Positions 1-64,000 of a stretch of DNA of 64,000 nucleotides are shown in pieces. This DNA comes from Bacilli bacterium (GTDB taxonomy: Bacteria > Bacillota_I > Bacilli_A > RFN20 > CAG-288). The position numbers and the translations under genes are program-made. The stretch spans positions 1,069,535-1,133,534 of the forward strand of contig JALCLG010000001.1 in NCBI GenBank assembly GCA_022647725.1. Direction: 5' to 3'. How positions within the stretch are numbered: the first letter of the stretch is position 1; each line of letters begins with the position of its first letter. The notes below the pieces were generated by a model, which was not told the DNA's origin, made no database searches, and was given only the letters and a program-made list of their open reading frames with translations.

Positions 1-572
1 TCGCCTTTGCCCGGCTGGAATTCAAAGGCAAGAACTTCATCTTCACGCTCTTCTTAGCCACGATGATGATTCCGGGCGAGATGATGGTCGTCACCAACTA
101 CGTCTCCGTCTCCAACCTCGGCTGGACCAACGGCACCCGCAGCGGCGCCTACCTGGCCATGATCATTCCGTTCATGGTCTCCGTCTTCTACATCTACCTG
201 TTGCGGCAGAATTTCCTGCAGATCCCCAATGAACTCTATCTGGCCGCCAAGGTCGATGGCAAGTCCGACTGGCAGTACCTCTGGAAAGTCATGGTCCCCT
301 TAGCAATGCCTTCCCTCATCACCATCTTCATCCTCAAGCTGATGGGTGCCTGGAACTCCTACATCTGGCCGAACCTCATCTCCAACGGCGACAAATCCCT
401 GATGCTGGTCTCCAACGGCTTGCGTAACTCCTTCCAGACCGGTACGAACTTCGACGAATACGGCCGGCAGATGGCCGCGACGGTGTTAGTGACTCTCCCG
501 CTGCTCTTAGTCTTCATTCTGTTCAGGAAGTATATCATGCGCGGCGTCAGCCGTGCCGGTATAAAGGGTTAA
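1..572 (+). CDS. Carbohydrate ABC transporter permease (MalG/UgpE-like); the 5' end lies outside the window
   Basis: The frame is open from position 3 (AFARLEFKGKNFIFTLFLATMMIPGEMM...). The EAA-loop region (YLAAKVDGKSDWQYLWKVMVPLAMPSL) is typical of binding-protein-dependent permeases, and the protein is polytopic and hydrophobic. Confidence 0.85.
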   Translation, partial: AFARLEFKGKNFIFTLFLATMMIPGEMMVVTNYVSVSNLGWTNGTRSGAYLAMIIPFMVSVFYIYLLRQNFLQIPNELYLAAKVDGKSDWQYLWKVMVPLAMPSLITIFILKLMGAWNSYIWPNLISNGDKSLMLVSNGLRNSFQTGTNFDEYGRQMAATVLVTLPLLLVFILFRKYIMRGVSRAGIKG

Positions 573-597
573 ACCCATCAAAAAGGAGAAGAAACGT

Positions 598-2100
598 ATG
601 AAAAAGAATGCCTTAGCTATCTTAGCGCTTGTCGCCTGTGCCTTGGCCGGCTGCACCAAGCCGACCTCGACGGCCAGCTCGGATTCGACCAATCCGAGTT
701 CCAGCAGTTCGACCTCGACGTCCTTCAGCGGCGATGACGTGACGACTGCCGGTGCCAAGGAGATTCAGTTCTGGCACTGCATCGGTCATGAGAAGATGAC
801 CAATCTCAAGGTCATCATCGACAAATTCAATGATGCCCACAGCAAGACCGATGGCTATTATGTCAAAGCGTATCAGATTGCCGGCGAATACACCGCGCTT
901 CATGATGCCGTCAAAACCAAGCTTTCGGCTGGCTTTGTCCCTTCCATCACGATGGGTTATCCGGATTCCTTTGCCGAATACATCGGTACCAACGGTGCTG
1001 ACAAGTCTACCATTCTGAACTTGGAGAGCCAGATTGCTGCCGATACCACCTTCGATGCTGCCGGCATGGTGCCGCAGTTCTATACCGAAGGTCAGGACTA
1101 TCAGTACACCGGAACCTGGTCGGTTCCGCTCTACAAATCCACCGAAATCATGTATTACAACAAGACCATGTTCGAAGCCTCAGCGTTCTATAAGGCCCAT
1201 AAGGACGAGACGTATGGAACCTATGGTGCCAAGCTGGGCGATCCCAAGACCTGGGACTGGGATACCCTTGTTTATGTTGCCGGCCAGATTCAGAGTGAAA
1301 ACAGCGGTGTCTCTGATTTCCACGCCCTCGGCTATGATTCCGATGCCAACCTCTTCATCTCCCAGATGGATCAGCGCAGCATCCCTTATACCACCAAGGA
1401 TGGCAAGGGTGCCGGCCATTTCCTCTTCGTCGATACCGCGACCGGAAAGGCCAATCAGGCGCTGGTCGATTTCACGACCAACATCTACAACCTGACCAAG
1501 GCCGGAACGATGGTGACTCAGGGTTCTTACGGAACCTATGCCTCGACGCTTTTCAAGCAGAAGAAGGTCATGTTCACCGTCGGTTCCACCGCCGGTTCCA
1601 GCTACAACGAACCTAACGGTGCCTTCCAGTGCGGCTTAGCGCCGGTTCCGTGCTATCAGGCCAACAAGAAGCAGATCATGCAGGGACCTTCCCTTTGCTT
1701 CTTCAATACCAAGGATACGGCCAAGGAAAAGGCAGCCTGGGAATTCTATTCGAAATATGTCTCTGATGCGGAACTCAATGCCGGCTTATCCTTGGAGAAC
1801 TCCTATGATCCTGTCCGGACCGCTTCCTATGAAACCGACGGCTACAAGGAATATGTTTCCATGGGTCTCACTTCTGCGGGTGAGGATGATATCACCAAGG
1901 AGCTCATTTACCGGATTCCCAGTTACACCAAGAATCTGAAATCGACCTATATGACCTCGCCGGTCTTCATCGGTTCCTCCACCTCGCGTGTCGAGATCGG
2001 CAAGCTGATTTCCTATACCAAGGAAAACAGCGGCGACGTCTCTGCCGCCATCATCAAGGCCTATACCAACTGCGTCTTAGCTTCCAATGAGAATGCCTAA
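598..2100 (+). CDS. ABC transporter substrate-binding lipoprotein (extracellular solute-binding family 1, sugar type)
   Basis: There is a signal peptide with an LAGC lipobox, followed by an S/T-rich linker (TKPTSTASSDSTNPSSSSS). The protein is 500 aa, has a GGAGG RBS, and sits directly after the permease gene. Confidence 0.8.
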   Translation: MKKNALAILALVACALAGCTKPTSTASSDSTNPSSSSSTSTSFSGDDVTTAGAKEIQFWHCIGHEKMTNLKVIIDKFNDAHSKTDGYYVKAYQIAGEYTALHDAVKTKLSAGFVPSITMGYPDSFAEYIGTNGADKSTILNLESQIAADTTFDAAGMVPQFYTEGQDYQYTGTWSVPLYKSTEIMYYNKTMFEASAFYKAHKDETYGTYGAKLGDPKTWDWDTLVYVAGQIQSENSGVSDFHALGYDSDANLFISQMDQRSIPYTTKDGKGAGHFLFVDTATGKANQALVDFTTNIYNLTKAGTMVTQGSYGTYASTLFKQKKVMFTVGSTAGSSYNEPNGAFQCGLAPVPCYQANKKQIMQGPSLCFFNTKDTAKEKAAWEFYSKYVSDAELNAGLSLENSYDPVRTASYETDGYKEYVSMGLTSAGEDDITKELIYRIPSYTKNLKSTYMTSPVFIGSSTSRVEIGKLISYTKENSGDVSAAIIKAYTNCVLASNENA

Positions 2101-2115
2101 CGGAGGAAACGGAAA

Positions 2116-3933
2116 ATGAGGAAAACGAAGATTGTCTTATCCTTCCTTGCCTTAGCCTCTTTTACCCTCACGGGCTGCCAGAAGCCGACCTCGACGGCGA
2201 CCTCGGTCTCGACAAGTCCTGTTTCGACGTCGGCTACCCCCGTCAGCACGTCGACGATTGCCGACGAAGATGTGGTTGCTGAAACCAAGATCAAGTTAGC
2301 CGATGGCCTCTTCGATAAGATCATGGCCAACAAGTCCACGGCCAATTACGACACCAATAAACTGGATTTTCAGGACGATGGCGTCGAGCGGATGCTGACC
2401 AGTTCCGACTATGCTCCTAACAAAGACAGCGATGTCTTCGTCAACTATGTCGATGGCGATACGACCCACTTCACGACCTACAACGGCCTTTACACCGTCA
2501 AGGTCCGTTATCTGGGCGTGGATACCCCGGAATCGACGTCCGAGATTGAAGTCTGGGGCAAGTCTGCCTCCAACTTCAACAAGGGCATCCTCAAGGCAGC
2601 CAAGCATATCCTCGTTCAGTCGGCCGGCTGCGCCTTGACAGGCATTCCCACTCCGGCGGATGTCGATGGCTATCAGCGTTCGTTGGCCTATGTCTGGTAT
2701 ACGGACGTTGCTACGCCGACGGCGAATGATTTCCGCAATCTCAACCTGGAGCTGGTCTATCAGGGCTTCTCCCTGTTCAGCGGCCGTGAGAGTGAGATGG
2801 ATCCGGCTTTTTATGCGGCTTTCACCAAGGCCAACGATATTGCCAAGGGCCTGAAGCGGCATATGTTCTCCGATGAGGTCGATGCCAACTATTATTACGG
2901 CTCTCCCAAGGCTTTAGGCCTGGATAAGCTTTATGACACCACCTATTACACGACCGAGCATAAGCGCAATGTCGATGATAACGGCAAGAACTACTCCGTC
3001 TATTGTGACTATTACACCCGCTGGACGTTCGAGGGTGTGGTTTCCCGCCGGGTCGGCAATGCCTTCTACATCCAGGATACGATCGCCGGAAAGACGTACG
3101 GTCTTTATGTATTCACCTTGCGGAGCTATGCCCCAGTCAAGGTCGGCAACCGCATCAAGGTCACCGGCGTCCTTTCTTTCTATGGGGGTTCGTATGAGTT
3201 AGGCGGCATCTCTTACAATTTCTTCAACCATCAGGAAGGTGATATTGAATATGTGACCGATGCTAATGGCAATAAAGTCACTGAGACGGTCACACCGATT
3301 GACGCCACACCGGCAGAAATCGATGCCGGAAAGTATGATTGCGTCTTAGTCAATGTCGTCAAGGATACAGCCGATGCCTCGCAGAAAGAGAATGCCATCT
3401 ATTTCAATACCTATGAAAACAGCTATGGTTCCCTGCCTTATGGCGGTACCGAAGAAGTCAATGGCTACAATGATGCCCATCCGTTCTACAACACCGATAA
3501 CTCGCTGGTCCTCTTTGGCAAGTATGGTTCGGATATGACTGCCGTCACCTCCGGTGCCTCGGTCAATCCGTCCGCTCCGATGATGCGGGTCAAGGTCGCT
3601 CAGGATATCATCCTCAGCGGCGACTACACCACCAGCGACGGCACGACCTCCACGGATCAGAAGAATGCTGCCATCACTTCCTATAAGTTCTTTACCGGCG
3701 GCACTCACTATTACATCCCTGGCGATGCCGAAGCGGTCCATGCCGCCACGGCTGCCAAACCGGAACCGGTTCCCAAGACCGGTGAGACGCTGTATACCAC
3801 CGTCTTCAAGCGCAAGAAGGTGACGAAGATGGTTGGCATCGCTGCCAACTATATGTCCACCAGCGGCAAGACGATGTTCACCCTCAATGTCTGCGACATC
3901 AATGACTTCTCCGGCTTTACGGAGGTTGCCTAA
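2116..3933 (+). CDS. Secreted lipoprotein with a staphylococcal-nuclease (thermonuclease, SNase) domain plus a roughly 350-aa C-terminal extension of unknown function
   Basis: An LTGC lipobox is followed by an S/T linker. The SNase motifs are present: VDGDTTHF, VRYLGVDTPE, WGKSASNFNKGILK and GYQRSLAYVWY. Confidence 0.75.
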   Translation: MRKTKIVLSFLALASFTLTGCQKPTSTATSVSTSPVSTSATPVSTSTIADEDVVAETKIKLADGLFDKIMANKSTANYDTNKLDFQDDGVERMLTSSDYAPNKDSDVFVNYVDGDTTHFTTYNGLYTVKVRYLGVDTPESTSEIEVWGKSASNFNKGILKAAKHILVQSAGCALTGIPTPADVDGYQRSLAYVWYTDVATPTANDFRNLNLELVYQGFSLFSGRESEMDPAFYAAFTKANDIAKGLKRHMFSDEVDANYYYGSPKALGLDKLYDTTYYTTEHKRNVDDNGKNYSVYCDYYTRWTFEGVVSRRVGNAFYIQDTIAGKTYGLYVFTLRSYAPVKVGNRIKVTGVLSFYGGSYELGGISYNFFNHQEGDIEYVTDANGNKVTETVTPIDATPAEIDAGKYDCVLVNVVKDTADASQKENAIYFNTYENSYGSLPYGGTEEVNGYNDAHPFYNTDNSLVLFGKYGSDMTAVTSGASVNPSAPMMRVKVAQDIILSGDYTTSDGTTSTDQKNAAITSYKFFTGGTHYYIPGDAEAVHAATAAKPEPVPKTGETLYTTVFKRKKVTKMVGIAANYMSTSGKTMFTLNVCDINDFSGFTEVA

Positions 3934-3938
3934 CCCTT

Positions 3939-4262
3939 ATGGAAGAGAACGAAGACCCCACCCGGATCAAGAGCCAGCAGCTCCATCGGGAAAGCCAGCA
4001 GCAGTATGACAAGGAGCAGAATGCCCTTTGCTATGTTGTTATAGGTGGCATTTTCCTGATTATCGGCGTCCTCTTCATTTTCCTGGCTTTCCGGAGAGAG
4101 AACAACGTCATGACTCATATCGACGTGACCTCTCTGGCCTTCTATATCATGCTCTTAGGGTTGGTGCTGGGGAGTGCCGGCTTAGGCTATGGTCTTGTCC
4201 GTTTCTTCTTAGCCAAGAAGAAGCGCAAGGATATTCTGAAGCAGATACGGGACTTGAAATAA
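3939..4262 (+). CDS. Small membrane protein with two TM helices (hypothetical)
   Basis: This is a 107-aa ORF with a hydrophobic core (ALCYVVIGGIFLIIGVLFIFLAF ... FYIMLLGLVLGSAGLGYGLV). It is tightly spaced after the upstream gene. Confidence 0.4.
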   Translation: MEENEDPTRIKSQQLHRESQQQYDKEQNALCYVVIGGIFLIIGVLFIFLAFRRENNVMTHIDVTSLAFYIMLLGLVLGSAGLGYGLVRFFLAKKKRKDILKQIRDLK

Positions 4263-4276
4263 CGAGGTAACGTAAC

Positions 4277-5169
4277 ATGAAGAAACAGATTCTCTTAGCC
4301 GTCCTCTCCGTCCTTTCCCTCTCCCTTGTTGGCTGCAACAAGCCGACATCGACCAGCACTCCGGCCTCAGCCAGCGTTGCTCCGTCCGTCAGCGAATCCG
4401 CCTCTGTTTCCGTTCCGCAGGTCGGGGAACTGAGCTTCACTTGCAATGTCAAACCTTTGGTTGGCACAACCGGTTATTTGATTGCTTCCTATGAAGGCTC
4501 TCCACTAACAGACCAATCGTTGGTGAGCTACACGGCTGACCCCGCAACTGCCATTGCCTTATCGGGCAACCTTGTTCAGTTCAAAGAAGTCGGTAAGGTG
4601 ACCATTACAGGAAGCTATGTTCCTGAAGGATTCACAACGGCACCCTTGGTCTTGGTACTGGGCTGAAACTGACCTCAACAGTTGCTCCGGCAACTGCCAA
4701 TCCATACGTTTCCTGGACTTCCGACAATGATTCCGCCGTTTCTGTGGATAGCTTTGGCAATTGCACCGCTCTCGCCGTTGGAGAAGCTACTATTACTGCT
4801 ACCAGCAAGGCCGATGCCGCCAAATCCGGTTCGTTGAAACTGACGGTTACCGAAAGATCCGCTTTGCCATTAACTATGGTGTCAGTATCTTCACTGCCAA
4901 CGGGATGGACGTGGTTGGGTCAGAATTCTGCTGAATTCTATGGAACATCCAGCGGTGGCGGAGTCAAATGTTCGACTGTCGGAGATGGTGTCAAATCGCC
5001 TATCTTTACCGATTCCGCTGCAGTGTCCGTCAGCTTATCCATTGGTTCTCTTAATGCTAACAAGAAGACCGAAGCCGGCGGTGATCATGTCTTCACTCTC
5101 CAAGGCTTGGATTCGACTGGTGCGGATATTACTTCTGCCGTTTTCTTTTCCTTGACTATTCGCCTTTAA
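4277..5169 (+). pseudogene. Frameshifted lipoprotein with a Big_2 (bacterial Ig-like) domain
   Basis: ORF 4277..4666 has an LVGC lipobox and S/T linker and ends in ...VTITGSYVPEGFTTAPLVLVLG*. A different frame is open from 4627 and encodes a typical Big_2 segment (TLGLGTGLKLTSTVAPATANPYVSWTSDNDSAVSVDSFGNCTALAVGEATITA). The track continues that frame as ORF 4744..5169. A shift of one nucleotide between about 4627 and 4666 would join them. Confidence 0.6.
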
Positions 5170-5205
5170 AATACAATAATAATAAGGCTTGTTTGGCGCT
5201 ATCAT

Positions 5206-5296
5206 GGAGCAGTACTCAAGTGGTCCAAGAGGAGTCCCTGCTAAGGACTTAGTAGGAGTAATCCTAGCGCGAGTTCAAATCTCGCCTGCTCCGCCA
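5206..5296 (+). tRNA. tRNA-Ser (anticodon GCU), type II with a long variable arm and an encoded CCA
   Basis: The acceptor stem GGAGCAG pairs with CTGCTCC. The anticodon loop is CT-GCT-AA. There is a long variable arm, the T-arm is GCGAGTTCAAATCTCGC, and the 3' end is G-CCA. Confidence 0.85.
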
Positions 5297-5305
5297 GCAA
5301 AAAAG

Positions 5306-5335
5306 AATGCCTGAGAAATCAGGCATTTTTTGTTT
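5306..5335 (+). terminator. Rho-independent terminator after tRNA-Ser
   Basis: The stem AATGCCTGA, loop gaaa and stem TCAGGCATT are followed by a T-run. Confidence 0.6.
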
Positions 5336-5555
5336 AGTGGTGTAAAAATGGTGCGATTTATTAGATTTGTGCAAAAGATCTTATAGCCTGAGGGTGGTAC
5401 TCGCGTCTTTCGTGGGTTAGGAATACACCTGAAAAGAAATTGGTCTATCTTTTCCGAAACAATGGTTTAAGAGTACAAAACTATAAATACTATTAAAAAA
5501 TATCTCGTTAACTGCCATTTTCGAAGATATTAAGGAAACAGACGATGGGCAAATA

Positions 5556-5625
5556 GTTCGGATGAGCAGCCGACTGCTCTGCCAGCAAATAAGAATGCCT
5601 GAGAAATCAGGCCTTCTTTGTTTTT
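5556..5625 (+). repeat. Degenerate direct repeat of the tRNA-Ser 3' end (T-loop to acceptor) plus its terminator hairpin; att-like scar
   Basis: AGTTCGGAT...CTGCTCTGCCAGCAAATAAGAATGCCTGAGAAATCAGGCCTTCTTTGTTTTT aligns to CTGCTCCGCCAGCAAAAAAGAATGCCTGAGAAATCAGGCATTTTTTGTTT at 5286..5335. The match is about 90% over roughly 49 nt. Confidence 0.55.
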
Positions 5626-5885
5626 AACCCAATAGGGAAAGGACTTTTCCGAGCCTTTGTTTGGTCGGGACCTTGGTAAAAATAAAATCTTATATTATTG
5701 ACCATATGCTTATGAAAAGCAATTCTTTTCTTTCATAGGCACTTAAATTTTGGTATAATTATAAAGACCAAGTAAGACGGGGAGCAAAAACGAATTCCAG
5801 TCTAGCGCCGATTTGCTTAGGCTATTGCATTAAGCATTTTCAAGCCATTTGCTTGGTCGGGAGTCATTCCTTGGGAGGTGTTTCC

Positions 5886-6407
5886 ATGTGCCGTTATCAG
5901 ATCGGAGACAAAGCCATCGATAAAAGCGGACGCATTTTCAGTGTGGAAAGCATTCAGTCCAAGGATTTTGGCACGGGCGCATCCGATTATCTGGTAATGA
6001 AGCCCTGCTTCAGCTATGATTTCACCCCGGACTACCGCTTCTTCATCCCCAAAGACAAAGCCGATACCATTCTGCATCCGGTTCTCACCAAGGACGAAGC
6101 CCTGGCTCTCATCGACTCCTTGCCGACCCTAGAGCTTTATCCGGAACTGGGTCCCCGGGAGCGGAAGACACAGTTCCAGAACGTCATCACCTCCGGCGAA
6201 CGCAAGGATATCTGCCGGGTTATCAAGACCCTGACGGCCTATCGGGAGAAGCGGAAGAAGGAAAACAAGCCTTTCTCCGATTTCGACCATCGTTTGCTCG
6301 ACTCCTTGACGGCGATGCTGCAGAATGAAATGAGCATCGCCTTAAGCATTCCGGGCAAAGATCTCAATGCCTTCATCCACGACAGGACCGGAACCAACCT
6401 CTTCTAG
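5886..6407 (+). CDS. CarD/CdnL/TRCF-domain transcriptional regulator-like protein
   Basis: The N-terminus YQIGDKAIDKSGRIFSVESIQSKDFGTGASDYLVMKP resembles the CarD_CdnL_TRCF RNAP-interacting domain. A GGGAGGTG RBS sits 6 nt upstream of ATG 5886. The track ORF starts at an upstream TTG at 5853. Confidence 0.55.
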   Translation: MCRYQIGDKAIDKSGRIFSVESIQSKDFGTGASDYLVMKPCFSYDFTPDYRFFIPKDKADTILHPVLTKDEALALIDSLPTLELYPELGPRERKTQFQNVITSGERKDICRVIKTLTAYREKRKKENKPFSDFDHRLLDSLTAMLQNEMSIALSIPGKDLNAFIHDRTGTNLF

Positions 6408-6429
6408 GCAGTTTCCAAAAAAAGAAATA

Positions 6430-6462
6430 AAAAAATAGCGGTCAAACGGCCGCTATTTTTGT
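6430..6462. terminator. Bidirectional rho-independent terminator between convergent genes
   Basis: The hairpin ATAGCGGTCAAACGGCCGCTAT is flanked by an A-run upstream and a T-run downstream. Confidence 0.55.
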
Positions 6463-6481
6463 TGGTACTCTGACTTACGGA

Positions 6482-6856
6482 CTACTTCTTGTCGATGACG
6501 TTAGCGCAAAGGAAGTCAACGGAATCGGCAACCATCTGCTTCTTGTCCTGATCTAAACCCTTGATGTCATCGTAGATACGGATGAGGTACTTATCGATCT
6601 GCATTTCATCAATGTAGCCTTTTACCGAAGCTTCCACCGGTTCAGTATCGGCTTCCTTGGCTTTGCGGCCAACGAGGAAATCGATCGAAACGTGGAATAA
6701 ATCAGCAAAACGGTTCAGTGTGGCAATGCTCGGTTCAATACGGCCAATCTCGTAATCCGAGATGTTGTATTGGCGGAGACGCATCTTCTTAGCCAGCTCT
6801 TCCTGAGTCAGTCCCTCTTTACGGCGTAAAAATCTCAGATTGTCTTTTAGTTTCAT
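6482..6856 (-). CDS. XRE-family (Cro/C1-type HTH) transcriptional regulator
   Basis: The N-terminus LRFLRRKEGLTQEELAKKMRLRQYNISDYEIGRIEPSIATLNRFADLFHVSIDFL is a canonical XRE HTH. The protein is 124 aa. Confidence 0.8.
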   Translation of the reverse strand: MKLKDNLRFLRRKEGLTQEELAKKMRLRQYNISDYEIGRIEPSIATLNRFADLFHVSIDFLVGRKAKEADTEPVEASVKGYIDEMQIDKYLIRIYDDIKGLDQDKKQMVADSVDFLCANVIDKK

Positions 6857-7007
6857 ATAATGTGCCTCTTTTTGTCACCCAATAATAAACCACCCGAAAC
6901 ACAAAATCAAGTGTTTTTTATGAATTACAAACATAGAGTAACGTAAGAAGCACTCCTAACAAATGTTTTAGATGCCGAAAATATCGTTTTCGCCCTATCC
7001 CAAAGGA

Positions 7008-8660
7008 TTAGTTTGAATAATTAATTGTTCCATCCGTACAGGCAACAGTCAAATTTTCGTTGAGCCCAGGGGTGGTAGTAGTGACGATACTCTGCCATTG
7101 GGCCATCGTGCCATTGTAATGGAATGTCTCATTCCAGCCATGGCCAGCCAGGCCACCATTGGTAAGGGTTTCTGACTTAATCGTGGAGGGAAGATAGAGG
7201 TCAGCCGGCGAATTCAGAACCGCGCCGGAATTGACACCTAAAGTGGTGATGCCTTCATTCAAGGTCAGACTCTTCAGCTTGCCCATTGTGAAAAGGGTAG
7301 GATCGAAGGTGACCAGCGAACCCGGATAGGTAACGGTTGTCAAAGACTGACAGTTAATGAAGGCCGAAGCACCAATTGACGTCAGTCCTTCGTTTAAAGT
7401 AACGGTCGTAAGACTGCGGTTATCCTTGAAAGCATTGGCTCCGATACTCTTCAGGGTGGAAGGAGTGGTAATCGATGTCAGAGAGGCGCAGCCATAGAAG
7501 GCATTGTCTTCAATCGCCGTCAGTCCTTCGCTTAAAGTAACGGTCGTAAGAATGTTGGCTCCGCTGAAGGCGTTGGCGCTGATACTCTTCAGGGTGGAAG
7601 GGGTGGTAACTGTTGCCAGAGCAGGACAATCTTTGAAGGCATTGGCTCCAATCGATTCGACGCCTTCCTGCAGGATGACACTCTTGAGGGAATTGTTTCC
7701 TTTAAAGGCACTGTCGCCGATAGTTTTGATATTGCCAGTAATGGTAATCGAAGTGATTTCCCAGGTGGTGGAAACAAAGGCGTTGGCGGCGATGGAGGAG
7801 ATTGGAACATAGGTGGTCACGCCATCTTTGGTGAAGGTGGTAAACCGCGGTGTTGTATAAGCTCCCTGCGCCTGACTGCTCAGTCCGGTGATAGTCGCTG
7901 TTCCATCGCTTTGCAGAACGGTGTCATAGGTAAAGACACTGGAACCGGCCGTGCCGGTGCTGATCATGCCAAAGGAGAAACCGACATTCTTATCCTGAGC
8001 GGTTGCCTTCAGAACATTGTAGGCAGCCTCATCAGCAGGATTCATGCCATCCTTGTAAGCAAACGTAAGATTGTATTTATAAGTATAATCCGTACTTCCC
8101 GAGGTTGAAGCAAAGGATAACGGATAAGCACTGTAACTGGTTCCTAAACCTGTCACGGAGGCTACTTCAGGGTATTCCGTGAGGCTGACGGGCGTTAAGG
8201 CGGTGGTGTTGGATCCGACAAAGACATCGACATAATTTGTCATGGCTGTCGGAAGATAGAACACACCATAAGGGATGGCTGTGGTACTAGCCGTCGGTGT
8301 CCAGGTTACGGTGAAATCATTGGCCGGAACCGTCTGATAAGTATCACTGGTAAGCCGGGATAAGGAATCCACGATGTTGATGCCTTGACCGTCGGTCGTC
8401 GGGATGCCGCTTCCGGTACCTTGTCTTGCGGCCTGATCAATAGCAAAGTAGTAAGCCGAACTGGTCCGAGTGATGGCAAAGTTGCCTAAAGTATCCGAGC
8501 CTGTTTCCTGACTGAACGTGATGTGGGAGGTGACGACATCGGTTTTGACGGTCGACTGACCAGCTTTAAAATACCAGATGGCGAAGCCGCCAGAGGCAAC
8601 GAAGACACTCGCTAGAATGATTGAAGATGCAAGCAGAGTGATTTTCAGTGATCGGTTCAT
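7008..8660 (-). CDS. Secreted or cell-surface protein with C-terminal BspA-type leucine-rich repeats (LRR_5)
   Basis: The likely start is MNRSLKITLLASSIILASVFVASGG, a signal peptide or N-terminal anchor at internal Met 8660. Repeated modules follow, of the form SLxSVxLxEGVxxIGxxAFxxCxxLxxVxxPSTLKSI, which is the BspA-like LRR pattern. The track ORF extends to 8756 from an upstream in-frame start. Confidence 0.75.
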   Translation of the reverse strand: MNRSLKITLLASSIILASVFVASGGFAIWYFKAGQSTVKTDVVTSHITFSQETGSDTLGNFAITRTSSAYYFAIDQAARQGTGSGIPTTDGQGINIVDSLSRLTSDTYQTVPANDFTVTWTPTASTTAIPYGVFYLPTAMTNYVDVFVGSNTTALTPVSLTEYPEVASVTGLGTSYSAYPLSFASTSGSTDYTYKYNLTFAYKDGMNPADEAAYNVLKATAQDKNVGFSFGMISTGTAGSSVFTYDTVLQSDGTATITGLSSQAQGAYTTPRFTTFTKDGVTTYVPISSIAANAFVSTTWEITSITITGNIKTIGDSAFKGNNSLKSVILQEGVESIGANAFKDCPALATVTTPSTLKSISANAFSGANILTTVTLSEGLTAIEDNAFYGCASLTSITTPSTLKSIGANAFKDNRSLTTVTLNEGLTSIGASAFINCQSLTTVTYPGSLVTFDPTLFTMGKLKSLTLNEGITTLGVNSGAVLNSPADLYLPSTIKSETLTNGGLAGHGWNETFHYNGTMAQWQSIVTTTTPGLNENLTVACTDGTINYSN

Positions 8661-8892
8661 TTTTCGGAGTCCCCAAAGTTTACCCCGCATCTCTATTATA
8701 CAGAACCTACAAAAAAAGTCAAAAAAGCAGGGCCTTTTTATCAAAAGTTGTGACAATTGTCCTTAAAATACATTATTTATAAAGACACCTCTTTTAAACA
8801 AATAACACGTTAGTTAAGCCTAAATATGAAAAAAAGACTTCCTTTTAAGGAAGCCTCTTTCATTCATAAGATTACCAACAGAGAACGAAACG

Positions 8893-10537
8893 TTAACTGA
8901 CCTTGCCATTAGAATCGTAGGTGAGTTTGCCATTGGAGCAGGTAACGACCAGATTCTTGATGCTCGTTGTGGAGGATGGAATAAGTTTTGTCCACTGAGC
9001 TTTGGTTCCGCCGTAAGTCAGAGTCGTGATCTTCGAGTTGCGGTTAGCAATAGCGGCTGTGCTGAGGGAAGTCAATGTCGACGGAAGAGAGACTGTCGTC
9101 AACGCAGAACTGAAGCTTAAGGACTGATCGTAGCGGAGTGTTTTGACGCCTTCGCTTAAGGTCAGAGAGGCAATGCTCTTATCGCCATCAAAGGCAGAGT
9201 AATCGAATTCGCTGATGGTTCCCGGAATGGTCAGTGCTGCTAAGGACGTGCAGCCAGCAAATGCATTCTGGCCAATACTGGTGATGCCTTCCGACAACGT
9301 TAAGGATGTCAGGCTGGTGCAACTGTTGAAGGCCTGGGTCGGAATGGAGGTAATGGTTGAAGGAATCGTGACGGAAGTCAAAGACGTGCACTTCAGGAAT
9401 GCCGCTTCGCCTAAGGTCGTCAGTCCTTCCGGCAAGGTGATGGATTTCAAGGACGTGCAGCTATCAAAAGCATGCTGGCCGAGCGACGTGACGGTGGTCG
9501 GAATATTAACGGATTCAAGGCTGGAGCATCCACCAAAAGCCCAAAGCTGAATTTCAGTCAGTCCTTCAGGGAGCTTGACGGTCTTCAGCTTCGTATCACC
9601 TTGGAAAACTGCTTCACTGATCTTCTTGATATTGCTGGTGACAACCAGATTATCAATGATATTGTTGTTGCCGCCATTGAAAGCACGGACTGCAATGCCA
9701 GTGACAGGGACAATACTGCCCTCATTATTCACAGCAAACTGAGAGGTCGTATAGTCTCCTTCTGCCTGTGTTCCTTTAAAACCAGAAATTTCGGCTGAGG
9801 AACTGGTGAAATTATAGGTATAAATACTTGCCGTGGAGATTGTTCCGAAAGCAAAGCCCATCGTCTTGTCCTGGGCGGCATTCTTAAGGATATCGTAATC
9901 CTCTTCCGTGGTCGGAAGCATACCGGTCTTGTAACTGACGGTCACATTGAAATCATAAGAATAGGTCGGAGTGGATCCTGTCGTTTTTGTAAAACTCAAC
10001 GGATAAGCCACATAACCGCTGGCAACGCCCGCGGATGAGGCAGCACTTTGATAATCTGACATCGCTGTGACAACGCTGGCGGTTGTCGAGCCGATATAAA
10101 CATCAAAATAATCCGATAAATCTTCCGGAAAATAGAACACACCATACGGCGCATCCGTCGTGGTGGAAGTCGCGGCAGTCCACGTAACCGTGAAACCTTT
10201 GGCAGCCACGGTCGGATAGTCATCCGATGTGGTAACCCCGGCTGTTCCTTCGACGAAATTGACGCCTTTGCCAGCCGTGGTCGGAATACTGGTTCCATCC
10301 GCCGGACGGGCAATCTGATCGATCGCCAGATAGTACTTATTCGTATCCGGAGTCGAGAAAGTGCCGGTCGTCGTATCCGTCGGCTTATTGAACTTGATTC
10401 CTGAGGTGATGACATCGGTCCGGACAGTCTTTTTGTCAGTAGCAAAATACCAGACGGCGAAACCGCCGGTAATGAGGAAAATCCCCCCCTAAAATTGCTG
10501 TCGTACCTATAATTGTCGCCTTAAGAGACTTTGTCAT
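8893..10537 (-). CDS. Paralogous BspA-type LRR surface protein, phase-variable and currently frameshifted (OFF); the ATG and signal peptide are out of frame with the body at a poly-G tract
   Basis: The body ORF 8893..10209 has LRR modules TSLxSVxIPxTxTSIxxxAFxxCTSLxSxTLxEG. Its frame stays open upstream to a TAG at about 10489 and encodes GGFAVWYFATDKKTVRTDVITSG, homologous to the N-terminus of gene 7008..8660. ATG 10537 has a GGAA RBS and encodes MTKSLKATIIGTTAILGG in the +1 frame, stopping after 35 codons. The two frames meet at the C-run at 10483..10489. Confidence 0.7.
10483..10489 (-). repeat. Homopolymeric G tract (C on the + strand, about 7 nt) inside the signal-peptide coding region of the LRR gene; candidate slipped-strand phase-variation switch
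   Basis: This is the only homopolymer between ATG 10537 and the in-frame body. Removing one G would restore a continuous 547-aa ORF. Confidence 0.6.
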
Positions 10538-10762
10538 TATTTCCTATGCCTCAGAAACTTTCAGGAAGCCCTATTATAGGCGACTGATTCCAGATGTCAA
10601 ATATATCCTCTATTTTTCACCAAGGGAAATTCATTATTTGTTCATTTTAAACAGCAAAAAACATAATATCGAATTTCTTTCTCACTGAAAAACCTCATAG
10701 GAGCACTTCTGGGATTCGTCTTTGTTTGTATTTGTCCTCGTTTCACGTTATCTTATTAGGGT

Positions 10763-11611
10763 ATGTCAAGCTTGAATGAGATCAACTGGTTCCCTGGCCA
10801 TATGGCCAAAGCCAGAAACGCTATCGAAGAGAAGCTGAAGACCTGTGATGGGGTCATTGAAATCGGCGATGCCCGAGCTCCCATCAGCTCTTTTCCGGAC
10901 TATCTGGATAAGATCACCCAAGGCAAGACCAAGGTCTATGTCTTCTCCAAAGCCGATCTGGCCGATCCCGTGGTCTTAGAACGTCAGAAAGCCCGTTTCA
11001 AAGCAAAAGGAATCGAGCCATTTGTCCTTGATCTAAGAGATAAAGCCAGCGTCCGCCCTTTGTTAGATTATCTGGCCAAGGTGAAGACAAGCAAGGATAG
11101 CCGCTATCTGCGGCTAGGCTTCCCGCTTCCGGCCAAATATTACATTGTCTTAGGTATCCCCAATGTCGGTAAGTCTACCTTCATCAACTCTCTGGCCGGC
11201 AAGAAGAAAGCCGCGGTGGAAAACCGGCCTGGGAAAACCCGGGACGAACCCCTGATCAAAGTCGCTGACAAAGTCTATATTTTCGATGCCCCCGGTATCC
11301 TGGAACCCAACTACGGCAGCAAGGAAGTCAGTGCCAAGCTCGCCCTTTTAGGATCCATCCGCATCGACATCCTGCCCATCATCCCTTTAACCGATTACCT
11401 GTTAGATCTTCTGAAGAAACATTACCCTGCTTTGCTGACTGCCAAGTACGGCATCGATCTTGCCTTAGAGGACGATGCCTATTTCATCGCTTTCGCTCAG
11501 CTGAGGAAGATGCTCGTCTCTGGCTCCAAGCCCGATACCGACCGGGCGCGGATGACATTCCTGACGGAATTCCGTTCCGGTGCCATCGGAAGGATCTCCT
11601 TGGATGAGTGA
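10763..11611 (+). CDS. rbgA: Ribosome biogenesis GTPase A (YlqF/RbgA)
   Basis: The N-terminus INWFPGHMAKARNAIEEKL is the YlqF signature. The circularly permuted GTPase motifs are present (GIPNVGKSTFIN, FDAPGIL). The protein is 282 aa. Confidence 0.9.
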   Translation: MSSLNEINWFPGHMAKARNAIEEKLKTCDGVIEIGDARAPISSFPDYLDKITQGKTKVYVFSKADLADPVVLERQKARFKAKGIEPFVLDLRDKASVRPLLDYLAKVKTSKDSRYLRLGFPLPAKYYIVLGIPNVGKSTFINSLAGKKKAAVENRPGKTRDEPLIKVADKVYIFDAPGILEPNYGSKEVSAKLALLGSIRIDILPIIPLTDYLLDLLKKHYPALLTAKYGIDLALEDDAYFIAFAQLRKMLVSGSKPDTDRARMTFLTEFRSGAIGRISLDE

Positions 11612-12263
11612 AAAGAAAACTTCCAACCATCTTTTTCTCTTTGATACCCAGAAACGAAAAGAAATTCCTTGCGTGACCATCGCCGGCTTCGATGAAGCCG
11701 GCCGAGGTCCTTTAGCGGGGCCGGTCTCCTCAGCCGGCGTGGTGCTTCCTCCGGATTTCGAGGATGACCGGATCAATGACTCCAAACAGCTGACTGACCA
11801 TGAGCGGCGGGCCCTGGTTGAGGAAATCAAGGCCAAAGCCTTGGCCTACTATGTCTGTCTCATCGATGTTGCCACCATTGACCGAATCAACATCCTGGAA
11901 GCCGACCGCCTTGGCATGGAGACCTGTCTTCTGGAGATTCAGAAAAAGCTTACCGTCGACTATATCATCACGGATTACATGTCCTTGCATACGGACATAC
12001 CTTTGCTTTCCATCCCGAAAGGCGATGCCACCAGCGAAAGCGTTGCAGCGGCCTCCATCTTAGCCAAAGTCACCCGAGACGATTATATGATTGAGCTGGA
12101 TAAGAAATATCCGCAATACGGATTCAGAAAGAACAAAGGCTACGGGACGAAGGATCATCTTGAAGCCTTGAAGAAATACGGCTATGTCAAAGGCGTGCAC
12201 CGCCTGACTTTTGAACCGATCAAGTCGATGGTCTCCGGCGAGGAGCAATTGGAACTCTTCTAG
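11604..12263 (+). CDS. rnhB: Ribonuclease HII
   Basis: GFDEAGRGPLAGPV is the RNase HII active-site motif. The rbgA-rnhB order is conserved in Firmicutes. The start MSEKK at 11604 overlaps the end of rbgA. Confidence 0.9.
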   Translation: MSEKKTSNHLFLFDTQKRKEIPCVTIAGFDEAGRGPLAGPVSSAGVVLPPDFEDDRINDSKQLTDHERRALVEEIKAKALAYYVCLIDVATIDRINILEADRLGMETCLLEIQKKLTVDYIITDYMSLHTDIPLLSIPKGDATSESVAAASILAKVTRDDYMIELDKKYPQYGFRKNKGYGTKDHLEALKKYGYVKGVHRLTFEPIKSMVSGEEQLELF

Positions 12264-12315
12264 ACGGTTGGACAAAAGCACCTGTTTCTGCCAATAGATG
12301 GTAGGAGGGTGATTT

Positions 12316-13116
12316 ATGGACACCACAGTCAGAGACGTTCTGTTGATGCTGTCAAACCGTTTTCACGGCGACTGGAACAGCATCTACCAAGCCATCAAGG
12401 AGAAGACGCCGTTTACGCCGGATGAGATCAAGGCGGCCTATGCCAAGACAACGACCAACTTCTTTACCTTGACCGACCAGGAATATCCGGAAGCTTTCAA
12501 GAATCAGTGCAATCCGCCGTTTGTCCTTTATTATTACGGCAACATCGAGCTGCTGAAGGAACCCTATCTGCTAACTTCTATTGGGACGAGAAGCCCCACC
12601 CTTTATCAGTCCGATATGGTCTACAAGCTGATCCGGGAGACTGAGAAAGAGCTCGACAACAAAGTCGTGGTCATCTCCGGCATGGCCAAAGGCCTGGATG
12701 CCATCTCCATGAAGGCCGCCATGTCCACCCATGCCCCGGTCATCAGCATCATCGGCTCCGGCATCGATAACCCCTATCCCAGCGAGAACAAGGATATCTA
12801 CGAATACTGCAAGAACGACAACGGCCTGGTTCTCTCCGAGTATCCCGGCGGGGCGGAAGCCAAGCCGGACAACTTCATTTTCCGCAACCGGATGCTGGCT
12901 GCCCTCGGCAATGTCATCTTCATCGGCGGCGGCCGCAACAAGTCCGGCACCAGTGCCAGCGTCCGGTTGGCCCTGGACTGCAACAAAGAGATTCTGGCTT
13001 TGCCTTGCAATGTCACCGGCGATGATCTGACCAATGAGCTGATTCAGGATGGCGCCCGCTCGGTTCTAAGTGCCAAAGACCTCATCGATGTCCTCAGCGG
13101 TGAGAAGCCACGCTGA
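12316..13116 (+). CDS. dprA: DNA processing protein DprA/Smf (short form, Rossmann-like domain only)
   Basis: The DprA core pattern is present: IGTRSPTLYQ...VVISGMAKGLDAISMKAA...LSEYPGGAEAKPDNFIFRNRMLAALGN...GTSASVRLALDCNKEILALP. The gene lies upstream of topA, as is typical. Confidence 0.7.
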   Translation: MDTTVRDVLLMLSNRFHGDWNSIYQAIKEKTPFTPDEIKAAYAKTTTNFFTLTDQEYPEAFKNQCNPPFVLYYYGNIELLKEPYLLTSIGTRSPTLYQSDMVYKLIRETEKELDNKVVVISGMAKGLDAISMKAAMSTHAPVISIIGSGIDNPYPSENKDIYEYCKNDNGLVLSEYPGGAEAKPDNFIFRNRMLAALGNVIFIGGGRNKSGTSASVRLALDCNKEILALPCNVTGDDLTNELIQDGARSVLSAKDLIDVLSGEKPR

Positions 13117-13160
13117 GGGTCTTAAATTATTCTTAGCTTTAGCTAAGGAAGACTTTGGGC

Positions 13161-13190
13161 TTGACAAAAGCCGACCGAGTTCTAATAATA
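13161..13190 (+). promoter_or_regulatory. Putative sigma-A promoter of topA
   Basis: The -35 element is TTGACA, followed by about 17 nt and TAATAAT. A perfect palindrome TTAGCTTTAGCTAA lies just upstream at about 13130..13143. Confidence 0.45.
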
Positions 13191-13244
13191 GGTACGCTTT
13201 TTCTTAACCCTATAGATAAGGTTAGGCATCACCGAGGTTTGTAA

Positions 13245-15377
13245 ATGAAACTGATCATTGTTGAATCGCCGCATAAGAGTCAGACAATCGGAAAGTTCTT
13301 GGGTTCAGGCTATGTTGTCTTAGCTTCCAAGGGCCATGTCCGTGATTTGGCCAACAGCGGCAAAATGGGTTTAGGCGTTGATGTCAATCAGGATTTCAAA
13401 CCGACCTATGTGATTCCTAAAGATAAACAAGCCGTTGTCGCTCAGCTCAAGGAAGCCGTCAAAAAGGCGGATGAAGTCTATCTGGCAACCGATCCTGATC
13501 GTGAGGGAGAGGCTATTTCCTGGCATCTGGCTCAGGTGCTTGATTTGCCGGTGGCGACGACGAAGCGTCTCGAATTCCATGAAATCACCAAAGCGGCCAT
13601 CACCAAGGCTTTGGCGAATCCGCGGACCATCGATATGAAGCTGGTGGAATCCCAGGAGACCCGTCGTATCATCGACCGTCTGATGGGCTTCCGTCTTTCA
13701 TATCTGCTTCAGAAGAAGCTGAAGTCCCGTTCGGCCGGCCGTGTGCAGTCCGTCGTTCTGAAGCTGATCGTCGATAAGGAAAAAGAGATTCAGGCCTTCG
13801 TTCCGGTCGAATACTGGACGATTGCCGGTGATTTCCTAACCGCCAACTCGGCTAAGATCACGGCAGATCTGACGGCCTATCAGGGCACTCCGATCAAGCT
13901 GAACAATGATGCTGAAGCCACGAAGGCGTTAGCCAGCTTCCCCAAAGAATTCACCGTCAGTTCCTTAAAGAGCGAGGTCAAATACAAGGATGCCCAGCCG
14001 GCTTTCACGACCGCCACCTTGCAGCAGGCTGCCTTCAGTCAGTTCCACTTCTCCACCTCCAAGACCGCCATGGTCGCTCAGAAGCTTTATGAAGGCGAGG
14101 AAATCGATGGAACGTCCACCGGTCTCATCACGTATATGCGTACCGATTCCATCCGTCTGGCAGATGAATTCGTCGGCGCTGCCAAATCCTTCATTGCCGA
14201 CCGCTATGGTGCCAACTATATCGGCAAAGGCCATTTCCAGAAGTCGGACAAGAACGTTCAGGATGCCCATGAGGCCATCCGTCCGACCAACATCGACTAC
14301 ACTCCGAATTTCGTCAAGCCATATCTGACCAACGATGAATTCCAGCTGTATTCCCTCATCTATGACCGCGCTCTGGCTTCCTTGATGGCCAGCCGTCAGG
14401 ATGCTATCTCCACGGTTTCTTTCACTGGCAACGGCTATACTTTCCAGGCTTCTGCGACCAAGAGTCTCTTCGATGGTTATTACCGTGTCTACGGCCAGTT
14501 CGAGGATAAGAGCGAGGAGACCAAGCTGCCGGATCTGAAAGAGGGTGACCAGGTCACCCTGACCAATCCGACCAAGGCGCAGCACTTCACCAAGGCCCCC
14601 AACCGCTATAACGAAGGCCGTATCGTCAAACTGATGCAGGAAGACGGCATCGGCCGTCCGTCCACCTATGCGACCACCATCACCAACCTCTTAGCCAGTG
14701 AATACATTCAGAATCAGAAAGGCTCGATGGTTCCGACCAAGCAAGGCATCTTAACCAGCGATCAACTGGTGGAGTTCTTCCCCAAGTATATGGATGTCGG
14801 CTATACTGCCAATATGGAGTCCAACCTCGATCTTATCGCCGAAGGCAGCTATTCCAAGTCGACGCTTCTGGAAGGCTTCTGGAGCGAGTTCACCAAGTAC
14901 TTTGAAAGCGCCCAGGAACGGATGGAGAAGGTCAAGCCGGTCGAAGTTGGCCGCACCTGCCCGAAATGCGGATCGCCTTTGGTGGTGAGACATGGCAAAT
15001 ATGGTGATTTCGTCGGCTGTTCCAACTATCCGACCTGCGATTACATTGAAAAACAGCAGCAGACGGTGATTCCGGATCGGAAATGCCCGGTCTGCGGCTC
15101 CGACTTGATTGTCCGTCACTCCAAGCGGGGTGACTTCATCGGCTGCTCCCATTATCCGAGCTGCCATTACATGGAAGACATGAACGGCAAGCCGATTGTC
15201 CGGGAGAAGAAAGCCGTTGTCATTCCTGCGGATGCTCCGTTATGCCCGAAATGCCATGTCGGCCATCTGATTGAGAAGACCAGCCGTTTTGGTCAGAAGT
15301 TCATCGGCTGTTCCAACTATCCGCACTGCCATTACATCCAGAAGAAGGAAAAAGACAAGAAGGACGAGACGAAGTAA
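13245..15377 (+). CDS. topA: DNA topoisomerase I
   Basis: The TOPRIM N-terminus is MKLIIVESPHKSQTIGKFLG. The topoisomerase IA core is present (YQGTPIKL, GLITYMRTDS), and there are three C-terminal C4 zinc ribbons (CPKCGS...C..YPTC). The protein is 710 aa. Confidence 0.95.
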   Translation: MKLIIVESPHKSQTIGKFLGSGYVVLASKGHVRDLANSGKMGLGVDVNQDFKPTYVIPKDKQAVVAQLKEAVKKADEVYLATDPDREGEAISWHLAQVLDLPVATTKRLEFHEITKAAITKALANPRTIDMKLVESQETRRIIDRLMGFRLSYLLQKKLKSRSAGRVQSVVLKLIVDKEKEIQAFVPVEYWTIAGDFLTANSAKITADLTAYQGTPIKLNNDAEATKALASFPKEFTVSSLKSEVKYKDAQPAFTTATLQQAAFSQFHFSTSKTAMVAQKLYEGEEIDGTSTGLITYMRTDSIRLADEFVGAAKSFIADRYGANYIGKGHFQKSDKNVQDAHEAIRPTNIDYTPNFVKPYLTNDEFQLYSLIYDRALASLMASRQDAISTVSFTGNGYTFQASATKSLFDGYYRVYGQFEDKSEETKLPDLKEGDQVTLTNPTKAQHFTKAPNRYNEGRIVKLMQEDGIGRPSTYATTITNLLASEYIQNQKGSMVPTKQGILTSDQLVEFFPKYMDVGYTANMESNLDLIAEGSYSKSTLLEGFWSEFTKYFESAQERMEKVKPVEVGRTCPKCGSPLVVRHGKYGDFVGCSNYPTCDYIEKQQQTVIPDRKCPVCGSDLIVRHSKRGDFIGCSHYPSCHYMEDMNGKPIVREKKAVVIPADAPLCPKCHVGHLIEKTSRFGQKFIGCSNYPHCHYIQKKEKDKKDETK

Positions 15378-15383
15378 GCGCTG

Positions 15384-15413
15384 GGCGTCAGTCAGGCTGA
15401 CGCCCTTTTCTTT
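15384..15413 (+). terminator. Rho-independent terminator after topA
   Basis: The hairpin GGGCGTCAGtcaggCTGACGCCC is followed by TTTTCTTT. Confidence 0.6.
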
Positions 15414-15425
15414 CCTGAGGAAGAT

Positions 15426-15454
15426 TTGCACTGACCTAGGTTATTACGTATAAT
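15426..15454 (+). promoter_or_regulatory. Putative promoter of the pncB-nadD-nadE operon
   Basis: The -35 element is TTGCAC, followed by 17 nt and the -10 TATAAT. It sits 24 nt upstream of the pncB ATG region. Confidence 0.45.
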
Positions 15455-15477
15455 TCTACTGACGACAGAAAGGGAAA

Positions 15478-16998
15478 ATGACCATGAGCATCAGCGTTGA
15501 GCCTTACGTACCGGATGAAGACTATGACAACCCTGCGATGGTGACCGACTTCTATGAATTTACCATGGCCAATTGTCTCTTTCTTCATGGCTACAAGGAT
15601 GTGGTCATGGTTTTCGATATGTTCTTTAGGGACAACCCGGATCAGCTGGGCTATTCCATCAGCTGCGGACAGGACCGGCTGACGAAGTTCCTGTTAGGCT
15701 ATCACTTCAACGAGAAAGATCTGCAGTGGTTACGGACCAAAGGCATGAGTGAAACCTTCCTGGATTATCTAAGGACCTACCGCTGGAAGGGCGATATGTA
15801 TGCTCTCAAAGAGGGAACGGTCTGCTATCCTCAGGTTCCGATGGTTCGTATCGAATGCGATATGGTCGGAGCCATCCTAATTGAGACCTATTTGCTGCAA
15901 ACGATGAACTTTCATTCCCTGATTGCAACGAAGGCAACCCGTATTTCCGGCTTAGCAACTCATACCCATCGCAATGTCATGGAATTCGGCACCCGGCGTG
16001 CCCAAGGCGAAAGCGCCGGCAATGACGGCGCTTATGCGGCTGTCTTAGGTGGCTGCATCGGCACGGCCAACTGCTTGGCCGAGATGAAGTTCGGCTCCGA
16101 TGTCAAAGCTGTCGGCACCGTTGCCCATTCCTTCATCGAGTTCTTCCCCACGGAGCTAGAAGCCTTCCGTGCTTATGCCGAAACTTACCCGACGAACGTC
16201 TCTCTGTTGCTGGACACCTACAATACCTTCGAGTCGGGATTAGTCAATCTTTTGAAGATCGATGATGAGATGATTGCCAAGTATCCCAATGACGAAACCC
16301 GCCGAGTCAAGGCAGCCCGAGTCGATTCCGGAGATCTTGCTCGCGAGTATAAACGACTTCGGAAAGCCTTGGATCAAGCTGGCAAGCCCTATATCAAGCT
16401 GGTGGCATCCAATGCCCTGGATGAGACGAAGATGGAAAACATGGAAATCTATGAGGATGCCCATTTCGATTCCTATGGCGTGGGCGAGAACCTGATCACC
16501 TCGGCTACCGACCCTGTCTTCGGCGGCGTCTATAAGCTGGTCGCCGTCAAGAAGGCCGATGGCAGCTATGCGCCGAAGATGAAATGTTCGGAATCCTCCG
16601 TCAAAGCCATCATCCCCGGAAAGCTGATGGCTTACCGGGTCTTTGATGAGGAAGGCAAAGGGCAGTGCGACATCATTGCCATGGATGACGAGGTGATCGA
16701 GGCCGGCAAACCGATTCGGGTCTTCAATTTCGATCCGGAGGATTTCAAGCGCGACCGGATCATCGTTCCGCTGAAGGTTGAGAAGCTTCTTTATCCTTTC
16801 ATCATCCAAGGCAAATTGGTGATGGATCTTCCGGATATCAAGACGAAGAAGGCCTACATCAAAGATCAATTGGAGCATCGGGTCTGGGAGAGCGAACTCC
16901 GACCGGAACTGCCGCATCAGCACTATATCGATCTGACGGAGAAGGTCTATACCACCCGGGAAGAGATGTATCAGTCGCTGCATGGCGGTAACCTTTGA
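15478..16998 (+). CDS. pncB: Nicotinate phosphoribosyltransferase
   Basis: FYEFTMANCLFLHGY and the NAPRTase-family core are present. The protein is 506 aa. Confidence 0.9.
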   Translation: MTMSISVEPYVPDEDYDNPAMVTDFYEFTMANCLFLHGYKDVVMVFDMFFRDNPDQLGYSISCGQDRLTKFLLGYHFNEKDLQWLRTKGMSETFLDYLRTYRWKGDMYALKEGTVCYPQVPMVRIECDMVGAILIETYLLQTMNFHSLIATKATRISGLATHTHRNVMEFGTRRAQGESAGNDGAYAAVLGGCIGTANCLAEMKFGSDVKAVGTVAHSFIEFFPTELEAFRAYAETYPTNVSLLLDTYNTFESGLVNLLKIDDEMIAKYPNDETRRVKAARVDSGDLAREYKRLRKALDQAGKPYIKLVASNALDETKMENMEIYEDAHFDSYGVGENLITSATDPVFGGVYKLVAVKKADGSYAPKMKCSESSVKAIIPGKLMAYRVFDEEGKGQCDIIAMDDEVIEAGKPIRVFNFDPEDFKRDRIIVPLKVEKLLYPFIIQGKLVMDLPDIKTKKAYIKDQLEHRVWESELRPELPHQHYIDLTEKVYTTREEMYQSLHGGNL

Positions 16999-17001
16999 TC
17001 A

Positions 17002-17628
17002 ATGAGCAAAGCTCTTTTCTTTGGCGGAGCCTTCAATCCGCCGACCATCGCCCATCTGCTGGCCAGCAATGCTGCCCGCTTAGCCTGTCAGGCCGAAAAA
17101 GTCATCTTTGTTCCCAGTCAGTCTCATTATATTCTGTCGACTCAAGGAAAGGACTTCTCCTTCTCCGATGAGGCGCGGTTAAGCATGCTACGTCTCTTAG
17201 CCAAGACCCGTCCTTGGATGGCTGTCTCTGCTTACGAGCTGGAACAGCCCAGTCAGCCTAGAACGTATCACTCTTTACAGGCGTTAAGTCAGGAAGGGTA
17301 TGAGCTGAAGCTTCTGATCGGCAGTGACTGGCTAGTCAATCTGAAGACTTCCTGGAAGTTCGTGCCGGAGATCTGCAAGACCTATGGGATCGTGGTGATG
17401 TCCAGAAACAGCCAGGATTCCCAGGCGGTCGTTGCAGCCGATCCGTATCTGAAGACGCTGGAACGATATCTCACCTTTGTCCAGGCTCCGGCCTTGACCC
17501 AGCAAGTCTCTTCCAGTGCCATCCGCAAGGCGTTAGCATCCGGGACGATGACATCCGATATTCAGGCGATGATTCCCAAAGAACTCGGGGACCTTAGAGC
17601 ATATCTTCCTAAGAGGGAGGCTTTATGA
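17002..17628 (+). CDS. nadD: Nicotinate-nucleotide adenylyltransferase
   Basis: ALFFGGAFNPPTIAHL carries the (H/T)xGH nucleotidyltransferase motif. The protein is 208 aa. Confidence 0.85.
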   Translation: MSKALFFGGAFNPPTIAHLLASNAARLACQAEKVIFVPSQSHYILSTQGKDFSFSDEARLSMLRLLAKTRPWMAVSAYELEQPSQPRTYHSLQALSQEGYELKLLIGSDWLVNLKTSWKFVPEICKTYGIVVMSRNSQDSQAVVAADPYLKTLERYLTFVQAPALTQQVSSSAIRKALASGTMTSDIQAMIPKELGDLRAYLPKREAL

Positions 17629-19583
17629 AAAACTCATGGATCAAAGTCGGCTGTGCCGTTCCTAAGACAGTCGTCGGAAACGTTCCGGCCAATGTCCAAG
17701 CAATCAGTAAGCTTTGCCAGGCCAATCCCGATGTCGGCGTGCTGGTTTTCCCGGAGCTTTGTCTGACGGGGTATACCTGCGGAGATCTTTTCTTTGAGGA
17801 GGCACTCTTGGAGGAGGCCCAGCAAGGGCTATTGACGTTGGCTAAGCTTTCGGAAAAGAATCCGGGCCAGACCGTCATTGTCGGTCTTCCTTTACCTTTC
17901 CGAAATGCTCTTTACAATGTCGCCGCCTTTGTTTCCGAAGGCAAGATCGTCGGCTTGATTCCTAAGACGGAAATTCCGAACTATGGCGAATTCTATGAAC
18001 GGCGCTGGTTCTGTTCCGGTAAGGATATCCTCAGTCAGCAGGTCAGAATCGGCAGCAATGAGATACCGTTCGGCCGAGATTTCCTCTTTGCGGACGCGTC
18101 TTCGGGCGCGGTGCTCGGGGCGGAAATCTGTGAGGACCTCTGGGTACCGGATAAACCCTCCACCCATCAGGCCTTGGCCGGAGCCAACATCTTGGTCAAT
18201 CTCAGTGCCAGCGATGAGAATCTGCTTAAGAAGGAATACCGGAAGAATCTGGTGATGATGCAGTCCGCTAATCTCTATGCCGCTTATCTGTATTGTTCGG
18301 CGGGGATGGGCGAATCCTCTACGGATCTCGTCTTCTCCGGACATTGTCTTTTAGCGGAAAATGGGTCGCTTTTAGAAGAGAGCATCTATCCTTTGAAACC
18401 TCAAGTGACCACCGCTTTGATAGATCTCTCCAAGATTGCTTATAACCGGATTCACCAATCGACCTTTGGCAATCGGAATCCGGAAGGCTTTTTCAAGACC
18501 CTGACAACCTCCGTCAAGCCCTTAGGCGGCAAAGAAGAGGTCACGGTCGATGAGCTCGTTAGGCTGCTGAAAAAAGAAGCCTATCCGGTTAACCGGACAC
18601 CCTTTGTTCCTACCGATCTGAAACAGCGGCAGCAGCGCTGCCAGGATATTCTGGCCATTCAAGCCAACGGCCTGGCAACCCGGGTGAGAAATACCGGCAT
18701 TAAGACCCTCGTCATCGGTATTTCCGGCGGTCTGGACTCGACTTTGGCTCTCTTAGTTTCCTATGAAGCCCAAAAGCTGGTTCCCGAAATCCGTTTGATC
18801 GGTGTGACGATGCCCCAGGCGGGCAATACCTCGTCCTTGACGTATCAGAATTCCTTAGCCTTGATGGAGGCTCTGGGCATCACTCCGAAGATCATTCCCA
18901 TCGGGGATGAAGTAGCGGCTCACCTGAAAGCCATCGGCCATAGTGCGGACTATCAGGGGGCGGGGGATACGACCTATGAGAATGCTCAGGCCCGGATGCG
19001 GACCTATCTTCTGATGGATTTGGCTAATCAGGAGCGTGGCCTGGTGGTGGGAACCGGCGATCTTTCCGAATTGGCTTTAGGCTGGTGCACGTATAACGGC
19101 GACCATATGTCGATGTATGGCGTCAATGCTTCCGTCCCGAAGACGCTGGTCCGGTATCTCGTTTCCACTTATGCCGAGATGATGGCAGATAAAGCGTTAA
19201 GCAAGGTGCTAAGAAGTATTGTCGATACTCCCATCACGCCGGAGCTGACACCCACGAAGAAAGGGCAGATTGCTCAGAAGACGGAGGATACCATCGGTAA
19301 GTATGATCTCAATGACTTCTTCCTCTTCTACCATCTCCGCTATGGACTTTCGCCTCTCGCGATTCTTGCCTTAGCTGAGGTCGGTTATCCGGAGCAGACC
19401 AAGGAGAGCCTGAAGGAGGCCTTAAGCCGTTTCTATGCCCGTTTCTATTCTCAGGCCTTCAAACGGAGCTGTCTTCCGGATGGCCCGAAAGTCGGCAGTG
19501 TCTCGCTGTCGCCGCGGGGCGATTATCGGATGCCGAGCGATGCTGATGTCGGTATGATCTTGGAGCTTATCAAGAACGCCTAA
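17625..19583 (+). CDS. nadE: Glutamine-dependent NAD+ synthetase (N-terminal CN-hydrolase domain plus C-terminal NAD synthetase domain)
   Basis: The nitrilase-like N-terminus is VVFPELCLTGYTCGDLF. The C-terminal PP-loop is GISGGLDSTL. The protein is 652 aa, and its start overlaps the nadD stop. Confidence 0.9.
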   Translation: MKNSWIKVGCAVPKTVVGNVPANVQAISKLCQANPDVGVLVFPELCLTGYTCGDLFFEEALLEEAQQGLLTLAKLSEKNPGQTVIVGLPLPFRNALYNVAAFVSEGKIVGLIPKTEIPNYGEFYERRWFCSGKDILSQQVRIGSNEIPFGRDFLFADASSGAVLGAEICEDLWVPDKPSTHQALAGANILVNLSASDENLLKKEYRKNLVMMQSANLYAAYLYCSAGMGESSTDLVFSGHCLLAENGSLLEESIYPLKPQVTTALIDLSKIAYNRIHQSTFGNRNPEGFFKTLTTSVKPLGGKEEVTVDELVRLLKKEAYPVNRTPFVPTDLKQRQQRCQDILAIQANGLATRVRNTGIKTLVIGISGGLDSTLALLVSYEAQKLVPEIRLIGVTMPQAGNTSSLTYQNSLALMEALGITPKIIPIGDEVAAHLKAIGHSADYQGAGDTTYENAQARMRTYLLMDLANQERGLVVGTGDLSELALGWCTYNGDHMSMYGVNASVPKTLVRYLVSTYAEMMADKALSKVLRSIVDTPITPELTPTKKGQIAQKTEDTIGKYDLNDFFLFYHLRYGLSPLAILALAEVGYPEQTKESLKEALSRFYARFYSQAFKRSCLPDGPKVGSVSLSPRGDYRMPSDADVGMILELIKNA

Positions 19584-19584
19584 G

Positions 19585-21249
19585 ATGAGTGCAACTCAGG
19601 CCTCTCCCAATCGTATCGTCCGTCTTAACGATTCCGAACTGAACGATTTTTTCCTGTACCTTAAAGGTGTGCTAGGGTATTCGGAAAAGACGCAGGTCAG
19701 TTATGGGGAGGATATTGCTGATTTTCTCTTGTTTCTGAAAGCCAACCATCTGGCAAAGAATGCCGTAACCACTTCGGTGATTCGGGATTATCTGCTGGAC
19801 AAGCATGTTGCCGGACTCAATCCTTCCTCGATTCAGCGCAGTGTTTCCGCCTTACGTCATTTCTACCGGTATCTTTACCGGTACAAGGGATATAGCACAA
19901 ATCCGTTTGATGTCATCACCTCCCCGAAGAAGAGCAAATCCCTGCCGGCCTTTCTCAGCGAAGAGGAAGTCAATGATCTTTTGGACAACAACCGCACCCG
20001 GACCGATAAGCTCGCCTTGCGGGATCAGGCCATCCTTGAGCTTCTTTATGCCTCGGGCTTACGCTGCTCTGAGACCATCTCGCTGAAAATCAGCGACATC
20101 GACTTTCAGCAGCAGACATTGACCATCATCGGCAAGGGCGACAAGGAACGGATTGTTCCTTTCTCCGATGTTGCTGCGGAGGCGCTGAAGACATATCTGG
20201 AGAAGTCACGGAAGACTCTCATCAAAGATCCCCTCGCCGATACCGGCGTCTGTTTTGTCAACAGCCATGGTGGACCCCTAAGTGAGCGGGGACTGGAAAC
20301 CGTTGTCTCCAATAGTGCCAAGAAGGCCGGCTTTGAATTGGCCCTGCATCCCCATATGCTGCGACATACTTTTGCAACCGAGCTCCTCAATAACGGGGCT
20401 GACTTACGGACCATCCAGGAGTTATTAGGACATGCTTCCATCCAGACGACGGCAATCTATACCCATGTGACTTATGCCGACTTGAAGAAGACCTATGATT
20501 CCTGCTTTCCCAAGGCCACGAGTGACTATATAGACCCTGCCAGCAACCAGCCAGTGGTCATCTTTGATTTCAATGGCACAATGTTCTTCGATGAGGAAAA
20601 ACATGTGGTCTCCTGGAAGGCTTTCAGCAAGGAAGAATTCAATTACGACCTCAAAGATGAGGAATTCCCGGCCCATATCCACGGCCACAACAACAAAGAG
20701 ATTCTGGAATACCTTGCCCACCGCTCTTTTTCATCGGAAGAGGTTAGTGCCTATGCCACCAAAAAAGAGAAAGCCTATCAGTCGTTATGTGAAGCCGATC
20801 AGGCCAATCTTCATCTGGTGAAAGGACTGCCGGAATTTTTAGACGGCCTGAAGGCCCGCGGGATTCCTTTTGCCATTGCAACGGCCAGTATGGCTCCGAA
20901 TGTCGCCTGGTATGTGAAGACATTTTCTTTATCCCGTTGGTTCAATCATGCTAATATCATCTACGACGATGTCACCTTGACCCGCGGCAAGCCCGACCCG
21001 ATGATTTATCAAAGGGCGATGAGTCAGCTGAAGGCCAAGCCCGAAAAGACGCTGGTCTTCGAAGATGCCCCCAGCGGCATCGAGAGCGCCTATCGGGCTC
21101 ACGCCGGGATGGTGGTGGCGGTCGAAAAACCGGAACGTGTTGACGTTTTCCGCAAGAAGAAGGAGGTCTCCGAGGTGATTGAAGACTTCTCCTGTTTGCC
21201 TAAGGCGGTCTATGATTTTCTGGGATGGGACAAGACGAAGCAATCCTAG
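19585..21249 (+). CDS. Tyrosine recombinase XerC/XerD-family (about 318 aa N-terminal) fused in frame to a HAD-like hydrolase domain (about 235 aa C-terminal)
   Basis: The recombinase part has the catalytic R (GLRCSE), K (GKGDKER), HxxR (HMLRHTFAT) and LGHASIQTTAIYTHV (H and Y). The HAD part has motif I VIFDFNGTMF, a Lys region TRGKPDP, and motif IV LVFEDAPSGIE. The ORF is one continuous 554-aa frame with no internal start for the HAD domain. It starts 2 nt after the nadE stop. Confidence 0.7.
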   Translation: MSATQASPNRIVRLNDSELNDFFLYLKGVLGYSEKTQVSYGEDIADFLLFLKANHLAKNAVTTSVIRDYLLDKHVAGLNPSSIQRSVSALRHFYRYLYRYKGYSTNPFDVITSPKKSKSLPAFLSEEEVNDLLDNNRTRTDKLALRDQAILELLYASGLRCSETISLKISDIDFQQQTLTIIGKGDKERIVPFSDVAAEALKTYLEKSRKTLIKDPLADTGVCFVNSHGGPLSERGLETVVSNSAKKAGFELALHPHMLRHTFATELLNNGADLRTIQELLGHASIQTTAIYTHVTYADLKKTYDSCFPKATSDYIDPASNQPVVIFDFNGTMFFDEEKHVVSWKAFSKEEFNYDLKDEEFPAHIHGHNNKEILEYLAHRSFSSEEVSAYATKKEKAYQSLCEADQANLHLVKGLPEFLDGLKARGIPFAIATASMAPNVAWYVKTFSLSRWFNHANIIYDDVTLTRGKPDPMIYQRAMSQLKAKPEKTLVFEDAPSGIESAYRAHAGMVVAVEKPERVDVFRKKKEVSEVIEDFSCLPKAVYDFLGWDKTKQS

Positions 21250-21268
21250 CTAACGGAGGAAATGAATT

Positions 21269-22477
21269 ATGAATTGCGCAACGAAGATCTGGGATGACCT
21301 CTATTATGTCGGTGGCAGTGACCGTCGGATAAGGAAGTTCGAGAACATTCTTCCTATCCATCATGGTGTCTCCTACAACTCGTATCTCTTCTTGGATGAG
21401 AAAACCTGCCTGATGGATACGGCGGATCAGTCCATTTCCCGTCTCTTTTTAGAGAACGTCACCTCCGTCTTGGGAACGAGGAAGCTTGATTATCTGGTCA
21501 TCCATCATATGGAGCCGGATCATTGCTATAACATCACGGAAATCTTATTGCGCTATCCGGAGGTGCAGCTGGTTGGCAATGCCCAGACTTTTAAGATGCT
21601 GCATAATTTCTTCCCGGAGCTGGATACCCAGGGTAAGGAAATCGTTGTCAAGGACGGCGATACCCTGTCCTTAGGCAAACGGAAGCTGCACTTCTATCTC
21701 ACCCCAATGGTTCATTGGCCGGAGGTGATGATGACTTTTGAGGAGACCCAAGGTCTGCTCTTTACTGCTGATGCTTTCGGAACCTTCAATGCGCTTGACG
21801 GCAATCTTTATGCCGATGAGGTCCGCTATGACCGCAATTTCCTGGATATGGCCCGGATGTACTACACCAACATCGTCGGCAAGTACGGTCAGTCCGTTCA
21901 GCAGGCCTTTAGTAAGCTCCCCATCGATAAAGTGACGATGCTCTTATCTCTCCATGGACCGATCTGGAGAAAAGATTTAGGTTATATCATCGACAAATAT
22001 CAGAAGTGGTCGACCTATACGCCGGAAGAAAAAGGCGTCATCATCATCTATGCCACCATGTATGGCGATACGGAGAATGCTGCCGATATCTTGGCTCGGG
22101 ATCTCTCGAGTCAGGGCATTACCAACATCAAGGAGTATGATGCCAGCTACACGGACGAGGATTGGCTGGTCAGCGAATCCTTCCGGGTGTCGAATATCGT
22201 CATCATCTCTCCCACCTACAATATGACCATTCATCCGGATATCGACACTTACCTTTCCGGGATGATGCGGATGGCTTTGGCTAAGCGGACTTTCACCTTG
22301 ATTCAGGCCGGTAGCTGGTGCCCGTCCAGTCTTTGCCTGATGAAGGCCAAGATGGCCTGCCAGAAGACCTTTACTTACACGCCCAGTGAGTTAACCATCC
22401 TTTCGGGTGTGAAACCGTGTGACGTGACCAGTCTCGAGACCATCGCCGGAGAAATCAAAAAATCCTTAGGTGAATAA
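21269..22477 (+). CDS. Flavodiiron protein (FprA-type A-type flavoprotein: metallo-beta-lactamase-like domain plus flavodoxin domain)
   Basis: YYVGGSDRR...GVSYNSYLF is the FDP N-terminus. The di-iron ligand motif is HHMEPDH. The flavodoxin signature is VIIIYATMYGDTENAA. The protein is 402 aa. Confidence 0.85.
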   Translation: MNCATKIWDDLYYVGGSDRRIRKFENILPIHHGVSYNSYLFLDEKTCLMDTADQSISRLFLENVTSVLGTRKLDYLVIHHMEPDHCYNITEILLRYPEVQLVGNAQTFKMLHNFFPELDTQGKEIVVKDGDTLSLGKRKLHFYLTPMVHWPEVMMTFEETQGLLFTADAFGTFNALDGNLYADEVRYDRNFLDMARMYYTNIVGKYGQSVQQAFSKLPIDKVTMLLSLHGPIWRKDLGYIIDKYQKWSTYTPEEKGVIIIYATMYGDTENAADILARDLSSQGITNIKEYDASYTDEDWLVSESFRVSNIVIISPTYNMTIHPDIDTYLSGMMRMALAKRTFTLIQAGSWCPSSLCLMKAKMACQKTFTYTPSELTILSGVKPCDVTSLETIAGEIKKSLGE

Positions 22478-22524
22478 ATTTCGGGAAAAATAATTAAATA
22501 TTTCCTTTAATAATACTTTCGCCT

Positions 22525-23343
22525 ATGTCTATAATAATAGGCGAGGAATTCCGAAGAATGAATTTATTGATGCTTGCCTACGATAATAATCCCAGTACCA
22601 ACTTCCAGAACGTCTTTTTCGTTGTGGATTTCATCGCAACGACCATCCTGATTCTGCTGCTGACGTTCTTTGTTTCCTACAACCTGAAGAATAAGCTGGT
22701 GTTAGTCTTCTATTGCCTGATGGATATCATCTACATCATCTCGATGATCTGCGGGCTGGATAATCTGACGCTGATTTCTCTTTTCTTCCTGGTCGGCGGC
22801 ACCATTCTCTTCCTTTTCGTCAATGCCGGTATCATCCGCAAATATGTCGCTATTCCGCTGAAGTTCTCGAGTAATTCCAAGAAAGGCAAGGAAGATTTTG
22901 ACCGCGAGAAGCTGATCAACAACATCGTCACTGCCGTCCGCTGGATGAGTCAGAACAAAGTCGGTGGTCTGATCACCTTCGAACGCTCCACTCCCTTAGA
23001 TGACTATATGAAGAACGGCACCATCATCAATTGCCCTGTCACGCCGGAAATCATTGAAACCATCTTCTATGTCGGCACCCGTCTTCACGATGGCGCCATT
23101 GTCATCCGTGGCGATACCATTGTTGCAGCCGCTGTCTATTACACGCCGTCGACCAAGGCCTTGCCGGGCAAGGTCGGTTCCCGTCATCGGGCGGCCTTAG
23201 GCATCAGCGAAGTCACCGATTCGGTGACCATCGTCGTCAGCGAAGAGACCGGTCGGGTTGCTATCGCTCATGCCGGGATGCTTGATCCGGTCAAGAACGA
23301 TGAAGTCGAGAAGGTCTTCCGCAATCAGTTCTCAGCCAATTAA
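22525..23343 (+). CDS. cdaA: Diadenylate cyclase CdaA (DacA); the likely true start is an internal Met at about 22558
   Basis: There are three N-terminal TM helices. The DAC domain carries HDGAIVIRG (the DGA motif), GSRHRAALG (the RHR motif) and ISEVTDSVTIVVSEETGRVAIA. Confidence 0.85.
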   Translation: MSIIIGEEFRRMNLLMLAYDNNPSTNFQNVFFVVDFIATTILILLLTFFVSYNLKNKLVLVFYCLMDIIYIISMICGLDNLTLISLFFLVGGTILFLFVNAGIIRKYVAIPLKFSSNSKKGKEDFDREKLINNIVTAVRWMSQNKVGGLITFERSTPLDDYMKNGTIINCPVTPEIIETIFYVGTRLHDGAIVIRGDTIVAAAVYYTPSTKALPGKVGSRHRAALGISEVTDSVTIVVSEETGRVAIAHAGMLDPVKNDEVEKVFRNQFSAN

Positions 23344-23368
23344 CCTGAGGTTCCCCTCAGGTTTTTCT
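23344..23368 (+). terminator. Rho-independent terminator after cdaA
   Basis: The hairpin CCTGAGGttccCCTCAGG is followed by TTTTTCTTT. Confidence 0.6.
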
Positions 23369-23481
23369 TTCGCTGCCTGCTTTCTTTCCCTTTCCTGAAA
23401 TGTTTTGAAAAACTCGCCTTGCTGTATTTAAAAACACTCGCAAAGCAAGTATGATAATAGTAACTTTTAAGGAGGATCCTT

Positions 23482-24192
23482 ATGCCGACACCCCATAATG
23501 AAGCCAAAGACAATGAGATTGCCAAAACCGTCCTGATGCCGGGCGACCCGTTACGGGCCAAATTCATCGCCGAGCATTTCTTGACGGATGCCAAGCTCGT
23601 CAATACGGTCCGCAACATGTACTGCTATACCGGAACCTACCACGGCAAACGTGTTTCCGTGATGGGCTCAGGAATGGGCATCCCGTCCATTGGCATCTAT
23701 GCCTATGAACTCTACCATGTCTATCACGTGGAGCGCATCATCCGCATCGGCACGGCCGGTGCCACGGATCCGAGCCTGAAGCTGTTTGATCTGGTCATTG
23801 CCATGGGTGCTTCCACCAATTCCAACTGCGCCAGCCAGTATCAGTTGCCGCAGGGAACGATGTCGGCCATTGCCAATTATGAGACGCTCAATCAGGCGGT
23901 CACCAGTGCCAAGAACCATGGTTACCGTTATCAGGTGGGTCAGGTCTTTTCCAGCGATAACTTCTATAACGATCCCAAAGAGGTCTGGGAAGCCTGGGCC
24001 AAGATGGGCTGTCTGGCCGTGGAGATGGAAGCCTATGGACTTTATCTTACTGCCGCTCAGGCGCATCAGGAGGCTCTGGCCATCATGACCATCTCCGACA
24101 GCATGATCACGCATGAAGAGACGACCACCGAGCAGAGGGAAAAATCTTTCACTCATATGATGGAAGTTGCTTTAGATTGTATCAAGGACTGA
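23482..24192 (+). CDS. deoD: Purine nucleoside phosphorylase, DeoD type
   Basis: VLMPGDPLRAKFIAEHFL, GSGMGIPSIGIYAYEL and EMEAYGLY are PNP/UDP family-1 signatures. The protein is 236 aa and has an AGGAGG RBS. Confidence 0.9.
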   Translation: MPTPHNEAKDNEIAKTVLMPGDPLRAKFIAEHFLTDAKLVNTVRNMYCYTGTYHGKRVSVMGSGMGIPSIGIYAYELYHVYHVERIIRIGTAGATDPSLKLFDLVIAMGASTNSNCASQYQLPQGTMSAIANYETLNQAVTSAKNHGYRYQVGQVFSSDNFYNDPKEVWEAWAKMGCLAVEMEAYGLYLTAAQAHQEALAIMTISDSMITHEETTTEQREKSFTHMMEVALDCIKD

Positions 24193-24193
24193 C

Positions 24194-24880
24194 ATGATTA
24201 AACTGGTTGTCTTTCTTGTTGTTTTTTCTATCGTTGTGGTGCTCTTGGTGGTCGGCTTCTTTTATGATGACATCAAGGCTTTTGACGAGAAAAGACGTCA
24301 CCGCCATCATGTTTATCAGGTGCTGCATAACTATGCCGAAGACTACGATCAGCTCTTATTGAACAACGTTGTCCTCAACCTCGGCCAGCCGGGCGATCCG
24401 GCCACGACGTTCGACCATATCCTCATCGGGGACAAGTACGCCTATCTGATTCAGGATTTTGAGGCCCAGGGAGCCATCTATGGCAACCTCCGGGATCCCA
24501 AGCTTTTCCTGAAGAACTTTCAGAGCACCGTCATCACCATTCCCAATCCGATGATTGAGAATCTGGAAGCCATCCTGAAATTCGAGAAATCCCGGGGCAT
24601 CGATTCCGAGGAGAAAATCTGCGTTTCCGTCATCGTCGTCAATGATTCTTTGATTGTCCCGGCCGGCATCAAGACCAAGGGTCAGGTGGGCTGGTTCTTA
24701 CCGGTCAACGAACTCTATAAGACATTGCAGCAGGCTGAGCAGGATGATGTCGCAAAGATTTCCCATGAGACCTCTGAGAAGATCATCAAGAATCTCAAGT
24801 CGCAGAGTGACGCCAACAAGGCCGAAATGAAAAAGCACTCCCGCCCTCTGAAAAGCAATCCGGACGTTCCCGTTAAGTAA
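24194..24880 (+). CDS. NERD-domain membrane protein (hypothetical)
   Basis: An N-terminal TM helix is followed by a segment TFDHILIGDKYAYLIQDFEAQGAIYGN that resembles the NERD nuclease-related domain. The gene is translationally coupled to deoD. Confidence 0.45.
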   Translation: MIKLVVFLVVFSIVVVLLVVGFFYDDIKAFDEKRRHRHHVYQVLHNYAEDYDQLLLNNVVLNLGQPGDPATTFDHILIGDKYAYLIQDFEAQGAIYGNLRDPKLFLKNFQSTVITIPNPMIENLEAILKFEKSRGIDSEEKICVSVIVVNDSLIVPAGIKTKGQVGWFLPVNELYKTLQQAEQDDVAKISHETSEKIIKNLKSQSDANKAEMKKHSRPLKSNPDVPVK

Positions 24881-25031
24881 TCGCTTTCTTATCCTTGACG
24901 ATTTCTTAAACTTCTTTTAACTATCGTGCTTTTTACAAAAAGACCTTTTCATTACCCTCAAAAAATGATTGCCTTGTGTCAAGGGATTTGTATAATTGAG
25001 GTTAGTTTTTTCAAACAGGGGGGCTCGAGCT

Positions 25032-25220
25032 GTGGTTAACATCCGTATTGTCGGTTCACAGAAGACGGACGATTTTGCCAAAGTTGAAAAAGCACTCAAT
25101 AAGGCTGCTGTGGATGCCACAATCTCCTACCAAGATAAGACGGTTCGCTGTGAAGATTACGATGCCGAGGAAGCGATGGCAGCCATTCATGCGATAGGGC
25201 TGACGCCGTCTCTGATCTAA
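25032..25220 (+). CDS. Small ferredoxin-like-fold (HMA-like) protein without metal-binding cysteines; hypothetical
   Basis: The track ORF 24996..25220 uses a TTG that overlaps the predicted -10 element, so a GTG at about 25032 is more plausible. It lies after a G-rich RBS. A promoter (-35 TTGCCT and an extended -10 TGTATAAT) sits at 24968..24995. My block reading and the track differ by 1 nt around the G-run here, so I do not trust the exact homopolymer length. Confidence 0.3.
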   Translation: MVNIRIVGSQKTDDFAKVEKALNKAAVDATISYQDKTVRCEDYDAEEAMAAIHAIGLTPSLI

Positions 25221-25225
25221 GCAAA

Positions 25226-25257
25226 GAAGGCCTTCCCTGGACGGAAGGCTTTTTTTC
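25226..25257 (+). terminator. Rho-independent terminator
   Basis: The hairpin AAGGCCTTCCctggacGGAAGGCCTT is followed by a T-run. Confidence 0.6.
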
Positions 25258-25334
25258 TTCTTAGGTTAGAAGCTTTGTATGGATAATTGCTTTCCAAACC
25301 TGTTAAAATAGATGAAGTCGGGTGCTAACCAAAA

Positions 25335-26531
25335 ATGGAAAAGAAAGAGACGGAGAAAATTATCGTTGCACGGCGGAAAAGGATCCTGAACAAAGGCTTA
25401 GGCATGAACCTGCTTTTGCTTCTCCCTCCGCTGATTCTGGAGGGCGTCATTCTGATTGCCTCGCCGGTCCTTTTCTTTTTGCCTCTGTTTCTGACCTATT
25501 TTGTGCTGCCGATGTTCTATACCGTGGAACGCAGGATCCGCAACAACATCAGCGGCATCGGCAACCAGAACTTCACTTATGTCGATGGCTACAAAGCCTT
25601 CTTTGCTTCCGCTCAGGGCGGCATCTTCGGCGTCATCCTGGCTTTCTTCTCGGCCGTGATGCTGACCTTGTTCCTCTTTCTGATCTTAGGCTTTACCTTT
25701 CCTTATATCTGCACCAACTATGCCGGTGCCTATAACACCTACCAGGAACTGGTGAAGATGTATGGCGATACCTCCACGGATACGCAGACCGTCCTTAACT
25801 ATCTGCTGGCTAACGGTCCGGTGCTGATGCAGCCGATGACCATCTTCATGGGAGCCCTGCTTTTCTTGCCTTGCTTCTATCTGGTCTTCATCAGCATCAA
25901 CTTCCATCTGACTGACCATTACCTTTGCACGATCGTCTTGCCGGATATTGACCTCAATATCTCCGCCAGCCAGGCCAGAGCCTTGTCCCGGGGATCGTTC
26001 CGGAGACTGCTTTTCGGCGAACGGATTGGCTACGACATCCGTTATAATTGGCCTTTCTATCTCGGTTATGCCGTTCTCTATGGAATCTCCGTCTATCTCT
26101 TCTCCCTGGTGACGGTTTCTTCTGCCAATCTGATGGCCTTTGTTGCCTTGGCAACCCCGGTCATCTCCCTCTTCTATGGCCTTTTCTTCGATTATTTCTG
26201 CCTTAGCAATGATTATGCCATTCTGGAAGGCATTGCGCCGTTACTGTTAGAGAGAATCCCGCTGCCAATGCGGACCTCCATCCTACAGACCTACAACAAT
26301 CCCAACTATATCCATGGTCAGGAATCCGCCATCCGCGGTTCTTTCGTTCCGCAAAATTCATTCAGGGAAGAGCATCCTTTTGCTTCGCCCTTTGCTTCTA
26401 GCCCGACAGCAGCGCCGACGAGTGAAACAAAGCCGGAAGACGAGCCGACCGGAGCGGTCATTGATCTCTCCCAGTCGGCCGATGACACCAAGCCCTCTTC
26501 TGAGGATGGAAAGGATAAGGACAGCAAATGA
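25335..26531 (+). CDS. Polytopic membrane protein with an acidic, disordered C-terminus (hypothetical); first gene of the activase operon
   Basis: The protein is 398 aa with at least 8 predicted TM segments. Its stop overlaps the downstream start (ATGA at 26528). Confidence 0.5.
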   Translation: MEKKETEKIIVARRKRILNKGLGMNLLLLLPPLILEGVILIASPVLFFLPLFLTYFVLPMFYTVERRIRNNISGIGNQNFTYVDGYKAFFASAQGGIFGVILAFFSAVMLTLFLFLILGFTFPYICTNYAGAYNTYQELVKMYGDTSTDTQTVLNYLLANGPVLMQPMTIFMGALLFLPCFYLVFISINFHLTDHYLCTIVLPDIDLNISASQARALSRGSFRRLLFGERIGYDIRYNWPFYLGYAVLYGISVYLFSLVTVSSANLMAFVALATPVISLFYGLFFDYFCLSNDYAILEGIAPLLLERIPLPMRTSILQTYNNPNYIHGQESAIRGSFVPQNSFREEHPFASPFASSPTAAPTSETKPEDEPTGAVIDLSQSADDTKPSSEDGKDKDSK

Positions 26532-29479
26532 TCTCAGTTGGCATCGATATCGGTTCTACCACCATCAAAGCCGTTGTTTTGGATGACAACGACCAGGTAA
26601 TCTATAAGTCGTACGAGCGTCACTTCTCCCGCATCAGCGAAAAACTGGCTGCCGTACTAAGTGAACTGGAGCAGGGTCCCCTCAAGGGGATGAAAGAAGT
26701 CTCCCTTTCCTTTACCGGCTCGGCCGGTATGGGCATTGCCGAAGGCTGCGGATTTCCTTTCTATCAGGAAGTCTATGCTACCCGGGAAACGACCAAAAAG
26801 TATTTTCCCAAGACCGACGGCATCATCGAACTCGGCGGTGAGGATGCCAAGATTCTTTTCCTGACCGATGGCGTCGAAGTCCGGATGAACGGAACCTGTG
26901 CCGGCGGCACCGGAGCTTTCATCGATCAGATGGCCTCGTTGCTCAATGTGCCGATTGAACAGATGAATGACTTGGCCAGCAAGCATGAACGGATCTATAC
27001 GATTGCCAGCCGCTGCGGTGTCTTTGCCAAAAGCGACGTCCAGCCTTTGCTGAATCAGGGTGCCAAGAAGGAAGACATCGCTGAATCCATTTTCTATGCC
27101 GTCGTCAATCAGACGATTGCCGGCCTTTCCCAAGGCCGGGAAATCAGCGGTAACGTCATGTATCTGGGCGGCCCGCTGACCTTCATGCCGGAACTGAGAA
27201 AAGCGTTTGATGAGACCTTGGGCGTGACCGGCGTCTTACCGGATAATTCCCTTTATTTTGTCGCCATCGGTGCCGCCTTACTTGCAAAGAAAGACAAGAA
27301 AGTCGATATCTACTCCATTCTGGATAAGGTCAGCCAGTACCGGAACAACGAGAACTTCTCCTATATCGATCCGCTCTTCAAGGATGAGAAGGAATATCAG
27401 GACTTCCTAGACCGGCACAACAAGGATCATGTCGACATCCTGCCGTTAGCCGATTACGAAGGCCCGCTTTATTTAGGCGTCGACAGCGGCTCCACGACCC
27501 TGAAGTCGGTGCTCATCGATAAAGACAAAAACATCCGTTACACCGCCTATATGTCGAATAAAGGCGACCCGATTGCCCTCTTGCAGCAGATGCTTCTGGA
27601 TATCTATTCCAAGAAGAATCCCAAGGCAACGATTTGCGGTGCCTCCTCGACCGGCTATGGCGAGGATCTGGCCCGCAACGCTTTCAGCTTCGATCACGGC
27701 ATCGTGGAGACAATGGCCCATTTCGAAGCCGCCAAGCATTTCCTTCCGGATGTCGAGTTCGTCATCGATATCGGCGGTCAGGATATCAAGTGCTTCCGTA
27801 TCAAGAAGGGTTTCATTGAGGATATCTTCCTCAACGAGGCCTGTTCCTCCGGCTGCGGATCGTTCCTGCAGACGTTTGCCAATGCTCTTGGCTATTCCAT
27901 TGAGGATTTCGCCAAGCTGGCTCTCTTTGCCAAGCGCCCGGTGAACTTAGGCTCCCGCTGCACCGTCTTCATGAACTCCTCGGTCAAGCAGGCCCAGAAG
28001 GATGGCGCGACCGTCAACGATATCTCGGCCGGCCTTTCCATTTCCGTCGTCAAGAATGCTCTGTATAAGGTCATCCGCTGCGGCAGCAAGGATGAATTGG
28101 GCAAGAAGATCGTCGTCCAGGGAGGCACCTTCCTCAACGATGCCGTCCTGCGGGCGTTTGAAAAGGAGCTGGGCGTCAATGTCATCCGTTCCAACATCGC
28201 CGGCCTGATGGGCGCCTATGGGGCTGCGCTCGATGCGATGGGTCTGGATCTTCCGATTTCCGGCATGCTGAGTGAAGACAAGCTGAAGACCTTCAAACGC
28301 AAGGTCAGCTCCGTCCAATGCCAGGGCTGTCAGAACCACTGCCGGCTGACGATCTCCGTCTTTGACGACAAGCGTGTCTTCATCGGCGGCAACCGCTGCG
28401 AGAAGCCAGTCACCAAAAAAGCCACGAATCTTTATCTTGATCTTTATGATTTCAAGGACAAGCTTCTTCGCTCGTATAACCACGAACATGATAATAGCAA
28501 CCGCTATCCGATGGGTAAGATTGGTTTACCGATGGGCCTGAATTTCTATGAGCTGGCTCCCTTCTGGTCCGTTTTCTTCACCGAACTTGGCTTCCAGGTC
28601 GTCTATTCCGACCCCAGCAGTGCCAAGCTTTACCGTTCCGGTCAGATGACCATTCCTTCCGATACCGTCTGCTATCCGGCAAAGCTCTTGCACGGACACG
28701 TCGTCAACCTCATTCAGAAAGGGGTGAAGACCATCTTCTATCCCTGCATGTCCTATAACGTCGAAGAGAGCGGCACCGATAACCACTACAACTGTCCGGT
28801 CGTGGCCTATTACTCCGAAGTCATCAAGAACAACGTCAAGCTCATCAACAAAGAGAAGGTTCTCTATATCAACGACTACGTCAACCTTTCGGAACGTTCC
28901 CATTTTGCCAGCAAGATCTACGACCATCTTTCCCAGTACTTCCCGACTCTGAAGCCCAGCCAGGTTCATCATGCAGCCGAGAAGGCTTATCAGGAATACT
29001 ACAAGTATGAGAAGATCATCCTGCAGAAGGGCAATCATATCATCGAGGAGGCCAGAGCCGAAGGCAAGACCATCATCGTTCTTTCCGGCCGTCCTTACCA
29101 TGTCGATCCGCTGATCAATCATGATATCGATAAGCTGATCTTAGGCTATAACTGCGCCATCGTCAGCGAGGATGTCATCGCCCGTCAGGAGAAGGATCCG
29201 GAACCCAGCCGGGTTCTCAATCAGTGGACCTATCATTCCCGGCTTTACAAAGCCGCCAATTATGTCGTCGGCCAGAAGGATATGCAGCTGCTGCAGCTGG
29301 TGTCTTTCGGCTGCGGCGTCGATGCCGTCACGGCCGATGAGGTCCGGGACATTCTGGAGCGTCATAACAAGATCTATACCCAGGTCAAGATCGATGAGGT
29401 CACCAACCTCGGTACGGTGAAGATCCGTCTCCGCTCGCTTCTGGAAGCTCTCCGGAAGAAGGAGGCCAACGAACAATGA
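26528..29479 (+). CDS. CoA-substrate-specific enzyme activase-like protein (two BadF/BadG/BcrA/BcrD-type ATPase domains; 2-hydroxyglutaryl-CoA dehydratase activase HgdC-like)
   Basis: The N-terminus ISVGIDIGSTTIKAVVLDD is the ASKHA ATPase phosphate-1 motif. It repeats at about residue 310 (LYLGVDSGSTTLKSVLID). A C-x2-C...C cluster (CQGCQNHC) is present. The protein is 983 aa. Confidence 0.8.
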   Translation: MISVGIDIGSTTIKAVVLDDNDQVIYKSYERHFSRISEKLAAVLSELEQGPLKGMKEVSLSFTGSAGMGIAEGCGFPFYQEVYATRETTKKYFPKTDGIIELGGEDAKILFLTDGVEVRMNGTCAGGTGAFIDQMASLLNVPIEQMNDLASKHERIYTIASRCGVFAKSDVQPLLNQGAKKEDIAESIFYAVVNQTIAGLSQGREISGNVMYLGGPLTFMPELRKAFDETLGVTGVLPDNSLYFVAIGAALLAKKDKKVDIYSILDKVSQYRNNENFSYIDPLFKDEKEYQDFLDRHNKDHVDILPLADYEGPLYLGVDSGSTTLKSVLIDKDKNIRYTAYMSNKGDPIALLQQMLLDIYSKKNPKATICGASSTGYGEDLARNAFSFDHGIVETMAHFEAAKHFLPDVEFVIDIGGQDIKCFRIKKGFIEDIFLNEACSSGCGSFLQTFANALGYSIEDFAKLALFAKRPVNLGSRCTVFMNSSVKQAQKDGATVNDISAGLSISVVKNALYKVIRCGSKDELGKKIVVQGGTFLNDAVLRAFEKELGVNVIRSNIAGLMGAYGAALDAMGLDLPISGMLSEDKLKTFKRKVSSVQCQGCQNHCRLTISVFDDKRVFIGGNRCEKPVTKKATNLYLDLYDFKDKLLRSYNHEHDNSNRYPMGKIGLPMGLNFYELAPFWSVFFTELGFQVVYSDPSSAKLYRSGQMTIPSDTVCYPAKLLHGHVVNLIQKGVKTIFYPCMSYNVEESGTDNHYNCPVVAYYSEVIKNNVKLINKEKVLYINDYVNLSERSHFASKIYDHLSQYFPTLKPSQVHHAAEKAYQEYYKYEKIILQKGNHIIEEARAEGKTIIVLSGRPYHVDPLINHDIDKLILGYNCAIVSEDVIARQEKDPEPSRVLNQWTYHSRLYKAANYVVGQKDMQLLQLVSFGCGVDAVTADEVRDILERHNKIYTQVKIDEVTNLGTVKIRLRSLLEALRKKEANEQ

Positions 29480-30813
29480 TCTACCATTTCCATTACTATC
29501 CGAAAGACAAGGACGGCTTCTACCGGGATAAAAACGGCCGGATTCTCTTCACCAAGGCAATGAAGAGGACCCATACCCTCCTTTTCCCGATGATGGCACC
29601 GATTCATTTCAGCATGCTGCAGCGGGTGCTCGAGCATTACGGCTACCATGCCGAACTGCTGACCGACAATTCGCCGGATATTGCCCAGACCGGCCTCAAG
29701 TACATTCAGAACGATATGTGCTATCCTGCCATCCTTTCCTGCGGACAGATGATCCATGCCCTGCAGACCGGGAAATACGACCTCAACAAGGTCTGCGTAC
29801 TGATTTCCCAGACCGGCGGCGGCTGCCGTGCCTCCAACTACATCTCCTTGCTCCGCAAAGGCCTGAAACGGGCGGGACTGGGAAACATCCCTGCCGTCAG
29901 TCTGAACCTGTCGGGACTGGAACCTAACCCTGGTCTTGAGATCACGTTAGGCCTCATCCGCCGGATGCTGGCCGGTGTCGTCTATGGCGATATGCTGATG
30001 GTGCTGAAAAACCAGGTTGAGCCTTATGAAGTCACGAAAGGCGAGACTGCCGCTTTAGTCAAACATTGGCAGGATGTCATCTGTGATCAGCTTATGTATA
30101 AGAATGGTTATAAGTTCTCCATCCTGGCTAAGAATCTCAACCAGATCAGCGATGATTTTGCCAAGATCAAGCAAGACGGAATACGGCGGGTCAAGGTGGG
30201 CATCGTCGGTGAGATCTACGTGAAATATGCCTCTCTTGGCAACAACAACCTCGAAGGCTTCTTACGGGACCAGGACTGCGAAGTCAATCTTCCGGGCATG
30301 ATGAACTTCATTCTCTTCAAGATCGATAACCGGATCGAGGACTGCAAGCTGTATGGCGGACATCATCTGAAGAAGATGGTCTGCGAGTGGCTTTTCGATT
30401 ACTCCACCAAGATTCAGAATGCCTTCAACAAAGCCATCAGCCGCAACGCCTGTTTTGAGGTGCCTCTGCCTTACAGCAAGGTCAAGGAACTCGACAGCGG
30501 CATCAACGGCTACGGCAATAAGATGGGCGAAGGCTGGCTCTTGACCGGCGAGATGCTGGAGCTTTGCCATTCCGGCTATGAGAATATCGTCTGTACCCAG
30601 CCTTTCGGCTGTCTGCCGAACCATATTTCCGGCAAGGGCATGATCCGCAAGATCCGGGAAGTCTGCCCCAACAGCAATATCGTGGCAGTCGACTATGATG
30701 CCGGTGCGCCGAAGGTCAATCAGGAGAACCGTATCAAGCTGATGCTCTCCTTGGCCAAGGAAAAACTCGAAGCTGACGAAGCCCTGCATAAGGACGTCCG
30801 CGAGACGAAATAA
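29476..30813 (+). CDS. DUF2229 (CoA_E_activ)-family protein, 2-hydroxyacyl-CoA dehydratase-related; partner of the activase
   Basis: The protein is 445 aa. MIYHFHYYPKD...DMCYPAIL is typical of the activase-associated domain. The start overlaps the upstream stop (ATGA). Confidence 0.65.
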   Translation: MIYHFHYYPKDKDGFYRDKNGRILFTKAMKRTHTLLFPMMAPIHFSMLQRVLEHYGYHAELLTDNSPDIAQTGLKYIQNDMCYPAILSCGQMIHALQTGKYDLNKVCVLISQTGGGCRASNYISLLRKGLKRAGLGNIPAVSLNLSGLEPNPGLEITLGLIRRMLAGVVYGDMLMVLKNQVEPYEVTKGETAALVKHWQDVICDQLMYKNGYKFSILAKNLNQISDDFAKIKQDGIRRVKVGIVGEIYVKYASLGNNNLEGFLRDQDCEVNLPGMMNFILFKIDNRIEDCKLYGGHHLKKMVCEWLFDYSTKIQNAFNKAISRNACFEVPLPYSKVKELDSGINGYGNKMGEGWLLTGEMLELCHSGYENIVCTQPFGCLPNHISGKGMIRKIREVCPNSNIVAVDYDAGAPKVNQENRIKLMLSLAKEKLEADEALHKDVRETK

Positions 30814-30827
30814 AAAGAGCTGACGCT

Positions 30828-31640
30828 CTAGAGGGTCAGCTCTGCCAATAAGTCTTTGACAAGATAGATCACCGTCACCTCCGTGACATCGCTGAGGCCG
30901 AAGTTTTTGTTGGCTCTGTCAATGCCGTCTTTGACGACCAGCTTGTAGCCGTCCAGGGAGAAGGCGTTGCGGCCGGTGGGGATCATCAGGCTCGTGCCAT
31001 AGGTGAAGAGACCGTTGGTCGGATCCTCGCCATCCGTCTTGATCAGCATCGGATCCGTCGTCTCCAAGGCCAGGAAGGAATGGAAGAGGCTTCTTAGATA
31101 GAGTAACGTCAGATTGAAGATGACTTCCTTGTTTTTGTTCAGGGAGACCAGCAATCTGCGGTCAATATCGGTCTGATTCCGGGTGGTGCTGTCGATGACG
31201 ACAATCGGATAAAGCGAAGCAATCAGGGTCGCAACATCGACTTTTTGGAGGGAGAAAAGGAAATCTTCCAGCACCAAGGATGCCTTGGTGATCTCATTGG
31301 CCAGATCCGTCTGGATATCCTGGGGTGCCTTCTCTAAGACCTTCCAGAAATAGGCTTTCAGGATTTCTTCGCCGTCTTTGGCTTTTTCCTTGCCTTTGGC
31401 TTTGCTGATGATGGCATGGGCAATCACGGAATAGAGATAATACCCAAGGCGGGAATTCTCATCGAGGTCGGTTGTCTTGTAATCCCCGAGATCAAAACGG
31501 CTGGAGACCGGATTTCCGTTGACAAAAAAACGGACATCGTCCGGACTCTGATGGGATAGAACCTTTTGAATCAATTCCTCGCGATTCATAGCAGGAATAT
31601 TATAACATAAGAGCAAAACCGGCAAAGACCCGAACATCAA
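30828..31640 (-). CDS. Hypothetical protein
   Basis: This is a 270-aa ORF, convergent with the activase operon. The likely start is MNREELIQ at an internal Met. I recognise no family for it. Confidence 0.35.
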   Translation of the reverse strand: MMFGSLPVLLLCYNIPAMNREELIQKVLSHQSPDDVRFFVNGNPVSSRFDLGDYKTTDLDENSRLGYYLYSVIAHAIISKAKGKEKAKDGEEILKAYFWKVLEKAPQDIQTDLANEITKASLVLEDFLFSLQKVDVATLIASLYPIVVIDSTTRNQTDIDRRLLVSLNKNKEVIFNLTLLYLRSLFHSFLALETTDPMLIKTDGEDPTNGLFTYGTSLMIPTGRNAFSLDGYKLVVKDGIDRANKNFGLSDVTEVTVIYLVKDLLAELTL

Positions 31641-31754
31641 CTATTTTTCACTGTTTTGGGTTCGCCTTTCCTGGCTGTTCGGCTGAAAAGAGAAGCGCTA
31701 GCCAAAGAAGTGACCTTTCCACGCTTCAAGCTAGGAAAAGGGAGCCTTCTAAGG

Positions 31755-31760
31755 TATAAT
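31755..31760 (+). promoter_or_regulatory. -10 element (TATAAT) upstream of guaA
   Basis: AAGGTATAAT lies 18 nt upstream of ATG 31779, and a GAGG RBS is at 31766..31769. Confidence 0.35.
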
Positions 31761-31778
31761 TTTACCGAGGCTAACAAA

Positions 31779-33320
31779 ATGATCTCAGAGAAAATCGTCG
31801 TTCTCGATTTCGGCGGTCAGTACAATCAGCTCATTGCCAGACGGGTCAGACAGTGCCATGTCTATTCCGAAGTGCTGCCTTACACCACGTCCTTGGAGAC
31901 CCTGAAGGATCCTGCCATCAAAGGCATCATCTTCACCGGCGGTCCTAATTCCGTCTATCTTCCGGAATCCCCGCATATTGATAAGGCTGTTTTCTCCTTA
32001 GGCAAGCCGATACTGGGTATCTGCTACGGAGCACAGCTCATCGGTTATACGCTGGGCGGCAAGGTCGAACATTGCCCCGCCAGCGAATATGGCAATACCG
32101 ATGTCACCCTGGTCCGCGATTCGCCACTGTTAAGACGTGTTTGTCAGAAGACCAGTGTCTTTATGTCGCATACTGATAAGGTGACCGTCCTTCCGCAGGG
32201 CTTTGTGACGACCTCGTCGTCTCAAAGCTGCGAGAATGCCTCCTTCGAGAATGAATCCGGAACCATCTTTGCCACTCAGTATCATCCGGAAGTCGAGCAT
32301 ACCCTGGAAGGCCAGAAGATCTTAGAGAACTTCGTCTATGACATCTGCCGCTGCTCGGCCAGCTGGCAGAGTGCTTCCTTCATCGACGAAAAAGTGGCGG
32401 AGATCAAAGCTCAGGTCGGCGATAAGAAGGTCATCTTAGGTTTATCCGGCGGCGTGGATTCCTCCGTGACGGCAGCCCTGATCTCCAAGGCTATCGGCAA
32501 GAATCTCTACTGCGTCTTTGTCGATCACGGCTTATTACGGAAGAATGAAGCCCAGGAAGTCGAAGAGGTCTTCGGACCCCATGGCGGCTTCGATCTCAAC
32601 TTCATTCCGGTCGATGCCAGTCAGCTCTTCTATTCCAAGCTGGCCGGTGTCACGGATCCGGAAGCAAAACGGAAGATCATCGGAGCAACCTTCTTGGAAG
32701 TCTTTGAGAAGGAGCAGGCCAAGATCACGGATGCCGATTTCCTGGCTCAGGGAACCATCTATCCGGACCGGATTGAATCCGGCTTAGGCATCTCGGCCAA
32801 GATCAAGTCACATCATAATGTCGGCGGACTTCCCAAGGACAGAACCTTCAAGGGTCTGGTCGAGCCGCTCAAGGATCTCTTCAAGGATGAAGTCAGACAG
32901 GTCGGAACATTGCTAGGCCTTCCGGATACGCTGGTCTACCGTCAGCCGTTCCCGGGCCCGGGCTTAGGAATCCGCATCATCGGCGAAGTGACGCCGGAGA
33001 AGATCAAGATCGTTCAGGATGCGGATGCCATCTTCCGCGCCGAAATCTATCAGGCAGGACTTTCCCGGAAGATTTCCCAGTACTTTGCGGCCTTAAGCAA
33101 CATGAAGAGCGTCGGCGTGATGGGCGACAGCCGCACCTATGACTACACGGTCGTCTTACGAGCCGTCCAGACGGACGACTTTATGACGGCCAAAGCCTAT
33201 CCGCTCAGCTATGATCTGGTGACCAAGATTGCGGATCGGATTGTCAACGAAGTCAAGGGCGTTAACCGGGTTGTCTACGATTTCACCAGCAAGCCGCCGT
33301 CAACGATTGAACTCGAATAA
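31779..33320 (+). CDS. guaA: GMP synthase (glutamine-hydrolysing)
   Basis: MISEKIVVLDFGGQYNQLIARRVR is the class-I GATase domain. The ATP-PPase loop is SGGVDSSV. The C-terminal GMP synthase dimerisation domain is present. The true start is 31779, inside the longer track ORF. Confidence 0.95.
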   Translation: MISEKIVVLDFGGQYNQLIARRVRQCHVYSEVLPYTTSLETLKDPAIKGIIFTGGPNSVYLPESPHIDKAVFSLGKPILGICYGAQLIGYTLGGKVEHCPASEYGNTDVTLVRDSPLLRRVCQKTSVFMSHTDKVTVLPQGFVTTSSSQSCENASFENESGTIFATQYHPEVEHTLEGQKILENFVYDICRCSASWQSASFIDEKVAEIKAQVGDKKVILGLSGGVDSSVTAALISKAIGKNLYCVFVDHGLLRKNEAQEVEEVFGPHGGFDLNFIPVDASQLFYSKLAGVTDPEAKRKIIGATFLEVFEKEQAKITDADFLAQGTIYPDRIESGLGISAKIKSHHNVGGLPKDRTFKGLVEPLKDLFKDEVRQVGTLLGLPDTLVYRQPFPGPGLGIRIIGEVTPEKIKIVQDADAIFRAEIYQAGLSRKISQYFAALSNMKSVGVMGDSRTYDYTVVLRAVQTDDFMTAKAYPLSYDLVTKIADRIVNEVKGVNRVVYDFTSKPPSTIELE

Positions 33321-33333
33321 GGATAAATCCGTT

Positions 33334-33365
33334 ATGGCTTGGTGGAAACGCCAAGCCATTTTTTA
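33334..33365 (+). terminator. Rho-independent terminator after guaA
   Basis: The hairpin ATGGCTTGGtggaaacgCCAAGCCAT is followed by TTTTTT. Confidence 0.65.
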
Positions 33366-33521
33366 TATAAAGCAAAAGAATGTTTTAAAGAGAAGCTTAT
33401 TATAGGGAACAAATTGTAATATGTTTTATGACTTTGTACCCTATATTTCTTGCCTTATTGAATAACAATTACTATAATTAGGGTGCAATTAATAGCAAAT
33501 AAGATAGGAGATGTACCCTAA

Positions 33522-34457
33522 ATGAACAATCTTGAAACAATTCGAAGCTTACTTAACGAGAAAGCTGCCTATGAGGCTAGATTACGCTTGCTTCCTTATG
33601 ATGGTTCTCCTGAAAAGAAGGAAATAGAAGGCAAACAGTATCTTTATGTGCGTAAACGTGAATTGGGGCGGAACACTTCCAAATATGTCGGACTTTACTC
33701 CGACGATCTTTTCCAGTTGCTTCTCAAAAACAATGCGGATCGGCGTAGCTATGAGAAACAAATACGGATCATCGATAAAAAGCTAGCTGAACTGGGTTAT
33801 TCTGATTCTGAACTTTCTCCGCGGGTAAAACAGAATATTGATTTTGCCCGTGCAAATCTGAAACCTCTCATCTATGACCAGGCCATCTTAGAGGGAGTTA
33901 CCACCACTTTTGCTCTTACCGATGCCATTATTGAAGGGGGAAGGGTGAAAGATATGTCAGTCAGGGATATCCAAAAGATTCTGAATCTGAAGCATGCCTG
34001 GGAGTTTATCCTGGATGAAGGTGTTTTGTCGGCTCCCAGCGATTATTATCTTCTATGCAATATTGCTAAATCTGTCAACGAAAATTTCTTTTCTGACGGC
34101 GGAATGATCCGCTCGGTTCCGGTGACAATCGGGGGCTCTTCCTATGTTCCTCCTATTCCTATGGAATCGGATGTCAAAGACACCATTCATTCTATTCTGG
34201 GATCCCAAGAGGATGGGGTTTCCGTTGCTATAGATCTTTGCCTCTATTGCATGAAAACACAGGTGTTTCCTGACGGCAATAAACGGGCTGCTGTTATTTT
34301 GGCGAATCATTATCTCATTGCCCATGGTTTGGGGATTATGGCCGTCAAGGATTCGGATGTTGATGAATTTAAGAAGGATTTGGTTGCCTATTATGAAGGA
34401 ACGGATGTCCAGTCTGTCAAAAAACTGCTGCATGACCGTGCCTTTCGAACCTTTTAA
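33522..34457 (+). CDS. Fic/Doc-family protein with a degenerate active-site motif
   Basis: The Fic core segment is AILEGVTTTFALTDAIIEGGRVKDMSVRDIQKILNLKHAW. The motif region QVFPDGNKRAAVILANHY resembles Doc-type HxFx(D/N)GNKR, but Gln replaces the catalytic His. The gene lies in an AT-rich islet. Confidence 0.55.
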   Translation: MNNLETIRSLLNEKAAYEARLRLLPYDGSPEKKEIEGKQYLYVRKRELGRNTSKYVGLYSDDLFQLLLKNNADRRSYEKQIRIIDKKLAELGYSDSELSPRVKQNIDFARANLKPLIYDQAILEGVTTTFALTDAIIEGGRVKDMSVRDIQKILNLKHAWEFILDEGVLSAPSDYYLLCNIAKSVNENFFSDGGMIRSVPVTIGGSSYVPPIPMESDVKDTIHSILGSQEDGVSVAIDLCLYCMKTQVFPDGNKRAAVILANHYLIAHGLGIMAVKDSDVDEFKKDLVAYYEGTDVQSVKKLLHDRAFRTF

Positions 34458-34487
34458 AGCCGGAGAAGCTGACGCAAGGAATCGATG

Positions 34488-34715
34488 TCACTGTAGGGAA
34501 TGTTTTGAGCATATAAAATAATTCGTGCGATACTTTTCCCAATCACTCATTTGTTTCTTGCTATGAGATAGTTTTTCGATAATTTCAAGCCTGTTGGATA
34601 ACTGGAGGCTTTTGCGTAGTTTCTTATTCTTTCTTTGAGACTCATTGCCTTGGATGTCATAGTAAGACCTCAAAATACCTTGCAAGGATTGTTGAAACAT
34701 GGAATTTTTAGGCAA
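34488..34715 (-). pseudogene. Remnant of the N-terminus of an AbiEii-like nucleotidyltransferase (truncated after about 75 aa)
   Basis: LRKSLQLSNRLEIIEKLSHSKKQ resembles the conserved AbiEii N-terminal helix (LQL..ERFLERLS.S.YK). It overlaps the upstream abiEi remnant by 8 nt in the same way that the intact pair overlaps. There is a stop after 75 codons. Confidence 0.3.
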
Positions 34716-35214
34716 AATCAGAAAGTTTCGCCATATCCTTGTCTTTTCCGGAAATATAATTCTTCAGGGCTGAAGCAACCGCTTTGGTATCTAAGCGATT
34801 CCGGCTTCGCACCCTATCGCAGAGAGTTCTTTCAGGATCGTAACAGCGGACCTCATTTCCAAAAGTGTTCTTTCGTGTCGTTAAGCCAATGGCATAGAGA
34901 TCTGGCTGGATATAGTAGCACTGGCATTTCCTGGCAAGTCTTTTTGGCAGGGAAGCATTGCTAGGAATGGTTAAGAAATGGATAAAAGGTGTTCGATTGG
35001 ATAAGCCATTTAAAAACAAGGCGGTTTCGTGAGAGAAAACGATCTTTGAGGAGCTTAACATTAAGGTCAGCATATCGTCTTCTACTTTGTTTGGAAGAAC
35101 ATATACTCCTTGGTGAGACCGACACAGCAAACCCTCTTTAACATATTTTGAGAGAAGCATTCTCGAAAAGCCAAGAGAAATGGCCTCTTTTGTTGTAATA
35201 ACATTGTTATTTTT
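34708..35214 (-). pseudogene. N-terminally truncated AbiEi-like antitoxin or regulator (decayed second copy)
   Basis: The frame encodes NNVITTKEAISLGFSRMLLSKYVKEGLLCRSHQGVYVLPN (the AbiEi_4 HTH) and then ...VFSHETALFLNGLS...VRCYDPERTLCD, which is homologous to gene 35455..36075. An in-frame TAG about 18 codons before the first Met leaves no start for the HTH region. Confidence 0.5.
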
Positions 35215-35454
35215 CTAGATGGCAGCGTATAACCTGGAATTCAAAACCATTTTCTTTAACCCTTAGTTTACAAATGTATCGATATTATTGTCTAAATCAA
35301 TATGGATGTAAACTTAACCGTCTTTTCTTTTTGCCTCCCATTCGACCTCCTGATCACTGCCAATGACTTCGAAAAACAATCGAACATCAAAAATGCGAAG
35401 GGGGTGATTGCAATCCTTATACTTGCAAATGCACAGCACTTATTATAAAATGAA

Positions 35455-36075
35455 GTGCAAATGAAAGAAACGACCTATTACGATAAGATTAACAAAATCT
35501 TCAAAACCAGGGGACACTCCATTTCTCGGACCGAGATTGACCATGCCAACATTCCCTCTTGGTTCCTTTATGATTTCGTAAAAAGGAATAACCTGACCAA
35601 ACTAGCACCTGGTTTTTATACCTCCCCGCTTTATCAGGAAGATGACTGGTTTCTTCTTCAGCAGCGATATCCCAAGTTTGTCTTTTCAGGAATGTGTGCG
35701 TTATATCTGCTTCAACTCACAGACAAAATCCCTGACGTGATGACAGTCACCGCCCCACGGGGTTACCATCCTTCTCGGAAGAAGATTGATAATCTTTCAA
35801 TTCGCTATGAAACGAACTCTGAGATTTATTCTTTTGGCATAATTGAGAAAGAAACTCTTTTTGGGAACAAAGTCAGGGTGTACAGCCTAGAGAAGACTAT
35901 CTGCGATTTGATCAAGAACAGAGATGCTTATGATTCTGAGACTTTTATCAAAGCCCTTCGGATCTATGCGAAGAGACCTGATAAAGACGATGTTGCACTC
36001 TACCAATATGCTAGGCGCATAAAGATTGAGCTTCAGGTTTTTGAACTGATGGAAGTTATCCTCAATGAGAATTAA
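35455..36075 (+). CDS. AbiEi-family antitoxin or transcriptional regulator (type IV TA, abortive-infection AbiE system)
   Basis: The protein is 206 aa. It has an N-terminal winged HTH and a C-terminal segment VFSGMCALYLLQLTD...NKVRVYSLEKTICDLIKNRD typical of AbiEi. It overlaps the downstream gene by 11 nt. Confidence 0.7.
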   Translation: MQMKETTYYDKINKIFKTRGHSISRTEIDHANIPSWFLYDFVKRNNLTKLAPGFYTSPLYQEDDWFLLQQRYPKFVFSGMCALYLLQLTDKIPDVMTVTAPRGYHPSRKKIDNLSIRYETNSEIYSFGIIEKETLFGNKVRVYSLEKTICDLIKNRDAYDSETFIKALRIYAKRPDKDDVALYQYARRIKIELQVFELMEVILNEN

Positions 36076-36907
36076 TAAGGATTCCCTTGCTGCGAGAGCA
36101 AAGAACATCTCAGCGGAAAAAGGAGTATCTCCTACCGTCGTCTATGTACGGTTTTTCTTTGACGCGTTCCTTAAACGGCTTGCCTTATCTTCTTATCGAG
36201 ATACCTTTGTTTTGAAAGGCGGGCTTTATCTTTCTTCAGTCTTAGGAATCAGCAATCGATCTACTATCGATATTGATTTTCTGGCAACGAATTTTTCCTT
36301 AGAAGAAAGCGGCCTTCTAAAGGCTTTTCAGCAACTTTGCATGATGAATATTGGAGATAACGTCACCTTTGAATGTCTCCGAATGTCTCCTATCAGAATT
36401 GAAGATTCTTATGGCGGATTCCAGGTTGAGTTACTTGGCAGGCTGGAAAATATAAAGCAGCAATTTGGAATCGACATTGCAACAGGAGACCCAATAACTC
36501 CTTCGGAAATTATCTACGGATATCATTGCCTTGTTACCGGGGAAACAATTTCCCTACAAGCCTATAGTTTGGAAACGGTCATAGCAGAAAAACTCGAAAC
36601 CTTTCTTATCAGAGGAACGGCCAACAGCAGAAGCAAGGATTTTTACGACCTCTATATCCTTCATCAAATGCAAAGAGATTGTATTTCGCTGAATATACTG
36701 AAGAAAGCATTTGAGCAGACTTGCCACTACCGGCATTTCGCAATTAGCAAGAAAGAGGCAATCCGTTTGGCTGAATCTGTCAGGGATAACAGCCTTTGCC
36801 AAACACGATGGAAGGCATACCAGAAAAAAGCAAACTATTCTCAAGGCATTTCCTTTATTGATGTTATTGACGCTATCATCCAATGGATTGAGATTGCCTT
36901 GGATTAG
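36065..36907 (+). CDS. AbiEii/AbiGii-family nucleotidyltransferase toxin (DUF1814)
   Basis: FFDAFLKRLALSSYRDTFVLKGGLYLSSVLGISNRSTIDIDF is the hallmark N-terminus, with the GG/S and DxD nucleotidyltransferase fold. The protein is 280 aa. Confidence 0.8.
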   Translation: MRINKDSLAARAKNISAEKGVSPTVVYVRFFFDAFLKRLALSSYRDTFVLKGGLYLSSVLGISNRSTIDIDFLATNFSLEESGLLKAFQQLCMMNIGDNVTFECLRMSPIRIEDSYGGFQVELLGRLENIKQQFGIDIATGDPITPSEIIYGYHCLVTGETISLQAYSLETVIAEKLETFLIRGTANSRSKDFYDLYILHQMQRDCISLNILKKAFEQTCHYRHFAISKKEAIRLAESVRDNSLCQTRWKAYQKKANYSQGISFIDVIDAIIQWIEIALD

Positions 36908-37006
36908 TTTCCTTAAAGAAACCTGGAGTCACTCCACGTTGTTTCCTTTTCCGGCCTCCTTTATAATAGTGTCATATTTCTTTGTCCTTCAAAGGAGGGA
37001 TTCCTT

Positions 37007-38122
37007 ATGGATACAGATGTCCAGAAACTTGGCTTTGGCTTGATGCGTCTTCCCAAGCTCAGCGATGGCAAGACCATTGATGTCGAAGAAACCAAACGGA
37101 TGGTTGATCTCTTCCTGAAACGGGGCTTCAAGTATTTCGATACCGCTTATGTCTACGATAACGGCGGCAGCGAAAAAGCCATCAAAACAGCCCTGGTTGA
37201 CCGCTATCCGCGGTCTTCCTACTTCCTCACCACGAAACTCTGTGCCTGGACGGGCTGTCATGATGAAGTCAGTGCCAAGCAGGAGTTCTATACCTCACTG
37301 GAACGGACCGGAGCCGGCTATTTTGATTACTATCTGCTCCATGCCCTCCAGAGCAACAACTACACCAAGTACGACGAGTATCATCTTTGGGACTTCGTCA
37401 AAGAACTCAAAGCCAAAGGCCTGATCCGTCATTATGGCTTCTCTTTCCACGCCGATCCTGCTTTATTGGATAAGCTTCTAACCCTGCATCCGGATGTCGA
37501 TTTTGTCCAGCTGCAGCTGAATTATGCCGACTGGGAAGACCAAGGCATTCAGTCACGGGCCAACTATGAAGTGGCCCGGAAACATAACAAGCCTGTCATC
37601 GTGATGGAACCGGTCAAAGGCGGACTTCTGGTCAATCTGCCGACCCAGGCTTCCACGTTGCTGAAGACGGCAGAACCGGACATGTCCATTCCTTCCTGGG
37701 CCATCCGTTATGTGGCCTCGCTTCCGGGTGTCTTCATGGTTTTAAGCGGCATGTCCAACCTGACCCAGATGGAAAACAACACCTCCTATATGGAACACTT
37801 CAAGCCGCTGGATGCCAAGGAAGAGGCTCTGATCAAGAAAGTTCAGACGCTGCTCAAGGAAGACAAGATTCCCTGCACCGCCTGCCATTACTGCTGTGCC
37901 GGCTGTCCGAAACAGATTCCGATTCCGGAGATCTTCGCTCTCCGCAACAAGGTCTATGAGGGCTGTTATCTGGAGGATGTCATTTCCGAGTACCGGAAGA
38001 TCACTAAGGGCAAAGGCAAAGCCAGCGACTGCATCAAGTGCGGCCAGTGTGAAAGAGCCTGCCCGCAGCATATCCATATCCGTGAAAAGCTTGCCGAAGC
38101 CAGCAAGATCCTGGAAAAGTAG
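37007..38122 (+). CDS. Aldo/keto reductase-family oxidoreductase with a C-terminal 4Fe-4S ferredoxin-type cysteine cluster
   Basis: The AKR N-terminus is LGFGLMRLP...FDTAYVYDNGGSE. The C-terminus CTACHYCCAGCP...CIKCGQCERACP carries two Cx2Cx2Cx3CP motifs. Confidence 0.85.
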   Translation: MDTDVQKLGFGLMRLPKLSDGKTIDVEETKRMVDLFLKRGFKYFDTAYVYDNGGSEKAIKTALVDRYPRSSYFLTTKLCAWTGCHDEVSAKQEFYTSLERTGAGYFDYYLLHALQSNNYTKYDEYHLWDFVKELKAKGLIRHYGFSFHADPALLDKLLTLHPDVDFVQLQLNYADWEDQGIQSRANYEVARKHNKPVIVMEPVKGGLLVNLPTQASTLLKTAEPDMSIPSWAIRYVASLPGVFMVLSGMSNLTQMENNTSYMEHFKPLDAKEEALIKKVQTLLKEDKIPCTACHYCCAGCPKQIPIPEIFALRNKVYEGCYLEDVISEYRKITKGKGKASDCIKCGQCERACPQHIHIREKLAEASKILEK

Positions 38123-38127
38123 TCGGC

Positions 38128-39576
38128 ATGGAAATCAACGTACCAACCGATTTAGGAACCATCATCGGGAAGACCAAGAAAGGCGTCTCCTCCTTTTTAG
38201 GGATTCCTTATGCCAAGGCACCCTTCGGGAAGAACCGCTTTCTCCCGCCCGTGAAGGCCGAGCCGTTTGCCTCTCCTTTCAAGGCATTTCATTATCCTAA
38301 GGATCCGATTCAGTATCCGTTTGACGGCTCGACTCAGAACGAAGACTGCCTGGCACTGAATATCTTCCGGAAAGAAAACGGAACGGACAGAAAACCGGTC
38401 CTCTTCTTCATTTACGGCGGCAGCTATGCCACCGGCGGAAGCAAGCAGGTCGGTTTCAAGCATTCCCACCCTTTCTATGACGGCTCCACCTTTGTAAGGG
38501 AGCAGGATGTTCTAGTCGTCACCTTCAATTACCGCCTGAATGTCTTAGGCTTTCTGGATTTAAGGAAGGTCATTCCGGAAGCCACGCTGAATAACGGCTT
38601 ACGGGATACTGTGATGGCCTTAACCTGGGTGCACGACCATATCGTCGCTTTCGGCGGAGACCCTACGAACATCACCGTCTACGGCCAGTCGGCCGGAGCC
38701 TCCCTGTCGTTAGCCTTGCTTTCCGTCAAAGCCGCCAACCCGCTGTTTCAGAGAGTGATCCTGGAAAGCCCCTGTGTCGATGCGTTCTATACTCCGGAAC
38801 AGGCCCAGAGGATGAGCGAGGAGTGGCTGACGCTTGCCGGCCATCCGGATTCGCAGCAGCTGGAGACAATGACCAGCAAAGAGCTCGTCATCCACAATCA
38901 TCAGCTGGAAACCAACCTGATTAAGAATGAAAGAGTCGACTGCACGATCTGTCCCGTCGTGGATGGCGATATGCTCACCGCCAAACCCCGCGATACCTTG
39001 TCTTGCAACAAGAAGCCTCTTTTGATCGGCTTCAATCATGACGAAGCCAATGTCTTTACCTTCCTCTTGCACGGGAAAGTCAAACTCAACAATCCGGATT
39101 TCCTGCCGCAGACCCTTTTCAATCTCACCCCGGAAGAACAGCAGAAGGCAATCTCCTCCTTGTCCGGATTCCCCAGCGAAAGAACCTATGCTCAGCTGAT
39201 GACGGAACGGATGTTCATGTCGCCGATTGTTCATCTGGCCGACAGCTTTGCAACCGATGTTCCGGTCTACTTCTACCGCTATGATTATGTTTCGCCGTTG
39301 CTGAAAGGGCTCAAGCTGGATACCTGTCATTTCATTGAGATTCCGCTGGTCTGGAACAACCCCATCACCATCGGGCCTTTGTCCTTTGTCTCCTTTGACC
39401 GCAAACGGGCCAAGAGCTTAGGAAAACGGATCCGTCAGGCCTGGTGCTCGTTTAGCAAAGGCTCCGCTCCGGAAGCGGATTGGCCCCCTTATGACAACAC
39501 CCGTCCGGTCCGTCTCTTCAATAAGACGGATTCCCTGGTCCAGGATCCTTTCAGCCGCTTAGGTCTTTATCATTGA
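38128..39576 (+). CDS. Type-B carboxylesterase/lipase (para-nitrobenzyl-esterase-like)
   Basis: The nucleophile elbow is GQSAGASLS. The oxyanion region FIYGGSYATGG and the esterase_lipase family layout are present. The protein is 482 aa. Confidence 0.85.
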   Translation: MEINVPTDLGTIIGKTKKGVSSFLGIPYAKAPFGKNRFLPPVKAEPFASPFKAFHYPKDPIQYPFDGSTQNEDCLALNIFRKENGTDRKPVLFFIYGGSYATGGSKQVGFKHSHPFYDGSTFVREQDVLVVTFNYRLNVLGFLDLRKVIPEATLNNGLRDTVMALTWVHDHIVAFGGDPTNITVYGQSAGASLSLALLSVKAANPLFQRVILESPCVDAFYTPEQAQRMSEEWLTLAGHPDSQQLETMTSKELVIHNHQLETNLIKNERVDCTICPVVDGDMLTAKPRDTLSCNKKPLLIGFNHDEANVFTFLLHGKVKLNNPDFLPQTLFNLTPEEQQKAISSLSGFPSERTYAQLMTERMFMSPIVHLADSFATDVPVYFYRYDYVSPLLKGLKLDTCHFIEIPLVWNNPITIGPLSFVSFDRKRAKSLGKRIRQAWCSFSKGSAPEADWPPYDNTRPVRLFNKTDSLVQDPFSRLGLYH

Positions 39577-40376
39577 TGGACGACAACGAGGTCTTGAAGG
39601 CAAGGATCAACGAACTCAGTCAGCGGACCCTCAGCCAGTCCTATCTTTGCCATACCCCGTTTCTTTCCCTGTCGGAGCAGAATCTCTTCTTTCAGCTGGT
39701 ACAGACTAACGGCTCGCGTCAGGCGGCAACCTATTCCGGTGTCCGGTATGTCCTTTTCGGAGGCAACGACGACACGGAGCGGAAGATCCTCTATTTTCTT
39801 CCCGACTATCAGAAGGCCAGTGACCTGCTGAGCGACGAAAGCCAGGGCAAAGGGGTGCTGACCTGCCTGAAGATTGCGGCTAAGAATCCGAAGTTCAGCG
39901 ATACCCTGACCCATCGGGACTATCTCGGTGCCCTGATGTCGCTTGGCTATGACCGGTCGCTGTTTGGAGACATCCTCACCGATGGGACGACCGGGTATCT
40001 TTTCCTCGTTGCTTCCATCGTTGAGGACGTCTCGTCAAACCTCACCAAGATCCGGCATACGACCGTCACCTGTGAGACTTTGGCTCCCTCACTTTGTCCG
40101 TTCCATCCTCAGTTTGAGGAGCTTTCGGTGACGGCGGCCTCGGCCCGGGTCGACAGTCTGATCGGAGAGGTCTTCCATCTTTCCCGGCGTTCCGCTCAGG
40201 AAGTGATTGCCCAGGAAGGCGTCTTCGTCGACGGACTGACGGCCAAAAACAACGCCCTGCTTTTAAAAGACGGCCAAAGGGTGTCGGTCAAAGGATACGG
40301 AAAATTCATCTTTGTCGGAGGCGAGCATCCGACCCGGCGGGGAAGATTCGCCTATGCGATCAAGGTGTACCGATAA
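39576..40376 (+). CDS. YlmH-like RNA-binding protein with a C-terminal S4 domain
   Basis: The N-terminus FLSLSEQNLF...YVLFGGNDDTERKILYF and the C-terminal S4-like RVDSLIGEVFHLSRRSAQEVIAQEGVFVDG match the YlmH family. The ATG is at 39576, overlapping the upstream stop. Confidence 0.55.
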   Translation: MDDNEVLKARINELSQRTLSQSYLCHTPFLSLSEQNLFFQLVQTNGSRQAATYSGVRYVLFGGNDDTERKILYFLPDYQKASDLLSDESQGKGVLTCLKIAAKNPKFSDTLTHRDYLGALMSLGYDRSLFGDILTDGTTGYLFLVASIVEDVSSNLTKIRHTTVTCETLAPSLCPFHPQFEELSVTAASARVDSLIGEVFHLSRRSAQEVIAQEGVFVDGLTAKNNALLLKDGQRVSVKGYGKFIFVGGEHPTRRGRFAYAIKVYR

Positions 40377-40403
40377 GGTGCTAATCCTTTAGCGTTTCAA
40401 AAG

Positions 40404-40462
40404 AAAACTCCCTAATTTTCCGGAACAAAACTCCCTAATTTTCCGGAAACGAGGTTCCGGAA
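40404..40462. repeat. Tandem 23-bp direct repeat (AAAACTCCCTAATTTTCCGGAAC, two copies) carrying three TTCCGGAA palindromes
   Basis: I saw this directly in the sequence. It lies between convergent genes. Confidence 0.5.
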
Positions 40463-40525
40463 TCCACTCTAAAAGCCATCAAAAAATCTTATAAAACATC
40501 GATATCTTAGGAAATTTATTTAAAT

Positions 40526-41236
40526 CTAGTCAGCAAACGTCGCGGAAATCTCAAAGACGTCTTTGCCGTCTTTGGTTCCGATGAGATAGGCTTTGCTGTT
40601 TTCGTGTCCCATCCCTAAGGTCAGCACCTCATCGGCTTTGGCTTCCTGATGGAAAGCCAACGTGAAGGAGGTCAGTTTCTTCGTGACCATCCGCGAGCCG
40701 AAAGCATCCATGAACCAATCCGCATAGCGGGTGTTGGTGAGATGGCCGTTCAGGTCCAGTTCAGAGGTCAGGACTTTCCGGGTCGTGCTTTCTAAGACGG
40801 GGAGGGTATGGATCACCGGAAGGATTTCGCTTTCCTTATGGAAAGGGAAAGCCCGGATCAGGATGCCGTTCTCTTTGGGATCAATGGGTTTGCGGGTGTT
40901 CTTATCGATCAGCGTCCAGAGGGACTCGGCTTCGAGATAGGTTTTGCCTAAGGCACTCTTTAGAATATAGTATCGCGGGAAGATCACATGCACCCGTTTC
41001 TCAGGGTAGGTGATGAGTTTAACATGGTCGTCGTATTCGGGAAGAGAAGTGATCTTCAGGGATATTCGGGAAATGACCCACAGGAAACCCTGATCCAGGG
41101 TCTTCTCTCTCCCCATATGCAGCCTAGTCGTATCCTCAATGGAGATTTCTTCGATGGCACGGAGCAAGGAAGAAAGCTTCAGCTTCTGCTGATAGTCGCA
41201 GTCGGAGGCTAAGATCTTCCAAGGTAGGACAAACAT
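40526..41236 (-). CDS. Acyl-ACP thioesterase-family protein (hotdog fold)
   Basis: The protein is 236 aa. Its double hotdog organisation, with an N-terminal ...DCDYQQKLKLSSLLRAIEEISIEDT... and a second half ending NGHLTNTRYADWFMDAF, is consistent with the Acyl-ACP_TE family. Confidence 0.65.
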   Translation of the reverse strand: MFVLPWKILASDCDYQQKLKLSSLLRAIEEISIEDTTRLHMGREKTLDQGFLWVISRISLKITSLPEYDDHVKLITYPEKRVHVIFPRYYILKSALGKTYLEAESLWTLIDKNTRKPIDPKENGILIRAFPFHKESEILPVIHTLPVLESTTRKVLTSELDLNGHLTNTRYADWFMDAFGSRMVTKKLTSFTLAFHQEAKADEVLTLGMGHENSKAYLIGTKDGKDVFEISATFAD

Positions 41237-41238
41237 AG

Positions 41239-41499
41239 TCAGGCCGTGGCCTTAGCGTCAACTTTGCCCTTCACAAAACGGACAACATCGGCAATGGTAA
41301 TGAATTTCCGCATTTGCCGATCAGAGATCTTGATGTCATAGATTCCTTCCAGCTTGGAGATGATGAGGACAAAGCCCATGGAGTCAATGTTGGTTTCGGT
41401 ATTGATGACGGTCTCCATAGCCAGCGGTTTGTCCGTCAGTTCAGGAACATAGTCATGAATCAGCTTAATCAATGTGTCGTAGATATCCTTTTCTTCCAT
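41239..41499 (-). CDS. Acyl or peptidyl carrier protein (phosphopantetheine attachment site)
   Basis: The protein is 86 aa. NIDSMGFVLIISKLE carries the DSx Ser motif, as in DltC and ACP carriers. It sits between the ligase and the thioesterase. Confidence 0.7.
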   Translation of the reverse strand: MEEKDIYDTLIKLIHDYVPELTDKPLAMETVINTETNIDSMGFVLIISKLEGIYDIKISDRQMRKFITIADVVRFVKGKVDAKATA

Positions 41500-41501
41500 A
41501 C

Positions 41502-42887
41502 TTATTCTCCTTTTTGGGCTAATTGATAACGGATGATCTTTCCCGTTTTGGTCCGAGGAAGCGGGGTTTCGGAATATTCCACTCGGCTGATCTTGCTATA
41601 GAGGTCGCTGTCGGCGTTGAAACCTTGGACAGCTTTCTCGACGATAGGCTTGGCCTCAGGTCTCGGAAGATGGACAATCATGGCTAATTTTCCTTCGCGG
41701 ACGGTCAAAGCCAGATCATAAAGACCGCCAATATAACTGACCAGCTTCTGTTCGCCGATGTTGCAGTCGAATTTGGTGCCGTTAGCAAGAACGGCGATGT
41801 CGTCGACCCGCCCTAAGATATGAAGATTCCCATCGGCATCCAGATAGCCTCTGTCACTGGTCTTCAGCCAGCCGTCATGAACGGCCTCTTCGGTGGCTTT
41901 CGGGTTGTTGTAGTAGCCTTTCATAAGACAGGAGGAGTGAATCGAAATGGTGCCGTCCGCCTCCTGGCGGAAGGTATCTTCGGGGCAGGGGGTCATGGCA
42001 AAGGGATCCTTTGCTCCGACCGATATGGCGACCCCGGATGACGTTTCTGTCAAGCCGTAGCCGAAGGCAACTCGTTTGCCGAGAGCCTGGAAAGCCTGGA
42101 TCATTGAAAGGCTCAGCGGTCCGGCTCCGACTAGGATGGTCGTGAGTTCCGGGTTGATGGCTTTGTTCATCAAAAGGAAGCCCGCCAGCGAAGGGATGAC
42201 AGGCAGAATCGTGGGTTTGAAGAAGATAACATCCTGAGCCATCGTTTTCATTCCGCTTCCGAAGGCGATGCTGGCATGGTAACAAAGCGGCCAAAGGAAG
42301 GTGCAGACAAAACCGAAGACATGGCTTAATGGGATCAAGGAAAGGATGATATCTTGTTCGCCGCAAGGAAGACAGGACTGGCCATTGAAACTGGAGGATA
42401 GCAAAGAGGCTGAGGTTAAGACACAGGCTTTGGGTATTCCCGAAGTACCGGAGGTAAAGAAAAGAATATCTCCCTCACCTTTCTCATCACAAGATAATGA
42501 GGGTTTCAGGACATTCTTTAAAAAAGCAATTTCTTCTTCCTCAAAGGAAGCATCAATGATGACTTCTTCAATATTGCAATGGGAGATCATCACGGCCATC
42601 TTATCGATGCTTTCCATAGGATCAATCAGCAGAACACGTTTTCCTGCTAAGACCGCAGCCATGAAATTGGCAGCCATTTCCGGTGATTTAGCTTGAATGA
42701 TTGCTACTGAAGAATAGCCTTGCCTGGCAAATTCCTTTTCCTTTTCCCAAATCCGGTCGGCCCATTCTTTGCCGCTCATCAGAACCATTTTTCCATCTTT
42801 TGAAAAACGGAAAAGGTCTGGCCTGTTTTCCTTGGAGACGGTTAGGATAAGCTCGCGGAAGCTGTGGAACTTTTTAACATTGCTCAT
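41502..42887 (-). CDS. AMP-dependent ligase (ANL superfamily; DltA-like or acyl-carrier-protein ligase)
   Basis: The adenylation motifs are FFTSGTSGIPKACVL, GYGLTETSSG, YNNPKAT...WLKTSDRGYLD, GRVDDIAV and PRTKTGKIIR. At 461 aa the protein is compact like DltA. Confidence 0.85.
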   Translation of the reverse strand: MSNVKKFHSFRELILTVSKENRPDLFRFSKDGKMVLMSGKEWADRIWEKEKEFARQGYSSVAIIQAKSPEMAANFMAAVLAGKRVLLIDPMESIDKMAVMISHCNIEEVIIDASFEEEEIAFLKNVLKPSLSCDEKGEGDILFFTSGTSGIPKACVLTSASLLSSSFNGQSCLPCGEQDIILSLIPLSHVFGFVCTFLWPLCYHASIAFGSGMKTMAQDVIFFKPTILPVIPSLAGFLLMNKAINPELTTILVGAGPLSLSMIQAFQALGKRVAFGYGLTETSSGVAISVGAKDPFAMTPCPEDTFRQEADGTISIHSSCLMKGYYNNPKATEEAVHDGWLKTSDRGYLDADGNLHILGRVDDIAVLANGTKFDCNIGEQKLVSYIGGLYDLALTVREGKLAMIVHLPRPEAKPIVEKAVQGFNADSDLYSKISRVEYSETPLPRTKTGKIIRYQLAQKGE

Positions 42888-42915
42888 GGCATTAGTATAC
42901 GTAAAACAGAAACTC

Positions 42916-42937
42916 TTAGCAAGGCTTGGAATGCTAA
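42916..42937. promoter_or_regulatory. Inverted repeat TTAGCA-N10-TGCTAA in the divergent promoter region of the ligase operon and the oxidoreductase operon; a -10 TATAAT lies at about 42973
   Basis: The half-sites are perfect 6-bp inverted repeats. The -10 TTATAAT lies upstream of ATG 43017, which has a GGGAGG RBS. Confidence 0.35.
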
Positions 42938-43016
42938 ACGTGAAAGCTCTTTTATGTTTTGGCTTTTCATGTTATAATAACCGAGTCAGTTGCGAACAAA
43001 AAGGGAGGCCTTAACT

Positions 43017-44402
43017 ATGGCTGAAAACGAGACGAAGACTGTCGAGCCTTCAAAGGATGCCAGAATCTGCATCATCGGCGGAGGTCCTGCTGGTTTATCG
43101 GCCGCAATGTATCTCGAAAAGAAGGGATACAAGAACTATGTTATTTATGAAAAGAGTGACCATGTCGGCGGCAAGTGCCATTCCCCGGTCTATAAAGGCA
43201 AACGTTTTGAGGAAGGCGCCATTATGGGTGTCCCGTCCTACTACGCTGTTCACGATATTGAATTGTTTGCCGGCGTCAGCCATGACGACGGACCGAAGCT
43301 CAACCGTGACTTCAAGAACCTCAAGGGCGAGGTCATCCATCCTTTTGATCCGAAGAAGTTCTGGAGACTTCCGCATCTTCTCAAACTGAAGAAGCAGATG
43401 AAGCGCTTAGGTGAGCTCCTTGAGACCAAATACAAAGGTTATGATGTCAATGGTCACCGTGGCGTTGCCCAGGGCAAGTACATCGGTGATGATTGCACTC
43501 CGGATCGGAAGCATATCGAAGGCGAGAATCCGAATCTGAAGGATCTCAGCATGCCGTTCAAGGATTTCTGCGAGATGAACAAGGTTCCGCTTGTTCAGGA
43601 AGTCTGGTCGGGTCCGTTCACGGCTTTCGGTTATGGCTTCTTCGATGAGATTCCGGCTGCCTATGCTCTCAAGTATTTGGATTTCCAGACCTGCATGAAC
43701 TTCGTCAAGTGCAACCTTTGGACTTGGAAGGATGGCACGCAGTCAATCTATGAAGCTCTTAACAGCAAGCTGATCCATCAGGCCACCTTAAACAGCAATA
43801 TCACCAAGGTTGTCCGTACCGACACGAACGTCACTGTTACCGTCAACGGCAAGGATGAAGTCTTCGATAAGCTGATTGTCACCGCTCCGCTCCAGTACTT
43901 CCCGGAGTATGCCGATGCCACCGCCGAAGAAAAGGAACTCTTCTCCAAGATCGACTTCGAACGTTACGATGTCCTGGCTTTGACGATGAAGGAAGGCCAG
44001 TATCCGGTCGATTCCTATTACATCCTGGCCAACATGGTTCCGGAACGTCTCGGCCATCTGATGATTTACTATCGTCGCTGGAAGGATGAGCCGGATCAGG
44101 CCATCACGACCTATGCCTTACGCAATCACAAGGGCTCCAAAGAAGTTCCTTATGAAGAATGCAAGAAGACCGTCCTGGAAGACATCGTTACCTATAAGAA
44201 CGAATACGACAAAGTCTTTGATGAGCATTCCTGGTATTACTTCCCGCATGTCTTCTCGGAGGATTATGCGGCTGGCTGGTACGATAAGGTCGAAGGAATG
44301 CAGGGACAGAGATGCACTTACTACGCTGGCGAAATCATGTCGTTCGGCGATATGGATGAAACCTGCGAATATTCTCGTGAATTAGTTGGCCGTTTCTTCT
44401 AA
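43017..44402 (+). CDS. FAD-dependent oxidoreductase, amine-oxidase/protoporphyrinogen-oxidase-like fold
   Basis: The N-terminal Rossmann fold ICIIGGGPAGLSAAMYLEKKGY...YEKSDHVGGK is present. The protein is about 460 aa. The true start is ATG 43017 with a GGGAGG RBS. The track ORF starts at an upstream TTG at 42990. Confidence 0.6.
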   Translation: MAENETKTVEPSKDARICIIGGGPAGLSAAMYLEKKGYKNYVIYEKSDHVGGKCHSPVYKGKRFEEGAIMGVPSYYAVHDIELFAGVSHDDGPKLNRDFKNLKGEVIHPFDPKKFWRLPHLLKLKKQMKRLGELLETKYKGYDVNGHRGVAQGKYIGDDCTPDRKHIEGENPNLKDLSMPFKDFCEMNKVPLVQEVWSGPFTAFGYGFFDEIPAAYALKYLDFQTCMNFVKCNLWTWKDGTQSIYEALNSKLIHQATLNSNITKVVRTDTNVTVTVNGKDEVFDKLIVTAPLQYFPEYADATAEEKELFSKIDFERYDVLALTMKEGQYPVDSYYILANMVPERLGHLMIYYRRWKDEPDQAITTYALRNHKGSKEVPYEECKKTVLEDIVTYKNEYDKVFDEHSWYYFPHVFSEDYAAGWYDKVEGMQGQRCTYYAGEIMSFGDMDETCEYSRELVGRFF

Positions 44403-44406
44403 AATT

Positions 44407-45942
44407 ATGGGATTTTACAAAGATCATTACGATGCCATCGTCATTGGCGGAGCCCTCTCCGGAATGGCGTGCGCTTTGACCTTAGCCAATAAGGGCAAGA
44501 GCGTTCTCATCCTGGAACGGCATAACCTTCCCGGCGGCATTGCGACGTCCTTTGTCCGTGGCGGCGTTGAAATGGAGGCCACTCTTCATGAGATGATGTC
44601 CATCGGACCCGAGAATCAGCCGCTGAAGATCCGTACATTCTTCGACGAGATGGGTGTCAAGATCAACTGGCTCCGTGTCCCGGAAGCCTATCGGATTTCG
44701 GTGCCGGATGAGAAAATCGATATCACTCTTCATGCCGGGTTGGAGACAATGGCCAAGGAGATTGATGCCCAGTATCCGGGAACCTATAGTGAAGTCAAAC
44801 GGCTGATGGATCTCTGCGCCACGGTCTACAATTCCGTCAATGTCCTTTCCGTCCATCCGATGAGCAAGCCGATGATGCTAGTGAAGCACAATGCTTTTGT
44901 AAGGACCTGCGGTTATTCCGCCAAGGAAGTCATGGATACCTTTAAGCTTCCTCAGGAAGTCAAAGACATTCTCTCCGCTTATTGGATCTATGTCGGCAAT
45001 AAGATCTCAGACTTGCCCTTTACCGTCTATGCCGTATTGATGGCGGATTACTTCATCGGCGGCAGCTATGTCTGCGCTGATTTCTCCTTTGAGATGGCCG
45101 TCAAGATGGCCAAGCGCTGCGAAGAGCTGGGTGTCCAGATCGAGTACCGTCAGGAAGTCTCCAAGATTCTTGTCAAGAACGGCCACGTCTATGGCGTCAT
45201 CACCCAACGCGGTGATGAAATCCATGCCAATTACGTTTCCTGCTCCGCCTATCCCAATACCTGCTATGCCAAGATGATTGAGCCCCAAAGCGAAGTCCCC
45301 GCCAAGGCCATCCAGTCGGTCAATGCCCGACGGATGTCCGTCAGCTGCTTCTCCGTCGTCCTGCTTTTGGATAAGAAGCCGGAAGAACTCAACATCAAGG
45401 ATTATTCCGTCTTTACCTGCGACGGCAAGATGGATCTTGAGAAGATCTATCAGCAGCTGAAGACGAAAGGCCCGTATGACTATCTCACCACCATCTGCCT
45501 CAACTATGCCAATCCGAAGTCCGTTCCGGAAGGCATGACTTCTCTTTCCATCACGACCCTGCCGCTTCCGGATGGCTTCATGGATGTCAAAGCCGATGAC
45601 TACTTTGCCCTGAAACGCCAGATTGCCCGGACCATGATCGAATCCATCTCCCAGAAGCTGGGCGTCAACCTCTTTGACCACATCCTTGAAGTCGAAGTCG
45701 AGACCCCGATGACGATTGCTCACTACACCTCGGATTACCGGGGCGGCATCTATGGCTATTCGCATTCGATGGATGACCATATCGTGGCCCGTCTGCAGAT
45801 GAGCGAAGATGAAAACTATATCGGCGGCTTAGCCTTCTCCGGAGCGCATGCGATCTCCGGCGATGGCATGGCCCCGGTCATCACCAACGGCCGCAAGGCT
45901 GCCAAGACGCTTTTGGATATGATGGCGAAGGAGGGCTGCTAA
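44407..45942 (+). CDS. FAD-dependent oxidoreductase of the phytoene-desaturase (CrtI)/NAD(P)-binding family
   Basis: The N-terminus is YDAIVIGGALSGMACALTLANKGKSVLILERHNLPGGIATSF. The length of about 512 aa and the C-terminal pattern are typical of CrtI-like enzymes. Confidence 0.6.
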   Translation: MGFYKDHYDAIVIGGALSGMACALTLANKGKSVLILERHNLPGGIATSFVRGGVEMEATLHEMMSIGPENQPLKIRTFFDEMGVKINWLRVPEAYRISVPDEKIDITLHAGLETMAKEIDAQYPGTYSEVKRLMDLCATVYNSVNVLSVHPMSKPMMLVKHNAFVRTCGYSAKEVMDTFKLPQEVKDILSAYWIYVGNKISDLPFTVYAVLMADYFIGGSYVCADFSFEMAVKMAKRCEELGVQIEYRQEVSKILVKNGHVYGVITQRGDEIHANYVSCSAYPNTCYAKMIEPQSEVPAKAIQSVNARRMSVSCFSVVLLLDKKPEELNIKDYSVFTCDGKMDLEKIYQQLKTKGPYDYLTTICLNYANPKSVPEGMTSLSITTLPLPDGFMDVKADDYFALKRQIARTMIESISQKLGVNLFDHILEVEVETPMTIAHYTSDYRGGIYGYSHSMDDHIVARLQMSEDENYIGGLAFSGAHAISGDGMAPVITNGRKAAKTLLDMMAKEGC

Positions 45943-45943
45943 C

Positions 45944-47122
45944 ATGAAAGTCAAATCGTTCTTCACGGATGTCGGCGGCGCTGACCGCGTCACCAAGCGA
46001 CGTGAGCAGCTGTTTGATTCGGCCAGCCCGAAAGAGGATTTCTCCGATCCTATCAATAAGGTCGCCAAAGAGCTGCATCCGGATCCGCTGGATGTCAAAG
46101 TCACGAAGGTCGAAGATGTCTCTCCGACCGCCCGCAAATACACGTTTGTCGCAGTCAATGGAGTTTTGCCGCCGTTCCAGGCGGGACAGTTTGTTTCCCT
46201 GCAGTTCAAGATCGGAAACACCCTGACCTGCCGTCCGTATTCGATCTGCTCCGCGCCGTATCAGGCCCGCGGGAAGGATCCCTTCTTTGAGATCACTGTC
46301 CGTAACGGCAAGGCCGATGGCTTTGTCGCCAACTGGATCTATTCATCCTTAAAGGAAGGGATGATCCTGAAAGCCTGTCTGCCGTTAGGCCATTTCTTCA
46401 TCGAAGAGCTCCGTGACAGCAAGAACGTCGTCGCTTTGGCAGGCGGTTCTGGCATCACGCCGTTCTATTCGATGGCTCAGGAGATTGCCCATGGCACCTT
46501 GGATGCCGACTTGACCATCCTCTACGGTTCCAACACCACGGACGACATCATCCTCAACAAGGAGATCTCAGCCATCCATTCCGACCGGGTCCATTTCGTC
46601 AATGTCATTGCCAAGGATCCCAATTATCCGGGAGAGAAGGGCTTCATCAACCGTGATCTGATCAAGAAATATTCCAAGGGCGATACCAGTTACTTCGTCT
46701 GCGGACCGTTACCGATGTATCAGTTCATCGCCAAAGAGCTAGCTGCTCTTGAGATTCCGTTACGTCGGATCCGGATGGAAGTCTTCGGTGCGCCGAAGGA
46801 TGTCTCCAAAGCGGAAGGCTATCCGATTGAAATGCTGGATAAGACCTTCAAGCTGACGGTTGTCCGGGGCGTGCAGAAGGATGTCATCGACTGCTTTGCC
46901 AAGGAGCCTCTGGCCGTGGCCATCGAGCGGACGGGCATTCCGTTCCTGACCGATTGCCGGAGCGGCGAATGCGGCTTCTGCCGCAGCGAGCTTCTCAGCG
47001 GCAACGTCTTCGTCCCGCAAGTCGGCGACGGCAGACGGGCGGCCGATAAGGAAGCCGGCTACTGCCATCCGTGTGCGACTTACCCCTTAAGCGACATCAC
47101 CCTGAAGATTCCGATCATCTAG
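45944..47122 (+). CDS. Ferredoxin-NAD(P)+ reductase-like flavoprotein with a C-terminal 2Fe-2S ferredoxin domain
   Basis: The FAD-binding motif is RPYSICS. The NAD-binding motif is ALAGGSGITPF. The C-terminus DCRSGECGFCRS...C supplies the plant-type 2Fe-2S Cys ligands. Confidence 0.75.
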   Translation: MKVKSFFTDVGGADRVTKRREQLFDSASPKEDFSDPINKVAKELHPDPLDVKVTKVEDVSPTARKYTFVAVNGVLPPFQAGQFVSLQFKIGNTLTCRPYSICSAPYQARGKDPFFEITVRNGKADGFVANWIYSSLKEGMILKACLPLGHFFIEELRDSKNVVALAGGSGITPFYSMAQEIAHGTLDADLTILYGSNTTDDIILNKEISAIHSDRVHFVNVIAKDPNYPGEKGFINRDLIKKYSKGDTSYFVCGPLPMYQFIAKELAALEIPLRRIRMEVFGAPKDVSKAEGYPIEMLDKTFKLTVVRGVQKDVIDCFAKEPLAVAIERTGIPFLTDCRSGECGFCRSELLSGNVFVPQVGDGRRAADKEAGYCHPCATYPLSDITLKIPII

Positions 47123-47308
47123 ACTCTTGGCCTGCCTGTCCTTTGGGGACGGGCAGGCTTTTTGATTGGAGCAAAGCTTTCGGGCCTTCTGGCAGGGACC
47201 GTTTCTGTCCTCCTATGCTTCTTTCTTGCATAGATGGTCATAAAAGAAAGGAAACGAGCAAGGCAATCGCTTACATTTGCTTCAAAACTTTCTGAAAGCC
47301 CTACAAAC

Positions 47309-47362
47309 GTGATTATTTGTGATTGTTTGTGATTGCTATTTCTTGGATAACGATTGCTTATC
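47309..47362 (+). promoter_or_regulatory. Candidate operator region upstream of rhaB: three direct 10-bp repeats GTGATT(A/G)(T/C)T(T/A) followed by the inverted repeat GATAAcgattgcTTATC
   Basis: I saw these about 70-120 nt upstream of the rhaB ATG. Confidence 0.4.
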
Positions 47363-47429
47363 AATCTTCTAATCAAACGCCTGTTTTCGGTTTCGTCTTT
47401 GCTATAGTAGTAGGTATCCAAAGCAAATT

Positions 47430-48890
47430 ATGAAAGTCATAGCGATTGATCTCGGTGCAACCAGCGGCAGAGTGATGACGGTGTCCTACCAGGACGGCCG
47501 TTTCTCTTATGAAGAGAATCTCCGCTTCCCCAATCGGATTCGGAAAGTCCAGGGACGTCTGGTCTGGGACTTCTCCTTCCTGATGGACAACATCCGGAAC
47601 GGTCTGACCGTGGCTTTACTGAAATCCAAGGATATCCGTGCCATCGGCATCGATACCTGGGGCGTCGATTACGGTCTTATTGATGCTTTCGGAGAACTGG
47701 TCAAGGCACCCGGCTGCTATCGGGATCCCTTAAGCTATGATTTCCAGAAGACCTGCTTAGCCAAGATTCCCTTCAAGGATATCTATGCCATCACCGGCAT
47801 CCAGAACCTTCACTTCAATACGATCTATCAGCTGGCCGGCGAAAGCGAGGATTTATCTGATAAGAAGCTGTTATTGATTCCGGATCTGATTGCCTATGAA
47901 CTGACCGGACAGAAGCGGATGGAGCTGACCAATGCCTCCACGACCTCGCTCTTTGACCGGACCACGATGATGATGTCGACTCTCCTCTGCCAGGCTCTGA
48001 ATTTACCGAAGAGTCTTTTTGCTCCTTTGATTCAGCCGGGCGAAAGCTATGGTCCTTTGCAAGAAGGCTTCCTTCCCATTGATACGCCTCATAACCTGCC
48101 GGTGATTGCCGTCGGCACCCATGATACCGCCAGCGCGGTCTTAGGCGCTTCGGGAGAAGGCGACTTTGCCTATCTTTCCAGCGGAACCTGGTCTTTGTTA
48201 GGGACGGAGCTAGCGGCTCCGATCCTGTCGGTGGCTTCCCGGAAAGAGAACTTCACCAACGAGATCGGCTATGGCAATACCATCCGTTACCTGAAGAACA
48301 CCATGGGCATGTTTTTAGCCAACGAAGTCCGGGAGGACTTCGAGAAGCAGGGAAAGGATGTTCCGGTATCGCAGATTGCGAAAACCGTCTTATCCAGCAA
48401 GGATCTTCCTATTTATTTGGATACCAATGATCCGGCCTTCGAGACTCCGGGCGAGATGGTCAGCAAAGTCAATGCTTATCTTCAGAAGACAGGCCAACCC
48501 ACTCTTACCGATCCCGGCGAGATGCTGAGAGTCATCTATCAGTCGATGGCCCTAAGCTACCGCAAGCTCCTGCTCTCCTTGGAGAAACTGACCGGCAAAG
48601 CCATCTCCTCGCTGCTGGTGGTCGGTGGCGGCAATCAGGCAACGGTGCTGAATCAGTTCACTGCCAATAGCTTAGGTCTCAAGGTTGTGACCGGTGCCAG
48701 CGAGGCAACCGTCTATGGCAATGCCTTAGCTCAGTTCATTGCTCTGGGCGCCATTGAAAACGTCAAGGAAGGTAGACACGCCATTCAGCAATCCATCCCA
48801 TCGACAACTTATGAACCGACGGACAAAGAGATATGGAATGCGAAGTATAAAGAATTCATTCAAAAGACCAACTTAAAGGAGGAAAACTGA
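47430..48890 (+). CDS. rhaB: Rhamnulokinase
   Basis: The FGGY kinase N-terminus is MKVIAIDLGATSGRV. The protein is 486 aa and sits immediately upstream of rhaA. Confidence 0.9.
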   Translation: MKVIAIDLGATSGRVMTVSYQDGRFSYEENLRFPNRIRKVQGRLVWDFSFLMDNIRNGLTVALLKSKDIRAIGIDTWGVDYGLIDAFGELVKAPGCYRDPLSYDFQKTCLAKIPFKDIYAITGIQNLHFNTIYQLAGESEDLSDKKLLLIPDLIAYELTGQKRMELTNASTTSLFDRTTMMMSTLLCQALNLPKSLFAPLIQPGESYGPLQEGFLPIDTPHNLPVIAVGTHDTASAVLGASGEGDFAYLSSGTWSLLGTELAAPILSVASRKENFTNEIGYGNTIRYLKNTMGMFLANEVREDFEKQGKDVPVSQIAKTVLSSKDLPIYLDTNDPAFETPGEMVSKVNAYLQKTGQPTLTDPGEMLRVIYQSMALSYRKLLLSLEKLTGKAISSLLVVGGGNQATVLNQFTANSLGLKVVTGASEATVYGNALAQFIALGAIENVKEGRHAIQQSIPSTTYEPTDKEIWNAKYKEFIQKTNLKEEN

Positions 48891-48891
48891 A

Positions 48892-50151
48892 ATGGATAAA
48901 GCAGTCAAAGAACGTTATGAATTAGCCAAAGCCAAGTATGCCGCTCTCGGCGTCGATACCGAAAAGGCACTTAAGGCTTTAGACAAGGTCAAGATTTCCC
49001 TGCATTGCTGGCAGGGGGATGATATCCAGGGATTCATCTCCTCGGCTTCCCTTTCCGGCGGCATCCAGGTGACCGGCAACTATCCGGGCAAAGCCCGCAA
49101 CATCCTTGAACTTCAGCAGGACCTCGAGAAAGTGATGAGTCTTCTTCCGGGTCAGCAGAAGGTCAATCTCCATGCCATCTATGTTTCCCGCCCGTTAGGC
49201 AAGCGCGACATCGATGGCCTGGTGCCGGAAGATTTTGCCGGCTGGGTTGATTGGGCCAAGAAGAACAAGGTCGGCCTGGATTTCAACCCGACCTGCTTCT
49301 CCCATAAGATGTATCAGAATAACTTCACCTTGGCTTCGCCGGATGAAGAGGTCCGTTCCTTCTGGATCCGCCATTGCCAGGCCTGCGTCAAGATCGGCGA
49401 CTACTTCGGCAAAGAGCTGGGTGAGAAGTGTGTCACCAACATCTGGATTCCTGATGGCATGAAGGACAATCCGTATTCACGTCTGGAGCCGAGAAAACGT
49501 CTGGAGGATTCTTTGGATCAGATTCTGAAGACGCCTTACGACAAGAAGAACGAACTGCTGGCCGTCGAATCCAAGTTCTTCGGCATCGGTGCCGAATCCT
49601 ACACCGTCGGCAGTGCCGAATTCTACGAAGGCTACGCCATCCGTCATCAGATTGCCGATAACTTGGATGCCGGACACTACCATCCGAATGAATTCATCTC
49701 CGATAAGATCTCGTCCTTGCTGATGGTTACCCCGGAACTCTTGCTTCATGTCTCCCGTCCGGTCAACTGGGATAGCGACCATGTCGTCATCTTCGACGAT
49801 GAGCTGAACCGGATCTCTCAGGCTTTGGTCCGCGATGACCTGATTGAGAGAACCCATATCGGTCTCGACTTCTTCGATGCCACCATCAACCGCATTGCGG
49901 CTTGGGTCATCGGCACGAGAGCCATGCAGAAAGCCTTGCTGAAAGCTTATCTGGAGCCGACTGCTGTCTTAAAGAAAGAAGAACTTAGCTTTGATTACAC
50001 CGACCGTCTGGCGTTGACAGAAGAGCTGAAGTCGTATCCGTTCGGCGATGTCTATGATTACTACTGTCAGAGCCAGGGTGTGCCGGTCGGGACGGATTGG
50101 ATCCGGGAAGTCAAAGACTATGAAGCCAACGTTTTGGCCAAGAGAGGATAA
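48892..50151 (+). CDS. rhaA: L-rhamnose isomerase
   Basis: The protein is 419 aa. HCWQGDD and the RhaA-family layout are present. Confidence 0.93.
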   Translation: MDKAVKERYELAKAKYAALGVDTEKALKALDKVKISLHCWQGDDIQGFISSASLSGGIQVTGNYPGKARNILELQQDLEKVMSLLPGQQKVNLHAIYVSRPLGKRDIDGLVPEDFAGWVDWAKKNKVGLDFNPTCFSHKMYQNNFTLASPDEEVRSFWIRHCQACVKIGDYFGKELGEKCVTNIWIPDGMKDNPYSRLEPRKRLEDSLDQILKTPYDKKNELLAVESKFFGIGAESYTVGSAEFYEGYAIRHQIADNLDAGHYHPNEFISDKISSLLMVTPELLLHVSRPVNWDSDHVVIFDDELNRISQALVRDDLIERTHIGLDFFDATINRIAAWVIGTRAMQKALLKAYLEPTAVLKKEELSFDYTDRLALTEELKSYPFGDVYDYYCQSQGVPVGTDWIREVKDYEANVLAKRG

Positions 50152-50159
50152 ATCCAGCT

Positions 50160-50963
50160 ATGGAAAAGAGAGCGGTTGAATTACCGACAGTCCGGGAAGT
50201 CATCCGGTTAGCTTCGAACATGTACCGCCAGGGATGGGATGAAAGAAATGGCGGCAACATCTCCGTCATCATCGATCCGGAAGAGTATCAGGGCTATCTC
50301 CCCGAAGAACCCAAGAAGGTCTTCCCGTTAGCCTTTGATGCCACGCCCCTGATCGGCAAGGTCTTTGTCGTCACCGGCACCGGCAAGTATCTGAAGAACA
50401 TCGAATATTCTCCGGAGACGAACTTAGGCATTGTCCGCATCGGCAAAGATGGCCACAGCGCGGAGCTCCTTTGGGGCTTTGAGGATGGCGGCCGTCCGAC
50501 CAGTGAGTTCCCGACGCATATGATGAGCCATATCGTGAGACTGAAGAAGGATCCGAAGCATCATGTCGTGATCCACTGCCATGCCACGCATGCCTTGGCG
50601 CTGACCTATGTCATGCCGGAGGATGAGGATGAGATCACCCGCACCTTATGGCGGATGTCGACGGAATGCATCGTCGTCTTCCCGGAGGGTGTCGGCTATC
50701 TTCCGTGGATGCTCTGCGGCGGCAATGCTATCGGCGAAGCAACGGCCAAGAAGGCTGAGAATTACCGCATTGTCCTTTGGGGCATGCATGGGATCTTTGG
50801 TATGGGCGAGACCATCGATGAGGCCTTCGGCCTGATCGAGACGGTCGAGAAGGCTTCCACCATCTACTTCCTGACTCAGGGCCATGTCCGGCAGAACATC
50901 ACCAACGACGATCTGATCTGCTTAGCGAACGCCTTCCACGTCAACTATAAGAAGATTCTCTGA
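50160..50963 (+). CDS. rhaD: Rhamnulose-1-phosphate aldolase (class II aldolase)
   Basis: WDERNGGNISV, VVTGTGKYLKN and VIHCHATHALALTYVM align with E. coli RhaD. The protein is 267 aa. Confidence 0.9.
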   Translation: MEKRAVELPTVREVIRLASNMYRQGWDERNGGNISVIIDPEEYQGYLPEEPKKVFPLAFDATPLIGKVFVVTGTGKYLKNIEYSPETNLGIVRIGKDGHSAELLWGFEDGGRPTSEFPTHMMSHIVRLKKDPKHHVVIHCHATHALALTYVMPEDEDEITRTLWRMSTECIVVFPEGVGYLPWMLCGGNAIGEATAKKAENYRIVLWGMHGIFGMGETIDEAFGLIETVEKASTIYFLTQGHVRQNITNDDLICLANAFHVNYKKIL

Positions 50964-50972
50964 TTGCCTGAA

Positions 50973-51006
50973 AAGCCTCCGCTAAGGTCATTGCGGAGGC
51001 TTTTTT
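50973..51006 (+). terminator. Rho-independent terminator after rhaD
   Basis: The hairpin AAGCCTCCGCtaaggtcattGCGGAGGCTT is followed by TTTTT. Confidence 0.65.
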
Positions 51007-51100
51007 GGTGGTTAGATACGTAGTAGATAATCATCCTATCTTTCATCAAATAAGAAATGCCCATAATAAGGCGATATTTCGAAGGATTGTATCTTGCTTA

Positions 51101-51170
51101 TCAAATGACGTCAAATGAAATCAAATAAGAAATTAAGCCCAAAATGGACGATAGCGTCGATACCGATTGG
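51101..51170. repeat. Direct repeat A (GTCAAATGAAATCAA motifs plus the 3'-terminal coding region of the AlbA_2 gene)
   Basis: This copy is about 84% identical over roughly 62 nt to the copy at 52682..52743. Confidence 0.6.
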
Positions 51171-52593
51171 AATTTTGGGTACCGGCATATTTCAGCAGTC
51201 CTTTCTCTACGCAGCGAATTAAAAGCCGAGAAATGGTTGCTGCCTCTTTGCTACTGAAATTTAATCTTGTACGGACATCCTCATTGGAGGTGAGTTTGTC
51301 ATTGACTTCGTTATAACAGGAAAGAACATAGCAGGTATTGATACGGTCTTCTTCAGACCAATCCTTACGATTTTCATAATGACGGATGATGGTTCTTGAA
51401 TAATCGTTCTCAGCCACAAATACGGGTGATGGTTCTTTTATCTCGGCCATAGCTTCTTCAATCCGATCAAAGCCTGAGCTACGTTGCTCACAAATGGTGA
51501 CGCTGCGGAGAAAAGCAGCCATTTTTTCGTTTCGGCAGTGAGTGACGGTATCAATGAAACGAGCCGGATCAATCAAAGGCTTCCCTGGGGTTGTCATTTC
51601 AATGCGGAAAGGAAATACTTCAATAAGTGACTGGATACCCAAATGACTATAATCTTGATGGATAATGAGATTGCCAAGCATTTCACGTAAAGCTTCTTCG
51701 GGGAATAAGGGAAAAGTCTTTCTTAATCCGCCTTCTATTTTTTCTACCTGCGGGATTACTCCTCTAAGGAAACGGAGAATGTCTTCAAAAGATGCTGCAT
51801 ACCCCTTGGAAAAAGTTTCGTCTCCGATCGTGGACGTCCTTGAGTTACTGGAATACTTTAATATTCTCACTCCTTTTTCCTGAAGCCCTGGGAAGGATGA
51901 AAAATCATTAGCAAAAAGCAAGGCTCCCATATTTGTTATTGAAAAGGAGCCGGCATCATCTTTAACGATAAATCCTTCATCAAGAAAACTTTCAATAATA
52001 CGATCCATGCTGGTGGGTAAAGAAATTTTCTTTAAACGGAAATAGGCATTGAAGTCAAGCAAGGCTGCGACCTCTTCGGGTTTTAGGTGTGATTTGGAAA
52101 GACTGGTTTCAAAACTTTTTCCTCGAATTGCGGAAAATAGTTCTACTTCTCTGGCGGGAACGTCTTGCTTCTTTTTGAGGCTCGAACCGACACGGTAGTA
52201 ACTCATATTCTCAAAGCAAGTTGGTTCATAGAAGGCAGCAGGAATTTCTAAAAGTGATACTGGTTTTCCTTCTGAATAAAAGAAACGATAAGGGCGTAGA
52301 GCAAGGTTTGGTGAAAGCAAACGATTGATCCAATTTAATAGAAGCTCGCCGCTTTTCCTGGCTTCAAGGATGTTAAAAGAGGTTCCGATGACGTCGTGCT
52401 TTTCTCCGTCCTGTATTCCCCAAACAAGATAACCGCATTCCTTTCCAGCAATGGCGGCTTCGTTACTTAAAGCCGAAATATACTGGCCGAGGAGTTCTGG
52501 TGAAGCGTTGCTATCTTTGAATTCGACCCATTCACATTCACCTTTCTTACTTCTTAGCTCATCCACGAGTTCTTTATAATAGGAATCTTCCAT
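51133..52593 (-). CDS. AlbA_2 (Schlafen-like) DNA-binding domain plus divergent-AAA/HATPase-like protein (often annotated as RecG-related transcriptional regulator)
   Basis: The N-terminus E...WVEFKDSNASPELLGQYISALSNEAAIAGKECGYLVWGIQDG matches the AlbA_2 domain. The protein is 486 aa. Confidence 0.6.
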   Translation of the reverse strand: MEDSYYKELVDELRSKKGECEWVEFKDSNASPELLGQYISALSNEAAIAGKECGYLVWGIQDGEKHDVIGTSFNILEARKSGELLLNWINRLLSPNLALRPYRFFYSEGKPVSLLEIPAAFYEPTCFENMSYYRVGSSLKKKQDVPAREVELFSAIRGKSFETSLSKSHLKPEEVAALLDFNAYFRLKKISLPTSMDRIIESFLDEGFIVKDDAGSFSITNMGALLFANDFSSFPGLQEKGVRILKYSSNSRTSTIGDETFSKGYAASFEDILRFLRGVIPQVEKIEGGLRKTFPLFPEEALREMLGNLIIHQDYSHLGIQSLIEVFPFRIEMTTPGKPLIDPARFIDTVTHCRNEKMAAFLRSVTICEQRSSGFDRIEEAMAEIKEPSPVFVAENDYSRTIIRHYENRKDWSEEDRINTCYVLSCYNEVNDKLTSNEDVRTRLNFSSKEAATISRLLIRCVEKGLLKYAGTQNSNRYRRYRPFWA

Positions 52594-52660
52594 TTTGATT
52601 ACCTCTCTGTCAAATGAAAAGCATCGATAATTACCTTATATTATAAAGGTTTTATTAATT

Positions 52661-52745
52661 GTGTCAAATGAAATCAAATAACGTCAAATGAAATCAAGTA
52701 AGAAATGAAGCTCAAAGTGGTCGATAGCATCGAGATCAATTCGAC
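52661..52745. repeat. Direct repeat B: two GTCAAATGAAATCAA motifs plus a degenerate remnant of a homologous gene 3' end
   Basis: It aligns to 51109..51170. The reverse-strand reading contains ...RCYRPL*, a degenerate version of the intact gene's C-terminal NRYRRYRPFWA. Confidence 0.55.
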
Positions 52746-52919
52746 CCGGGAACAATGACTTATTCAAGAAAAACTGCTTTTGATCGCAGCCGGATATAAA
52801 GCAAGCCACAGTCACCAGAAAGTTTTGACATGAAATATATATGTCACGTTGAAAATTGGCGAAGGAACGAACTCCTTTTGCCTTTTTATACGCCTATAAA
52901 AACGATATAATATTTCTAT

Positions 52920-54701
52920 ATGAAACGAAGAATCTTCCGGTCGCTTTCAGTCGGCGTCCTGTCGGTGACGATGGGACTCCTTTGCGGTTGCAAAAAGACT
53001 GAGACAAGCACTGCGAAAGATACCATTTCGGTCATGATAGAAGAGGGTGCTAACTATGCTGTCCCTACTCCTGTTCAGGAAATAACCCGTGGCAGCGATG
53101 TCACCTTCGAGGTCATGCTGCTGAATGGCTGCTCCCTAACCGGGGTCAGCTATTCTGAGTCGAAGATTGAGGAACATCCGGGCTATTCTCTTCTGACCCT
53201 GATGTCGGTTCTCTATCCGACGGTCGTCAGCCTTACCGCCAGCGTCCGTGAGTTTGTCACCTATGATGCCAATGGTGGTCAAGCCAAGGACAGCGACGGG
53301 AAGACGGCTGTCAGCCTTGCCAAGAGCACCTCTCACCTCCGGGCAAACAGTGCTTTGGGAAACTCGCTTTTCAAACGGGACGGTTACCTTCAGGATGGCT
53401 GGAACACGAAGGCGGATGGCAGCGGCGAAGCGATTCTTCAGGGCTCGCGGATGCCTAACGGAATTTCTACTCTTTATGCCCACTGGGTCAAGGAGACGGA
53501 TTCCAGTTGCTTTGAATATGAAATCCTTTCCGACAATACCGCCCGGATTAACTCTCTGAAAACCCCTACTGACCCGTTGGTTATTCCTCATACCTTAGCG
53601 GGACACACCGTATCTTCGCTTGGAAGCGGCAGTCTTGCCCATCAGACCCTTTCGGATCTTTATCTTCCGGAGACGCTTGAACGTATCGAAAACGGCGCCT
53701 TTCAGTCTTGCACGATAAAGACTCTGACCCTCTTTGATAACCTTGCCTATCTGGATGATGCTTCCTTTGTCTCCTCGCCGGTCACGATGCTGCGGATTCA
53801 GGCCTATACCAAACCCTGTTACAGCGGCACCTACTTCGATGCCTTCCAGGATAAGCTCGATTATCTGGATTCCATCAAGGACCAGAAGAAGATTGTTCTC
53901 TTCTCCGGTTCCTCTGCCCGGTATGGCTATTATTCTCCGCAATTAGCGAAGGACTATCCATCCTACAAGGTCGTCAATATGGGTGTTTTTGCCTACTTCC
54001 CAGCCTTAGTGCAACTGGATATCATTCGCACCTATCTTCTTCCGGGAGATGTCGTCATTGATTCTCCGGAGTTTGATGCCTACGACAACCAGTTTTGCTA
54101 TAACCACGCCTTCGAGGACCGGCTCTTTGCCATGATGGAATCCGGCTATCAGGTTCTGACCCTTGTGGATTTGACCCGCTATACGGAGGTCTTCTCCTCT
54201 TTCTATCGGTATATCTCCAACAAAAAGACCTTGCCTGTCTCCTCCTATGAGGTCTCAGCCAAGCACTTCGATGATGATATGAATACCTATAACTTGGATA
54301 CGTACAACGTCGAAGGCGACTTCATCCTGCCCCGGAATGGAACCCAGACCGAAGGCCGGATCTTCCAGCCTTATCTGGATCTGACTCTGGATTCGTATCA
54401 GGACACTCATCTGACCGCGTTGAATCTGGCTGCCAAGGAGTTCACCGATCAGGGGATTTCTTTCTACTTTACGTTCTCGCCTCGGAACAAAGATTCCCTG
54501 ACGGAAAACAGCACCTCTGACAAGAGAGCTCTGCTGGAGAGTCACCTCCGTGAAATCCTCACCATGCCGATTCTCGGCACGTTGGAAGACCTGCTTCTGC
54601 CGGCCGGTGATTTCTATCTCATCGATAACCATCTCACGACGGCGGGCGCCAGCTGGCGGACTGATTATGTCAGCAAAGCCCTGAAAGCTTATTTAGCTTA
54701 A
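52920..54701 (+). CDS. Lipoprotein with a List_Bact-type repeat, BspA-type LRR modules and a C-terminal DltD/AlgJ-like (SGNH-like) domain
   Basis: The lipobox is LCGC. The Listeria-Bacteroides repeat signature is FVTYDANGG...RDGYLQDGWNTKADGSG. LRR modules follow (LYLPETLERIENGAFQSCTIKTLTLFDN). The C-terminal region KKIVLFSGSSARYGYYSP...GDVVIDSPEF resembles DltD-family proteins and is paralogous to the adjacent gene. Confidence 0.55.
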   Translation: MKRRIFRSLSVGVLSVTMGLLCGCKKTETSTAKDTISVMIEEGANYAVPTPVQEITRGSDVTFEVMLLNGCSLTGVSYSESKIEEHPGYSLLTLMSVLYPTVVSLTASVREFVTYDANGGQAKDSDGKTAVSLAKSTSHLRANSALGNSLFKRDGYLQDGWNTKADGSGEAILQGSRMPNGISTLYAHWVKETDSSCFEYEILSDNTARINSLKTPTDPLVIPHTLAGHTVSSLGSGSLAHQTLSDLYLPETLERIENGAFQSCTIKTLTLFDNLAYLDDASFVSSPVTMLRIQAYTKPCYSGTYFDAFQDKLDYLDSIKDQKKIVLFSGSSARYGYYSPQLAKDYPSYKVVNMGVFAYFPALVQLDIIRTYLLPGDVVIDSPEFDAYDNQFCYNHAFEDRLFAMMESGYQVLTLVDLTRYTEVFSSFYRYISNKKTLPVSSYEVSAKHFDDDMNTYNLDTYNVEGDFILPRNGTQTEGRIFQPYLDLTLDSYQDTHLTALNLAAKEFTDQGISFYFTFSPRNKDSLTENSTSDKRALLESHLREILTMPILGTLEDLLLPAGDFYLIDNHLTTAGASWRTDYVSKALKAYLA

Positions 54702-56111
54702 CGGATAAAGCCTATCGGCATAGGCCGACCAGGTGTAGTTCATTTTGTAATCCGTGAGAGCATCGCTAGGAACATAAAGGTTGGCATTCGTCCCTTTTAA
54801 GAGACCTTGGCCGACTGCCAAGGTGCTCGGCTTCGGATTGAGGATCCGGATCTCTTTTAAGGCAGGAAGCTTACTGAAAGAGTCATCCTCGATGAAGCGG
54901 AGGCTGGACTGCAGCATCAGACTTGTCAAGGTATCGGAAACAAGAGCCCCAGACGTAAAGGAAGTCACCCTCTTTCCGTGATAGCTGAACGGGACAATCA
55001 GGCTCTTTTTGGTCTGACCCTCGCTGGAAAGACCCGTCACCGTTGCTTCCGTGTCCGTTTCGGAATAAGTAAAGCCACTGGCATCCGTGACATCGCCGGT
55101 GGTCTGACTTTCCGGCGGAATGACCGGCAGGCTGGGATCCGGGATGGACGTTTGCGACGTATCCTTTAAGACCAGCTTCAGATCCTGAATCAGAGCTTTG
55201 GTGAAAAGGATGGCTCCGCTGTTGTTGAGGTGGAAGTTGGTGTCGTAGAACCAACCGCTGTCCAAAAGAGAGCTGTGCGGATTCCCCAGGATCGGGAAGG
55301 TGAGCTGACTGGCTAAATAGTCGTAATACGAATCGAGGTTTCCGCTGACGACAGCCTTCGCATTCATCGGAGCAAACCGGTAATAGACTTTAGTCCCTCT
55401 TCCCGTGACATCCTTAGCATAATTATTGAGGTAACTTACGAAATCCTTGGCAATGACATTCTGCGCCAAATAAATCGGAGTGGTTCTGTCGTAGCCTCCG
55501 GAAAGGAGGTTATACTGACAGTCCTCATACTGGATATCGCCATAGGCATCAAAAGAGTCCCGGTTATAGATGCCGCCGGGGTCAATCACCTTTCCGGAGG
55601 CGACATAGGACAGCTTCTCTCCGGCAAAGGACGGCAGATCTCCGATCATCCGTTTGCGGTCTTCCCACGACACCTTGTTGACTAAACCGAAGTCACCGTC
55701 ACAGGCTTCCCACATGCTCTTGCCGTTGAAGTAGAGGGAAAGAGTCTGAGCATTCTGCTCCGGCGAGATGACGACCAGGTCATCCTTGGTCAGATACGGC
55801 TTAGCAAGATCCAGCATCACCTTGGTTCCTAAGGAGGCATACATGCCAAAGTCGATCGTCGTATAGGACGGGAGCTGTTCTTCGACTAACGGACACCTTA
55901 GACTGAAAGGAACCGAGCTTCCCCCGATGACGACGATCTTCTTGCCGGTCGTCTCCTGAAGACGCTTTACTTTGTATTTGAGCTCTCCGGTGAAGGCTTT
56001 GTCAAACTGCGTCGGCAATCCGAAAGCCGTGACGGACACAAACAAAGGTCCTGCTAAGAGAGCACAGGCCAGCGTCACGCTAAGGATCACCGCTTTGGTT
56101 TTGTTTTTCAT
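54693..56111 (-). CDS. DltD/AlgJ-like extracytoplasmic protein (membrane-anchored) with a C-terminal BspA-type LRR extension
   Basis: An N-terminal TM anchor is present. KKIVVIGGSSVPFSL and DLVVISPEQN resemble the DltD GSSE region. The C-terminus SLIVPFSYHGKRVTSFTSGALVSDTLTSLMLQSSLRFIEDDSFSKLPALKEIRI has LRR character. The gene lies immediately downstream of the MBOAT gene. Confidence 0.6.
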   Translation of the reverse strand: MKNKTKAVILSVTLACALLAGPLFVSVTAFGLPTQFDKAFTGELKYKVKRLQETTGKKIVVIGGSSVPFSLRCPLVEEQLPSYTTIDFGMYASLGTKVMLDLAKPYLTKDDLVVISPEQNAQTLSLYFNGKSMWEACDGDFGLVNKVSWEDRKRMIGDLPSFAGEKLSYVASGKVIDPGGIYNRDSFDAYGDIQYEDCQYNLLSGGYDRTTPIYLAQNVIAKDFVSYLNNYAKDVTGRGTKVYYRFAPMNAKAVVSGNLDSYYDYLASQLTFPILGNPHSSLLDSGWFYDTNFHLNNSGAILFTKALIQDLKLVLKDTSQTSIPDPSLPVIPPESQTTGDVTDASGFTYSETDTEATVTGLSSEGQTKKSLIVPFSYHGKRVTSFTSGALVSDTLTSLMLQSSLRFIEDDSFSKLPALKEIRILNPKPSTLAVGQGLLKGTNANLYVPSDALTDYKMNYTWSAYADRLYPLS

Positions 56112-56114
56112 GGG

Positions 56115-57575
56115 TCAGAACTGGAAATAGATAAATCCGCTTTCTCCTTTCGTCGACAACAGATACAGCCAGGAGACCGTAACCGTCACGATCAATGTGA
56201 CATAGATGAGGGAGACCTTGGAAAGCTTGGAAAAGTCAATCTTCCCCTGATCATCCTTAACCATCGCAAGTCTGGGAAGATAAGGAAGAATCAGGACTAA
56301 GACAATCGCTCCTAAGGTCGCCGGAATCATCATCCGGTTATCGAAGAAAGCAAAGCCGTCGCCGGTTAAGAACGACGTAAAGATCTTCTCAAAGCAGAGG
56401 AAGGCCTCCTCCACGCTTTGGCTGCGGAAGAAGATCCAGGTCAAGGTCACGAAGACAAAGGTCGTCAGGATGCGGAAAAGATGGTAGCCTTTCTCGTTCC
56501 AGTGATGCTTGGCACGGAAATCAGCAAAAGGCTTACCCACCAAATCCTCGAATCCGACGGCTAAGCCATGACAGACTCCCCAGAGGACGAAGGTCCAGTT
56601 GGCACCATGCCAGAGTCCGCTTAAGGTAAAGACGATCAGCACATTGAGAAGCTGTCTTGGCTTGCCTTTCCGATTGCCGCCTAAGGGAATATAAAGATAA
56701 TCGGTCAGCCACCGGCTCAAGGTGATATGCCAGCGTTTCCAAAAGTCCCGGACGGAACAGGCAAGGTAGGGCTTATCGAAGTTATCCGTGAGCTTGATTC
56801 CCATCAGCCGGGCGGAGCCGATGGCGATATCGCTGTAACCGGAGAAGTCGGCATAGATCTGGAAGAAGAATAAGAGAGTCGCTACCAAAATGCTGGCACC
56901 GGAGGCCGTGTCCAAGGACCCGTAGACCGGGTCAACGGCCAAGGCCAGAAAGTCGGCAACCACGACCTTTTTGACGAATCCGGAAATCAGATACTGTAAG
57001 CCGATGCTGCCGTTTTCAAAGGAGAGCGTCTGCTTTGTCTTCAATTGCGGAAGCAGCTCTTCCGGACGCTCAATCGGACCCGCCACCAATTGAGGAAAGT
57101 AGCTGACATAAAGGGCGTAGTAGAAAATGTTTCTTTCGGCGGCAAACTTGCCATGGTAGACATCGATGACATAGCTTAAGGTCTGGAACGTATAGAAGGA
57201 GATGCCGATGGGAAGGATAATCGCAAGCGCCGGGTCACTCCAGTTGGCATGGAAGAGATTGGCTAGGGACACGACGCTGGTGATGGCAAAGTCAAGATAC
57301 TTGAAGACAAAAAGCAACAACAGACAGGCCGTGACGGTAAGGACCATCCACGCCTTCTTCTTTTTCGGATTTTCAGTCTTCTCAATCCCGAGGCTTCCCC
57401 CATAGGTCATGAGGGTGGTTGCCAGAATCAGGAAGATCAGCCACGGATTCAGGAAGGCGTAAAAGAAATAGGAGGCAACCAACAGGAAATAGACCCGGAA
57501 ACGGAACGGCAAAAGCCAGTAGATCAGAAGAACAACCGGCAGATAAATCAGAAAAGCCAGGGAGTTAAAGCTCAT
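56115..57575 (-). CDS. MBOAT-family membrane-bound O-acyltransferase (AlgI/DltB/PatA-like)
   Basis: The protein is 486 aa and polytopic. The MBOAT motifs include LPIGISFYTFQTLSYVIDVY and the conserved His region WHGANWTF...LWGVCHG. Confidence 0.9.
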   Translation of the reverse strand: MSFNSLAFLIYLPVVLLIYWLLPFRFRVYFLLVASYFFYAFLNPWLIFLILATTLMTYGGSLGIEKTENPKKKKAWMVLTVTACLLLLFVFKYLDFAITSVVSLANLFHANWSDPALAIILPIGISFYTFQTLSYVIDVYHGKFAAERNIFYYALYVSYFPQLVAGPIERPEELLPQLKTKQTLSFENGSIGLQYLISGFVKKVVVADFLALAVDPVYGSLDTASGASILVATLLFFFQIYADFSGYSDIAIGSARLMGIKLTDNFDKPYLACSVRDFWKRWHITLSRWLTDYLYIPLGGNRKGKPRQLLNVLIVFTLSGLWHGANWTFVLWGVCHGLAVGFEDLVGKPFADFRAKHHWNEKGYHLFRILTTFVFVTLTWIFFRSQSVEEAFLCFEKIFTSFLTGDGFAFFDNRMMIPATLGAIVLVLILPYLPRLAMVKDDQGKIDFSKLSKVSLIYVTLIVTVTVSWLYLLSTKGESGFIYFQF

Positions 57576-57819
57576 GGGCTTTCTCCCTGGCTAAAAATCC
57601 ACTTAACGACCCGACGGAGAGAATCAGAAAGGAGACGACGATCTCAACGGCACTGACCTGATCGACCCACAGCAGAATGAGATAACCGGCGACGGCCAGG
57701 ATTCCTAACAGGGGAATCCACCAGCCCTTCTTGACGAAGAAGCCGCTGGCTAGCAGAACAAGAAAGACCAGGATAAAGAGAGAAAGCAGAAGTGGTGACG
57801 ACAGAATCTGGCTGTTCAT
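57565..57819 (-). CDS. Small membrane protein (2-3 TM helices) translationally coupled to the MBOAT gene; DltX-like position
   Basis: The protein is 84 aa and hydrophobic. It overlaps the MBOAT start by 11 nt. Confidence 0.4.
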   Translation of the reverse strand: MNSQILSSPLLLSLFILVFLVLLASGFFVKKGWWIPLLGILAVAGYLILLWVDQVSAVEIVVSFLILSVGSLSGFLAREKAHEL

Positions 57820-57875
57820 TGCTCTGAAACCTTGCTTCTATTCTAGAAGAAACCGGCAGGCGAGGCAAGGAAAGA

Positions 57876-59840
57876 CTAAGCAGCGAAACGCTGAGCGTCC
57901 TTGGCTTTGGCCTGGCTTCTCAGCTGAGCGTATTCGGCGCTGAGGCTGGCATCATAGGCGGCTTTCTTCTCCGCCGCTTCCTTTGCCTTAGCCTCTTTGG
58001 CAGCCTTTTCTTCCGGCGTCAGCTTATTTTCTTCTTCGGTCTTCTTGGCTTCGGCTTCCTTAGCCTTGGCTTCCTTCTTCGACTCCGCTAAGGCCTTCTT
58101 TTCGGCCGCCTGCTTGTCCTTGATGGCTTTCTGATCTTCGTACTTCTTCTCTTCGGCCTCAAAGTTGAGACCCTTCTTCTCACAGGTTGCCTTCAGCTCG
58201 GCTTTGCGGGCTTCCTCGGCCTTCTCGTCCAGCTCTTTCTGCTCATTGGCTAAACGGACAGCCGGCTCGACATAACTGACGCCGTTAGCCAGACATTTGG
58301 CTTTCTGGTCTTCGGTGATAGCCGCCTGATCGAGCTTGGAGAACTTCTCGACGTTCATGAAGAGGAACATGATGCCGATCGCTAAGTAGGCAATGGCTTC
58401 GCCGCCGAAGAAGATCCAGCTTAAGGCAGTCTTGGCAGCATCAGGCTGACCGGAGACTGCTAAGGTCGCATCATAGCCGGTCTGCGAAAGGACACCGTTG
58501 ATGATGCCGTTGGCCAGACCGTTCATACCGATCATGATGGCACCGTAGATTGACATCGTGAAGCCATCGGTCCGGAAGCCATGAAGAGCTTCCTGATGAT
58601 CAAGCACATCCGAGAGCAAGGCCAGCGAGACATACATCGCCGGCACACTGCCGAGGGCTTTGATGACAAAGGCTGCTACGGCAACCGGGACGTTGTTGGC
58701 ACCCCAGAAGATGCCGATGACGCCGCCGATGACGGATAAGAGGGCACCATAGAGGATGGACTTGCCCTTGCCGAACTTGTTGGCTAACGGCCAGACAATC
58801 AGCATGCCGACACCGGTCGGAATGGCACCGATGGTATTGATCAGAGAATTGACGATGCCGCCGTAGGTGGTGTTGTAGGTGGCTCCGTTAAGACTGGCGA
58901 CACGGCTTGAATCCGGATCAGCAAAGAGCCACTGCGAGTAATACGTGCAGGAGCAATTCTTCAGCTGACCGCCAAGCTGGTAAAGGAGGAAGAAGAGGAT
59001 AATAAACCACCAATACTTATCACTGACGCAGACTTTCATCTGCTTGGTCATCGAGATGGTGTTGGCTTTCGTCTCCGGGATGCCTAAGGCCAGATTCTCC
59101 TCAGTGATCCGCTCTCTTGTGAAGTAATATTCAATCAGCATGCCGATGGCGGAGACGACAATGAGGATGATCATGAAGACACGCCAGGCATTGTAGGAAG
59201 CCAACGGATCGCCATCCTTGAACAAGAAGCTCTGGAAGAGCGGGAAGACCATGTTGCAGGCCAGACCCACCGCGGCCAGACCGGAAGCATTGGAAGCCGT
59301 GGCTAACAGGCCACGGTGATTGGAGTTACGGGTCGAAAGGTTGACCAGAGCGGAGTGAGCGACATAGTAGAACGGATAGGAGATGGCATAGTAGAGGTTA
59401 TAGCCGATGGCGACCCAGATCAGGGTTGCCATCGAATTCTCAGCGGTCGGATTATCGGCCGGATACGGTGCGAAGAACAAGAGGAAGATAGCCACGGCAA
59501 TAAGCGGAATGGCTAATAAAAGAAGCGGTCTTGCCTTGCCGGCATGCGTCTTGTTCTTGTTCATCAGCCGGCCGACCAGAAGATTGCCTAAGACGACGGT
59601 GATGACCGAGATGATCGGTAACCAGATTGAGAAAGCCTTGGCCCAGCTCGTCAGGCCTAAGACATCGGTGTAATACTTGTTGAGATAGCCGTTCAGCAAG
59701 GCATTCGAGAATAATGCCAGTGCCGGACCGACCAGATAACCTAAGGCGGCCTCCGGGAAGAGCTTCACATTGGCGCTCTTGACCTTGGTCGACAGAACCG
59801 GATTGTCGAAGAAACTCTTCTTTGTTTTGGCTTCTGCCAT
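57876..59840 (-). CDS. MFS transporter of the glycoside-pentoside-hexuronide (GPH):cation symporter family with a roughly 175-aa Lys/Glu/Ala-rich C-terminal tail
   Basis: There are 12 predicted TM segments in a GPH-like arrangement. The C-terminus KAEEARKAELKATCEKK...KEAEAKKTEEENKLTPEEKAAKEAKAKEAAEKKAAY is low-complexity and probably helical. The gene is adjacent to a GH78 rhamnosidase gene. Confidence 0.8.
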   Translation of the reverse strand: MAEAKTKKSFFDNPVLSTKVKSANVKLFPEAALGYLVGPALALFSNALLNGYLNKYYTDVLGLTSWAKAFSIWLPIISVITVVLGNLLVGRLMNKNKTHAGKARPLLLLAIPLIAVAIFLLFFAPYPADNPTAENSMATLIWVAIGYNLYYAISYPFYYVAHSALVNLSTRNSNHRGLLATASNASGLAAVGLACNMVFPLFQSFLFKDGDPLASYNAWRVFMIILIVVSAIGMLIEYYFTRERITEENLALGIPETKANTISMTKQMKVCVSDKYWWFIILFFLLYQLGGQLKNCSCTYYSQWLFADPDSSRVASLNGATYNTTYGGIVNSLINTIGAIPTGVGMLIVWPLANKFGKGKSILYGALLSVIGGVIGIFWGANNVPVAVAAFVIKALGSVPAMYVSLALLSDVLDHQEALHGFRTDGFTMSIYGAIMIGMNGLANGIINGVLSQTGYDATLAVSGQPDAAKTALSWIFFGGEAIAYLAIGIMFLFMNVEKFSKLDQAAITEDQKAKCLANGVSYVEPAVRLANEQKELDEKAEEARKAELKATCEKKGLNFEAEEKKYEDQKAIKDKQAAEKKALAESKKEAKAKEAEAKKTEEENKLTPEEKAAKEAKAKEAAEKKAAYDASLSAEYAQLRSQAKAKDAQRFAA

Positions 59841-59860
59841 AAAGGATATTCCCCTTTCTC

Positions 59861-62425
59861 CTAAGCCAGCGACACCGTTTCGGTGACATCGCCGCTAGGA
59901 TAGACTTTTTCTTTGCCATTGGGTAGGCCGATGACACTTTCGGTTCCCATTGGGACGTGAACGGTTAACGTAAACGTCTTGCCTTCGACTTTCCAGGCCA
60001 CATGGATGGGACCGTTGGGAGTCAAGGTCGTTGTCTCACAGGAGGTGATGCCTCCGCCTAAGACCGGCTTGACTAAGAAGCGGCGATAGCCCGGTTCCAG
60101 GATACGGACACCGGCCAGCCGGGTATAGAGGAAGTTGCCGACGCTGCCTAAGGCATAGTGGTTGAAGGAGATCATGTTGCCGGTACCATCGGTGGAGGGT
60201 CTGGCCGTGCCGTCAGCTAACTGACCATCGAACTTCTCCCAGATGGTCGTCCCGCCGACTTTGACGTTGTAAAGCCAGCTCGGCGCTTCGGTATTCAAGA
60301 GCATCTTGTAGGCGACATCGCTATGGCCGTTATCGGCCAGGGCATAGAGGATATACGGCGTTCCCGGGAAGCCGGTGCCGATCTTGTAGTTGTTCTTCTC
60401 AATCAAGCTAACCAGATTGTCGATGGCCTTGGTCCGCATCTCCGGCGTCAGCATTTCGAAGTGGATCGGTAAGACATAGCCTGTCTGGAACTCCTGCTTC
60501 TTCAGCTTGCCCGTCTCTTTGTCTAAGAAGATATCGCTGTAGGCTTTGGCTACCTTGTCGGAATACTTGATCAGCCGGTCGGCATCCTCGTTCTTGCCGA
60601 GATACGAGGCAATCTTGGATAGGAGCATGGTGGTTCGCCGCAAGCTGGCCGTGGCGGTATACATGGACCGCTTCTGCCAGGCACTCATCTTATCGATGTC
60701 CGGTGCGACCCAGTCCCCGAAGTGAAGCATGCTCGGCGTATGCCAGATATACCGGTATTCGCCGACTCCCCAGATCCGGGCCCAGAACTTGCAGGCATTG
60801 ACATACTTCATCATGGCCGGATACATCCGTTCCAGCATGCCCTTGTCGGCATAGCTGAGATAGAGGCAATACGGCACCGTCACAATGGCATCGCCCCAGA
60901 AGTCCACGGCCATCTTCGGCATCGTGGCCGGGAACTTATAGCCATGGCAGGGAACCGTATTCGGAACACCGCCGGTGGGAAGCTGCTCTGAGCGGACATC
61001 CTTGAGCCATTTGATGAGGAAACGTTTCATCTGGAAGTCGTAGCAGGCGGTCGGTCCGAAGATTGACACATCGCCGGTCCAGCCCATCCGTTCATCCCGC
61101 TGTGGACAATCGGTCGGAATATCCATGAAGTTGCTTCTCGCTGACCAACGGATATTATGGTCGAGCTGATTGAGCATCTCGTTGGAGCAATGGAACGAAC
61201 CCGTCTCCGGCAAGTCACTGGTAAGGTGATAGCCGATGACTTCGACATCCTCCGGAGCAATGCCCTCCACTGAAATATAACGGAAGCCCATATAGGTGAA
61301 CTCCGGCGCATATTCCTGTTCACCATCCTTGCAGTGAATTGTCAAGGTCGCTTTGGCTGAACGGAGCAAGGAAAGGTTTAGCTCCCCTTCCTTGGTCAGG
61401 ACTTCGGCGTGATGGACCACAATCGTCTGACCCTTCTTGGCATGATGAATCTTCAGGCTGACAATACCTGAAAAGTTCTGCTTGAAATCATAAAGTGTTT
61501 TGCCTGCCTCTTTCCGTAAGATAACAGGAATCATTTCACGGTTACGGACAATCGGACAGGAATAATCAGCGACAATCTCCGGATGGATGGACACCTTCTC
61601 CAGCCCTGCCTTATGGTAAGGAAGAGCCAGGATATCCTGGGTAAGATCAACGGTTTCGCCATCATAGATGTCGGCCATCTGATACGGGCCCTTTGTGGTG
61701 ACATCAAAGGAGGTATCCGACGGAATCACCACTTGGCTGCCATCGTCATACTGAACCCTCAGCTCCATCAGAAGACACTGACGCTTGGCATACTGGCGGT
61801 TGACTCGTGTGAAGACAAAGCTACCCACTGCCCAGCCGCCGGCCACATGGATGACAAGGTCGTTATGGGCCTGAAGCAGGTCTTTGACATCATAGGTCTG
61901 ATACATCAGATGATAGCGGTAGGACGTAAAGCCCGGTGCCAGATAGGCAGTGCCTACCTTTTTGCCGTTAAGATTGATCCAGTAGGTGCCTAAGGCCGTG
62001 GCATAAAGCTTGGCGGAGACAATCTTCTTTGCAAAATCCAGGCTCTTATGGAACGTCATGACCTGCGGAGAAACCTTCTTCTCCGTGAAGGAATACGTGG
62101 TATCCGTAATCGGCTTTCCGACCCACGGTGTCGTTAACCGTCCCGTCTCAAAAGAGACCGTCGCTGTGGCCGTTTCACCCTGAGCATCCTTGACAGTCAA
62201 GGTTGCCTTATAGGTGGTAAAAGGCTCTAAGGCTTTGCCGGAGTAGACAAAGTCTGACTTCTCCGTCATCTCCTGATGGGAGCCGTTATCGAGGTCAAGG
62301 CTGGCATAGACAACCTTGTTGTTGGGCTTGTCGCTTTCGCAGTAATAGCCGAAAACCGGCGCCGGGTTGTCTGTGACAACAGGACGCAGGGTTCCTTCGA
62401 CCGTCAGATCATGAATACTCAGCAT
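59861..62425 (-). CDS. Alpha-L-rhamnosidase (glycoside hydrolase family 78)
   Basis: The protein is 854 aa. The N-terminal domain, the Bac_rhamnosid six-hairpin catalytic region (DCPQRDERMGWTGD) and the C-terminal beta-sandwich are present. Confidence 0.9.
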   Translation of the reverse strand: MLSIHDLTVEGTLRPVVTDNPAPVFGYYCESDKPNNKVVYASLDLDNGSHQEMTEKSDFVYSGKALEPFTTYKATLTVKDAQGETATATVSFETGRLTTPWVGKPITDTTYSFTEKKVSPQVMTFHKSLDFAKKIVSAKLYATALGTYWINLNGKKVGTAYLAPGFTSYRYHLMYQTYDVKDLLQAHNDLVIHVAGGWAVGSFVFTRVNRQYAKRQCLLMELRVQYDDGSQVVIPSDTSFDVTTKGPYQMADIYDGETVDLTQDILALPYHKAGLEKVSIHPEIVADYSCPIVRNREMIPVILRKEAGKTLYDFKQNFSGIVSLKIHHAKKGQTIVVHHAEVLTKEGELNLSLLRSAKATLTIHCKDGEQEYAPEFTYMGFRYISVEGIAPEDVEVIGYHLTSDLPETGSFHCSNEMLNQLDHNIRWSARSNFMDIPTDCPQRDERMGWTGDVSIFGPTACYDFQMKRFLIKWLKDVRSEQLPTGGVPNTVPCHGYKFPATMPKMAVDFWGDAIVTVPYCLYLSYADKGMLERMYPAMMKYVNACKFWARIWGVGEYRYIWHTPSMLHFGDWVAPDIDKMSAWQKRSMYTATASLRRTTMLLSKIASYLGKNEDADRLIKYSDKVAKAYSDIFLDKETGKLKKQEFQTGYVLPIHFEMLTPEMRTKAIDNLVSLIEKNNYKIGTGFPGTPYILYALADNGHSDVAYKMLLNTEAPSWLYNVKVGGTTIWEKFDGQLADGTARPSTDGTGNMISFNHYALGSVGNFLYTRLAGVRILEPGYRRFLVKPVLGGGITSCETTTLTPNGPIHVAWKVEGKTFTLTVHVPMGTESVIGLPNGKEKVYPSGDVTETVSLA

Positions 62426-62483
62426 AAGCTGCTCCCTTCATCTCTCTCATCTATTTTAATAAACAACGGCTCGGAAAGGATAG

Positions 62484-62522
62484 AAAGAAAAGGGCAGGCG
62501 AGAGATCACCTGCCCTTTTCTC
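62484..62522. terminator. Bidirectional rho-independent terminator
   Basis: The hairpin GGGCAGGcgagagatcaCCTGCCC is flanked by an A-run and a T-run. Confidence 0.55.
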
Positions 62523-62536
62523 GAGTTTCAGATAGG

Positions 62537-63049
62537 CTAGGCGTTAACCTTATCGGCGGCAGCCGGAGCAACGGCCTTCTTCGCAGCGAAGAAAGCAGCG
62601 ACCACGGTGATGATCTGAGCAATCAGGTCGATGACGAGCGTAATGATGCTGGTCTTCAGAGAAGCCATATTGCTGGCCGTCTGGACTTCAGCCTTGACAT
62701 CGGCGTTGGAGCCAAGAATGTAGGCAAAGCCCTCAATACGAGGCGATAAGAAGAGAAGGAAGGCAGCCATCAACAGGACCGGAACACCAATGGCTAAGAC
62801 ATCATCGACGATTTCGACGATCTTGCCGACAATGCCGGCAAATTCGAACTGACGGAGAACAACAATGCCGCAGATGGCAAGCAGGGCAAGGATGAAGAAG
62901 ACGATGACGGTTCCGGAAGTCATACCCTGGAAGTAACCGGCAGCGCCGTTATTGACTAAGGCGAAGATGAAGGCTAAGAGAGTGAAGACAAATCCGACAG
63001 CGTACAGGAAGAAAGCAGGCGTCTGCTTCTTAATGAAATCTTTCGACAT
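62537..63049 (-). CDS. Small polytopic membrane protein (4 TM, hypothetical) downstream of the GH3 gene
   Basis: The protein is 170 aa and hydrophobic. Its start is 3 nt after the GH3 stop. Confidence 0.4.
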   Translation of the reverse strand: MSKDFIKKQTPAFFLYAVGFVFTLLAFIFALVNNGAAGYFQGMTSGTVIVFFILALLAICGIVVLRQFEFAGIVGKIVEIVDDVLAIGVPVLLMAAFLLFLSPRIEGFAYILGSNADVKAEVQTASNMASLKTSIITLVIDLIAQIITVVAAFFAAKKAVAPAAADKVNA

Positions 63050-63051
63050 GA

Positions 63052-64000
63052 TTAGTTCTCCTCCTTTTTGGCAAGAGCAACCGTCAGGGCATAGAGGACG
63101 ATAGAGGCAGCGGAGAGAACAGAGAAGATGACGATGGCAGCTTTCAGTCCGGCTTCCCAGCTCGGAGTGACACGCGTCGTGGTGACGTTCATGATGGCAG
63201 AATTGGAGAAGGCATAGAGCTGATACTTGAGATCCTGACGGGCCTGATTGACTAAGGTCGCATCATTCTTGACGGCAGCAACGGAGATGTAAGACCACGT
63301 GGCATCATTGCCAGTCTTGCCACCGCTGATGGTGGAATTCTCACCGGCGAAATCAGCCATCTGTGTGATACCCGCCATGATGCAGGACTCCGGATTGAAG
63401 TAATAACTGTTAGACATCATATCCGTGGAAGAAAGGCCAGTGAAGCCCCATTCATCACGGATCAGCTTCATCTGTAAGCCCGTATCTGCGGAAGCGTTGG
63501 TGGCACCAATACGGTTGAAGGCAACCATCAGGCCTAAGGCACCCTGATCTTCAATGGCACCCTGGAAGCCACGGATATCGGTCTCACGGAACTTCTGCTC
63601 ATTGAGATAGACAGAGATACCCGAACGGTTATGTTCCTGATCGTTGAAGCCGATGTGCTTCGGACCAACGATGATACCGAACTTCTTGCTGCCTTCGATG
63701 ATGCCTGCGCCGAGGATGTTGGAAAGCATCGGATCTTCGCTCGGATATTCGGTGTTACGGCCGTTGTAGGGATCACGATGATAGTTGACGGCAGCACCCC
63801 AGATCTGGTAATTGCCGATCCAAAGACCGGTATTGCCTAAGATCTCGCCCCAATCTTCAGCCAGCTTCGGCGAGAAGCAAGTTCCTAAGAGGGACTGCGA
63901 ATTGATGTTGGCTAAGAATTTGCCTTCGGTCGTATCCTTGTCGACATAGTAAGGATCGGTTCCCTGGGTTCCGTTGTTGGTGGAAAGCGACTTGCTGTTG
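63052..64000 (-). CDS. Glycoside hydrolase family 3 protein, C-terminal part (the 5' end lies outside the window), with a C-terminal TM segment
   Basis: The frame is open to the window edge. The translation ...AAVNYHRDPYNGRNTEYPSEDPMLSNILGAG...KHIGFNDQE...GALGLMVAFNRIG contains the GH3 GRN(F/T)EY..EDP signature. The track ORF begins at internal Met 63729. Confidence 0.75.
   Translation of the reverse strand, partial: NSKSLSTNNGTQGTDPYYVDKDTTEGKFLANINSQSLLGTCFSPKLAEDWGEILGNTGLWIGNYQIWGAAVNYHRDPYNGRNTEYPSEDPMLSNILGAGIIEGSKKFGIIVGPKHIGFNDQEHNRSGISVYLNEQKFRETDIRGFQGAIEDQGALGLMVAFNRIGATNASADTGLQMKLIRDEWGFTGLSSTDMMSNSYYFNPESCIMAGITQMADFAGENSTISGGKTGNDATWSYISVAAVKNDATLVNQARQDLKYQLYAFSNSAIMNVTTTRVTPSWEAGLKAAIVIFSVLSAASIVLYALTVALAKKEEN

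Follow-up and report, generated by a model that had tools for sequence, protein, structure and literature searches.

A run of seven G residues breaks the reading frame in a gene encoding a leucine-rich-repeat (LRR) protein, hereafter gene 1, in the 64,000-nt stretch of Bacilli DNA analysed here (the window). The broken copy, G7, is a real and common natural allele and the majority one in its species. We consider it probable that it is a homopolymer-generated null allele, comparable at most to the slow switching of Listeria inlA, rather than a contingency locus that switches at high frequency. Read from the sequences, the allele series is best explained by a slippage-generated null that would be reversible in principle and stable at population scale, and a homopolymer null allele of this sort is a known kind of feature. 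The elements of the locus are as follows, in the order in which gene 1 is read.

10620..10620, no strand assigned: linked SNP, 83 nt upstream of the gene 1 ATG and ∼130 nt from the run, G or T across contigs.
10573..10600, minus strand: predicted sigma-70-type promoter of gene 1 (TTGACA, 16-nt spacer, TATAAT), matching 12/12 consensus positions.
10542..10545, minus strand: ribosome-binding site AGGA, 4 nt 5′ of ATG 10537, as read from the sequence.
10436..10537, minus strand: start codon and 33-codon remnant frame (MTKSLKATIIGTTAILGG then DFPHYRRFRRLVFCY, stop), the sole ATG product in the G7 state.
10483..10489, minus strand: G7 homopolymer (C7 on the plus strand), the +1 frameshift site, within Gly-Gly codons of the N-terminal hydrophobic helix.
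8893..10488, minus strand: reading frame for the body of gene 1, which stays open from just past TAG 10491..10489 to TAA 8893.
8830..8861, minus strand: hairpin resembling a terminator, with a T run after it, located between gene 1 and its paralog.
8695..8722, minus strand: predicted paralog promoter (TTGACT, 16-nt spacer, TATAAT), matching 11/12 consensus positions.
7008..8660, minus strand: tandem paralog, intact (550 aa), sharing the architecture of gene 1 and without a G run at the equivalent position.

On the minus strand the gene reads from ATG (10537..10535) into ATT TTA GGGGGGG ATTTTC, the G run being exactly 7 nt long. The preliminary description of this DNA had placed the gene out of frame at this run and proposed that one G fewer would restore it. 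Deletion of one G in silico yielded a 547-aa ORF, confirming the proposal, whereas addition of two Gs, for which the same length had been predicted, gave 548 aa. The ATG 10537 frame ends at TGA 10438..10436, 33 codons in rather than the 35 first counted. Upstream, the body frame is closed by TAG 10491..10489, whose last base is the first G of the run; it holds no ATG, GTG or TTG before GTG 10209, as had been claimed. This frame encodes the remainder of the anchor helix, a 250-aa domain without a family match, the LRR_5 repeats and a C-terminal tail, and gene callers annotate just 8893..10209 (438 aa, GTG start). Since the repeat sits inside the reading frame, a change in its length switches frame: in silico, G6 and G9 were in frame and G5, G7, G8 and G10 out of frame, with G5 or G8 leading to a 179/180-aa product in the third frame.

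The assignment to BspA-type LRR membrane or surface proteins with an intact tandem paralog was upheld. Both the repaired gene 1 product and the paralog matched PF13306 (LRR_5), with E values of 1e-51 and 2e-54 and scores of 174.6 and 183.5 bits, respectively (Pfam gathering cut-off 27.7), and the two proteins aligned end to end, N-terminus included, with 42% identity (E 4e-129). The repaired protein was also similar to the solved structures 4gt6 (annotated 'cell surface protein', E 2e-56), TpLRR 6mlx (E 7e-25) and PcpA 4cp6 (E 2e-18), over residues ∼300-465 only. The signal peptide proposed for the N-terminus fared less well. By inspection, lysines K3 and K6 precede a stretch of ∼25 hydrophobic residues, a pattern kept in the paralog, but the protein showed no obvious cleavage site, lipobox or LPXTG motif, and in appearance the N-terminus is closer to a signal-anchor helix left uncleaved than to a signal peptide that is removed. 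A scan of a genome collection with the repaired protein found only distant LRR proteins (27-42% identity across the repeats) from Clostridia, Treponema and others. The source species was absent from that scan, and the allele comparison was therefore drawn from metagenomes.

The census took in many samples from JGI, Logan and NCBI, which together supplied 40 distinct syntenic contigs, all belonging to the same species. TTA-G7, out of frame, was found on 29 of them; the other 11 carried in-frame alleles, namely TTA-G6 (5 contigs: L010-L013 and L081), CTT-GGGGGA (4 contigs: L024-L027) and CTT-GGAGGA (2 contigs: L001 and L028). The dominant haplotype was G7 in more than 20 samples. Sequencing runs behind G7 contigs include SRR26424703, SRR26424696, SRR35947517, SRR16378533 and SRR19542532, and those behind G6 contigs SRR26424702, SRR35947624, SRR35948650 and SRR35948716; JGI sets 3300053040, 3300053041 and 3300053042 are among their counterparts. 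In all, 56 recorded assembly blocks carry the neighbouring gene rbgA. Thus tract length differs among strains (29 G7 vs 5 G6), and the proposed comparison among relatives, which found this difference, excludes an assembly error. The preliminary description had named absence of the homopolymer from homologous genes as evidence against switching; the tract is not conserved as a tract, the other alleles reading GGAGGA or GGGGGA without the run. Intact alleles encode 545-547 aa and are under purifying selection along their entire length. Since their dN/dS is 0.09-0.22, the gene is functional in the species.

Protein records gave a concordant picture. A cluster at 90% identity contained both the 438-aa and the 547-aa versions and had no 546- or 548-aa members, and G5, G8 and G9 were not seen among the contigs. 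Exact look-ups in a collection of 15 billion proteins found no record of the G5, G8, G9 or G10 products, the 33-aa leader or the G6-repaired window haplotype; of these negatives just the 547/548-aa ones weigh, since gene finders may simply never call the leader or the ORFs in alternative frames. A pattern scan of metagenomes for any run length returned no contig beyond LAHS01000368.1.

Run length proved to be tied to its flank. SNP 10620 was T in 5/5 G6 contigs, G in 29/29 G7 contigs and G in all 6 run-free alleles. In a test for homoplasy, run length was thus perfectly linked to this SNP (34 contigs), and the dominant haplotype was never in frame. The 40 nt 5′ of the gene 1 ATG were identical in every G6 and G7 locus. 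Each class has diversified within itself while its length stayed constant, G6 into three coding haplotypes and G7 into at least five haplotypes. All G7 alleles retain a perfect promoter and an uninterrupted 531-codon body, an observation that carries little weight because divergence among them is only ∼0.25%; differing by at most 4 SNPs per 1.6 kb, they offer too few changes for a check of pseudogene decay to separate relaxed from maintained constraint.

Exchange at the locus was evident from several comparisons. SNPs form mosaic blocks upstream of gene 1, and within G7 all four allele combinations of SNPs 101 and 529 are present. Contigs L002 and L007 have identical gene 1 sequences next to paralogs that are 94% identical. 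L029 has a G6-class background interrupted by a patch that matches the window type exactly (upstream SNP G, G7, 101A), and L027 agrees with the window haplotype outside two patches, +45..59 and +101..181. Were the tree strictly clonal, the G6 haplotypes would lie at a derived tip, requiring two length changes or a G7-to-G6 reversion. Since the locus recombines heavily, however, a single G6-to-G7 event spread by recombination explains the pattern, and judging from these mosaics recombination would be enough to account for G7 on several backgrounds.

The run is an unusual object in this genome. It is the sole G/C run of at least 7 in the window, where shuffles led us to expect 10.3 ± 4.1, a deficit indicating that G-runs are strongly avoided in the genome; G6 matched 3 times against 39.5 expected, one G6 run lying at 25018. 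GGG is the rarest Gly codon (6-7%), and GGGGGG occurred in 0/86 other Gly-Gly pairs. The G6 run of the functional allele is therefore an exception, G-runs being otherwise purged and GGG rare. One-base edits at every window homopolymer of at least 6 revealed no other split gene, although this procedure is insensitive to breaks close to a gene start. Two ORFs at 57.9-62.4 kb (854 and 654 aa) had been guessed to encode MutS and MutL, which bear on slippage rate; they encode a rhamnosidase and an MFS transporter.

The following course of events would account for these data. Gene 1 would encode a BspA-type LRR protein held in the membrane by its N-terminal hydrophobic helix and transcribed with a consensus promoter of its own. 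A single additional G (G6 to G7) within the two GGG glycine codons of the helix would inactivate the gene, since translation from the ATG then ends after 33 codons, and the LRR body would lack a start codon and an export signal of its own. Replication slippage on a G6 run is the most likely source of the additional G. Once formed, G7 would be heritable, and would have become the majority allele of the species and moved by homologous recombination onto several backgrounds; loss of one G could in principle revert it. The sequences demonstrate the frameshift, its occurrence in nature, the series of alleles, their linkage and the recombination; the slippage origin, the loss of the protein from G7 cells and the low rate of switching are what we infer.

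The preliminary description had seen here the textbook signature of slipped-strand ON/OFF switching, a reading that the restriction to two lengths, the linkage to SNP 10620 and the lack of an in-frame form of the dominant haplotype do not support. True phase variation would have the run gain or lose a G often within populations, toggling the LRR protein as an escape from phage, predators, host or community recognition, with assemblies displaying the majority state. We regard this as possible but doubtful. Judged by its location, the tract sits where a contingency tract would be expected, at the 5′ end of a surface-protein gene with a tandem paralog, and both this position and the gene class speak against our preferred explanation. 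A homopolymer at a frame junction is, taken alone, no evidence of switching, because any slippage insertion itself lengthens the run. Lengths in and out of frame are both found in nature, and contigs L032 (G7) and L010 (G6) have coding sequences identical except for the run, and hence opposite states; yet only two lengths occur, length is perfectly linked across 34 contigs to a SNP ∼130 nt away, and recombination accounts for how G7 spread. In a genome that shuns G-runs this tract is the sole G7, written with two rare GGG codons. Its OFF state also reaches the poly-G threshold of at least 7 that was applied to Campylobacter phasomes (PhasomeIt, PMC6321876), the ON state, G6, falling under the usual thresholds; according to the authors of PhasomeIt, tracts of threshold length may have mutation rates below 1e-5 and work poorly as switches (PMC6321876). 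BspA-like genes do vary in phase through simple repeats in Ca. Mycoplasma girerdii, with 'off' in the majority (PMC5476646), whereas here no ON form of the dominant haplotype appears among the 15 billion proteins and the tract is missing from other alleles. Assembly consensus hides minority lengths, and a slow or moderate switch would look identical. It is unlikely, in our estimate, that the run is a genuine selected contingency tract toggling an LRR adhesin in a probably non-pathogenic member of the Bacilli, its OFF allele selected to majority (for example, if the LRR protein were a phage receptor) and carried across backgrounds by recombination. The run differs from the GGGGGA allele by five substitutions within 15 nt (ATC CTT GGG GGA ATT TCC to ATT TTA GGG GGG ATT TTC).

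Three further explanations leave switching aside. Expression of G7 despite the frameshift, through a prfB-type +1 ribosomal shift or transcriptional slippage, is very unlikely. For the ribosomal route, AGGGGGGG could serve as an internal Shine-Dalgarno-like element just 5′ of UUU_C, where tRNA-Phe could re-pair in the +1 frame; the mRNA reads UUA GGG GGG GAU UUU CCU, and slipping by +1, at the second GGG or at UUU_C, would lead into the body frame, which every G7 allele keeps intact, like the promoter. In E. coli prfB the stimulator sequence is AGGGGG. The likeness to prfB (RF2), an AGGGGG element a few nt 5′ of a codon permitting +1 re-pairing of the P-site tRNA, is a resemblance only: gene 1 has neither a stop nor a rare codon in the A site (CCU is 20% of Pro codons, at 8.6 per thousand, and GAU 66% of Asp codons), and the arrangement is not conserved, the G6 and run-free alleles of 11/40 contigs being simply in frame. 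As for transcriptional slippage, which is documented mainly at A/T runs of 9 or more, G7 is short. Buchnera is mentioned in connection with such slippage (PMC2831843). A more exotic variant of the contingency-tract reading would let G7 cells make some protein by the prfB-like shift. We judge it highly improbable that the 438-aa ORF from GTG 10209 is itself the functional product, as a cytoplasmic LRR protein without an anchor and with a dispensable upstream part. Gene callers annotate it and it is intact in all G7 alleles, but the 330 nt above GTG 10209 are open in frame and homologous to the mature N-terminus of the paralog, no notable promoter or ribosome-binding site precedes 10209, and the intact alleles keep their full length under selection throughout. 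Least probable of all, to a degree that makes it nearly negligible, is a sequencing or assembly artefact in which the true state is G6 and the extra G a homopolymer error. The window derives from a ∼2.08 Mb contig, suggesting long reads, and some related JGI assemblies have indel errors in housekeeping genes or short runs; against this, G7 recurs in contigs that differ in project and assembler, with many Logan assemblies of SRA runs among them, G6 and G7 sit on distinct flanking haplotypes, and no other gene in the window is split at a homopolymer.

If G7 is a stable null, its closest analogue appears to be the 5′ poly(A) tract (A6/A7) of Listeria monocytogenes inlA. Both are LRR surface-protein genes of Bacilli members, putatively so for gene 1, in which a homopolymer of 6 or 7 nt lies within the first codons, so that a one-base change truncates the product; in both, frameshifted alleles segregate by lineage, and other lineages carry an interrupted, 'stabilised' tract (A2GA4 in inlA, GGAGGA or GGGGGA here). 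Rates measured for inlA were ∼5.5e-7 and 3.9e-8 (PMC2831843); such change is slow (∼1e-7 to 1e-8) yet outpaces point mutation ∼1000-fold (Orsi et al. 2010, PMC2831843). The two differ in that the gene 1 tract is poly-G rather than poly-A and its intact state is the shorter length (G6), its LRRs are of the BspA/TpLRR type (PF13306) rather than the internalin type, and its anchor is, by inspection, an N-terminal helix and not LPXTG. Moreover, the null is the majority allele for gene 1, which is known from assemblies of an uncultured organism, whereas rates were measured for inlA.

Other systems resemble the locus less closely. The BspA-like genes of Ca. Mycoplasma (Malacoplasma) girerdii belong to the same LRR family, one of their proteins being among the gene 1 homologues (P0078), and they too have frameshifting simple repeats in the coding region, often with an 'off' majority and with metagenome evidence (PMC5476646). 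Their repeats, however, are mostly dinucleotides of 5-12 units in at least 28 paralogs, compared with one short homopolymer and two paralogs here, and their length heterogeneity was measured within one population from reads (mean variant frequency 0.08; PMC5476646), whereas gene 1 is known from assembly consensus and its run length goes with the flanking haplotype. The poly-G/C contingency loci of Campylobacter, Neisseria and Haemophilus share an intragenic poly-G close to the 5′ end of a gene for a surface determinant, but their tracts are typically 8-13 nt, take many lengths between and within strains, are conserved across strains and number dozens per genome.

Should the locus really switch, it would join the BspA-type adhesins that vary in phase through simple repeats, this one from an uncultured Bacilli lineage found in many metagenomes. 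Populations in both states, ON and OFF, are present in public data, which could make the locus a handy natural system in which to follow such a switch through metagenomic reads. Linkage to a flanking SNP across assemblies, as used here, is a cheap test of phase variation. The locus forms a small island of recombining, variable surface-protein genes, and the 438-aa 'leucine-rich repeat protein' of public records (e.g., MCI1735044.1) is the tail of a frameshifted 547-aa gene.

Two elements precede ATG 10537 of gene 1, the minus-strand BspA-type LRR gene.

10600..10573, minus strand: promoter TTGACA-16-TATAAT, matching 12 of 12 consensus positions
Between this promoter and ATG 10537, minus strand: AGGA ribosome-binding site

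The opening 18 codons read MTKSLKATIIGTTAILGG, the last two glycines of which lie in a run of exactly 7 G (10489..10483; G7). Past the run, the ATG frame reads DFPHYRRFRRLVFCY and stops at 10438..10436, 33 codons in total. The body frame comprises 531 open codons ending at TAA 8893 and is shut directly upstream by a TAG that takes in the first G of the run. Its earliest ATG, GTG or TTG is GTG 10209, which accounts for the 438-aa protein of public annotation. In silico, removal of one G gave a 547-aa protein and addition of two G a 548-aa protein. Repaired gene 1 aligned over its whole length, residue 1 included, with the intact paralog at 7008..8660 (42% identity, E 4e-129), which has its own promoter, a terminator-like hairpin lying between the two genes. 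The preliminary description of the locus was right in all essentials.

Both proteins matched PF13306 (BspA-type LRR) far over threshold, as well as solved BspA/TpLRR-type structures over residues about 300-465; residues about 35-290 gave no family match. By protein family, gene 1 is assigned to the BspA/TpLRR proteins. Its N-terminus, previously called signal-peptide-like, does contain a hydrophobic stretch (two lysines, then about 25 hydrophobic residues), but inspection revealed no lipobox or evident cleavage site, and we infer a signal-anchor helix rather than a cleaved signal peptide. Intact alleles show dN/dS values of 0.09-0.22, indicating that the species has a functional gene 1.

Clustering at 90% identity places 438-aa and 547-aa versions of the gene 1 protein together; they derive from NCBI, JGI and Logan assemblies. 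At the DNA level, we surveyed the syntenic locus (topA, dprA, rnhB, rbgA, gene 1, paralog, HTH gene) in 40 distinct contigs from many samples.

Gene 1 alleles at the G run among 40 contigs
ATT TTA G7 ATTTTC: out of frame, 29/40 (window included)
ATT TTA G6 ATTTTC: in frame, 5/40
ATC CTT GGGGGA ATTTCC: in frame, 4/40
ATC CTT GGAGGA ATTTCC: in frame, 2/40

The extra G does not look like a sequencing or assembly artefact: assemblies made by different projects, with different pipelines, shared the G7 run, G6 and G7 were bound to differing flanking SNPs, and the 64-kb window contained no second gene-breaking homopolymer. A few JGI assemblies, a small minority of the evidence, do carry long-read-type indel errors elsewhere. 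An artefact and a functional 438-aa product share between them the small probability that the other explanations considered here leave over.

Three JGI assemblies, 3300051650 (L019/L087), 3300043781 (L085) and 3300059061 (L027/L092), showed either short runs with one inserted base or housekeeping genes that were split: the paralog was broken into 140 + 161 aa and rbgA into 196 + 93 aa, and topA fell into three pieces. These splits resemble long-read indel error, making homopolymer lengths there less trustworthy. In GCA_000987605.1 (2015; L031/L095, L088), LAHS01000368.1 and LAHS01000258.1 both end within the 225-nt rbgA-gene 1 intergenic region, the opening 20 nt or so of the former being unmatched in other loci; this break may reflect strain heterogeneity.

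The comparison of tract length across related contigs, suggested earlier, confirmed that G7 and G6 both exist, and the census revealed those two lengths only. Members of 546 or 548 aa were absent from the 90%-identity cluster, and exact look-up among 15 billion proteins retrieved neither a G9 product nor the window haplotype repaired to G6; that haplotype occurs as G7 in >20 samples. Nor is the run kept across gene 1 alleles, as GGAGGA and GGGGGA alleles lack it, a finding that the preliminary description had itself named as a sign of a pseudogene. A SNP at window 10620, 83 nt upstream of the ATG, was T in 5/5 G6 contigs and G in 29/29 G7 contigs, likewise in run-free alleles; linkage with run length was therefore perfect among G6 and G7 contigs. 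Both classes have diversified internally without length change (three G6 coding haplotypes, at least five G7 haplotypes). G7 was found on several genetic backgrounds, and one G7 contig (L032) and one G6 contig (L010) have coding sequences identical but for the run. Were the tree strictly clonal, G6 haplotypes would occupy a derived tip, and run length would have to have changed a second time or reverted.

Recombination at the locus is intense, however, so that a single G6-to-G7 event spread by this route suffices. Upstream SNP blocks are mosaic across contigs, and all 4/4 allele combinations of SNPs 101 and 529 are present within G7. Two contigs (L002, L007) have a gene 1 identical to that of the window and a paralog 94% identical (121 differences in 2 kb); another (L001) diverges at the 5′ end of gene 1, yet has only 3 differences in the paralog. 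In these contigs and in L028, allele shuffling at one LRR gene is independent of that at the other. L027 is identical to the window from 225 nt upstream of the ATG through +1644 save two patches: five substitutions in 15 nt round the run (+45..+59, window 10479..10493; ATC CTT GGG GGA ATT TCC vs ATT TTA GGG GGG ATT TTC), and one change at +101 with nine in +144..+181 (window about 10357..10394). These very short patches look conversion-like, and one creates or removes a G6 run. L029 combines a G6-class background with the exact window-type triplet (upstream SNP G, G7, 101A), the signature of an imported patch rather than three separate mutations. A gene 1 allele of 68% identity (P0002; L024-L026), with about the first 120 codons conserved in common, co-occurs with the G7 type in the same samples.

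We consider it probable that G7 is a stable or slow null allele. Replication slippage would have inserted a G into a G6 run, abolishing a membrane-anchored LRR protein: in G7 cells this promoter would give a 33-residue peptide only, and the LRR body on its own has neither start codon nor export signal. The allele is heritable, is now the majority form, and passes from strain to strain through homologous recombination. Losing one G can restore the gene; on the present evidence, such reversion is too rare to break the linkage between run length and a SNP about 130 nt off.

Biologically meaningful phase variation seems to us a weaker candidate, though several observations favour it. This genome strongly avoids G-runs (one G7 observed vs 10.3 +/- 4.1 expected; three G6 matches, at two loci, vs 39.5 +/- 8.3), no glycine codon is used less than GGG (6-7%), and GGGGGG encodes 0/86 other Gly-Gly pairs of the window; a G6 run in a functional allele is therefore an exception. 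The surface-protein gene carries the run at its 5′ end, the usual place of contingency tracts, and G7 reaches the Campylobacter poly-G cut-off of 7 or more, although those who set that cut-off caution that tracts of this length can have mutation rates under 1e-5 and switch inefficiently, mutability being a continuum (PMC6321876). BspA-like genes of Ca. Mycoplasma girerdii switch via simple repeats, 'off' often being the majority state (PMC5476646), and assemblies, which report consensus only, would conceal a switch of slow or moderate rate. Against this stand the two lengths, the perfect 10620 linkage and the absence of the run from other alleles. Expression of G7 through frameshift bypass is very improbable: AGGGGGGG lies in the mRNA two nucleotides ahead of UUU_C, recalling prfB, but there is no slow A-site codon and the arrangement is not conserved.

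The sole other G/C run of at least 6 in the window, a plus-strand G6 at 25018..25023, is flanked by the end of one ORF at 24880 and the start of another at 25335, and adjoins a T6 run at 25006.

Membership of the classical ON/OFF contingency loci, as first proposed, was not borne out: we tested for recurrence independent of background and for tract conservation and found neither, and tract length is borderline. In behaviour, the closest parallel is a poly(A) tract at the 5′ end of Listeria monocytogenes inlA (PMC2831843). Like gene 1, inlA encodes an LRR surface protein in the Bacilli, has a 6/7-nt run within its first codons and shows frameshifted alleles segregating by lineage. Other inlA lineages carry an interrupted, 'stabilised' A2GA4 tract, the counterpart of GGAGGA or GGGGGA. 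Rates measured for inlA (about 5.5e-7 and 3.9e-8) exceed point mutation by a wide margin, yet fall far short of those of classical contingency loci (PMC2831843). A null allele of this known kind would not surprise a specialist; its value lies in correcting the 438-aa record, which comes from a frameshifted 547-aa gene, and in providing a well-sampled natural ON/OFF polymorphism traceable in public reads.

The whole of window 2-10.5 kb resembles an island in which genes for surface proteins vary. In L010 (JGI 3300053040), the paralog (4877..6391, corresponding to window 7008..8660) encodes 504 aa vs 550 aa in the window: exactly 46 residues, or two 23-residue LRR units, have been deleted cleanly and in frame between two near-identical repeats, an instance of repeat-number variation through recombination between LRR units. 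In other strains (e.g., L090), the plus-strand lipoprotein gene at 4277..5169 codes for a protein of 582 or 565 aa that includes a Big_2 domain. The window shares just the first 365 nt or so of this gene, followed by about 500 nt of unrelated replacement sequence that reads as two ORFs, of 129 and 141 aa, each in its own frame, an arrangement also found in L094. The called length of the upstream SNase-domain lipoprotein (2116..3933) varies too, from 508 to 606 aa. The window gave a single Rfam match:

5206..5296: tRNA-Ser (anticodon GCT), between the variable lipoprotein region and a 184-aa ORF

Follow-up and report, generated by a model that had tools for sequence, protein, structure and literature searches.

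A conserved divergent six-gene cluster in gut and rumen Bacillota as a candidate module for polyunsaturated fatty acid biohydrogenation

In the rumen biohydrogenation pathway of Butyrivibrio, a linoleate isomerase and a conjugated linoleic acid (CLA) reductase act before a further reduction to stearate. The intermediates of this route are trans-11 compounds, whereas those of the crystallised polyunsaturated fatty acid isomerase (PAI) of Cutibacterium acnes are trans-10. In C. acnes, CLA is the endpoint and the isomerase gene is solitary, with no gene for a CrtI-like enzyme, ferredoxin-NAD(P) reductase (FNR), ligase, acyl carrier protein (ACP) or thioesterase adjoining it. Carrier-dependent modification of fatty acids is exemplified by JamA/B/C, TtuA/B/C and the plant stearoyl-ACP desaturase with its ferredoxin/FNR and FatA/B thioesterase. 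These systems share a ligase- or FAS-loaded ACP, a redox enzyme that acts on acyl-ACP, electrons from FNR and a 2Fe-2S ferredoxin, and a PF01643 thioesterase. A further pathway in gut bacteria, formed by CLA-HY, CLA-DH, CLA-DC and CLA-ER of Lactiplantibacillus plantarum, converts linoleic acid via conjugated and trans intermediates to monoenes (PMC13365329). Its enzymes, a hydratase, an SDR, an acetoacetate-decarboxylase-like isomerase and an enone reductase, use free acids and pass through hydroxy and oxo intermediates. According to recent papers, the reductases of biohydrogenation are still poorly characterised (PMC4478896, PMC13188719).

Here we describe a gene cluster, for which we found no description in the literature, within a 64,000-nucleotide stretch of Bacilli DNA (the window; contig JALCLG010000001.1). 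It spans positions 40526-47122 and comprises two divergent, tightly packed operons with intergenic gaps of only 1-4 nt. An ORF check and domain searches recovered all six reading frames that a first-pass annotation of this DNA had listed, at the same coordinates and with the same domains. The features are as follows.

40526-41236, minus strand: acyl-ACP thioesterase of the FatA/FatB family (236 aa; Pfam domains)
41239-41499, minus strand: acyl carrier protein (86 aa; phosphopantetheine serine in NIDSMGF)
41502-42887, minus strand: compact ANL adenylate-forming ligase (461 aa; Pfam AMP-binding)
42888-43016, no strand: divergent intergenic region (129 bp; sequence reading and consensus scan)
43017-44402, plus strand: PAI-family polyunsaturated fatty acid (linoleate) double-bond isomerase, a predicted FAD enzyme (461 aa)
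44407-45942, plus strand: flavoenzyme of the CrtI/CrtD/CrtISO fold (511 aa)
45944-47122, plus strand: NAD(P)H-dependent flavoprotein of the FNR type (392 aa), ending in a plant-type 2Fe-2S ferredoxin domain
47129-47159, plus strand: intrinsic-terminator-like hairpin (14-bp stem, T run)

The hairpin, a strong one whose 14-bp stem has nine G-C pairs and is followed by TTTTTGATT, would terminate the plus-strand operon upstream of rhaB. The FNR-like gene is translated directly behind the CrtI-like gene. A consensus scan of the intergenic region identified a promoter-like site for the minus-strand operon at 42922-42894 and, for the plus-strand operon, an extended -10 element, TGTTATAAT, at 42970-42978. 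A ribosome-binding site, AGGGAGG, precedes ATG 43017, the start codon that yields the 461-aa isomerase; the TTG at 42990 given as its start in a mechanical ORF listing is not the start. The palindrome TTAGCA-N10-TGCTAA noticed earlier in this shared promoter region is indeed present, at 42916-42937. Its role as a meaningful operator is without support because it is unconserved, being found in none of the 45 homologous intergenic regions compared. It also lies at chance level: some perfect 6+6 inverted repeat occurs in 31 of 46 such regions.

The gene that heads the plus-strand operon encodes an amine-oxidase-fold flavoenzyme, a full-length homolog of C. acnes PAI. A phmmer search of the PDB aligned it with residues 4-423 of the 2B9W chain (E 2.4e-139), with 54% identity over 415 aligned positions and the same FAD-binding motif, a relationship considerably closer than the analogy that had first been drawn between the two. 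When PAI is aligned with 52 cluster-linked homologs, 104 positions prove nearly invariant, among them G13, G15, G18, E37, R88, F168 and F193 (PAI numbering). The window protein and 50 of the 52 homologs share a conserved stretch of 22-23 inserted residues (GVxxGRYxG...RE...GxNPNL), located between positions 134 and 139 of PAI, which itself lacks it. This homology ties the locus to a known process, the microbial biohydrogenation of linoleic acid, and the initial statement that the cluster matches no known pathway was therefore too strong for the first step.

We consider it on balance probable that the locus is a self-contained module by which an anaerobic, as yet uncultured member of the Bacilli, of a gut or rumen type, would biohydrogenate, and so detoxify, polyunsaturated fatty acids. 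In the first step, the isomerase, a PAI homolog by its sequence, would use FAD to convert a methylene-interrupted cis,cis-diene such as linoleic acid to a conjugated diene (CLA), an activity suggested by its identity to a crystallised enzyme and its conserved core residues. In the second, the CrtI-like flavoenzyme, as a candidate CLA reductase (saturase), would reduce the conjugated diene at one of its double bonds, yielding a trans-18:1 acid. The FNR-like protein, the proposed donor, would draw electrons from NAD(P)H and relay them by way of its FAD and 2Fe-2S cluster to the CrtI-like enzyme. The ANL protein, a proposed fatty acid:ACP ligase, would adenylate the free fatty acid and load it onto the dedicated ACP, where the substrate would stay tethered during modification, with at least the reduction step occurring on acyl-ACP. 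The FatA/B-type thioesterase is proposed to then release the product from the carrier. The stop at CLA in C. acnes, where the PAI gene stands alone, fits the physiology expected under such a scheme.

The linkage of these genes was evaluated in 80 ligase-anchored loci of many genera from gut and rumen Clostridia, Erysipelotrichaceae and Bacilli, whose hosts, all gut and rumen Bacillota, are mostly known from MAGs. A small carrier-protein ORF separates ligase and thioesterase in about 75 of 77 evaluable loci, and the thioesterase lies beside ligase and ACP, at the end of the ligase operon, in 69 of 71. A PAI homolog is divergently adjacent to the ligase operon in 56 of the 62 loci evaluable for this feature, which represent several families. 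The CrtI-like and FNR genes travel together: both are present in 36 of 47 loci, neither in 11, and one alone in none. Two loci (L088 and L090) hold the identical six-gene set. Flanking genes of the window are common to none of the related loci, all of which lack, for example, the rhaBAD genes found 3′ of the plus-strand operon; thus, the conserved unit is exactly the six genes. That two unrelated operons became neighbors by chance, the outcome that the first-pass annotation had named as fatal to its proposal, is extremely improbable: we found no point in its support, and the divergent layout, maintained among differing flanks, refutes it. The two operons form one unit.

The identity of the isomerase, the functional linkage and the operon structure with its terminator all favor a biohydrogenation module, and so does ecology. 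PAI-like genes and transcripts are reported from rumen Lachnospiraceae, Oscillospiraceae and Anaerovoracaceae (PMC10019597, PMC13188719), the families of the recovered loci. Against it, the classical biohydrogenator Butyrivibrio is absent among these loci.

The assignment of the reduction step depends on the CrtI-like protein. It matches the NCBIfam models crtI_fam (103.8 bits, cut-off 238) and carot_isom (101.8 bits, cut-off 587) over its full length, and its AlphaFold model (pLDDT 77.5) is structurally closest to the gamma-carotenoid desaturase 4REP (TM 0.76, E 1.6e-25), with CrtI itself (4DGK) at rank 4. Fold and matches thus place it with the CrtI/CrtD/CrtISO/RetSat family, and its homologs retain 55-80% identity across taxa. 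However, it reaches less than half of each curated cut-off and falls short of those of all named CrtI-family models. Unlike the carotenoid enzymes, it has no carotenoid genes nearby, as was noted at the outset, and is paired with an FNR-2Fe2S reductase in an anaerobic host. CrtI-fold enzymes can desaturate, isomerise or saturate, which weakens the case for a saturase; RetSat and related saturases establish that the fold is able to reduce a double bond in a conjugated system.

The FNR-like protein contains the Pfam domains FAD_binding_6, NAD_binding_1 and Fer2, and direct reading of its sequence reveals the motifs RPYS, GGSGITP, CGP and CX4CX2C...C. Among solved structures it is closest to benzoate dioxygenase reductase (1KRH) and to P450 reductase domains. 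FNR-2Fe2S proteins built in this way usually partner oxygenases, a point against biohydrogenation. Domain searches found no oxygenase within the cluster. A reductive direction is favored by this NAD(P)H:2Fe-2S reductase in an oxygenase-free cluster of gut and rumen Bacillota, together with a CrtI/CrtD-fold enzyme that is equally near the CrtI and CrtISO models.

That same near-equality of scores (103.8 and 101.8 bits) would also suit two successive isomerases without net reduction. CrtISO is redox-neutral, requiring reduced flavin with no net electron transfer, and a CrtISO-like cis/trans or positional isomerase here would give other CLA isomers, for example trans,trans-CLA, with the FNR-like protein merely keeping FAD reduced. 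We judge this quite unlikely, given that a stoichiometric NAD(P)H reductase, always co-encoded with the CrtI-like enzyme, exceeds the needs of catalytic priming and that a further putative C=C reductase, often nearby with HypA/HypB, suits a reductive pathway. Less likely still is the biosynthesis of a specialised lipid, in which ligase and ACP prime an acyl chain, the CrtI-like enzyme desaturates it oxidatively, the PAI-like enzyme conjugates the double bonds, and the thioesterase frees a conjugated polyene acid that acts as a signal or pigment. Desaturation is the classical activity of the CrtI fold, and load, modify on a carrier and release is common biosynthetic logic, with JamABC and TtuABC as precedents; but the cluster has no linked synthase, ketosynthase or other gene for chain building, fermentative gut anaerobes offer no obvious electron acceptor for a CrtI-type desaturase, and the partner is an NAD(P)H-type reductase. 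The general idea of the first-pass annotation, that of flavoenzymes acting on a fatty acyl chain to isomerise or saturate it, is supported, with the CrtI-like protein a saturase by inference.

In 20 of the 80 loci, and also in L088 and L090, the cluster adjoins genes for HypA, HypB and a protein of about 900 aa (Fer4, Fer4_20 and Pyr_redox_2) that resembles the putative isoprene (conjugated diene) reductase IsrA, whose operon in Acetobacterium wieringae likewise contains HypA and HypB (PMC10134865). The protein has the same domain set as IsrA, and a TetR gene sometimes accompanies it along with those for HypA and HypB. The window contains no IsrA-like protein. The presence of this putative C=C reductase is consistent with biohydrogenation, and in the relatives the nickel/iron-sulfur flavoprotein might carry out the last reduction, to stearate.

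The minus-strand genes encode the putative loading and release functions. The ligase (AMP-binding, 104 bits) retains the A10 lysine and core motifs, invariant in an alignment of 14 homologs (G-Y-G-L-T-E-T, T446, G449 and K450). It lies far below all NCBIfam equivalog cut-offs, with MenE, long-chain fatty-acid-CoA ligase and Aas as top matches. Its nearest PDB entries are MenE, 4-coumarate-CoA ligase (4CL) and FadD13 (E about 1e-20), and DltA is absent among its 23 PDB matches with E <= 1e-15; the original label "DltA-like" is accordingly unsupported. The carrier protein has the DSM serine motif by direct reading, scores 20.0 bits with PP-binding, slightly short of the 20.8 cut-off, and matches NCBIfam acyl carrier protein models (E 2e-11) under their equivalog cut-offs. 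In the thioesterase, Acyl-ACP_TE (67.3 bits) and Acyl-ACP_TE_C (39.7 bits) both exceed Pfam cut-offs, and the nearest solved structures are the bacterial acyl-ACP thioesterases 2ESS and 4GAK. Across loci, this trio diverges much faster (25-45% identity) than the flavoenzymes (55-70%), which weighs against the biohydrogenation reading.

The point at which the carrier would enter is less certain. In the 2006 work of Liavonchanka et al., R88 and F193 are said to bind the free carboxylate where the channel of PAI opens, and both residues are retained without exception in the 52 homologs linked to the cluster. If they have this role, the isomerase may act on the free acid and isomerisation may precede loading, a possibility that counts against the module as proposed: the role of ligase, ACP and thioesterase would then be unexplained in the 11 loci where they are linked to the isomerase with no CrtI-like or FNR gene nearby. 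These loci and the conserved residues would instead suit a module that remodels polyunsaturated fatty acids from outside for use in the membrane of the cell itself. Here, the isomerase, with or without the CrtI-like enzyme, would turn toxic cis,cis-dienes into trans-containing acids, ligase and auxiliary ACP would supply the PlsX/PlsY/PlsC acyltransferases, and the thioesterase would serve only for editing or as an overflow valve. Firmicutes offer precedents for auxiliary ACPs reserved for exogenous fatty acids, such as Enterococcus AcpB. We nonetheless hold this to be unlikely; the thioesterase, as last gene of nearly every ligase operon, points to release, and the locus neighborhoods contain no co-conserved acyltransferase.

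A biohydrogenation module of this kind would resemble the Butyrivibrio pathway in its habitat and in its order of steps, with NADH-linked reduction coming after isomerisation to a conjugated diene, and would differ in its dedicated ACP, the biochemical literature consulted on Butyrivibrio including no carrier protein. The L. plantarum enzymes belong to wholly different families, none of which was detected in the cluster by domain searches. In contrast to the solitary PAI gene of C. acnes, the window isomerase heads an operon with the CrtI-like enzyme and the reductase, opposite the ligase-ACP-thioesterase operon. The plant, Jam and Ttu systems employ di-iron or membrane desaturases and O2, whereas the window encodes flavoenzymes of the amine-oxidase/CrtI superfamily with a proposed reductive, anaerobic direction. 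By analogy, we propose that the cluster mirrors the plant plastid system in reverse, with acyl-ACP, an FNR/ferredoxin-fed redox enzyme and release by a Fat thioesterase.

Six linked genes thus join a close relative of the one structurally known linoleic acid isomerase to a candidate double-bond reductase, its putative electron supplier and what would be a private module for loading, carrying and release. They offer testable candidates for the reductases of microbial fat hydrogenation, which have long lacked identified genes.

Nucleotides 40526 to 47122 of the window are occupied by two tightly packed, divergent operons with three genes on each strand. The best explanation of this locus is a conserved module for biohydrogenation built on an isomerase of the type found in Cutibacterium acnes (polyunsaturated fatty acid isomerase, PAI), and it is from the homologies and the linkage of its genes that we infer the chemistry that would follow isomerization.

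Features of the six-gene cluster and its intergenic region (window coordinates)
40526-41236, minus strand: acyl-ACP thioesterase, 236 aa
41239-41499, minus strand: carrier protein, 86 aa; serine within NIDSMGF, as read in translation
41502-42887, minus strand: ANL ligase, 461 aa
42922-42894, minus strand: promoter-like match overlapping the palindrome (consensus match only)
42916-42937, divergent intergenic region: palindrome TTAGCA-N10-TGCTAA
42970-42978, plus strand: extended -10 element TGTTATAAT upstream of the plus operon (consensus match only)
43017-44402, plus strand: amine-oxidase-fold flavoenzyme (PAI homolog), 461 aa; ATG at 43017 after an AGGGAGG ribosome-binding site
43461-43538, plus strand: insertion in the PAI homolog, residues 149-174
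44407-45942, plus strand: second flavoenzyme (CrtI-like), 511 aa
45944-47122, plus strand: FNR-like protein with a C-terminal 2Fe-2S domain, 392 aa; preceded by a GAAGGAGG site
47129-47159, plus strand: terminator-like hairpin (14-bp stem, then a T run) that ends the plus operon ahead of rhaB

Gaps of 2 nt separate the genes of the minus-strand trio. All six genes, and every domain named for them in the first-pass annotation, were recovered with Pfam and NCBIfam models, and none of the six proteins reached an NCBIfam equivalog cut-off. Identical copies of the window proteins are present in an NCBI MAG named "Bacilli bacterium" and in several JGI metagenome contigs, the longest of 2.08 Mb. Public annotation at present hides the isomerase, reductase, and carrier module behind the labels "FAD-dependent oxidoreductase," "protoporphyrinogen oxidase," "phytoene dehydrogenase-like protein," "ferredoxin-NADP reductase," and "long-subunit acyl-CoA synthetase."

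PAI uses FAD to turn linoleic acid into trans-10,cis-12 conjugated linoleic acid (CLA). When the first plus-strand protein was compared with all solved structures, the best match was 2B9W (E 2.4e-139), and the next match reached 5e-07. The 2B9W entry is titled "putative aminooxidase" in the structure database and belongs to the series 2B9W-2BAC, the crystal structures of Propionibacterium (Cutibacterium) acnes PAI (Liavonchanka et al. 2006). Homology runs the full length of the crystallized three-domain PAI, with chain residues 4 to 423 spanned in two stretches (4-134 and 139-423) at 54% identity over 415 aligned positions. The first-pass annotation had named the C. acnes enzyme as comparable, a likeness that holds, but a loose analogy is too weak a description of a full-length homolog this similar. 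An alignment of PAI with 52 homologs from related loci contains 104 nearly invariant positions. The FAD-binding Rossmann motif, with its dinucleotide-binding glycines, and the conserved core residues are retained, and G13, G15, G18, E37, R88, F168, and F193 (PAI numbering) are invariant in all 52 cluster-linked homologs. The first plus-strand gene encodes a close member of the PAI family, for which linoleate isomerase activity is predicted from sequence. This family is small, comprising 209 representative clusters at E <= 1e-30 among 1.84 billion representatives.

Two of the invariant residues, R88 and F193, reportedly form the substrate-channel gate of PAI that holds the fatty acid carboxylate (Liavonchanka et al. 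2006). Their invariance suggests that the isomerase can bind the free acid. We also take the carboxyl end of the PAI substrate to lie at the channel mouth, an orientation in which an acyl-phosphopantetheine may serve as the substrate. A conserved insertion of 22 to 23 residues (GVxxGRYxG...RE...GxNPNL) between PAI residues 134 and 139 sets 50 of the 52 homologs, and the window protein with them, apart from C. acnes PAI; the protein of L088, a related locus in a spore-forming clostridial MAG, lacks it as well. Docking of the carrier protein is one possible role for this insertion.

To define the conserved unit, an alignment of 14 ligase homologs was used to scan one genome per bacterial or archaeal species, and the best 80 loci were kept. 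Nearly all are from MAGs, and their hosts are gut and rumen Clostridia (Lachnospiraceae, Oscillospiraceae/Ruminococcaceae, and Anaerovoracaceae), Erysipelotrichaceae (Solobacterium), and other Bacilli. Gene presence was then scored by tblastn with the six window proteins, counting only loci with sufficient flanking DNA. The thioesterase is present in 69 of 71 evaluable loci, about 75 of 77 have a small carrier-protein ORF separating ligase from thioesterase, and in 56 of 62 the PAI homolog is the divergent neighbor of the ligase; in one further locus, the two are 5 kb apart. The CrtI-like and FNR genes behave as a pair: both are present in 36 of 47 evaluable loci, neither in 11, and one alone in none. 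By tblastn, the flavoenzymes share 55-70% identity with the window proteins, whereas the ligase, carrier, and thioesterase, at 25-45%, have diverged faster. All six genes also surround PAI-proximal homologs in L088 and in L090, a locus from a MAG labeled Sphaerochaetaceae. The two operons are thus co-conserved, and these counts exclude the scenario, raised in the first-pass annotation, of unrelated operons that are adjacent by chance.

The genes flanking the cluster in the window (AKR-Fer4, carboxylesterase, YlmH-like, and rhaBAD) were found in no related locus. Because none of these flanking genes recurs in the related loci, the conserved unit is exactly the six genes, and the upstream carboxylesterase, AKR-Fer4, and YlmH-like genes and the downstream rhamnose genes were rejected as members of the system. 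The upstream genes form an operon-like trio with overlapping stops and starts (37007-40376) that encodes an aldo-keto reductase with a 4Fe-4S domain, a carboxylesterase of lipase fold (482 aa), and a YlmH-like S4 RNA-binding protein. A lipase-fold gene adjoining a fatty-acid module is suggestive, yet the trio is not shared with any related locus.

Several other features were observed in this neighborhood. In some strains (L001 and L004), an additional AAA_14/DUF4143 ATPase gene directly follows the thioesterase, ahead of the YlmH-like gene. In L001, fragmentation affects not only the three flavoenzyme genes but also the unrelated rhaA, which makes assembly errors likelier than decay. Farther upstream (35455-36907 and 33522-35160), the stretch of lowest GC content in the window (0.41) contains an AbiEii toxin-like gene that overlaps its upstream partner of 206 aa. 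The DUF6788/Fic genes neighboring it vary among L002-L006, contigs from one species that are near-identical in other respects, and the stretch looks like a strain-variable defense islet. Downstream of rhaD, a minus-strand gene (51133-52593) encodes a Schlafen-AlbA_2/HATPase_c_4 protein of 486 aa, in place of which the same-species contig L006 carries IS66-family transposase genes (1-1791).

The divergent intergenic region contains the palindrome noted in the first-pass annotation, and its presence at 42916-42937 is confirmed. Its sequence is absent from all 45 homologous intergenic regions compared, and some perfect 6+6 inverted repeat occurs by chance in most of the compared regions (31 of 46). 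The palindrome was therefore rejected as a conserved operator, and it carries no weight. An Rfam scan of the window revealed no riboswitch or other RNA element near the cluster; the sole match in the window is a tRNA gene of 88 nt at 5206-5293.

The PAI gene of C. acnes itself is solitary, with an unknown gene, an acetyltransferase, and gyrB as neighbors, and an Eggerthellaceae homolog is likewise solitary. In C. acnes, trans-10,cis-12 CLA accumulates as the end product, and neither trans-10 18:1 nor stearate is formed (PMC7339423). The solitary gene fits this end product, and the additional genes of the Bacillota loci are consequently candidates for steps that follow isomerization.

The ligase, a compact ANL enzyme, retains every adenylation motif, the A10 lysine among them, in an alignment of 14 homologs, and its nearest solved relatives (approximately 1e-20) are MenE, 4-coumarate-CoA ligase (4CL), and FadD13. 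It scores 91 bits against the Aas model, whose cut-off is 1221. The earlier description of this enzyme as DltA-like does not stand, as DltA is absent from its 23 PDB matches with E <= 1e-15. The cluster in the window also lacks an MBOAT (DltB) or DltD gene, and a variant D-alanylation (Dlt) system was rejected on both grounds. A dedicated ACP gene begins 2 nt after the ligase gene in the window and follows the ligase in nearly all loci, circumstantial evidence that the ligase may be an acyl-ACP synthetase (AasS/Aas type) that passes the acyl group to holo-ACP in preference to CoA. In the thioesterase, both hotdog domains exceed their Pfam cut-offs (PF01643, 67.3 bits versus 23.7; PF20791, 39.7 versus 21), and its PDB relatives are 2ESS, 4GAK, and 2OWN. 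This placement in the FatA/FatB acyl-ACP family supports a fatty acyl cargo. We propose that the ligase, ACP, and thioesterase would form a private module that handles the substrate, which may be tethered at the isomerization step, the reduction step, or both. The arrangement differs from the Lactobacillus CLA-HY/DH/DC/ER system, in that the cluster and its neighbors lack hydratase (MCRA), SDR, CLA-DC, and enone reductase domains.

In four-gene versions of the locus (L008-L014, L017, L024, L039, L048, and L084), a PAI homolog faces the ligase-ACP-thioesterase trio, and neither a CrtI-like nor an FNR gene is found for about 8 kb around. Most are from Lachnospiraceae-type MAGs, including one labeled Roseburia hominis. 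The PAI homologs of these versions extend to about 485 aa, and the carrier proteins have diverged strongly, with ES in place of DS at the serine in some. No other reductase gene lies beside the two versions L009 and L011, whose neighbors are ATPases and transporters. An outlier, L015 (7314-13979), has a related ligase-ACP-thioesterase trio that lacks a PAI homolog and is flanked by an MBOAT acyltransferase and an unknown 449-aa protein upstream and by two HypB genes downstream. The biohydrogenation model is at its weakest in the 11 loci where the trio accompanies the isomerase although the CrtI-like and FNR genes are missing. On these loci rests a rival reading, in which the module isomerizes exogenous polyunsaturated fatty acids and incorporates them into the cell's own membrane.

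The CrtI fold is shared by desaturases (CrtI), by isomerases that work with reduced FAD (CrtISO), and by saturases that act on one double bond within a conjugated system (RetSat). Over its full length, the CrtI-like protein scores 103.8 bits against crtI_fam (TIGR02734, cut-off 238.1) and 101.8 bits against carot_isom (TIGR02730, cut-off 586.9). A fold search of the PDB with its AlphaFold model (pLDDT 77.5) returned the gamma-carotenoid desaturase 4REP as the top match (TM 0.76, E 1.6e-25), and CrtI (4DGK) ranked fourth, above the amine oxidases. As modeled, the protein has a CrtI fold and falls outside every named subfamily. No phytoene or squalene synthase or other carotenoid gene was found within 10 kb in the species of the window or in the related loci. 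With no synthase and with scores far under the CrtI cut-offs, a carotenoid or squalene locus was rejected, as the first-pass annotation had also concluded.

The FNR-like protein has FAD_binding_6, NAD_binding_1, and Fer2 domains in that order, all above Pfam cut-offs, and the motifs RPYS, GGSGITP, CGP, and CX4CX2C...C are evident in its translation. It shares the architecture of PaaE, GbcB, and Hcr (an FNR-type reductase with a C-terminal 2Fe-2S domain), and its nearest structures are 1KRH and P450 reductase domains. Proteins of this architecture ordinarily feed oxygenases; the cluster contains no partner oxygenase (Rieske, di-iron, or P450) and no hybrid-cluster protein, and the constant neighbor is the CrtI-like flavoenzyme. 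Three considerations favor a reductive role and make the CrtI-like enzyme, together with its FNR-2Fe2S reductase, a candidate CLA reductase: this constant NAD(P)H-type partner in a cluster without an oxygenase, the gut and rumen Bacillota that are the hosts, and an upstream enzyme that would yield a conjugated diene.

A de novo search for co-conserved flanking families, which was noisy from spurious ORFs, revealed an additional component in relatives. A protein of about 900 aa (Fer4, Fer4_20, and Pyr_redox_2 domains) lies directly beside the cluster, in one or two copies, in 20 of the 80 best loci and in L088 and L090, accompanied by HypA, one or two HypB, and sometimes TetR. It matches IsrA in size, domain set, and gene company.

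Loci with an IsrA-like Fe-S flavoprotein
L090, 3261-14618
L088, 12109-16667
Also L019, L021, L028, L031, L033, L037, L038, L043, L052-L054, L056, L057, L059
Also L066, L070, L078, L081, L082, L085

The fullest form is L090, in which HypA, two HypB, thioesterase, ACP, and ligase genes occupy one strand and the PAI-like, CrtI-like, FNR, and approximately 900-aa proteins are encoded on the other. IsrA is a putative nickel-dependent reductase of isoprene, a conjugated diene, from Acetobacterium wieringae, and its homologs co-occur with HypA (73%), HypB (56%), and TetR (21%) (PMC10134865). The window itself has no gene for the IsrA-like protein, which may depend on nickel and reduce a further C=C bond. 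More speculatively, the isomerase, CrtI-like/FNR, and IsrA-like systems could map onto the one isomerization and two reductions of biohydrogenation.

These components can be assembled into a tentative scheme, which we regard as possible rather than probable, for carrier-dependent biohydrogenation in abundant, mostly uncultured gut and rumen Bacillota. The ligase would load dietary linoleic or linolenic acid onto its private ACP, the PAI-type isomerase and the CrtI-fold, FNR-driven "CLA reductase" would produce a trans-10-type monoene, and in the extended islands the nickel-dependent IsrA-like enzyme would complete reduction to stearate. The gene set reported in the first-pass annotation is confirmed as an observation, and its interpretation is supported in part and sharpened.

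Which fatty acids milk and meat contain is set by how microbes biohydrogenate the polyunsaturated fat of the diet. The same process yields bioactive CLA isomers in the human gut and lies behind diet-induced milk fat depression. Sixty years on, its isomerases are only partly known. Recent papers still describe the reductases as poorly characterized or as impossible to find in databases (PMC4478896, PMC13188719), and the Butyrivibrio reductase was found in no database in an earlier genomic study (PMC4478896). The only cultured trans-10 producer, C. acnes, has been considered too scarce to account for the trans-10 shift (PMC7339423). PAI homologs have been detected by BLAST in metagenomes and metatranscriptomes of rumen Lachnospiraceae, Oscillospiraceae (Limivicinus), and Anaerovoracaceae and correlated with milk fatty acids, with the isomerase treated alone and the reductases less well characterized (PMC10019597, PMC13188719). 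Our search of the full-text literature, whose coverage excludes most subscription journals, returned no published description of the cluster or of a CLA reductase family, and the cluster may already be described.

The six-gene unit, kept in many rumen and gut MAGs, provides concrete genes for expression and assay and better markers for metagenomic surveys than the isomerase alone. It may also represent new enzymology, in the form of flavin-dependent, ACP-linked reduction of a conjugated diene. With it, the long-standing search for the genes and organisms responsible for the reductive steps and for the trans-10 route can be put to a direct test. If the proposed scheme is true, it would supply the missing reductase genes and point out the organisms responsible for the trans-10 shift, the cause of milk fat depression.

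Follow-up and report, generated by a model that had tools for sequence, protein, structure and literature searches.

In parC/ParR of plasmid R1, two clusters of 11-bp direct repeats flank the parMR promoter and are bound cooperatively by the protein encoded next to them, which autoregulates in this way. Winged-helix regulators of the PhoB/OmpR type bind direct repeats of 10-11 bp that overlap the -35 element. In type III toxin-antitoxin systems the ToxI-type repeats are ~34-36 nt long and lie upstream of the toxin, with a terminator between the two.

The prokaryotic Schlafen (pSlfn) HisKinase-HTH class is also annotated as MloB, COG2865 or 'ATP-binding protein' (PMC13056530), mloB being cj1552c (PMC9769813). 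Roughly 6,000 pSlfn genes are covered in PMC13056530, according to which Schlafen-HisKinase(-HTH) fusions account for about one in two of the prokaryotic Schlafens and the catalytic motif is Ex4(E/D)xK. Defence was given by DUF262 and Ig-like fusions only, and not by the tested HisKinase fusions (PMC13056530). Because the tested fusions are not among the two defence-giving systems, the HisKinase class is without a demonstrated function. Here we describe a repeat array beside a gene of this class; the array is probably where the encoded protein docks through its DNA-binding domain. The gene lies in a 64-kb stretch of DNA, and 'the window' hereafter means the whole of that stretch.

A HisKinase-HTH Schlafen gene at the edge of rhaBAD

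51133..52593, minus strand: prokaryotic Schlafen gene, 486 aa (open reading frame, Pfam and structure model)

Pfam placed a Slfn/AlbA_2 nuclease domain at the N-terminus of the encoded protein (PF04326, 1.1e-12, 49 bits against a cutoff of 25.3) and a GHKL/HisKinase-like domain, HATPase_c_4, at its centre (PF13749, 5.4e-12, 46 bits against a cutoff of 26). The catalytic Ex4(E/D)xK motif is intact (E19-CEWV-E24-F-K26), and E19, E24 and K26 are invariant across 29 sequences (alignment A3). In the AlphaFold model of the full-length protein (pLDDT 87.9), residues 414-483 form a C-terminal winged helix, with helices at 414-430, 437-444 and 448-463 and a two-strand wing. Modelled alone from a single sequence, this domain reached a pLDDT of 60 and was left out of the structure search. 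Foldseek matched the model to 3lmm, the SLFN13 N-domain and histidine-kinase CA domains, whilst PADLOC (no model match of note), NCBIfam and a PDB sequence search gave nothing useful on this protein. The protein is of the pSlfn HisKinase-HTH type (MloB/COG2865), a fusion of Schlafen nuclease, GHKL-like domain and winged helix. The initial annotation had called it an AlbA_2/Schlafen-like ATPase; the AlbA_2/Schlafen domain stands, but 'ATPase' is a mere domain label and the protein is a three-domain fusion.

The gene is compositionally foreign, with a GC content of 42% compared with 50-55% in its neighbours. These are rhaBAD, a Flg_new/LRR_5 lipoprotein, an MBOAT protein and an MFS transporter. 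It had been placed inside the rhamnose-utilisation region; its actual position is at the 3′ edge of rhaBAD, where it stands alone between sugar and envelope genes. No defence-gene neighbourhood was found around it in the window.

Two related modules bracket the gene

A direct repeat of 72 nt and 85% identity brackets the gene (51100-51171 against 52673-52744, spacing 1573), bearing out the flanking repeats of ~62 bp and ~84% that had been noted at this site. Gapped similarity spans ~135 nt (51040-51171 against 52605-52744), within which two full modules align in the same order and differ by one extra unit. The module consists of the last coding bases of the gene, a stop-adjacent tandem block of 10-11-nt direct repeats, a spacer of 55-130 nt and a second block made up of the same repeats. 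The parts in the window are as follows, with unit sequences given on the gene strand.

50971..51004, no strand assigned: bidirectional terminator hairpin, common to rhaD and the Schlafen gene
51045..51058, minus strand: 3′ module, block 2, consisting of one degenerate unit, ATTTCTTATTTGAT
51086..51114, minus strand: decayed promoter-like site in the 3′ module, TTGACG-17-TACAAT (10/12), facing the rhaD terminator
51100..51129, minus strand: 3′ module, block 1, with three 10-nt units in tandem, TTATTTGAT TTCATTTGAC GTCATTTGAT
51133..51171, minus strand: true 3′ coding end (..NRYRRYRPFWA*), part of the direct repeat
52602-52607: ribosome binding site GAGAGG, directly downstream of block 2 of the upstream module
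52609..52628, minus strand: upstream module, block 2, lying within the 5′ UTR, ATCGATGCTTTTCATTTGAC
52640..52667, minus strand: promoter of the Schlafen gene, TTGACA-16-TATAAT, 12/12 consensus positions
52663..52702, minus strand: upstream module, block 1, with four 10-nt units in tandem
52706..52744, minus strand: pseudo-3′ end, degenerate last 37-39 coding bases, reading N*SRCYRPL*AS

Block 1 of the 3′ module begins 3 nt past the stop codon, and block 2 lies 75 nt past its first unit. On the gene strand the entire 3′ module is upstream of the terminator hairpin, which has perfect arms of 12 nt, a 10-nt loop and A and T runs at its flanks. In the upstream module, the promoter is the sole strong, correctly oriented site between the Schlafen gene and the next gene, and its -35 hexamer is the promoter-proximal unit of block 1. 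Alignment A4, of six module copies from three genomes, shows block 2 of this module to be conserved.

The motif GTCAAATGAAATCAA is found exactly at 51110, 52663 and 52683 and at no other site in the window, for which 0.27 occurrences are expected by chance when up to two mismatches are allowed. The four or five motif copies counted previously included a partial copy that is real (52609-52619), but the tandem period of 10 nt, the degenerate unit at 51045-51058 and the gapped extension of the similarity to ~135 nt had been overlooked. The true C-terminus in the gene-end repeat and its broken reading in the far copy are both as initially described. Similarity between the two coding ends (29/37 over 37 nt) was matched by 0/2000 shuffles, and the far copy does hold, as had been proposed, a degenerate 3′ end of a homologous gene beside the motif block. 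Extension of this pseudo-3′ end to ~52831 gives a weak protein-level similarity that is not significant (tblastn E 0.24).

The array is a feature of the gene family

Thirty loci encoding proteins 28-71% identical were examined. These came from Bacilli, Lachnospiraceae, IMG/VR contigs, an E. coli chromosome and several plasmids (Providencia, Aliarcobacter, Cereibacter, Burkholderia, Desulfosarcina, Cupriavidus, Pseudosulfitobacter and Paracoccus). In 27 of the 30, tandem repeats of 2-5 units of 11 nt lie 0-25 nt past the stop codon, homologous to block 1 of the 3′ module in the window, and a second block of like repeats follows 55-130 nt beyond the first. A tandem 9-mer with a period of 10-12 was present at the stop codon in 12/20 (the first 20 loci), compared with 1.5% of 1598 control windows. 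The unit period is 10 nt in the window and almost always 11 nt, one helical turn, in relatives. The E. coli block occurs exactly twice per genome and solely beside the Schlafen gene. The motif that had been taken for a recombination-junction feature is really this lineage's version of a family-wide stop-adjacent array. No prior description of the array was found in the literature, a search whose scope did not extend to the original Campylobacter hsd-locus mlo paper.

The repeats are always on the coding strand, and terminators, where recognisable, usually lie beyond both blocks (L152, L156, L165 and the window); together these two features fit a role at the RNA level too. Block 2 sits 14-32 nt ahead of the next gene's start codon in L149, L186 and L187, and likewise 14-32 nt ahead of the start codon in the promoter copies of the window and of L021, a relative 71% identical to the window protein. 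A general role of the module as promoter for one invariable cargo gene downstream was also considered and rejected, since the downstream genes vary and are often convergent. Relatives adjoin type I R-M, AIPR, retron and DUF1156/PLD genes, and some members sit inside other defence operons. In L187 the gene is inserted between hsdM and hsdS, which is the position of mloB.

Unit sequences vary by lineage and group with the predicted recognition-helix residues, a grouping that is inseparable from shared ancestry. A recognition helix NKAxxSRII pairs with the unit GTTGATGG, SSxSxSRLIK with TAACTTGCYGG and NxAxVSRVIK with TTGCTTGATCG. Both repeat-free loci have SA in place of SR; L188 has SV at this position and retains its repeats. 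Only 23% of 4-fold sites agree between the window and L021, which marks these sites as saturated; over six copies, the blocks TTATTTGATTTCATTTGAY and ATCGATGYTTYTYATTTGAT nonetheless hardly vary. The blocks are under purifying selection.

A single arrangement in 20 contigs of the species

The initial annotation had proposed a variable cassette site to be sought by strain comparison. When this was done, positions 50964-52919 were 99.3-100% identical in 20 contigs from many samples, all of this one species-level lineage, and the contigs share one fixed arrangement. No empty or alternative site was found by exact-protein look-ups of Schlafen and RhaD or by a metagenome scan with the neighbouring lipoprotein; apart from the present arrangement, these yielded only non-syntenic distant relatives, L025 and L026. 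Pfam families of integrases, recombinases or transposases were absent within 6-8 kb either side. Likewise, no significant attC-like inverted repeats were found at the boundaries, the sites being tandem direct repeats.

A 17-mer of the motif has more than 100 scattered single matches in 596 Gb of genomes. Among the matches listed, the sole true module is a solo module in another genome (L089). A motif scan of viral contigs gave chance matches only.

A candidate binding site for the protein's own winged helix

On balance, the evidence leans towards the array being a putative private double-stranded DNA binding site for the protein's own winged helix, with the upstream copy in the window forming a promoter that implies autoregulation. 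The repeats would be cognate sites of the C-terminal domain, on which several protomers could sit along one helix face and an oligomer could bridge both blocks. In the upstream copy, the last repeat supplies the -35 element of a perfect sigma-A-type promoter and the second block lies in the 5′ UTR; protein occupancy should therefore repress the gene's own transcription. A position past the stop codon is unusual for the operator of an autoregulated gene. No copies near the promoter were found in relatives, and for this reason autoregulation cannot be the module's general role.

The second module before the gene most likely derives from an earlier tandem Slfn-module-Slfn-module, the upstream gene of which would have been deleted down to its last 37-39 bases. 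No tandem Slfn-Slfn pair, the proposed intermediate, was found in the 30 loci or in 63 plasmid records. P0007 (786 aa) was tried as a record of a tandem Slfn fusion and rejected, its N-terminal extension being unrelated. A pseudo-3′ end was also sought in the upstream modules of L021, with no significant match. Should the upstream arrangement date back to the split between the window and L021, a pseudo-3′ end still 78% identical to the true one is too well preserved for neutrality, and a recent origin, gene conversion or selection would have to be invoked.

A bolder reading takes the stop-codon array for a private docking site that co-evolves with this commonest class of bacterial Schlafen nucleases, and gives it a direct part in defence. 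New protein might be caught in cis on the array as an inactive, DNA-bound oligomer, and loss of the tether during phage infection, through DNA degradation, modification or displacement, might free or activate the tRNA nuclease. We regard this as quite unlikely. If true, the array would be the missing 'antitoxin' or sensor of the HisKinase-HTH defence class, and the promoter copy in the window a lineage-specific reuse of it for autoregulation.

Alternative explanations

The initial annotation favoured a variable cassette or defence hotspot, in which an earlier allele was swapped by recombination within the 3′ end and motif block, the blocks being the points of exchange. In its favour, the pseudo-3′ end is genuine, GC content in the gene is low, and the family is inserted in many contexts, often defence-related and including other defence operons. 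Moreover, the window and L021 are homologous over exactly the stretch bounded by the blocks (51111-52702), with differing flanks, and all P0002 contigs end within modules. However, neither an alternative cassette or empty site nor a nearby recombinase was found, an alternative gene between the blocks was never observed, and the arrangement is the same in 20 same-species contigs and in the 99.3% variant. Both blocks are on the 3′ side in 27/30 relatives and are hence not cassette boundaries. Supported only in part, this explanation is unlikely. Direct repeats around a single compositionally foreign gene might also be read as termini or attachment sites of a small mobile element that carries it, and the solo module L089 would fit such an origin. 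Transposase and integrase are absent, however, the repeat contains coding sequence and a promoter, its 85% identity is unlike a target duplication or att core, and both blocks are placed 3′ of the gene family-wide; a mobile element is highly improbable.

It is doubtful, though in keeping with several observations, that the repeats act as RNA in the 3′ UTR (here also the 5′ UTR) of the nuclease mRNA and are bound by the Schlafen protein, either as a cis-encoded decoy or antitoxin in the manner of type III toxin-antitoxin systems or as an operator controlling translation of the next gene. The strict coding-strand orientation, the first block beginning at the stop codon, the terminators past both blocks and the spacing of block 2 from start codons all point this way, and the Slfn domain has an RNase fold (PMC13056530). 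Set against this, an 11-nt period kept across unrelated units accords more readily with the helical repeat of DNA than with a motif in RNA, and the units track the recognition helix of the winged helix. The upstream block 1 overlaps the -35 element and would stay outside a transcript from that promoter, the units fall well short of type III antitoxin repeats in length, and an Rfam search of the locus gave no match. Chance similarity or a generic intergenic repeat, the latter being the fallback offered in the initial annotation, is effectively refuted. The motif is AT-rich and its 17-mer is scattered widely, but those matches are single and by chance, with the exception of L089 among the matches listed. 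Within the window the motif is confined to this locus, the similarity between copies exceeds that of every shuffle, and in other genomes homologous modules accompany the same gene.

Significance

For the HisKinase(-HTH) Schlafens, an array that lies beside the gene and tracks its lineage is a concrete handle on their control. It predicts a candidate DNA ligand for the HTH and shows which non-coding DNA to keep when such genes are cloned. E. coli representatives, such as the gene of strain YZ22PE67 at 51277-52746 of NZ_CP171874.1 with its 3′ array of 130 nt, are suited to direct tests. For annotation, it accounts for the recurring 'direct repeats' next to mloB-like genes and cautions against taking such repeats for mobile-element ends.

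Comparison with known systems

The pSlfn HisKinase-HTH class shares with the window protein the same three domains, the same motif and a patchy, defence-island-like distribution. A cis element is unreported for the class in PMC13056530, whereas a family array is described here.

In its layout the array is reminiscent of parC/ParR, with two helically phased repeat clusters beside the gene of the putative binding protein, clusters that flank the core promoter in the upstream copy of the window. However, ParR is a ribbon-helix-helix centromere binder with sites upstream, whereas here the array is generally 3′ of the stop codon, the repeats are fewer, at 2-5 plus 1-2, and a nuclease forms part of the protein. 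The likeness to PhoB/OmpR-type regulators lies in a winged helix and one-turn tandem repeats, the last of which overlaps the -35 element in the window promoter copy. In contrast to them, the protein has no receiver domain, and a promoter at the array is lacking in most of the family. As the window promoter is already a perfect consensus, repression would be likelier than activation.

As in type III toxin-antitoxin systems, an endoribonuclease-type gene is coupled to a tandem array on the same strand, but here units of 10-11 nt are arranged in two blocks past the stop codon. One foreign gene bracketed by related sequence also recalls an integron gene cassette. Here, however, an integrase, attC-like inverted repeats and alternative cassettes are absent, and the bracket itself contains a promoter and a pseudo coding end.

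A conserved repeat module brackets the Schlafen gene

The region's only long ORF is flanked by a direct repeat of 72 nt at 85% identity, recovered by a repeat scan (51100-51171 and 52673-52744). Gapped alignment extends the similarity to two module copies of ~135 nt (51040-51171 and 52605-52744), so that the flanking repeats described in the initial annotation are real and reach somewhat further than it had stated. The order is the same in both copies (coding end, unit block, spacer, single unit), the difference being one extra unit.

Features of the locus
51133..52593, minus strand: Schlafen gene, 486 aa
51100-51129: block 1, downstream copy (3′ of the gene), three 10-nt tandem units
52663-52702: block 1, upstream copy (5′ of the gene), four 10-nt tandem units
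52609-52619: single extra unit
51045-51058: single extra unit, degenerate

The window unit is TTTCATTTGAY. The 15-mer GTCAAATGAAATCAA is found at 51110, 52663 and 52683 and, allowing up to 2 mismatches, nowhere else in the 64-kb window. Its reading of a broken C-terminus in the far copy also held: the coding-end segment there translates to one, and its similarity to the true end (29/37 bases) was reached by 0/2000 shuffles. With this result, the confinement of the motif to one locus in the window and the presence of homologous modules beside this gene in other organisms, a chance or generic repeat was rejected. A pseudogene remnant may extend ~90 nt past the clear repeat (52745-52831), where protein-level similarity is weak and not significant (36% over 42 residues, E 0.24).

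The gene product and its surroundings

Pfam assigns SLFN_AlbA_2 and HATPase_c_4 to the protein. In the AlphaFold model (pLDDT 87.9, confident) a Schlafen-like N-domain is followed by a domain of GHKL/histidine-kinase-like fold, and the C-terminus forms a winged helix with two strands and helices at 414-430, 437-444 and 448-463. Foldseek matched the model to DIP2311 (3lmm), which shares this architecture, as well as to the N-domain of SLFN13 and to CA domains of histidine kinases. The catalytic Ex4(E/D)xK motif described for prokaryotic Schlafens (PMC13056530) is present as E19-x4-E24-x-K26 and is invariant across 29 relatives. These domains and this motif place the protein in the pSlfn-HisKinase-HTH class, whose architecture is the most frequent among pSlfn proteins (PMC13056530). 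Some records annotate such proteins as MloB, an example being cj1552c (PMC9769813). The class is without demonstrated function; in the published pSlfn test set, phage defence was seen for only two fusions, one with DUF262 and one Ig-like (PMC13056530).

The gene has a GC content of 42% in a neighbourhood of 50-55%, and was therefore probably acquired horizontally. Rather than lying inside the rhamnose region, as first annotated, it borders rhaBAD, with the rhaD terminator on one side and, on the other, a lipoprotein gene transcribed divergently. In the promoter region of this lipoprotein gene (593 aa), the palindrome TGACAT-N9-ATGTCA forms part of an imperfect inverted repeat of 23 nt (52820-52857) and may serve as an operator. 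The minus strand has a terminator-like hairpin at 52791-52772.

Arrays at the stop codon across the family

The DNA 3′ of the stop codon was compared in more distant relatives (28-44% identity) from metagenomes, IMG/VR contigs, plasmids and an E. coli chromosome. In 27/30 loci, 2-5 tandem direct repeats with a period of 11 nt begin 0-25 nt from the stop codon, and a second block of the same repeats, usually two units, follows 55-130 nt beyond on the same strand. The units are lineage-specific (TAACTTGCYGG, TTGCTTGATCG, TCGTTGATGGG, TAAGTTGATRG, GGGTTTTGATC, TTATTTGACTG, TATGTGACTGG). The period is 10 nt in the lineage of the window, L021 (a contig carrying a 71%-identical relative) and L089 (a Bacillota MAG), and 11 nt in all others examined. 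A tandem 9-mer (≤1 mismatch, period 10-12, within 69 nt at the stop) was present in 12 of the first 20 loci; among 1598 control windows drawn from these loci the share was 1.5%. Units on the promoter side of the gene were absent from relatives and present only in the window and L021.

In E. coli, the 11-nt block occurs exactly twice per genome in the four carrier genomes, both times beside the gene, and nowhere else among 5,426 genomes, chance 22-mers excepted. In one carrier (YZ22PE67, NZ_CP171874.1 48434-55954) the family member has a retron St85 pair on one side and, on the other, an integrase accompanied by P4-like primase/helicase genes. Downstream genes include type I R-M subunits, AIPR, a PLD anti-phage gene, agrB and a transposase. 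Because they differ and are often convergent, fixed downstream cargo was rejected as the module's owner, and the module is best assigned to the Schlafen gene itself.

On three plasmids the gene and array lie in a defence operon in the same orientation: hsdR-hsdM-Slfn-hsdS (Aliarcobacter, L187), DUF1156-Slfn-PLD (Desulfosarcina, L192) and Slfn then hsdR (Providencia, L186). In two of the three, the start codon of the following gene lies 14-32 nt past block 2. At L184:1993-10147 (Logan SRR4449258; NCBI VKOM0100011553.1), the Schlafen-HisK-HTH protein is 786 aa long because of an N-terminal extension of 300 aa that is unrelated; its gene is translationally coupled to one whose 1002-aa product has a weak RdRP match, and agrB, a LytTR regulator and a HATPase_c_5 kinase follow the array. 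NikA-like and ParM-like genes nearby make the context plasmid-like.

Strain comparison and probable origin of the promoter copy

Look-ups of the exact proteins, together with a metagenome scan that used the neighbouring lipoprotein as query, recovered 20 contigs, all of one species and drawn from many samples. The initial annotation had proposed a variable cassette site and an alignment of strains to reveal it; all 20 contigs share one arrangement (99.3-100% identity across 50964-52919), with no empty site, alternative cassette or recombinase near the gene. Mobile-element ends were rejected, there being no transposase or integrase nearby and both blocks lying 3′ of the gene family-wide; the repeat also takes in coding sequence and a predicted promoter, and its 85% identity is unlike a target duplication or att core.

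Three contigs, L021-L023, all of them short, carry the only closer homologue, P0002 (71% identical). Its homology to the window at the DNA level spans exactly block to block (51111-52702), and its gene has three module copies, one as promoter and one directly after the stop codon. Every one of these contigs terminates inside or beside a module copy, so the module may be multi-copy or variable in that organism. A solo module with both blocks intact was found at L089:2125-2200 (DAISHV010000017.1). Within 8 kb of it there is no gene for a Schlafen protein, and its neighbours are a gene for a 301-aa membrane protein on one side and an AbiEi/AbiEii-like pair (named by eye from the sequences) on the other.

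A predicted promoter of perfect consensus, TTGACA-16-TATAAT, lies at 52667-52640 on the gene strand. Its -35 is the last unit of the upstream block, and that copy's second block falls within the 5′ UTR, immediately before the RBS. The module would therefore double here as predicted promoter and operator, and the winged helix, if bound to the units, would autorepress the gene. The downstream copy retains a decayed version, TTGACG-17-TACAAT, facing the shared bidirectional terminator.

The pseudo-3′ end beside the upstream block indicates that this copy formerly trailed a homologous gene. The simplest history would be an ancestral Slfn-module-Slfn-module arrangement followed by deletion of the upstream gene, which comes near to the earlier occupant suggested in the initial annotation without requiring a cassette-exchange site; as no tandem Slfn pair was present in the other loci examined, this intermediate is hypothetical. 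At 78% identity to the real end, the pseudo-end appears too similar for an old neutral relic and must be recent, gene-converted or selected.

Proposed function of the repeat blocks

Between the window and L021 genes the proteins are 71% identical and only 23% of 4-fold degenerate sites are identical, which amounts to saturation. Yet across six module copies, taken from three genomes, the blocks TTATTTGATTTCATTTGAY and ATCGATGYTTYTYATTTGAT hardly vary, whilst the spacers have diverged. The reading we favour, and hold to be somewhat probable, is that the repeats are predicted binding sites of the protein's own winged helix. The period of one helical turn is kept across unrelated unit sequences, which points to binding by protein on one face of double-stranded DNA. 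Moreover, loci with a common unit also agree in the first residues of the predicted recognition helix, and the two repeat-less loci have SA where others have SR; this correspondence is suggestive, being confounded by ancestry and having one exception (locus L188). A role at the RNA level, as 3′ UTR decoy or translational operator, seems improbable: the strand and position of the repeats fit it, as do recognisable terminators lying mostly beyond both blocks, but the helical period, the tracking of units with the recognition helix and the overlap of the upstream block with the -35 all speak against it.

Literature searches found recent pSlfn papers, none mentioning a repeat array beside these genes; an earlier passing mention with Campylobacter mlo genes is possible. 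The array would be a set of binding sites next to the gene of the HTH protein that occupies them, and its position at the stop codon of a nuclease gene is unusual. For bacterial Schlafens of this class, the largest that is uncharacterised, it offers a handle that experiments can test.
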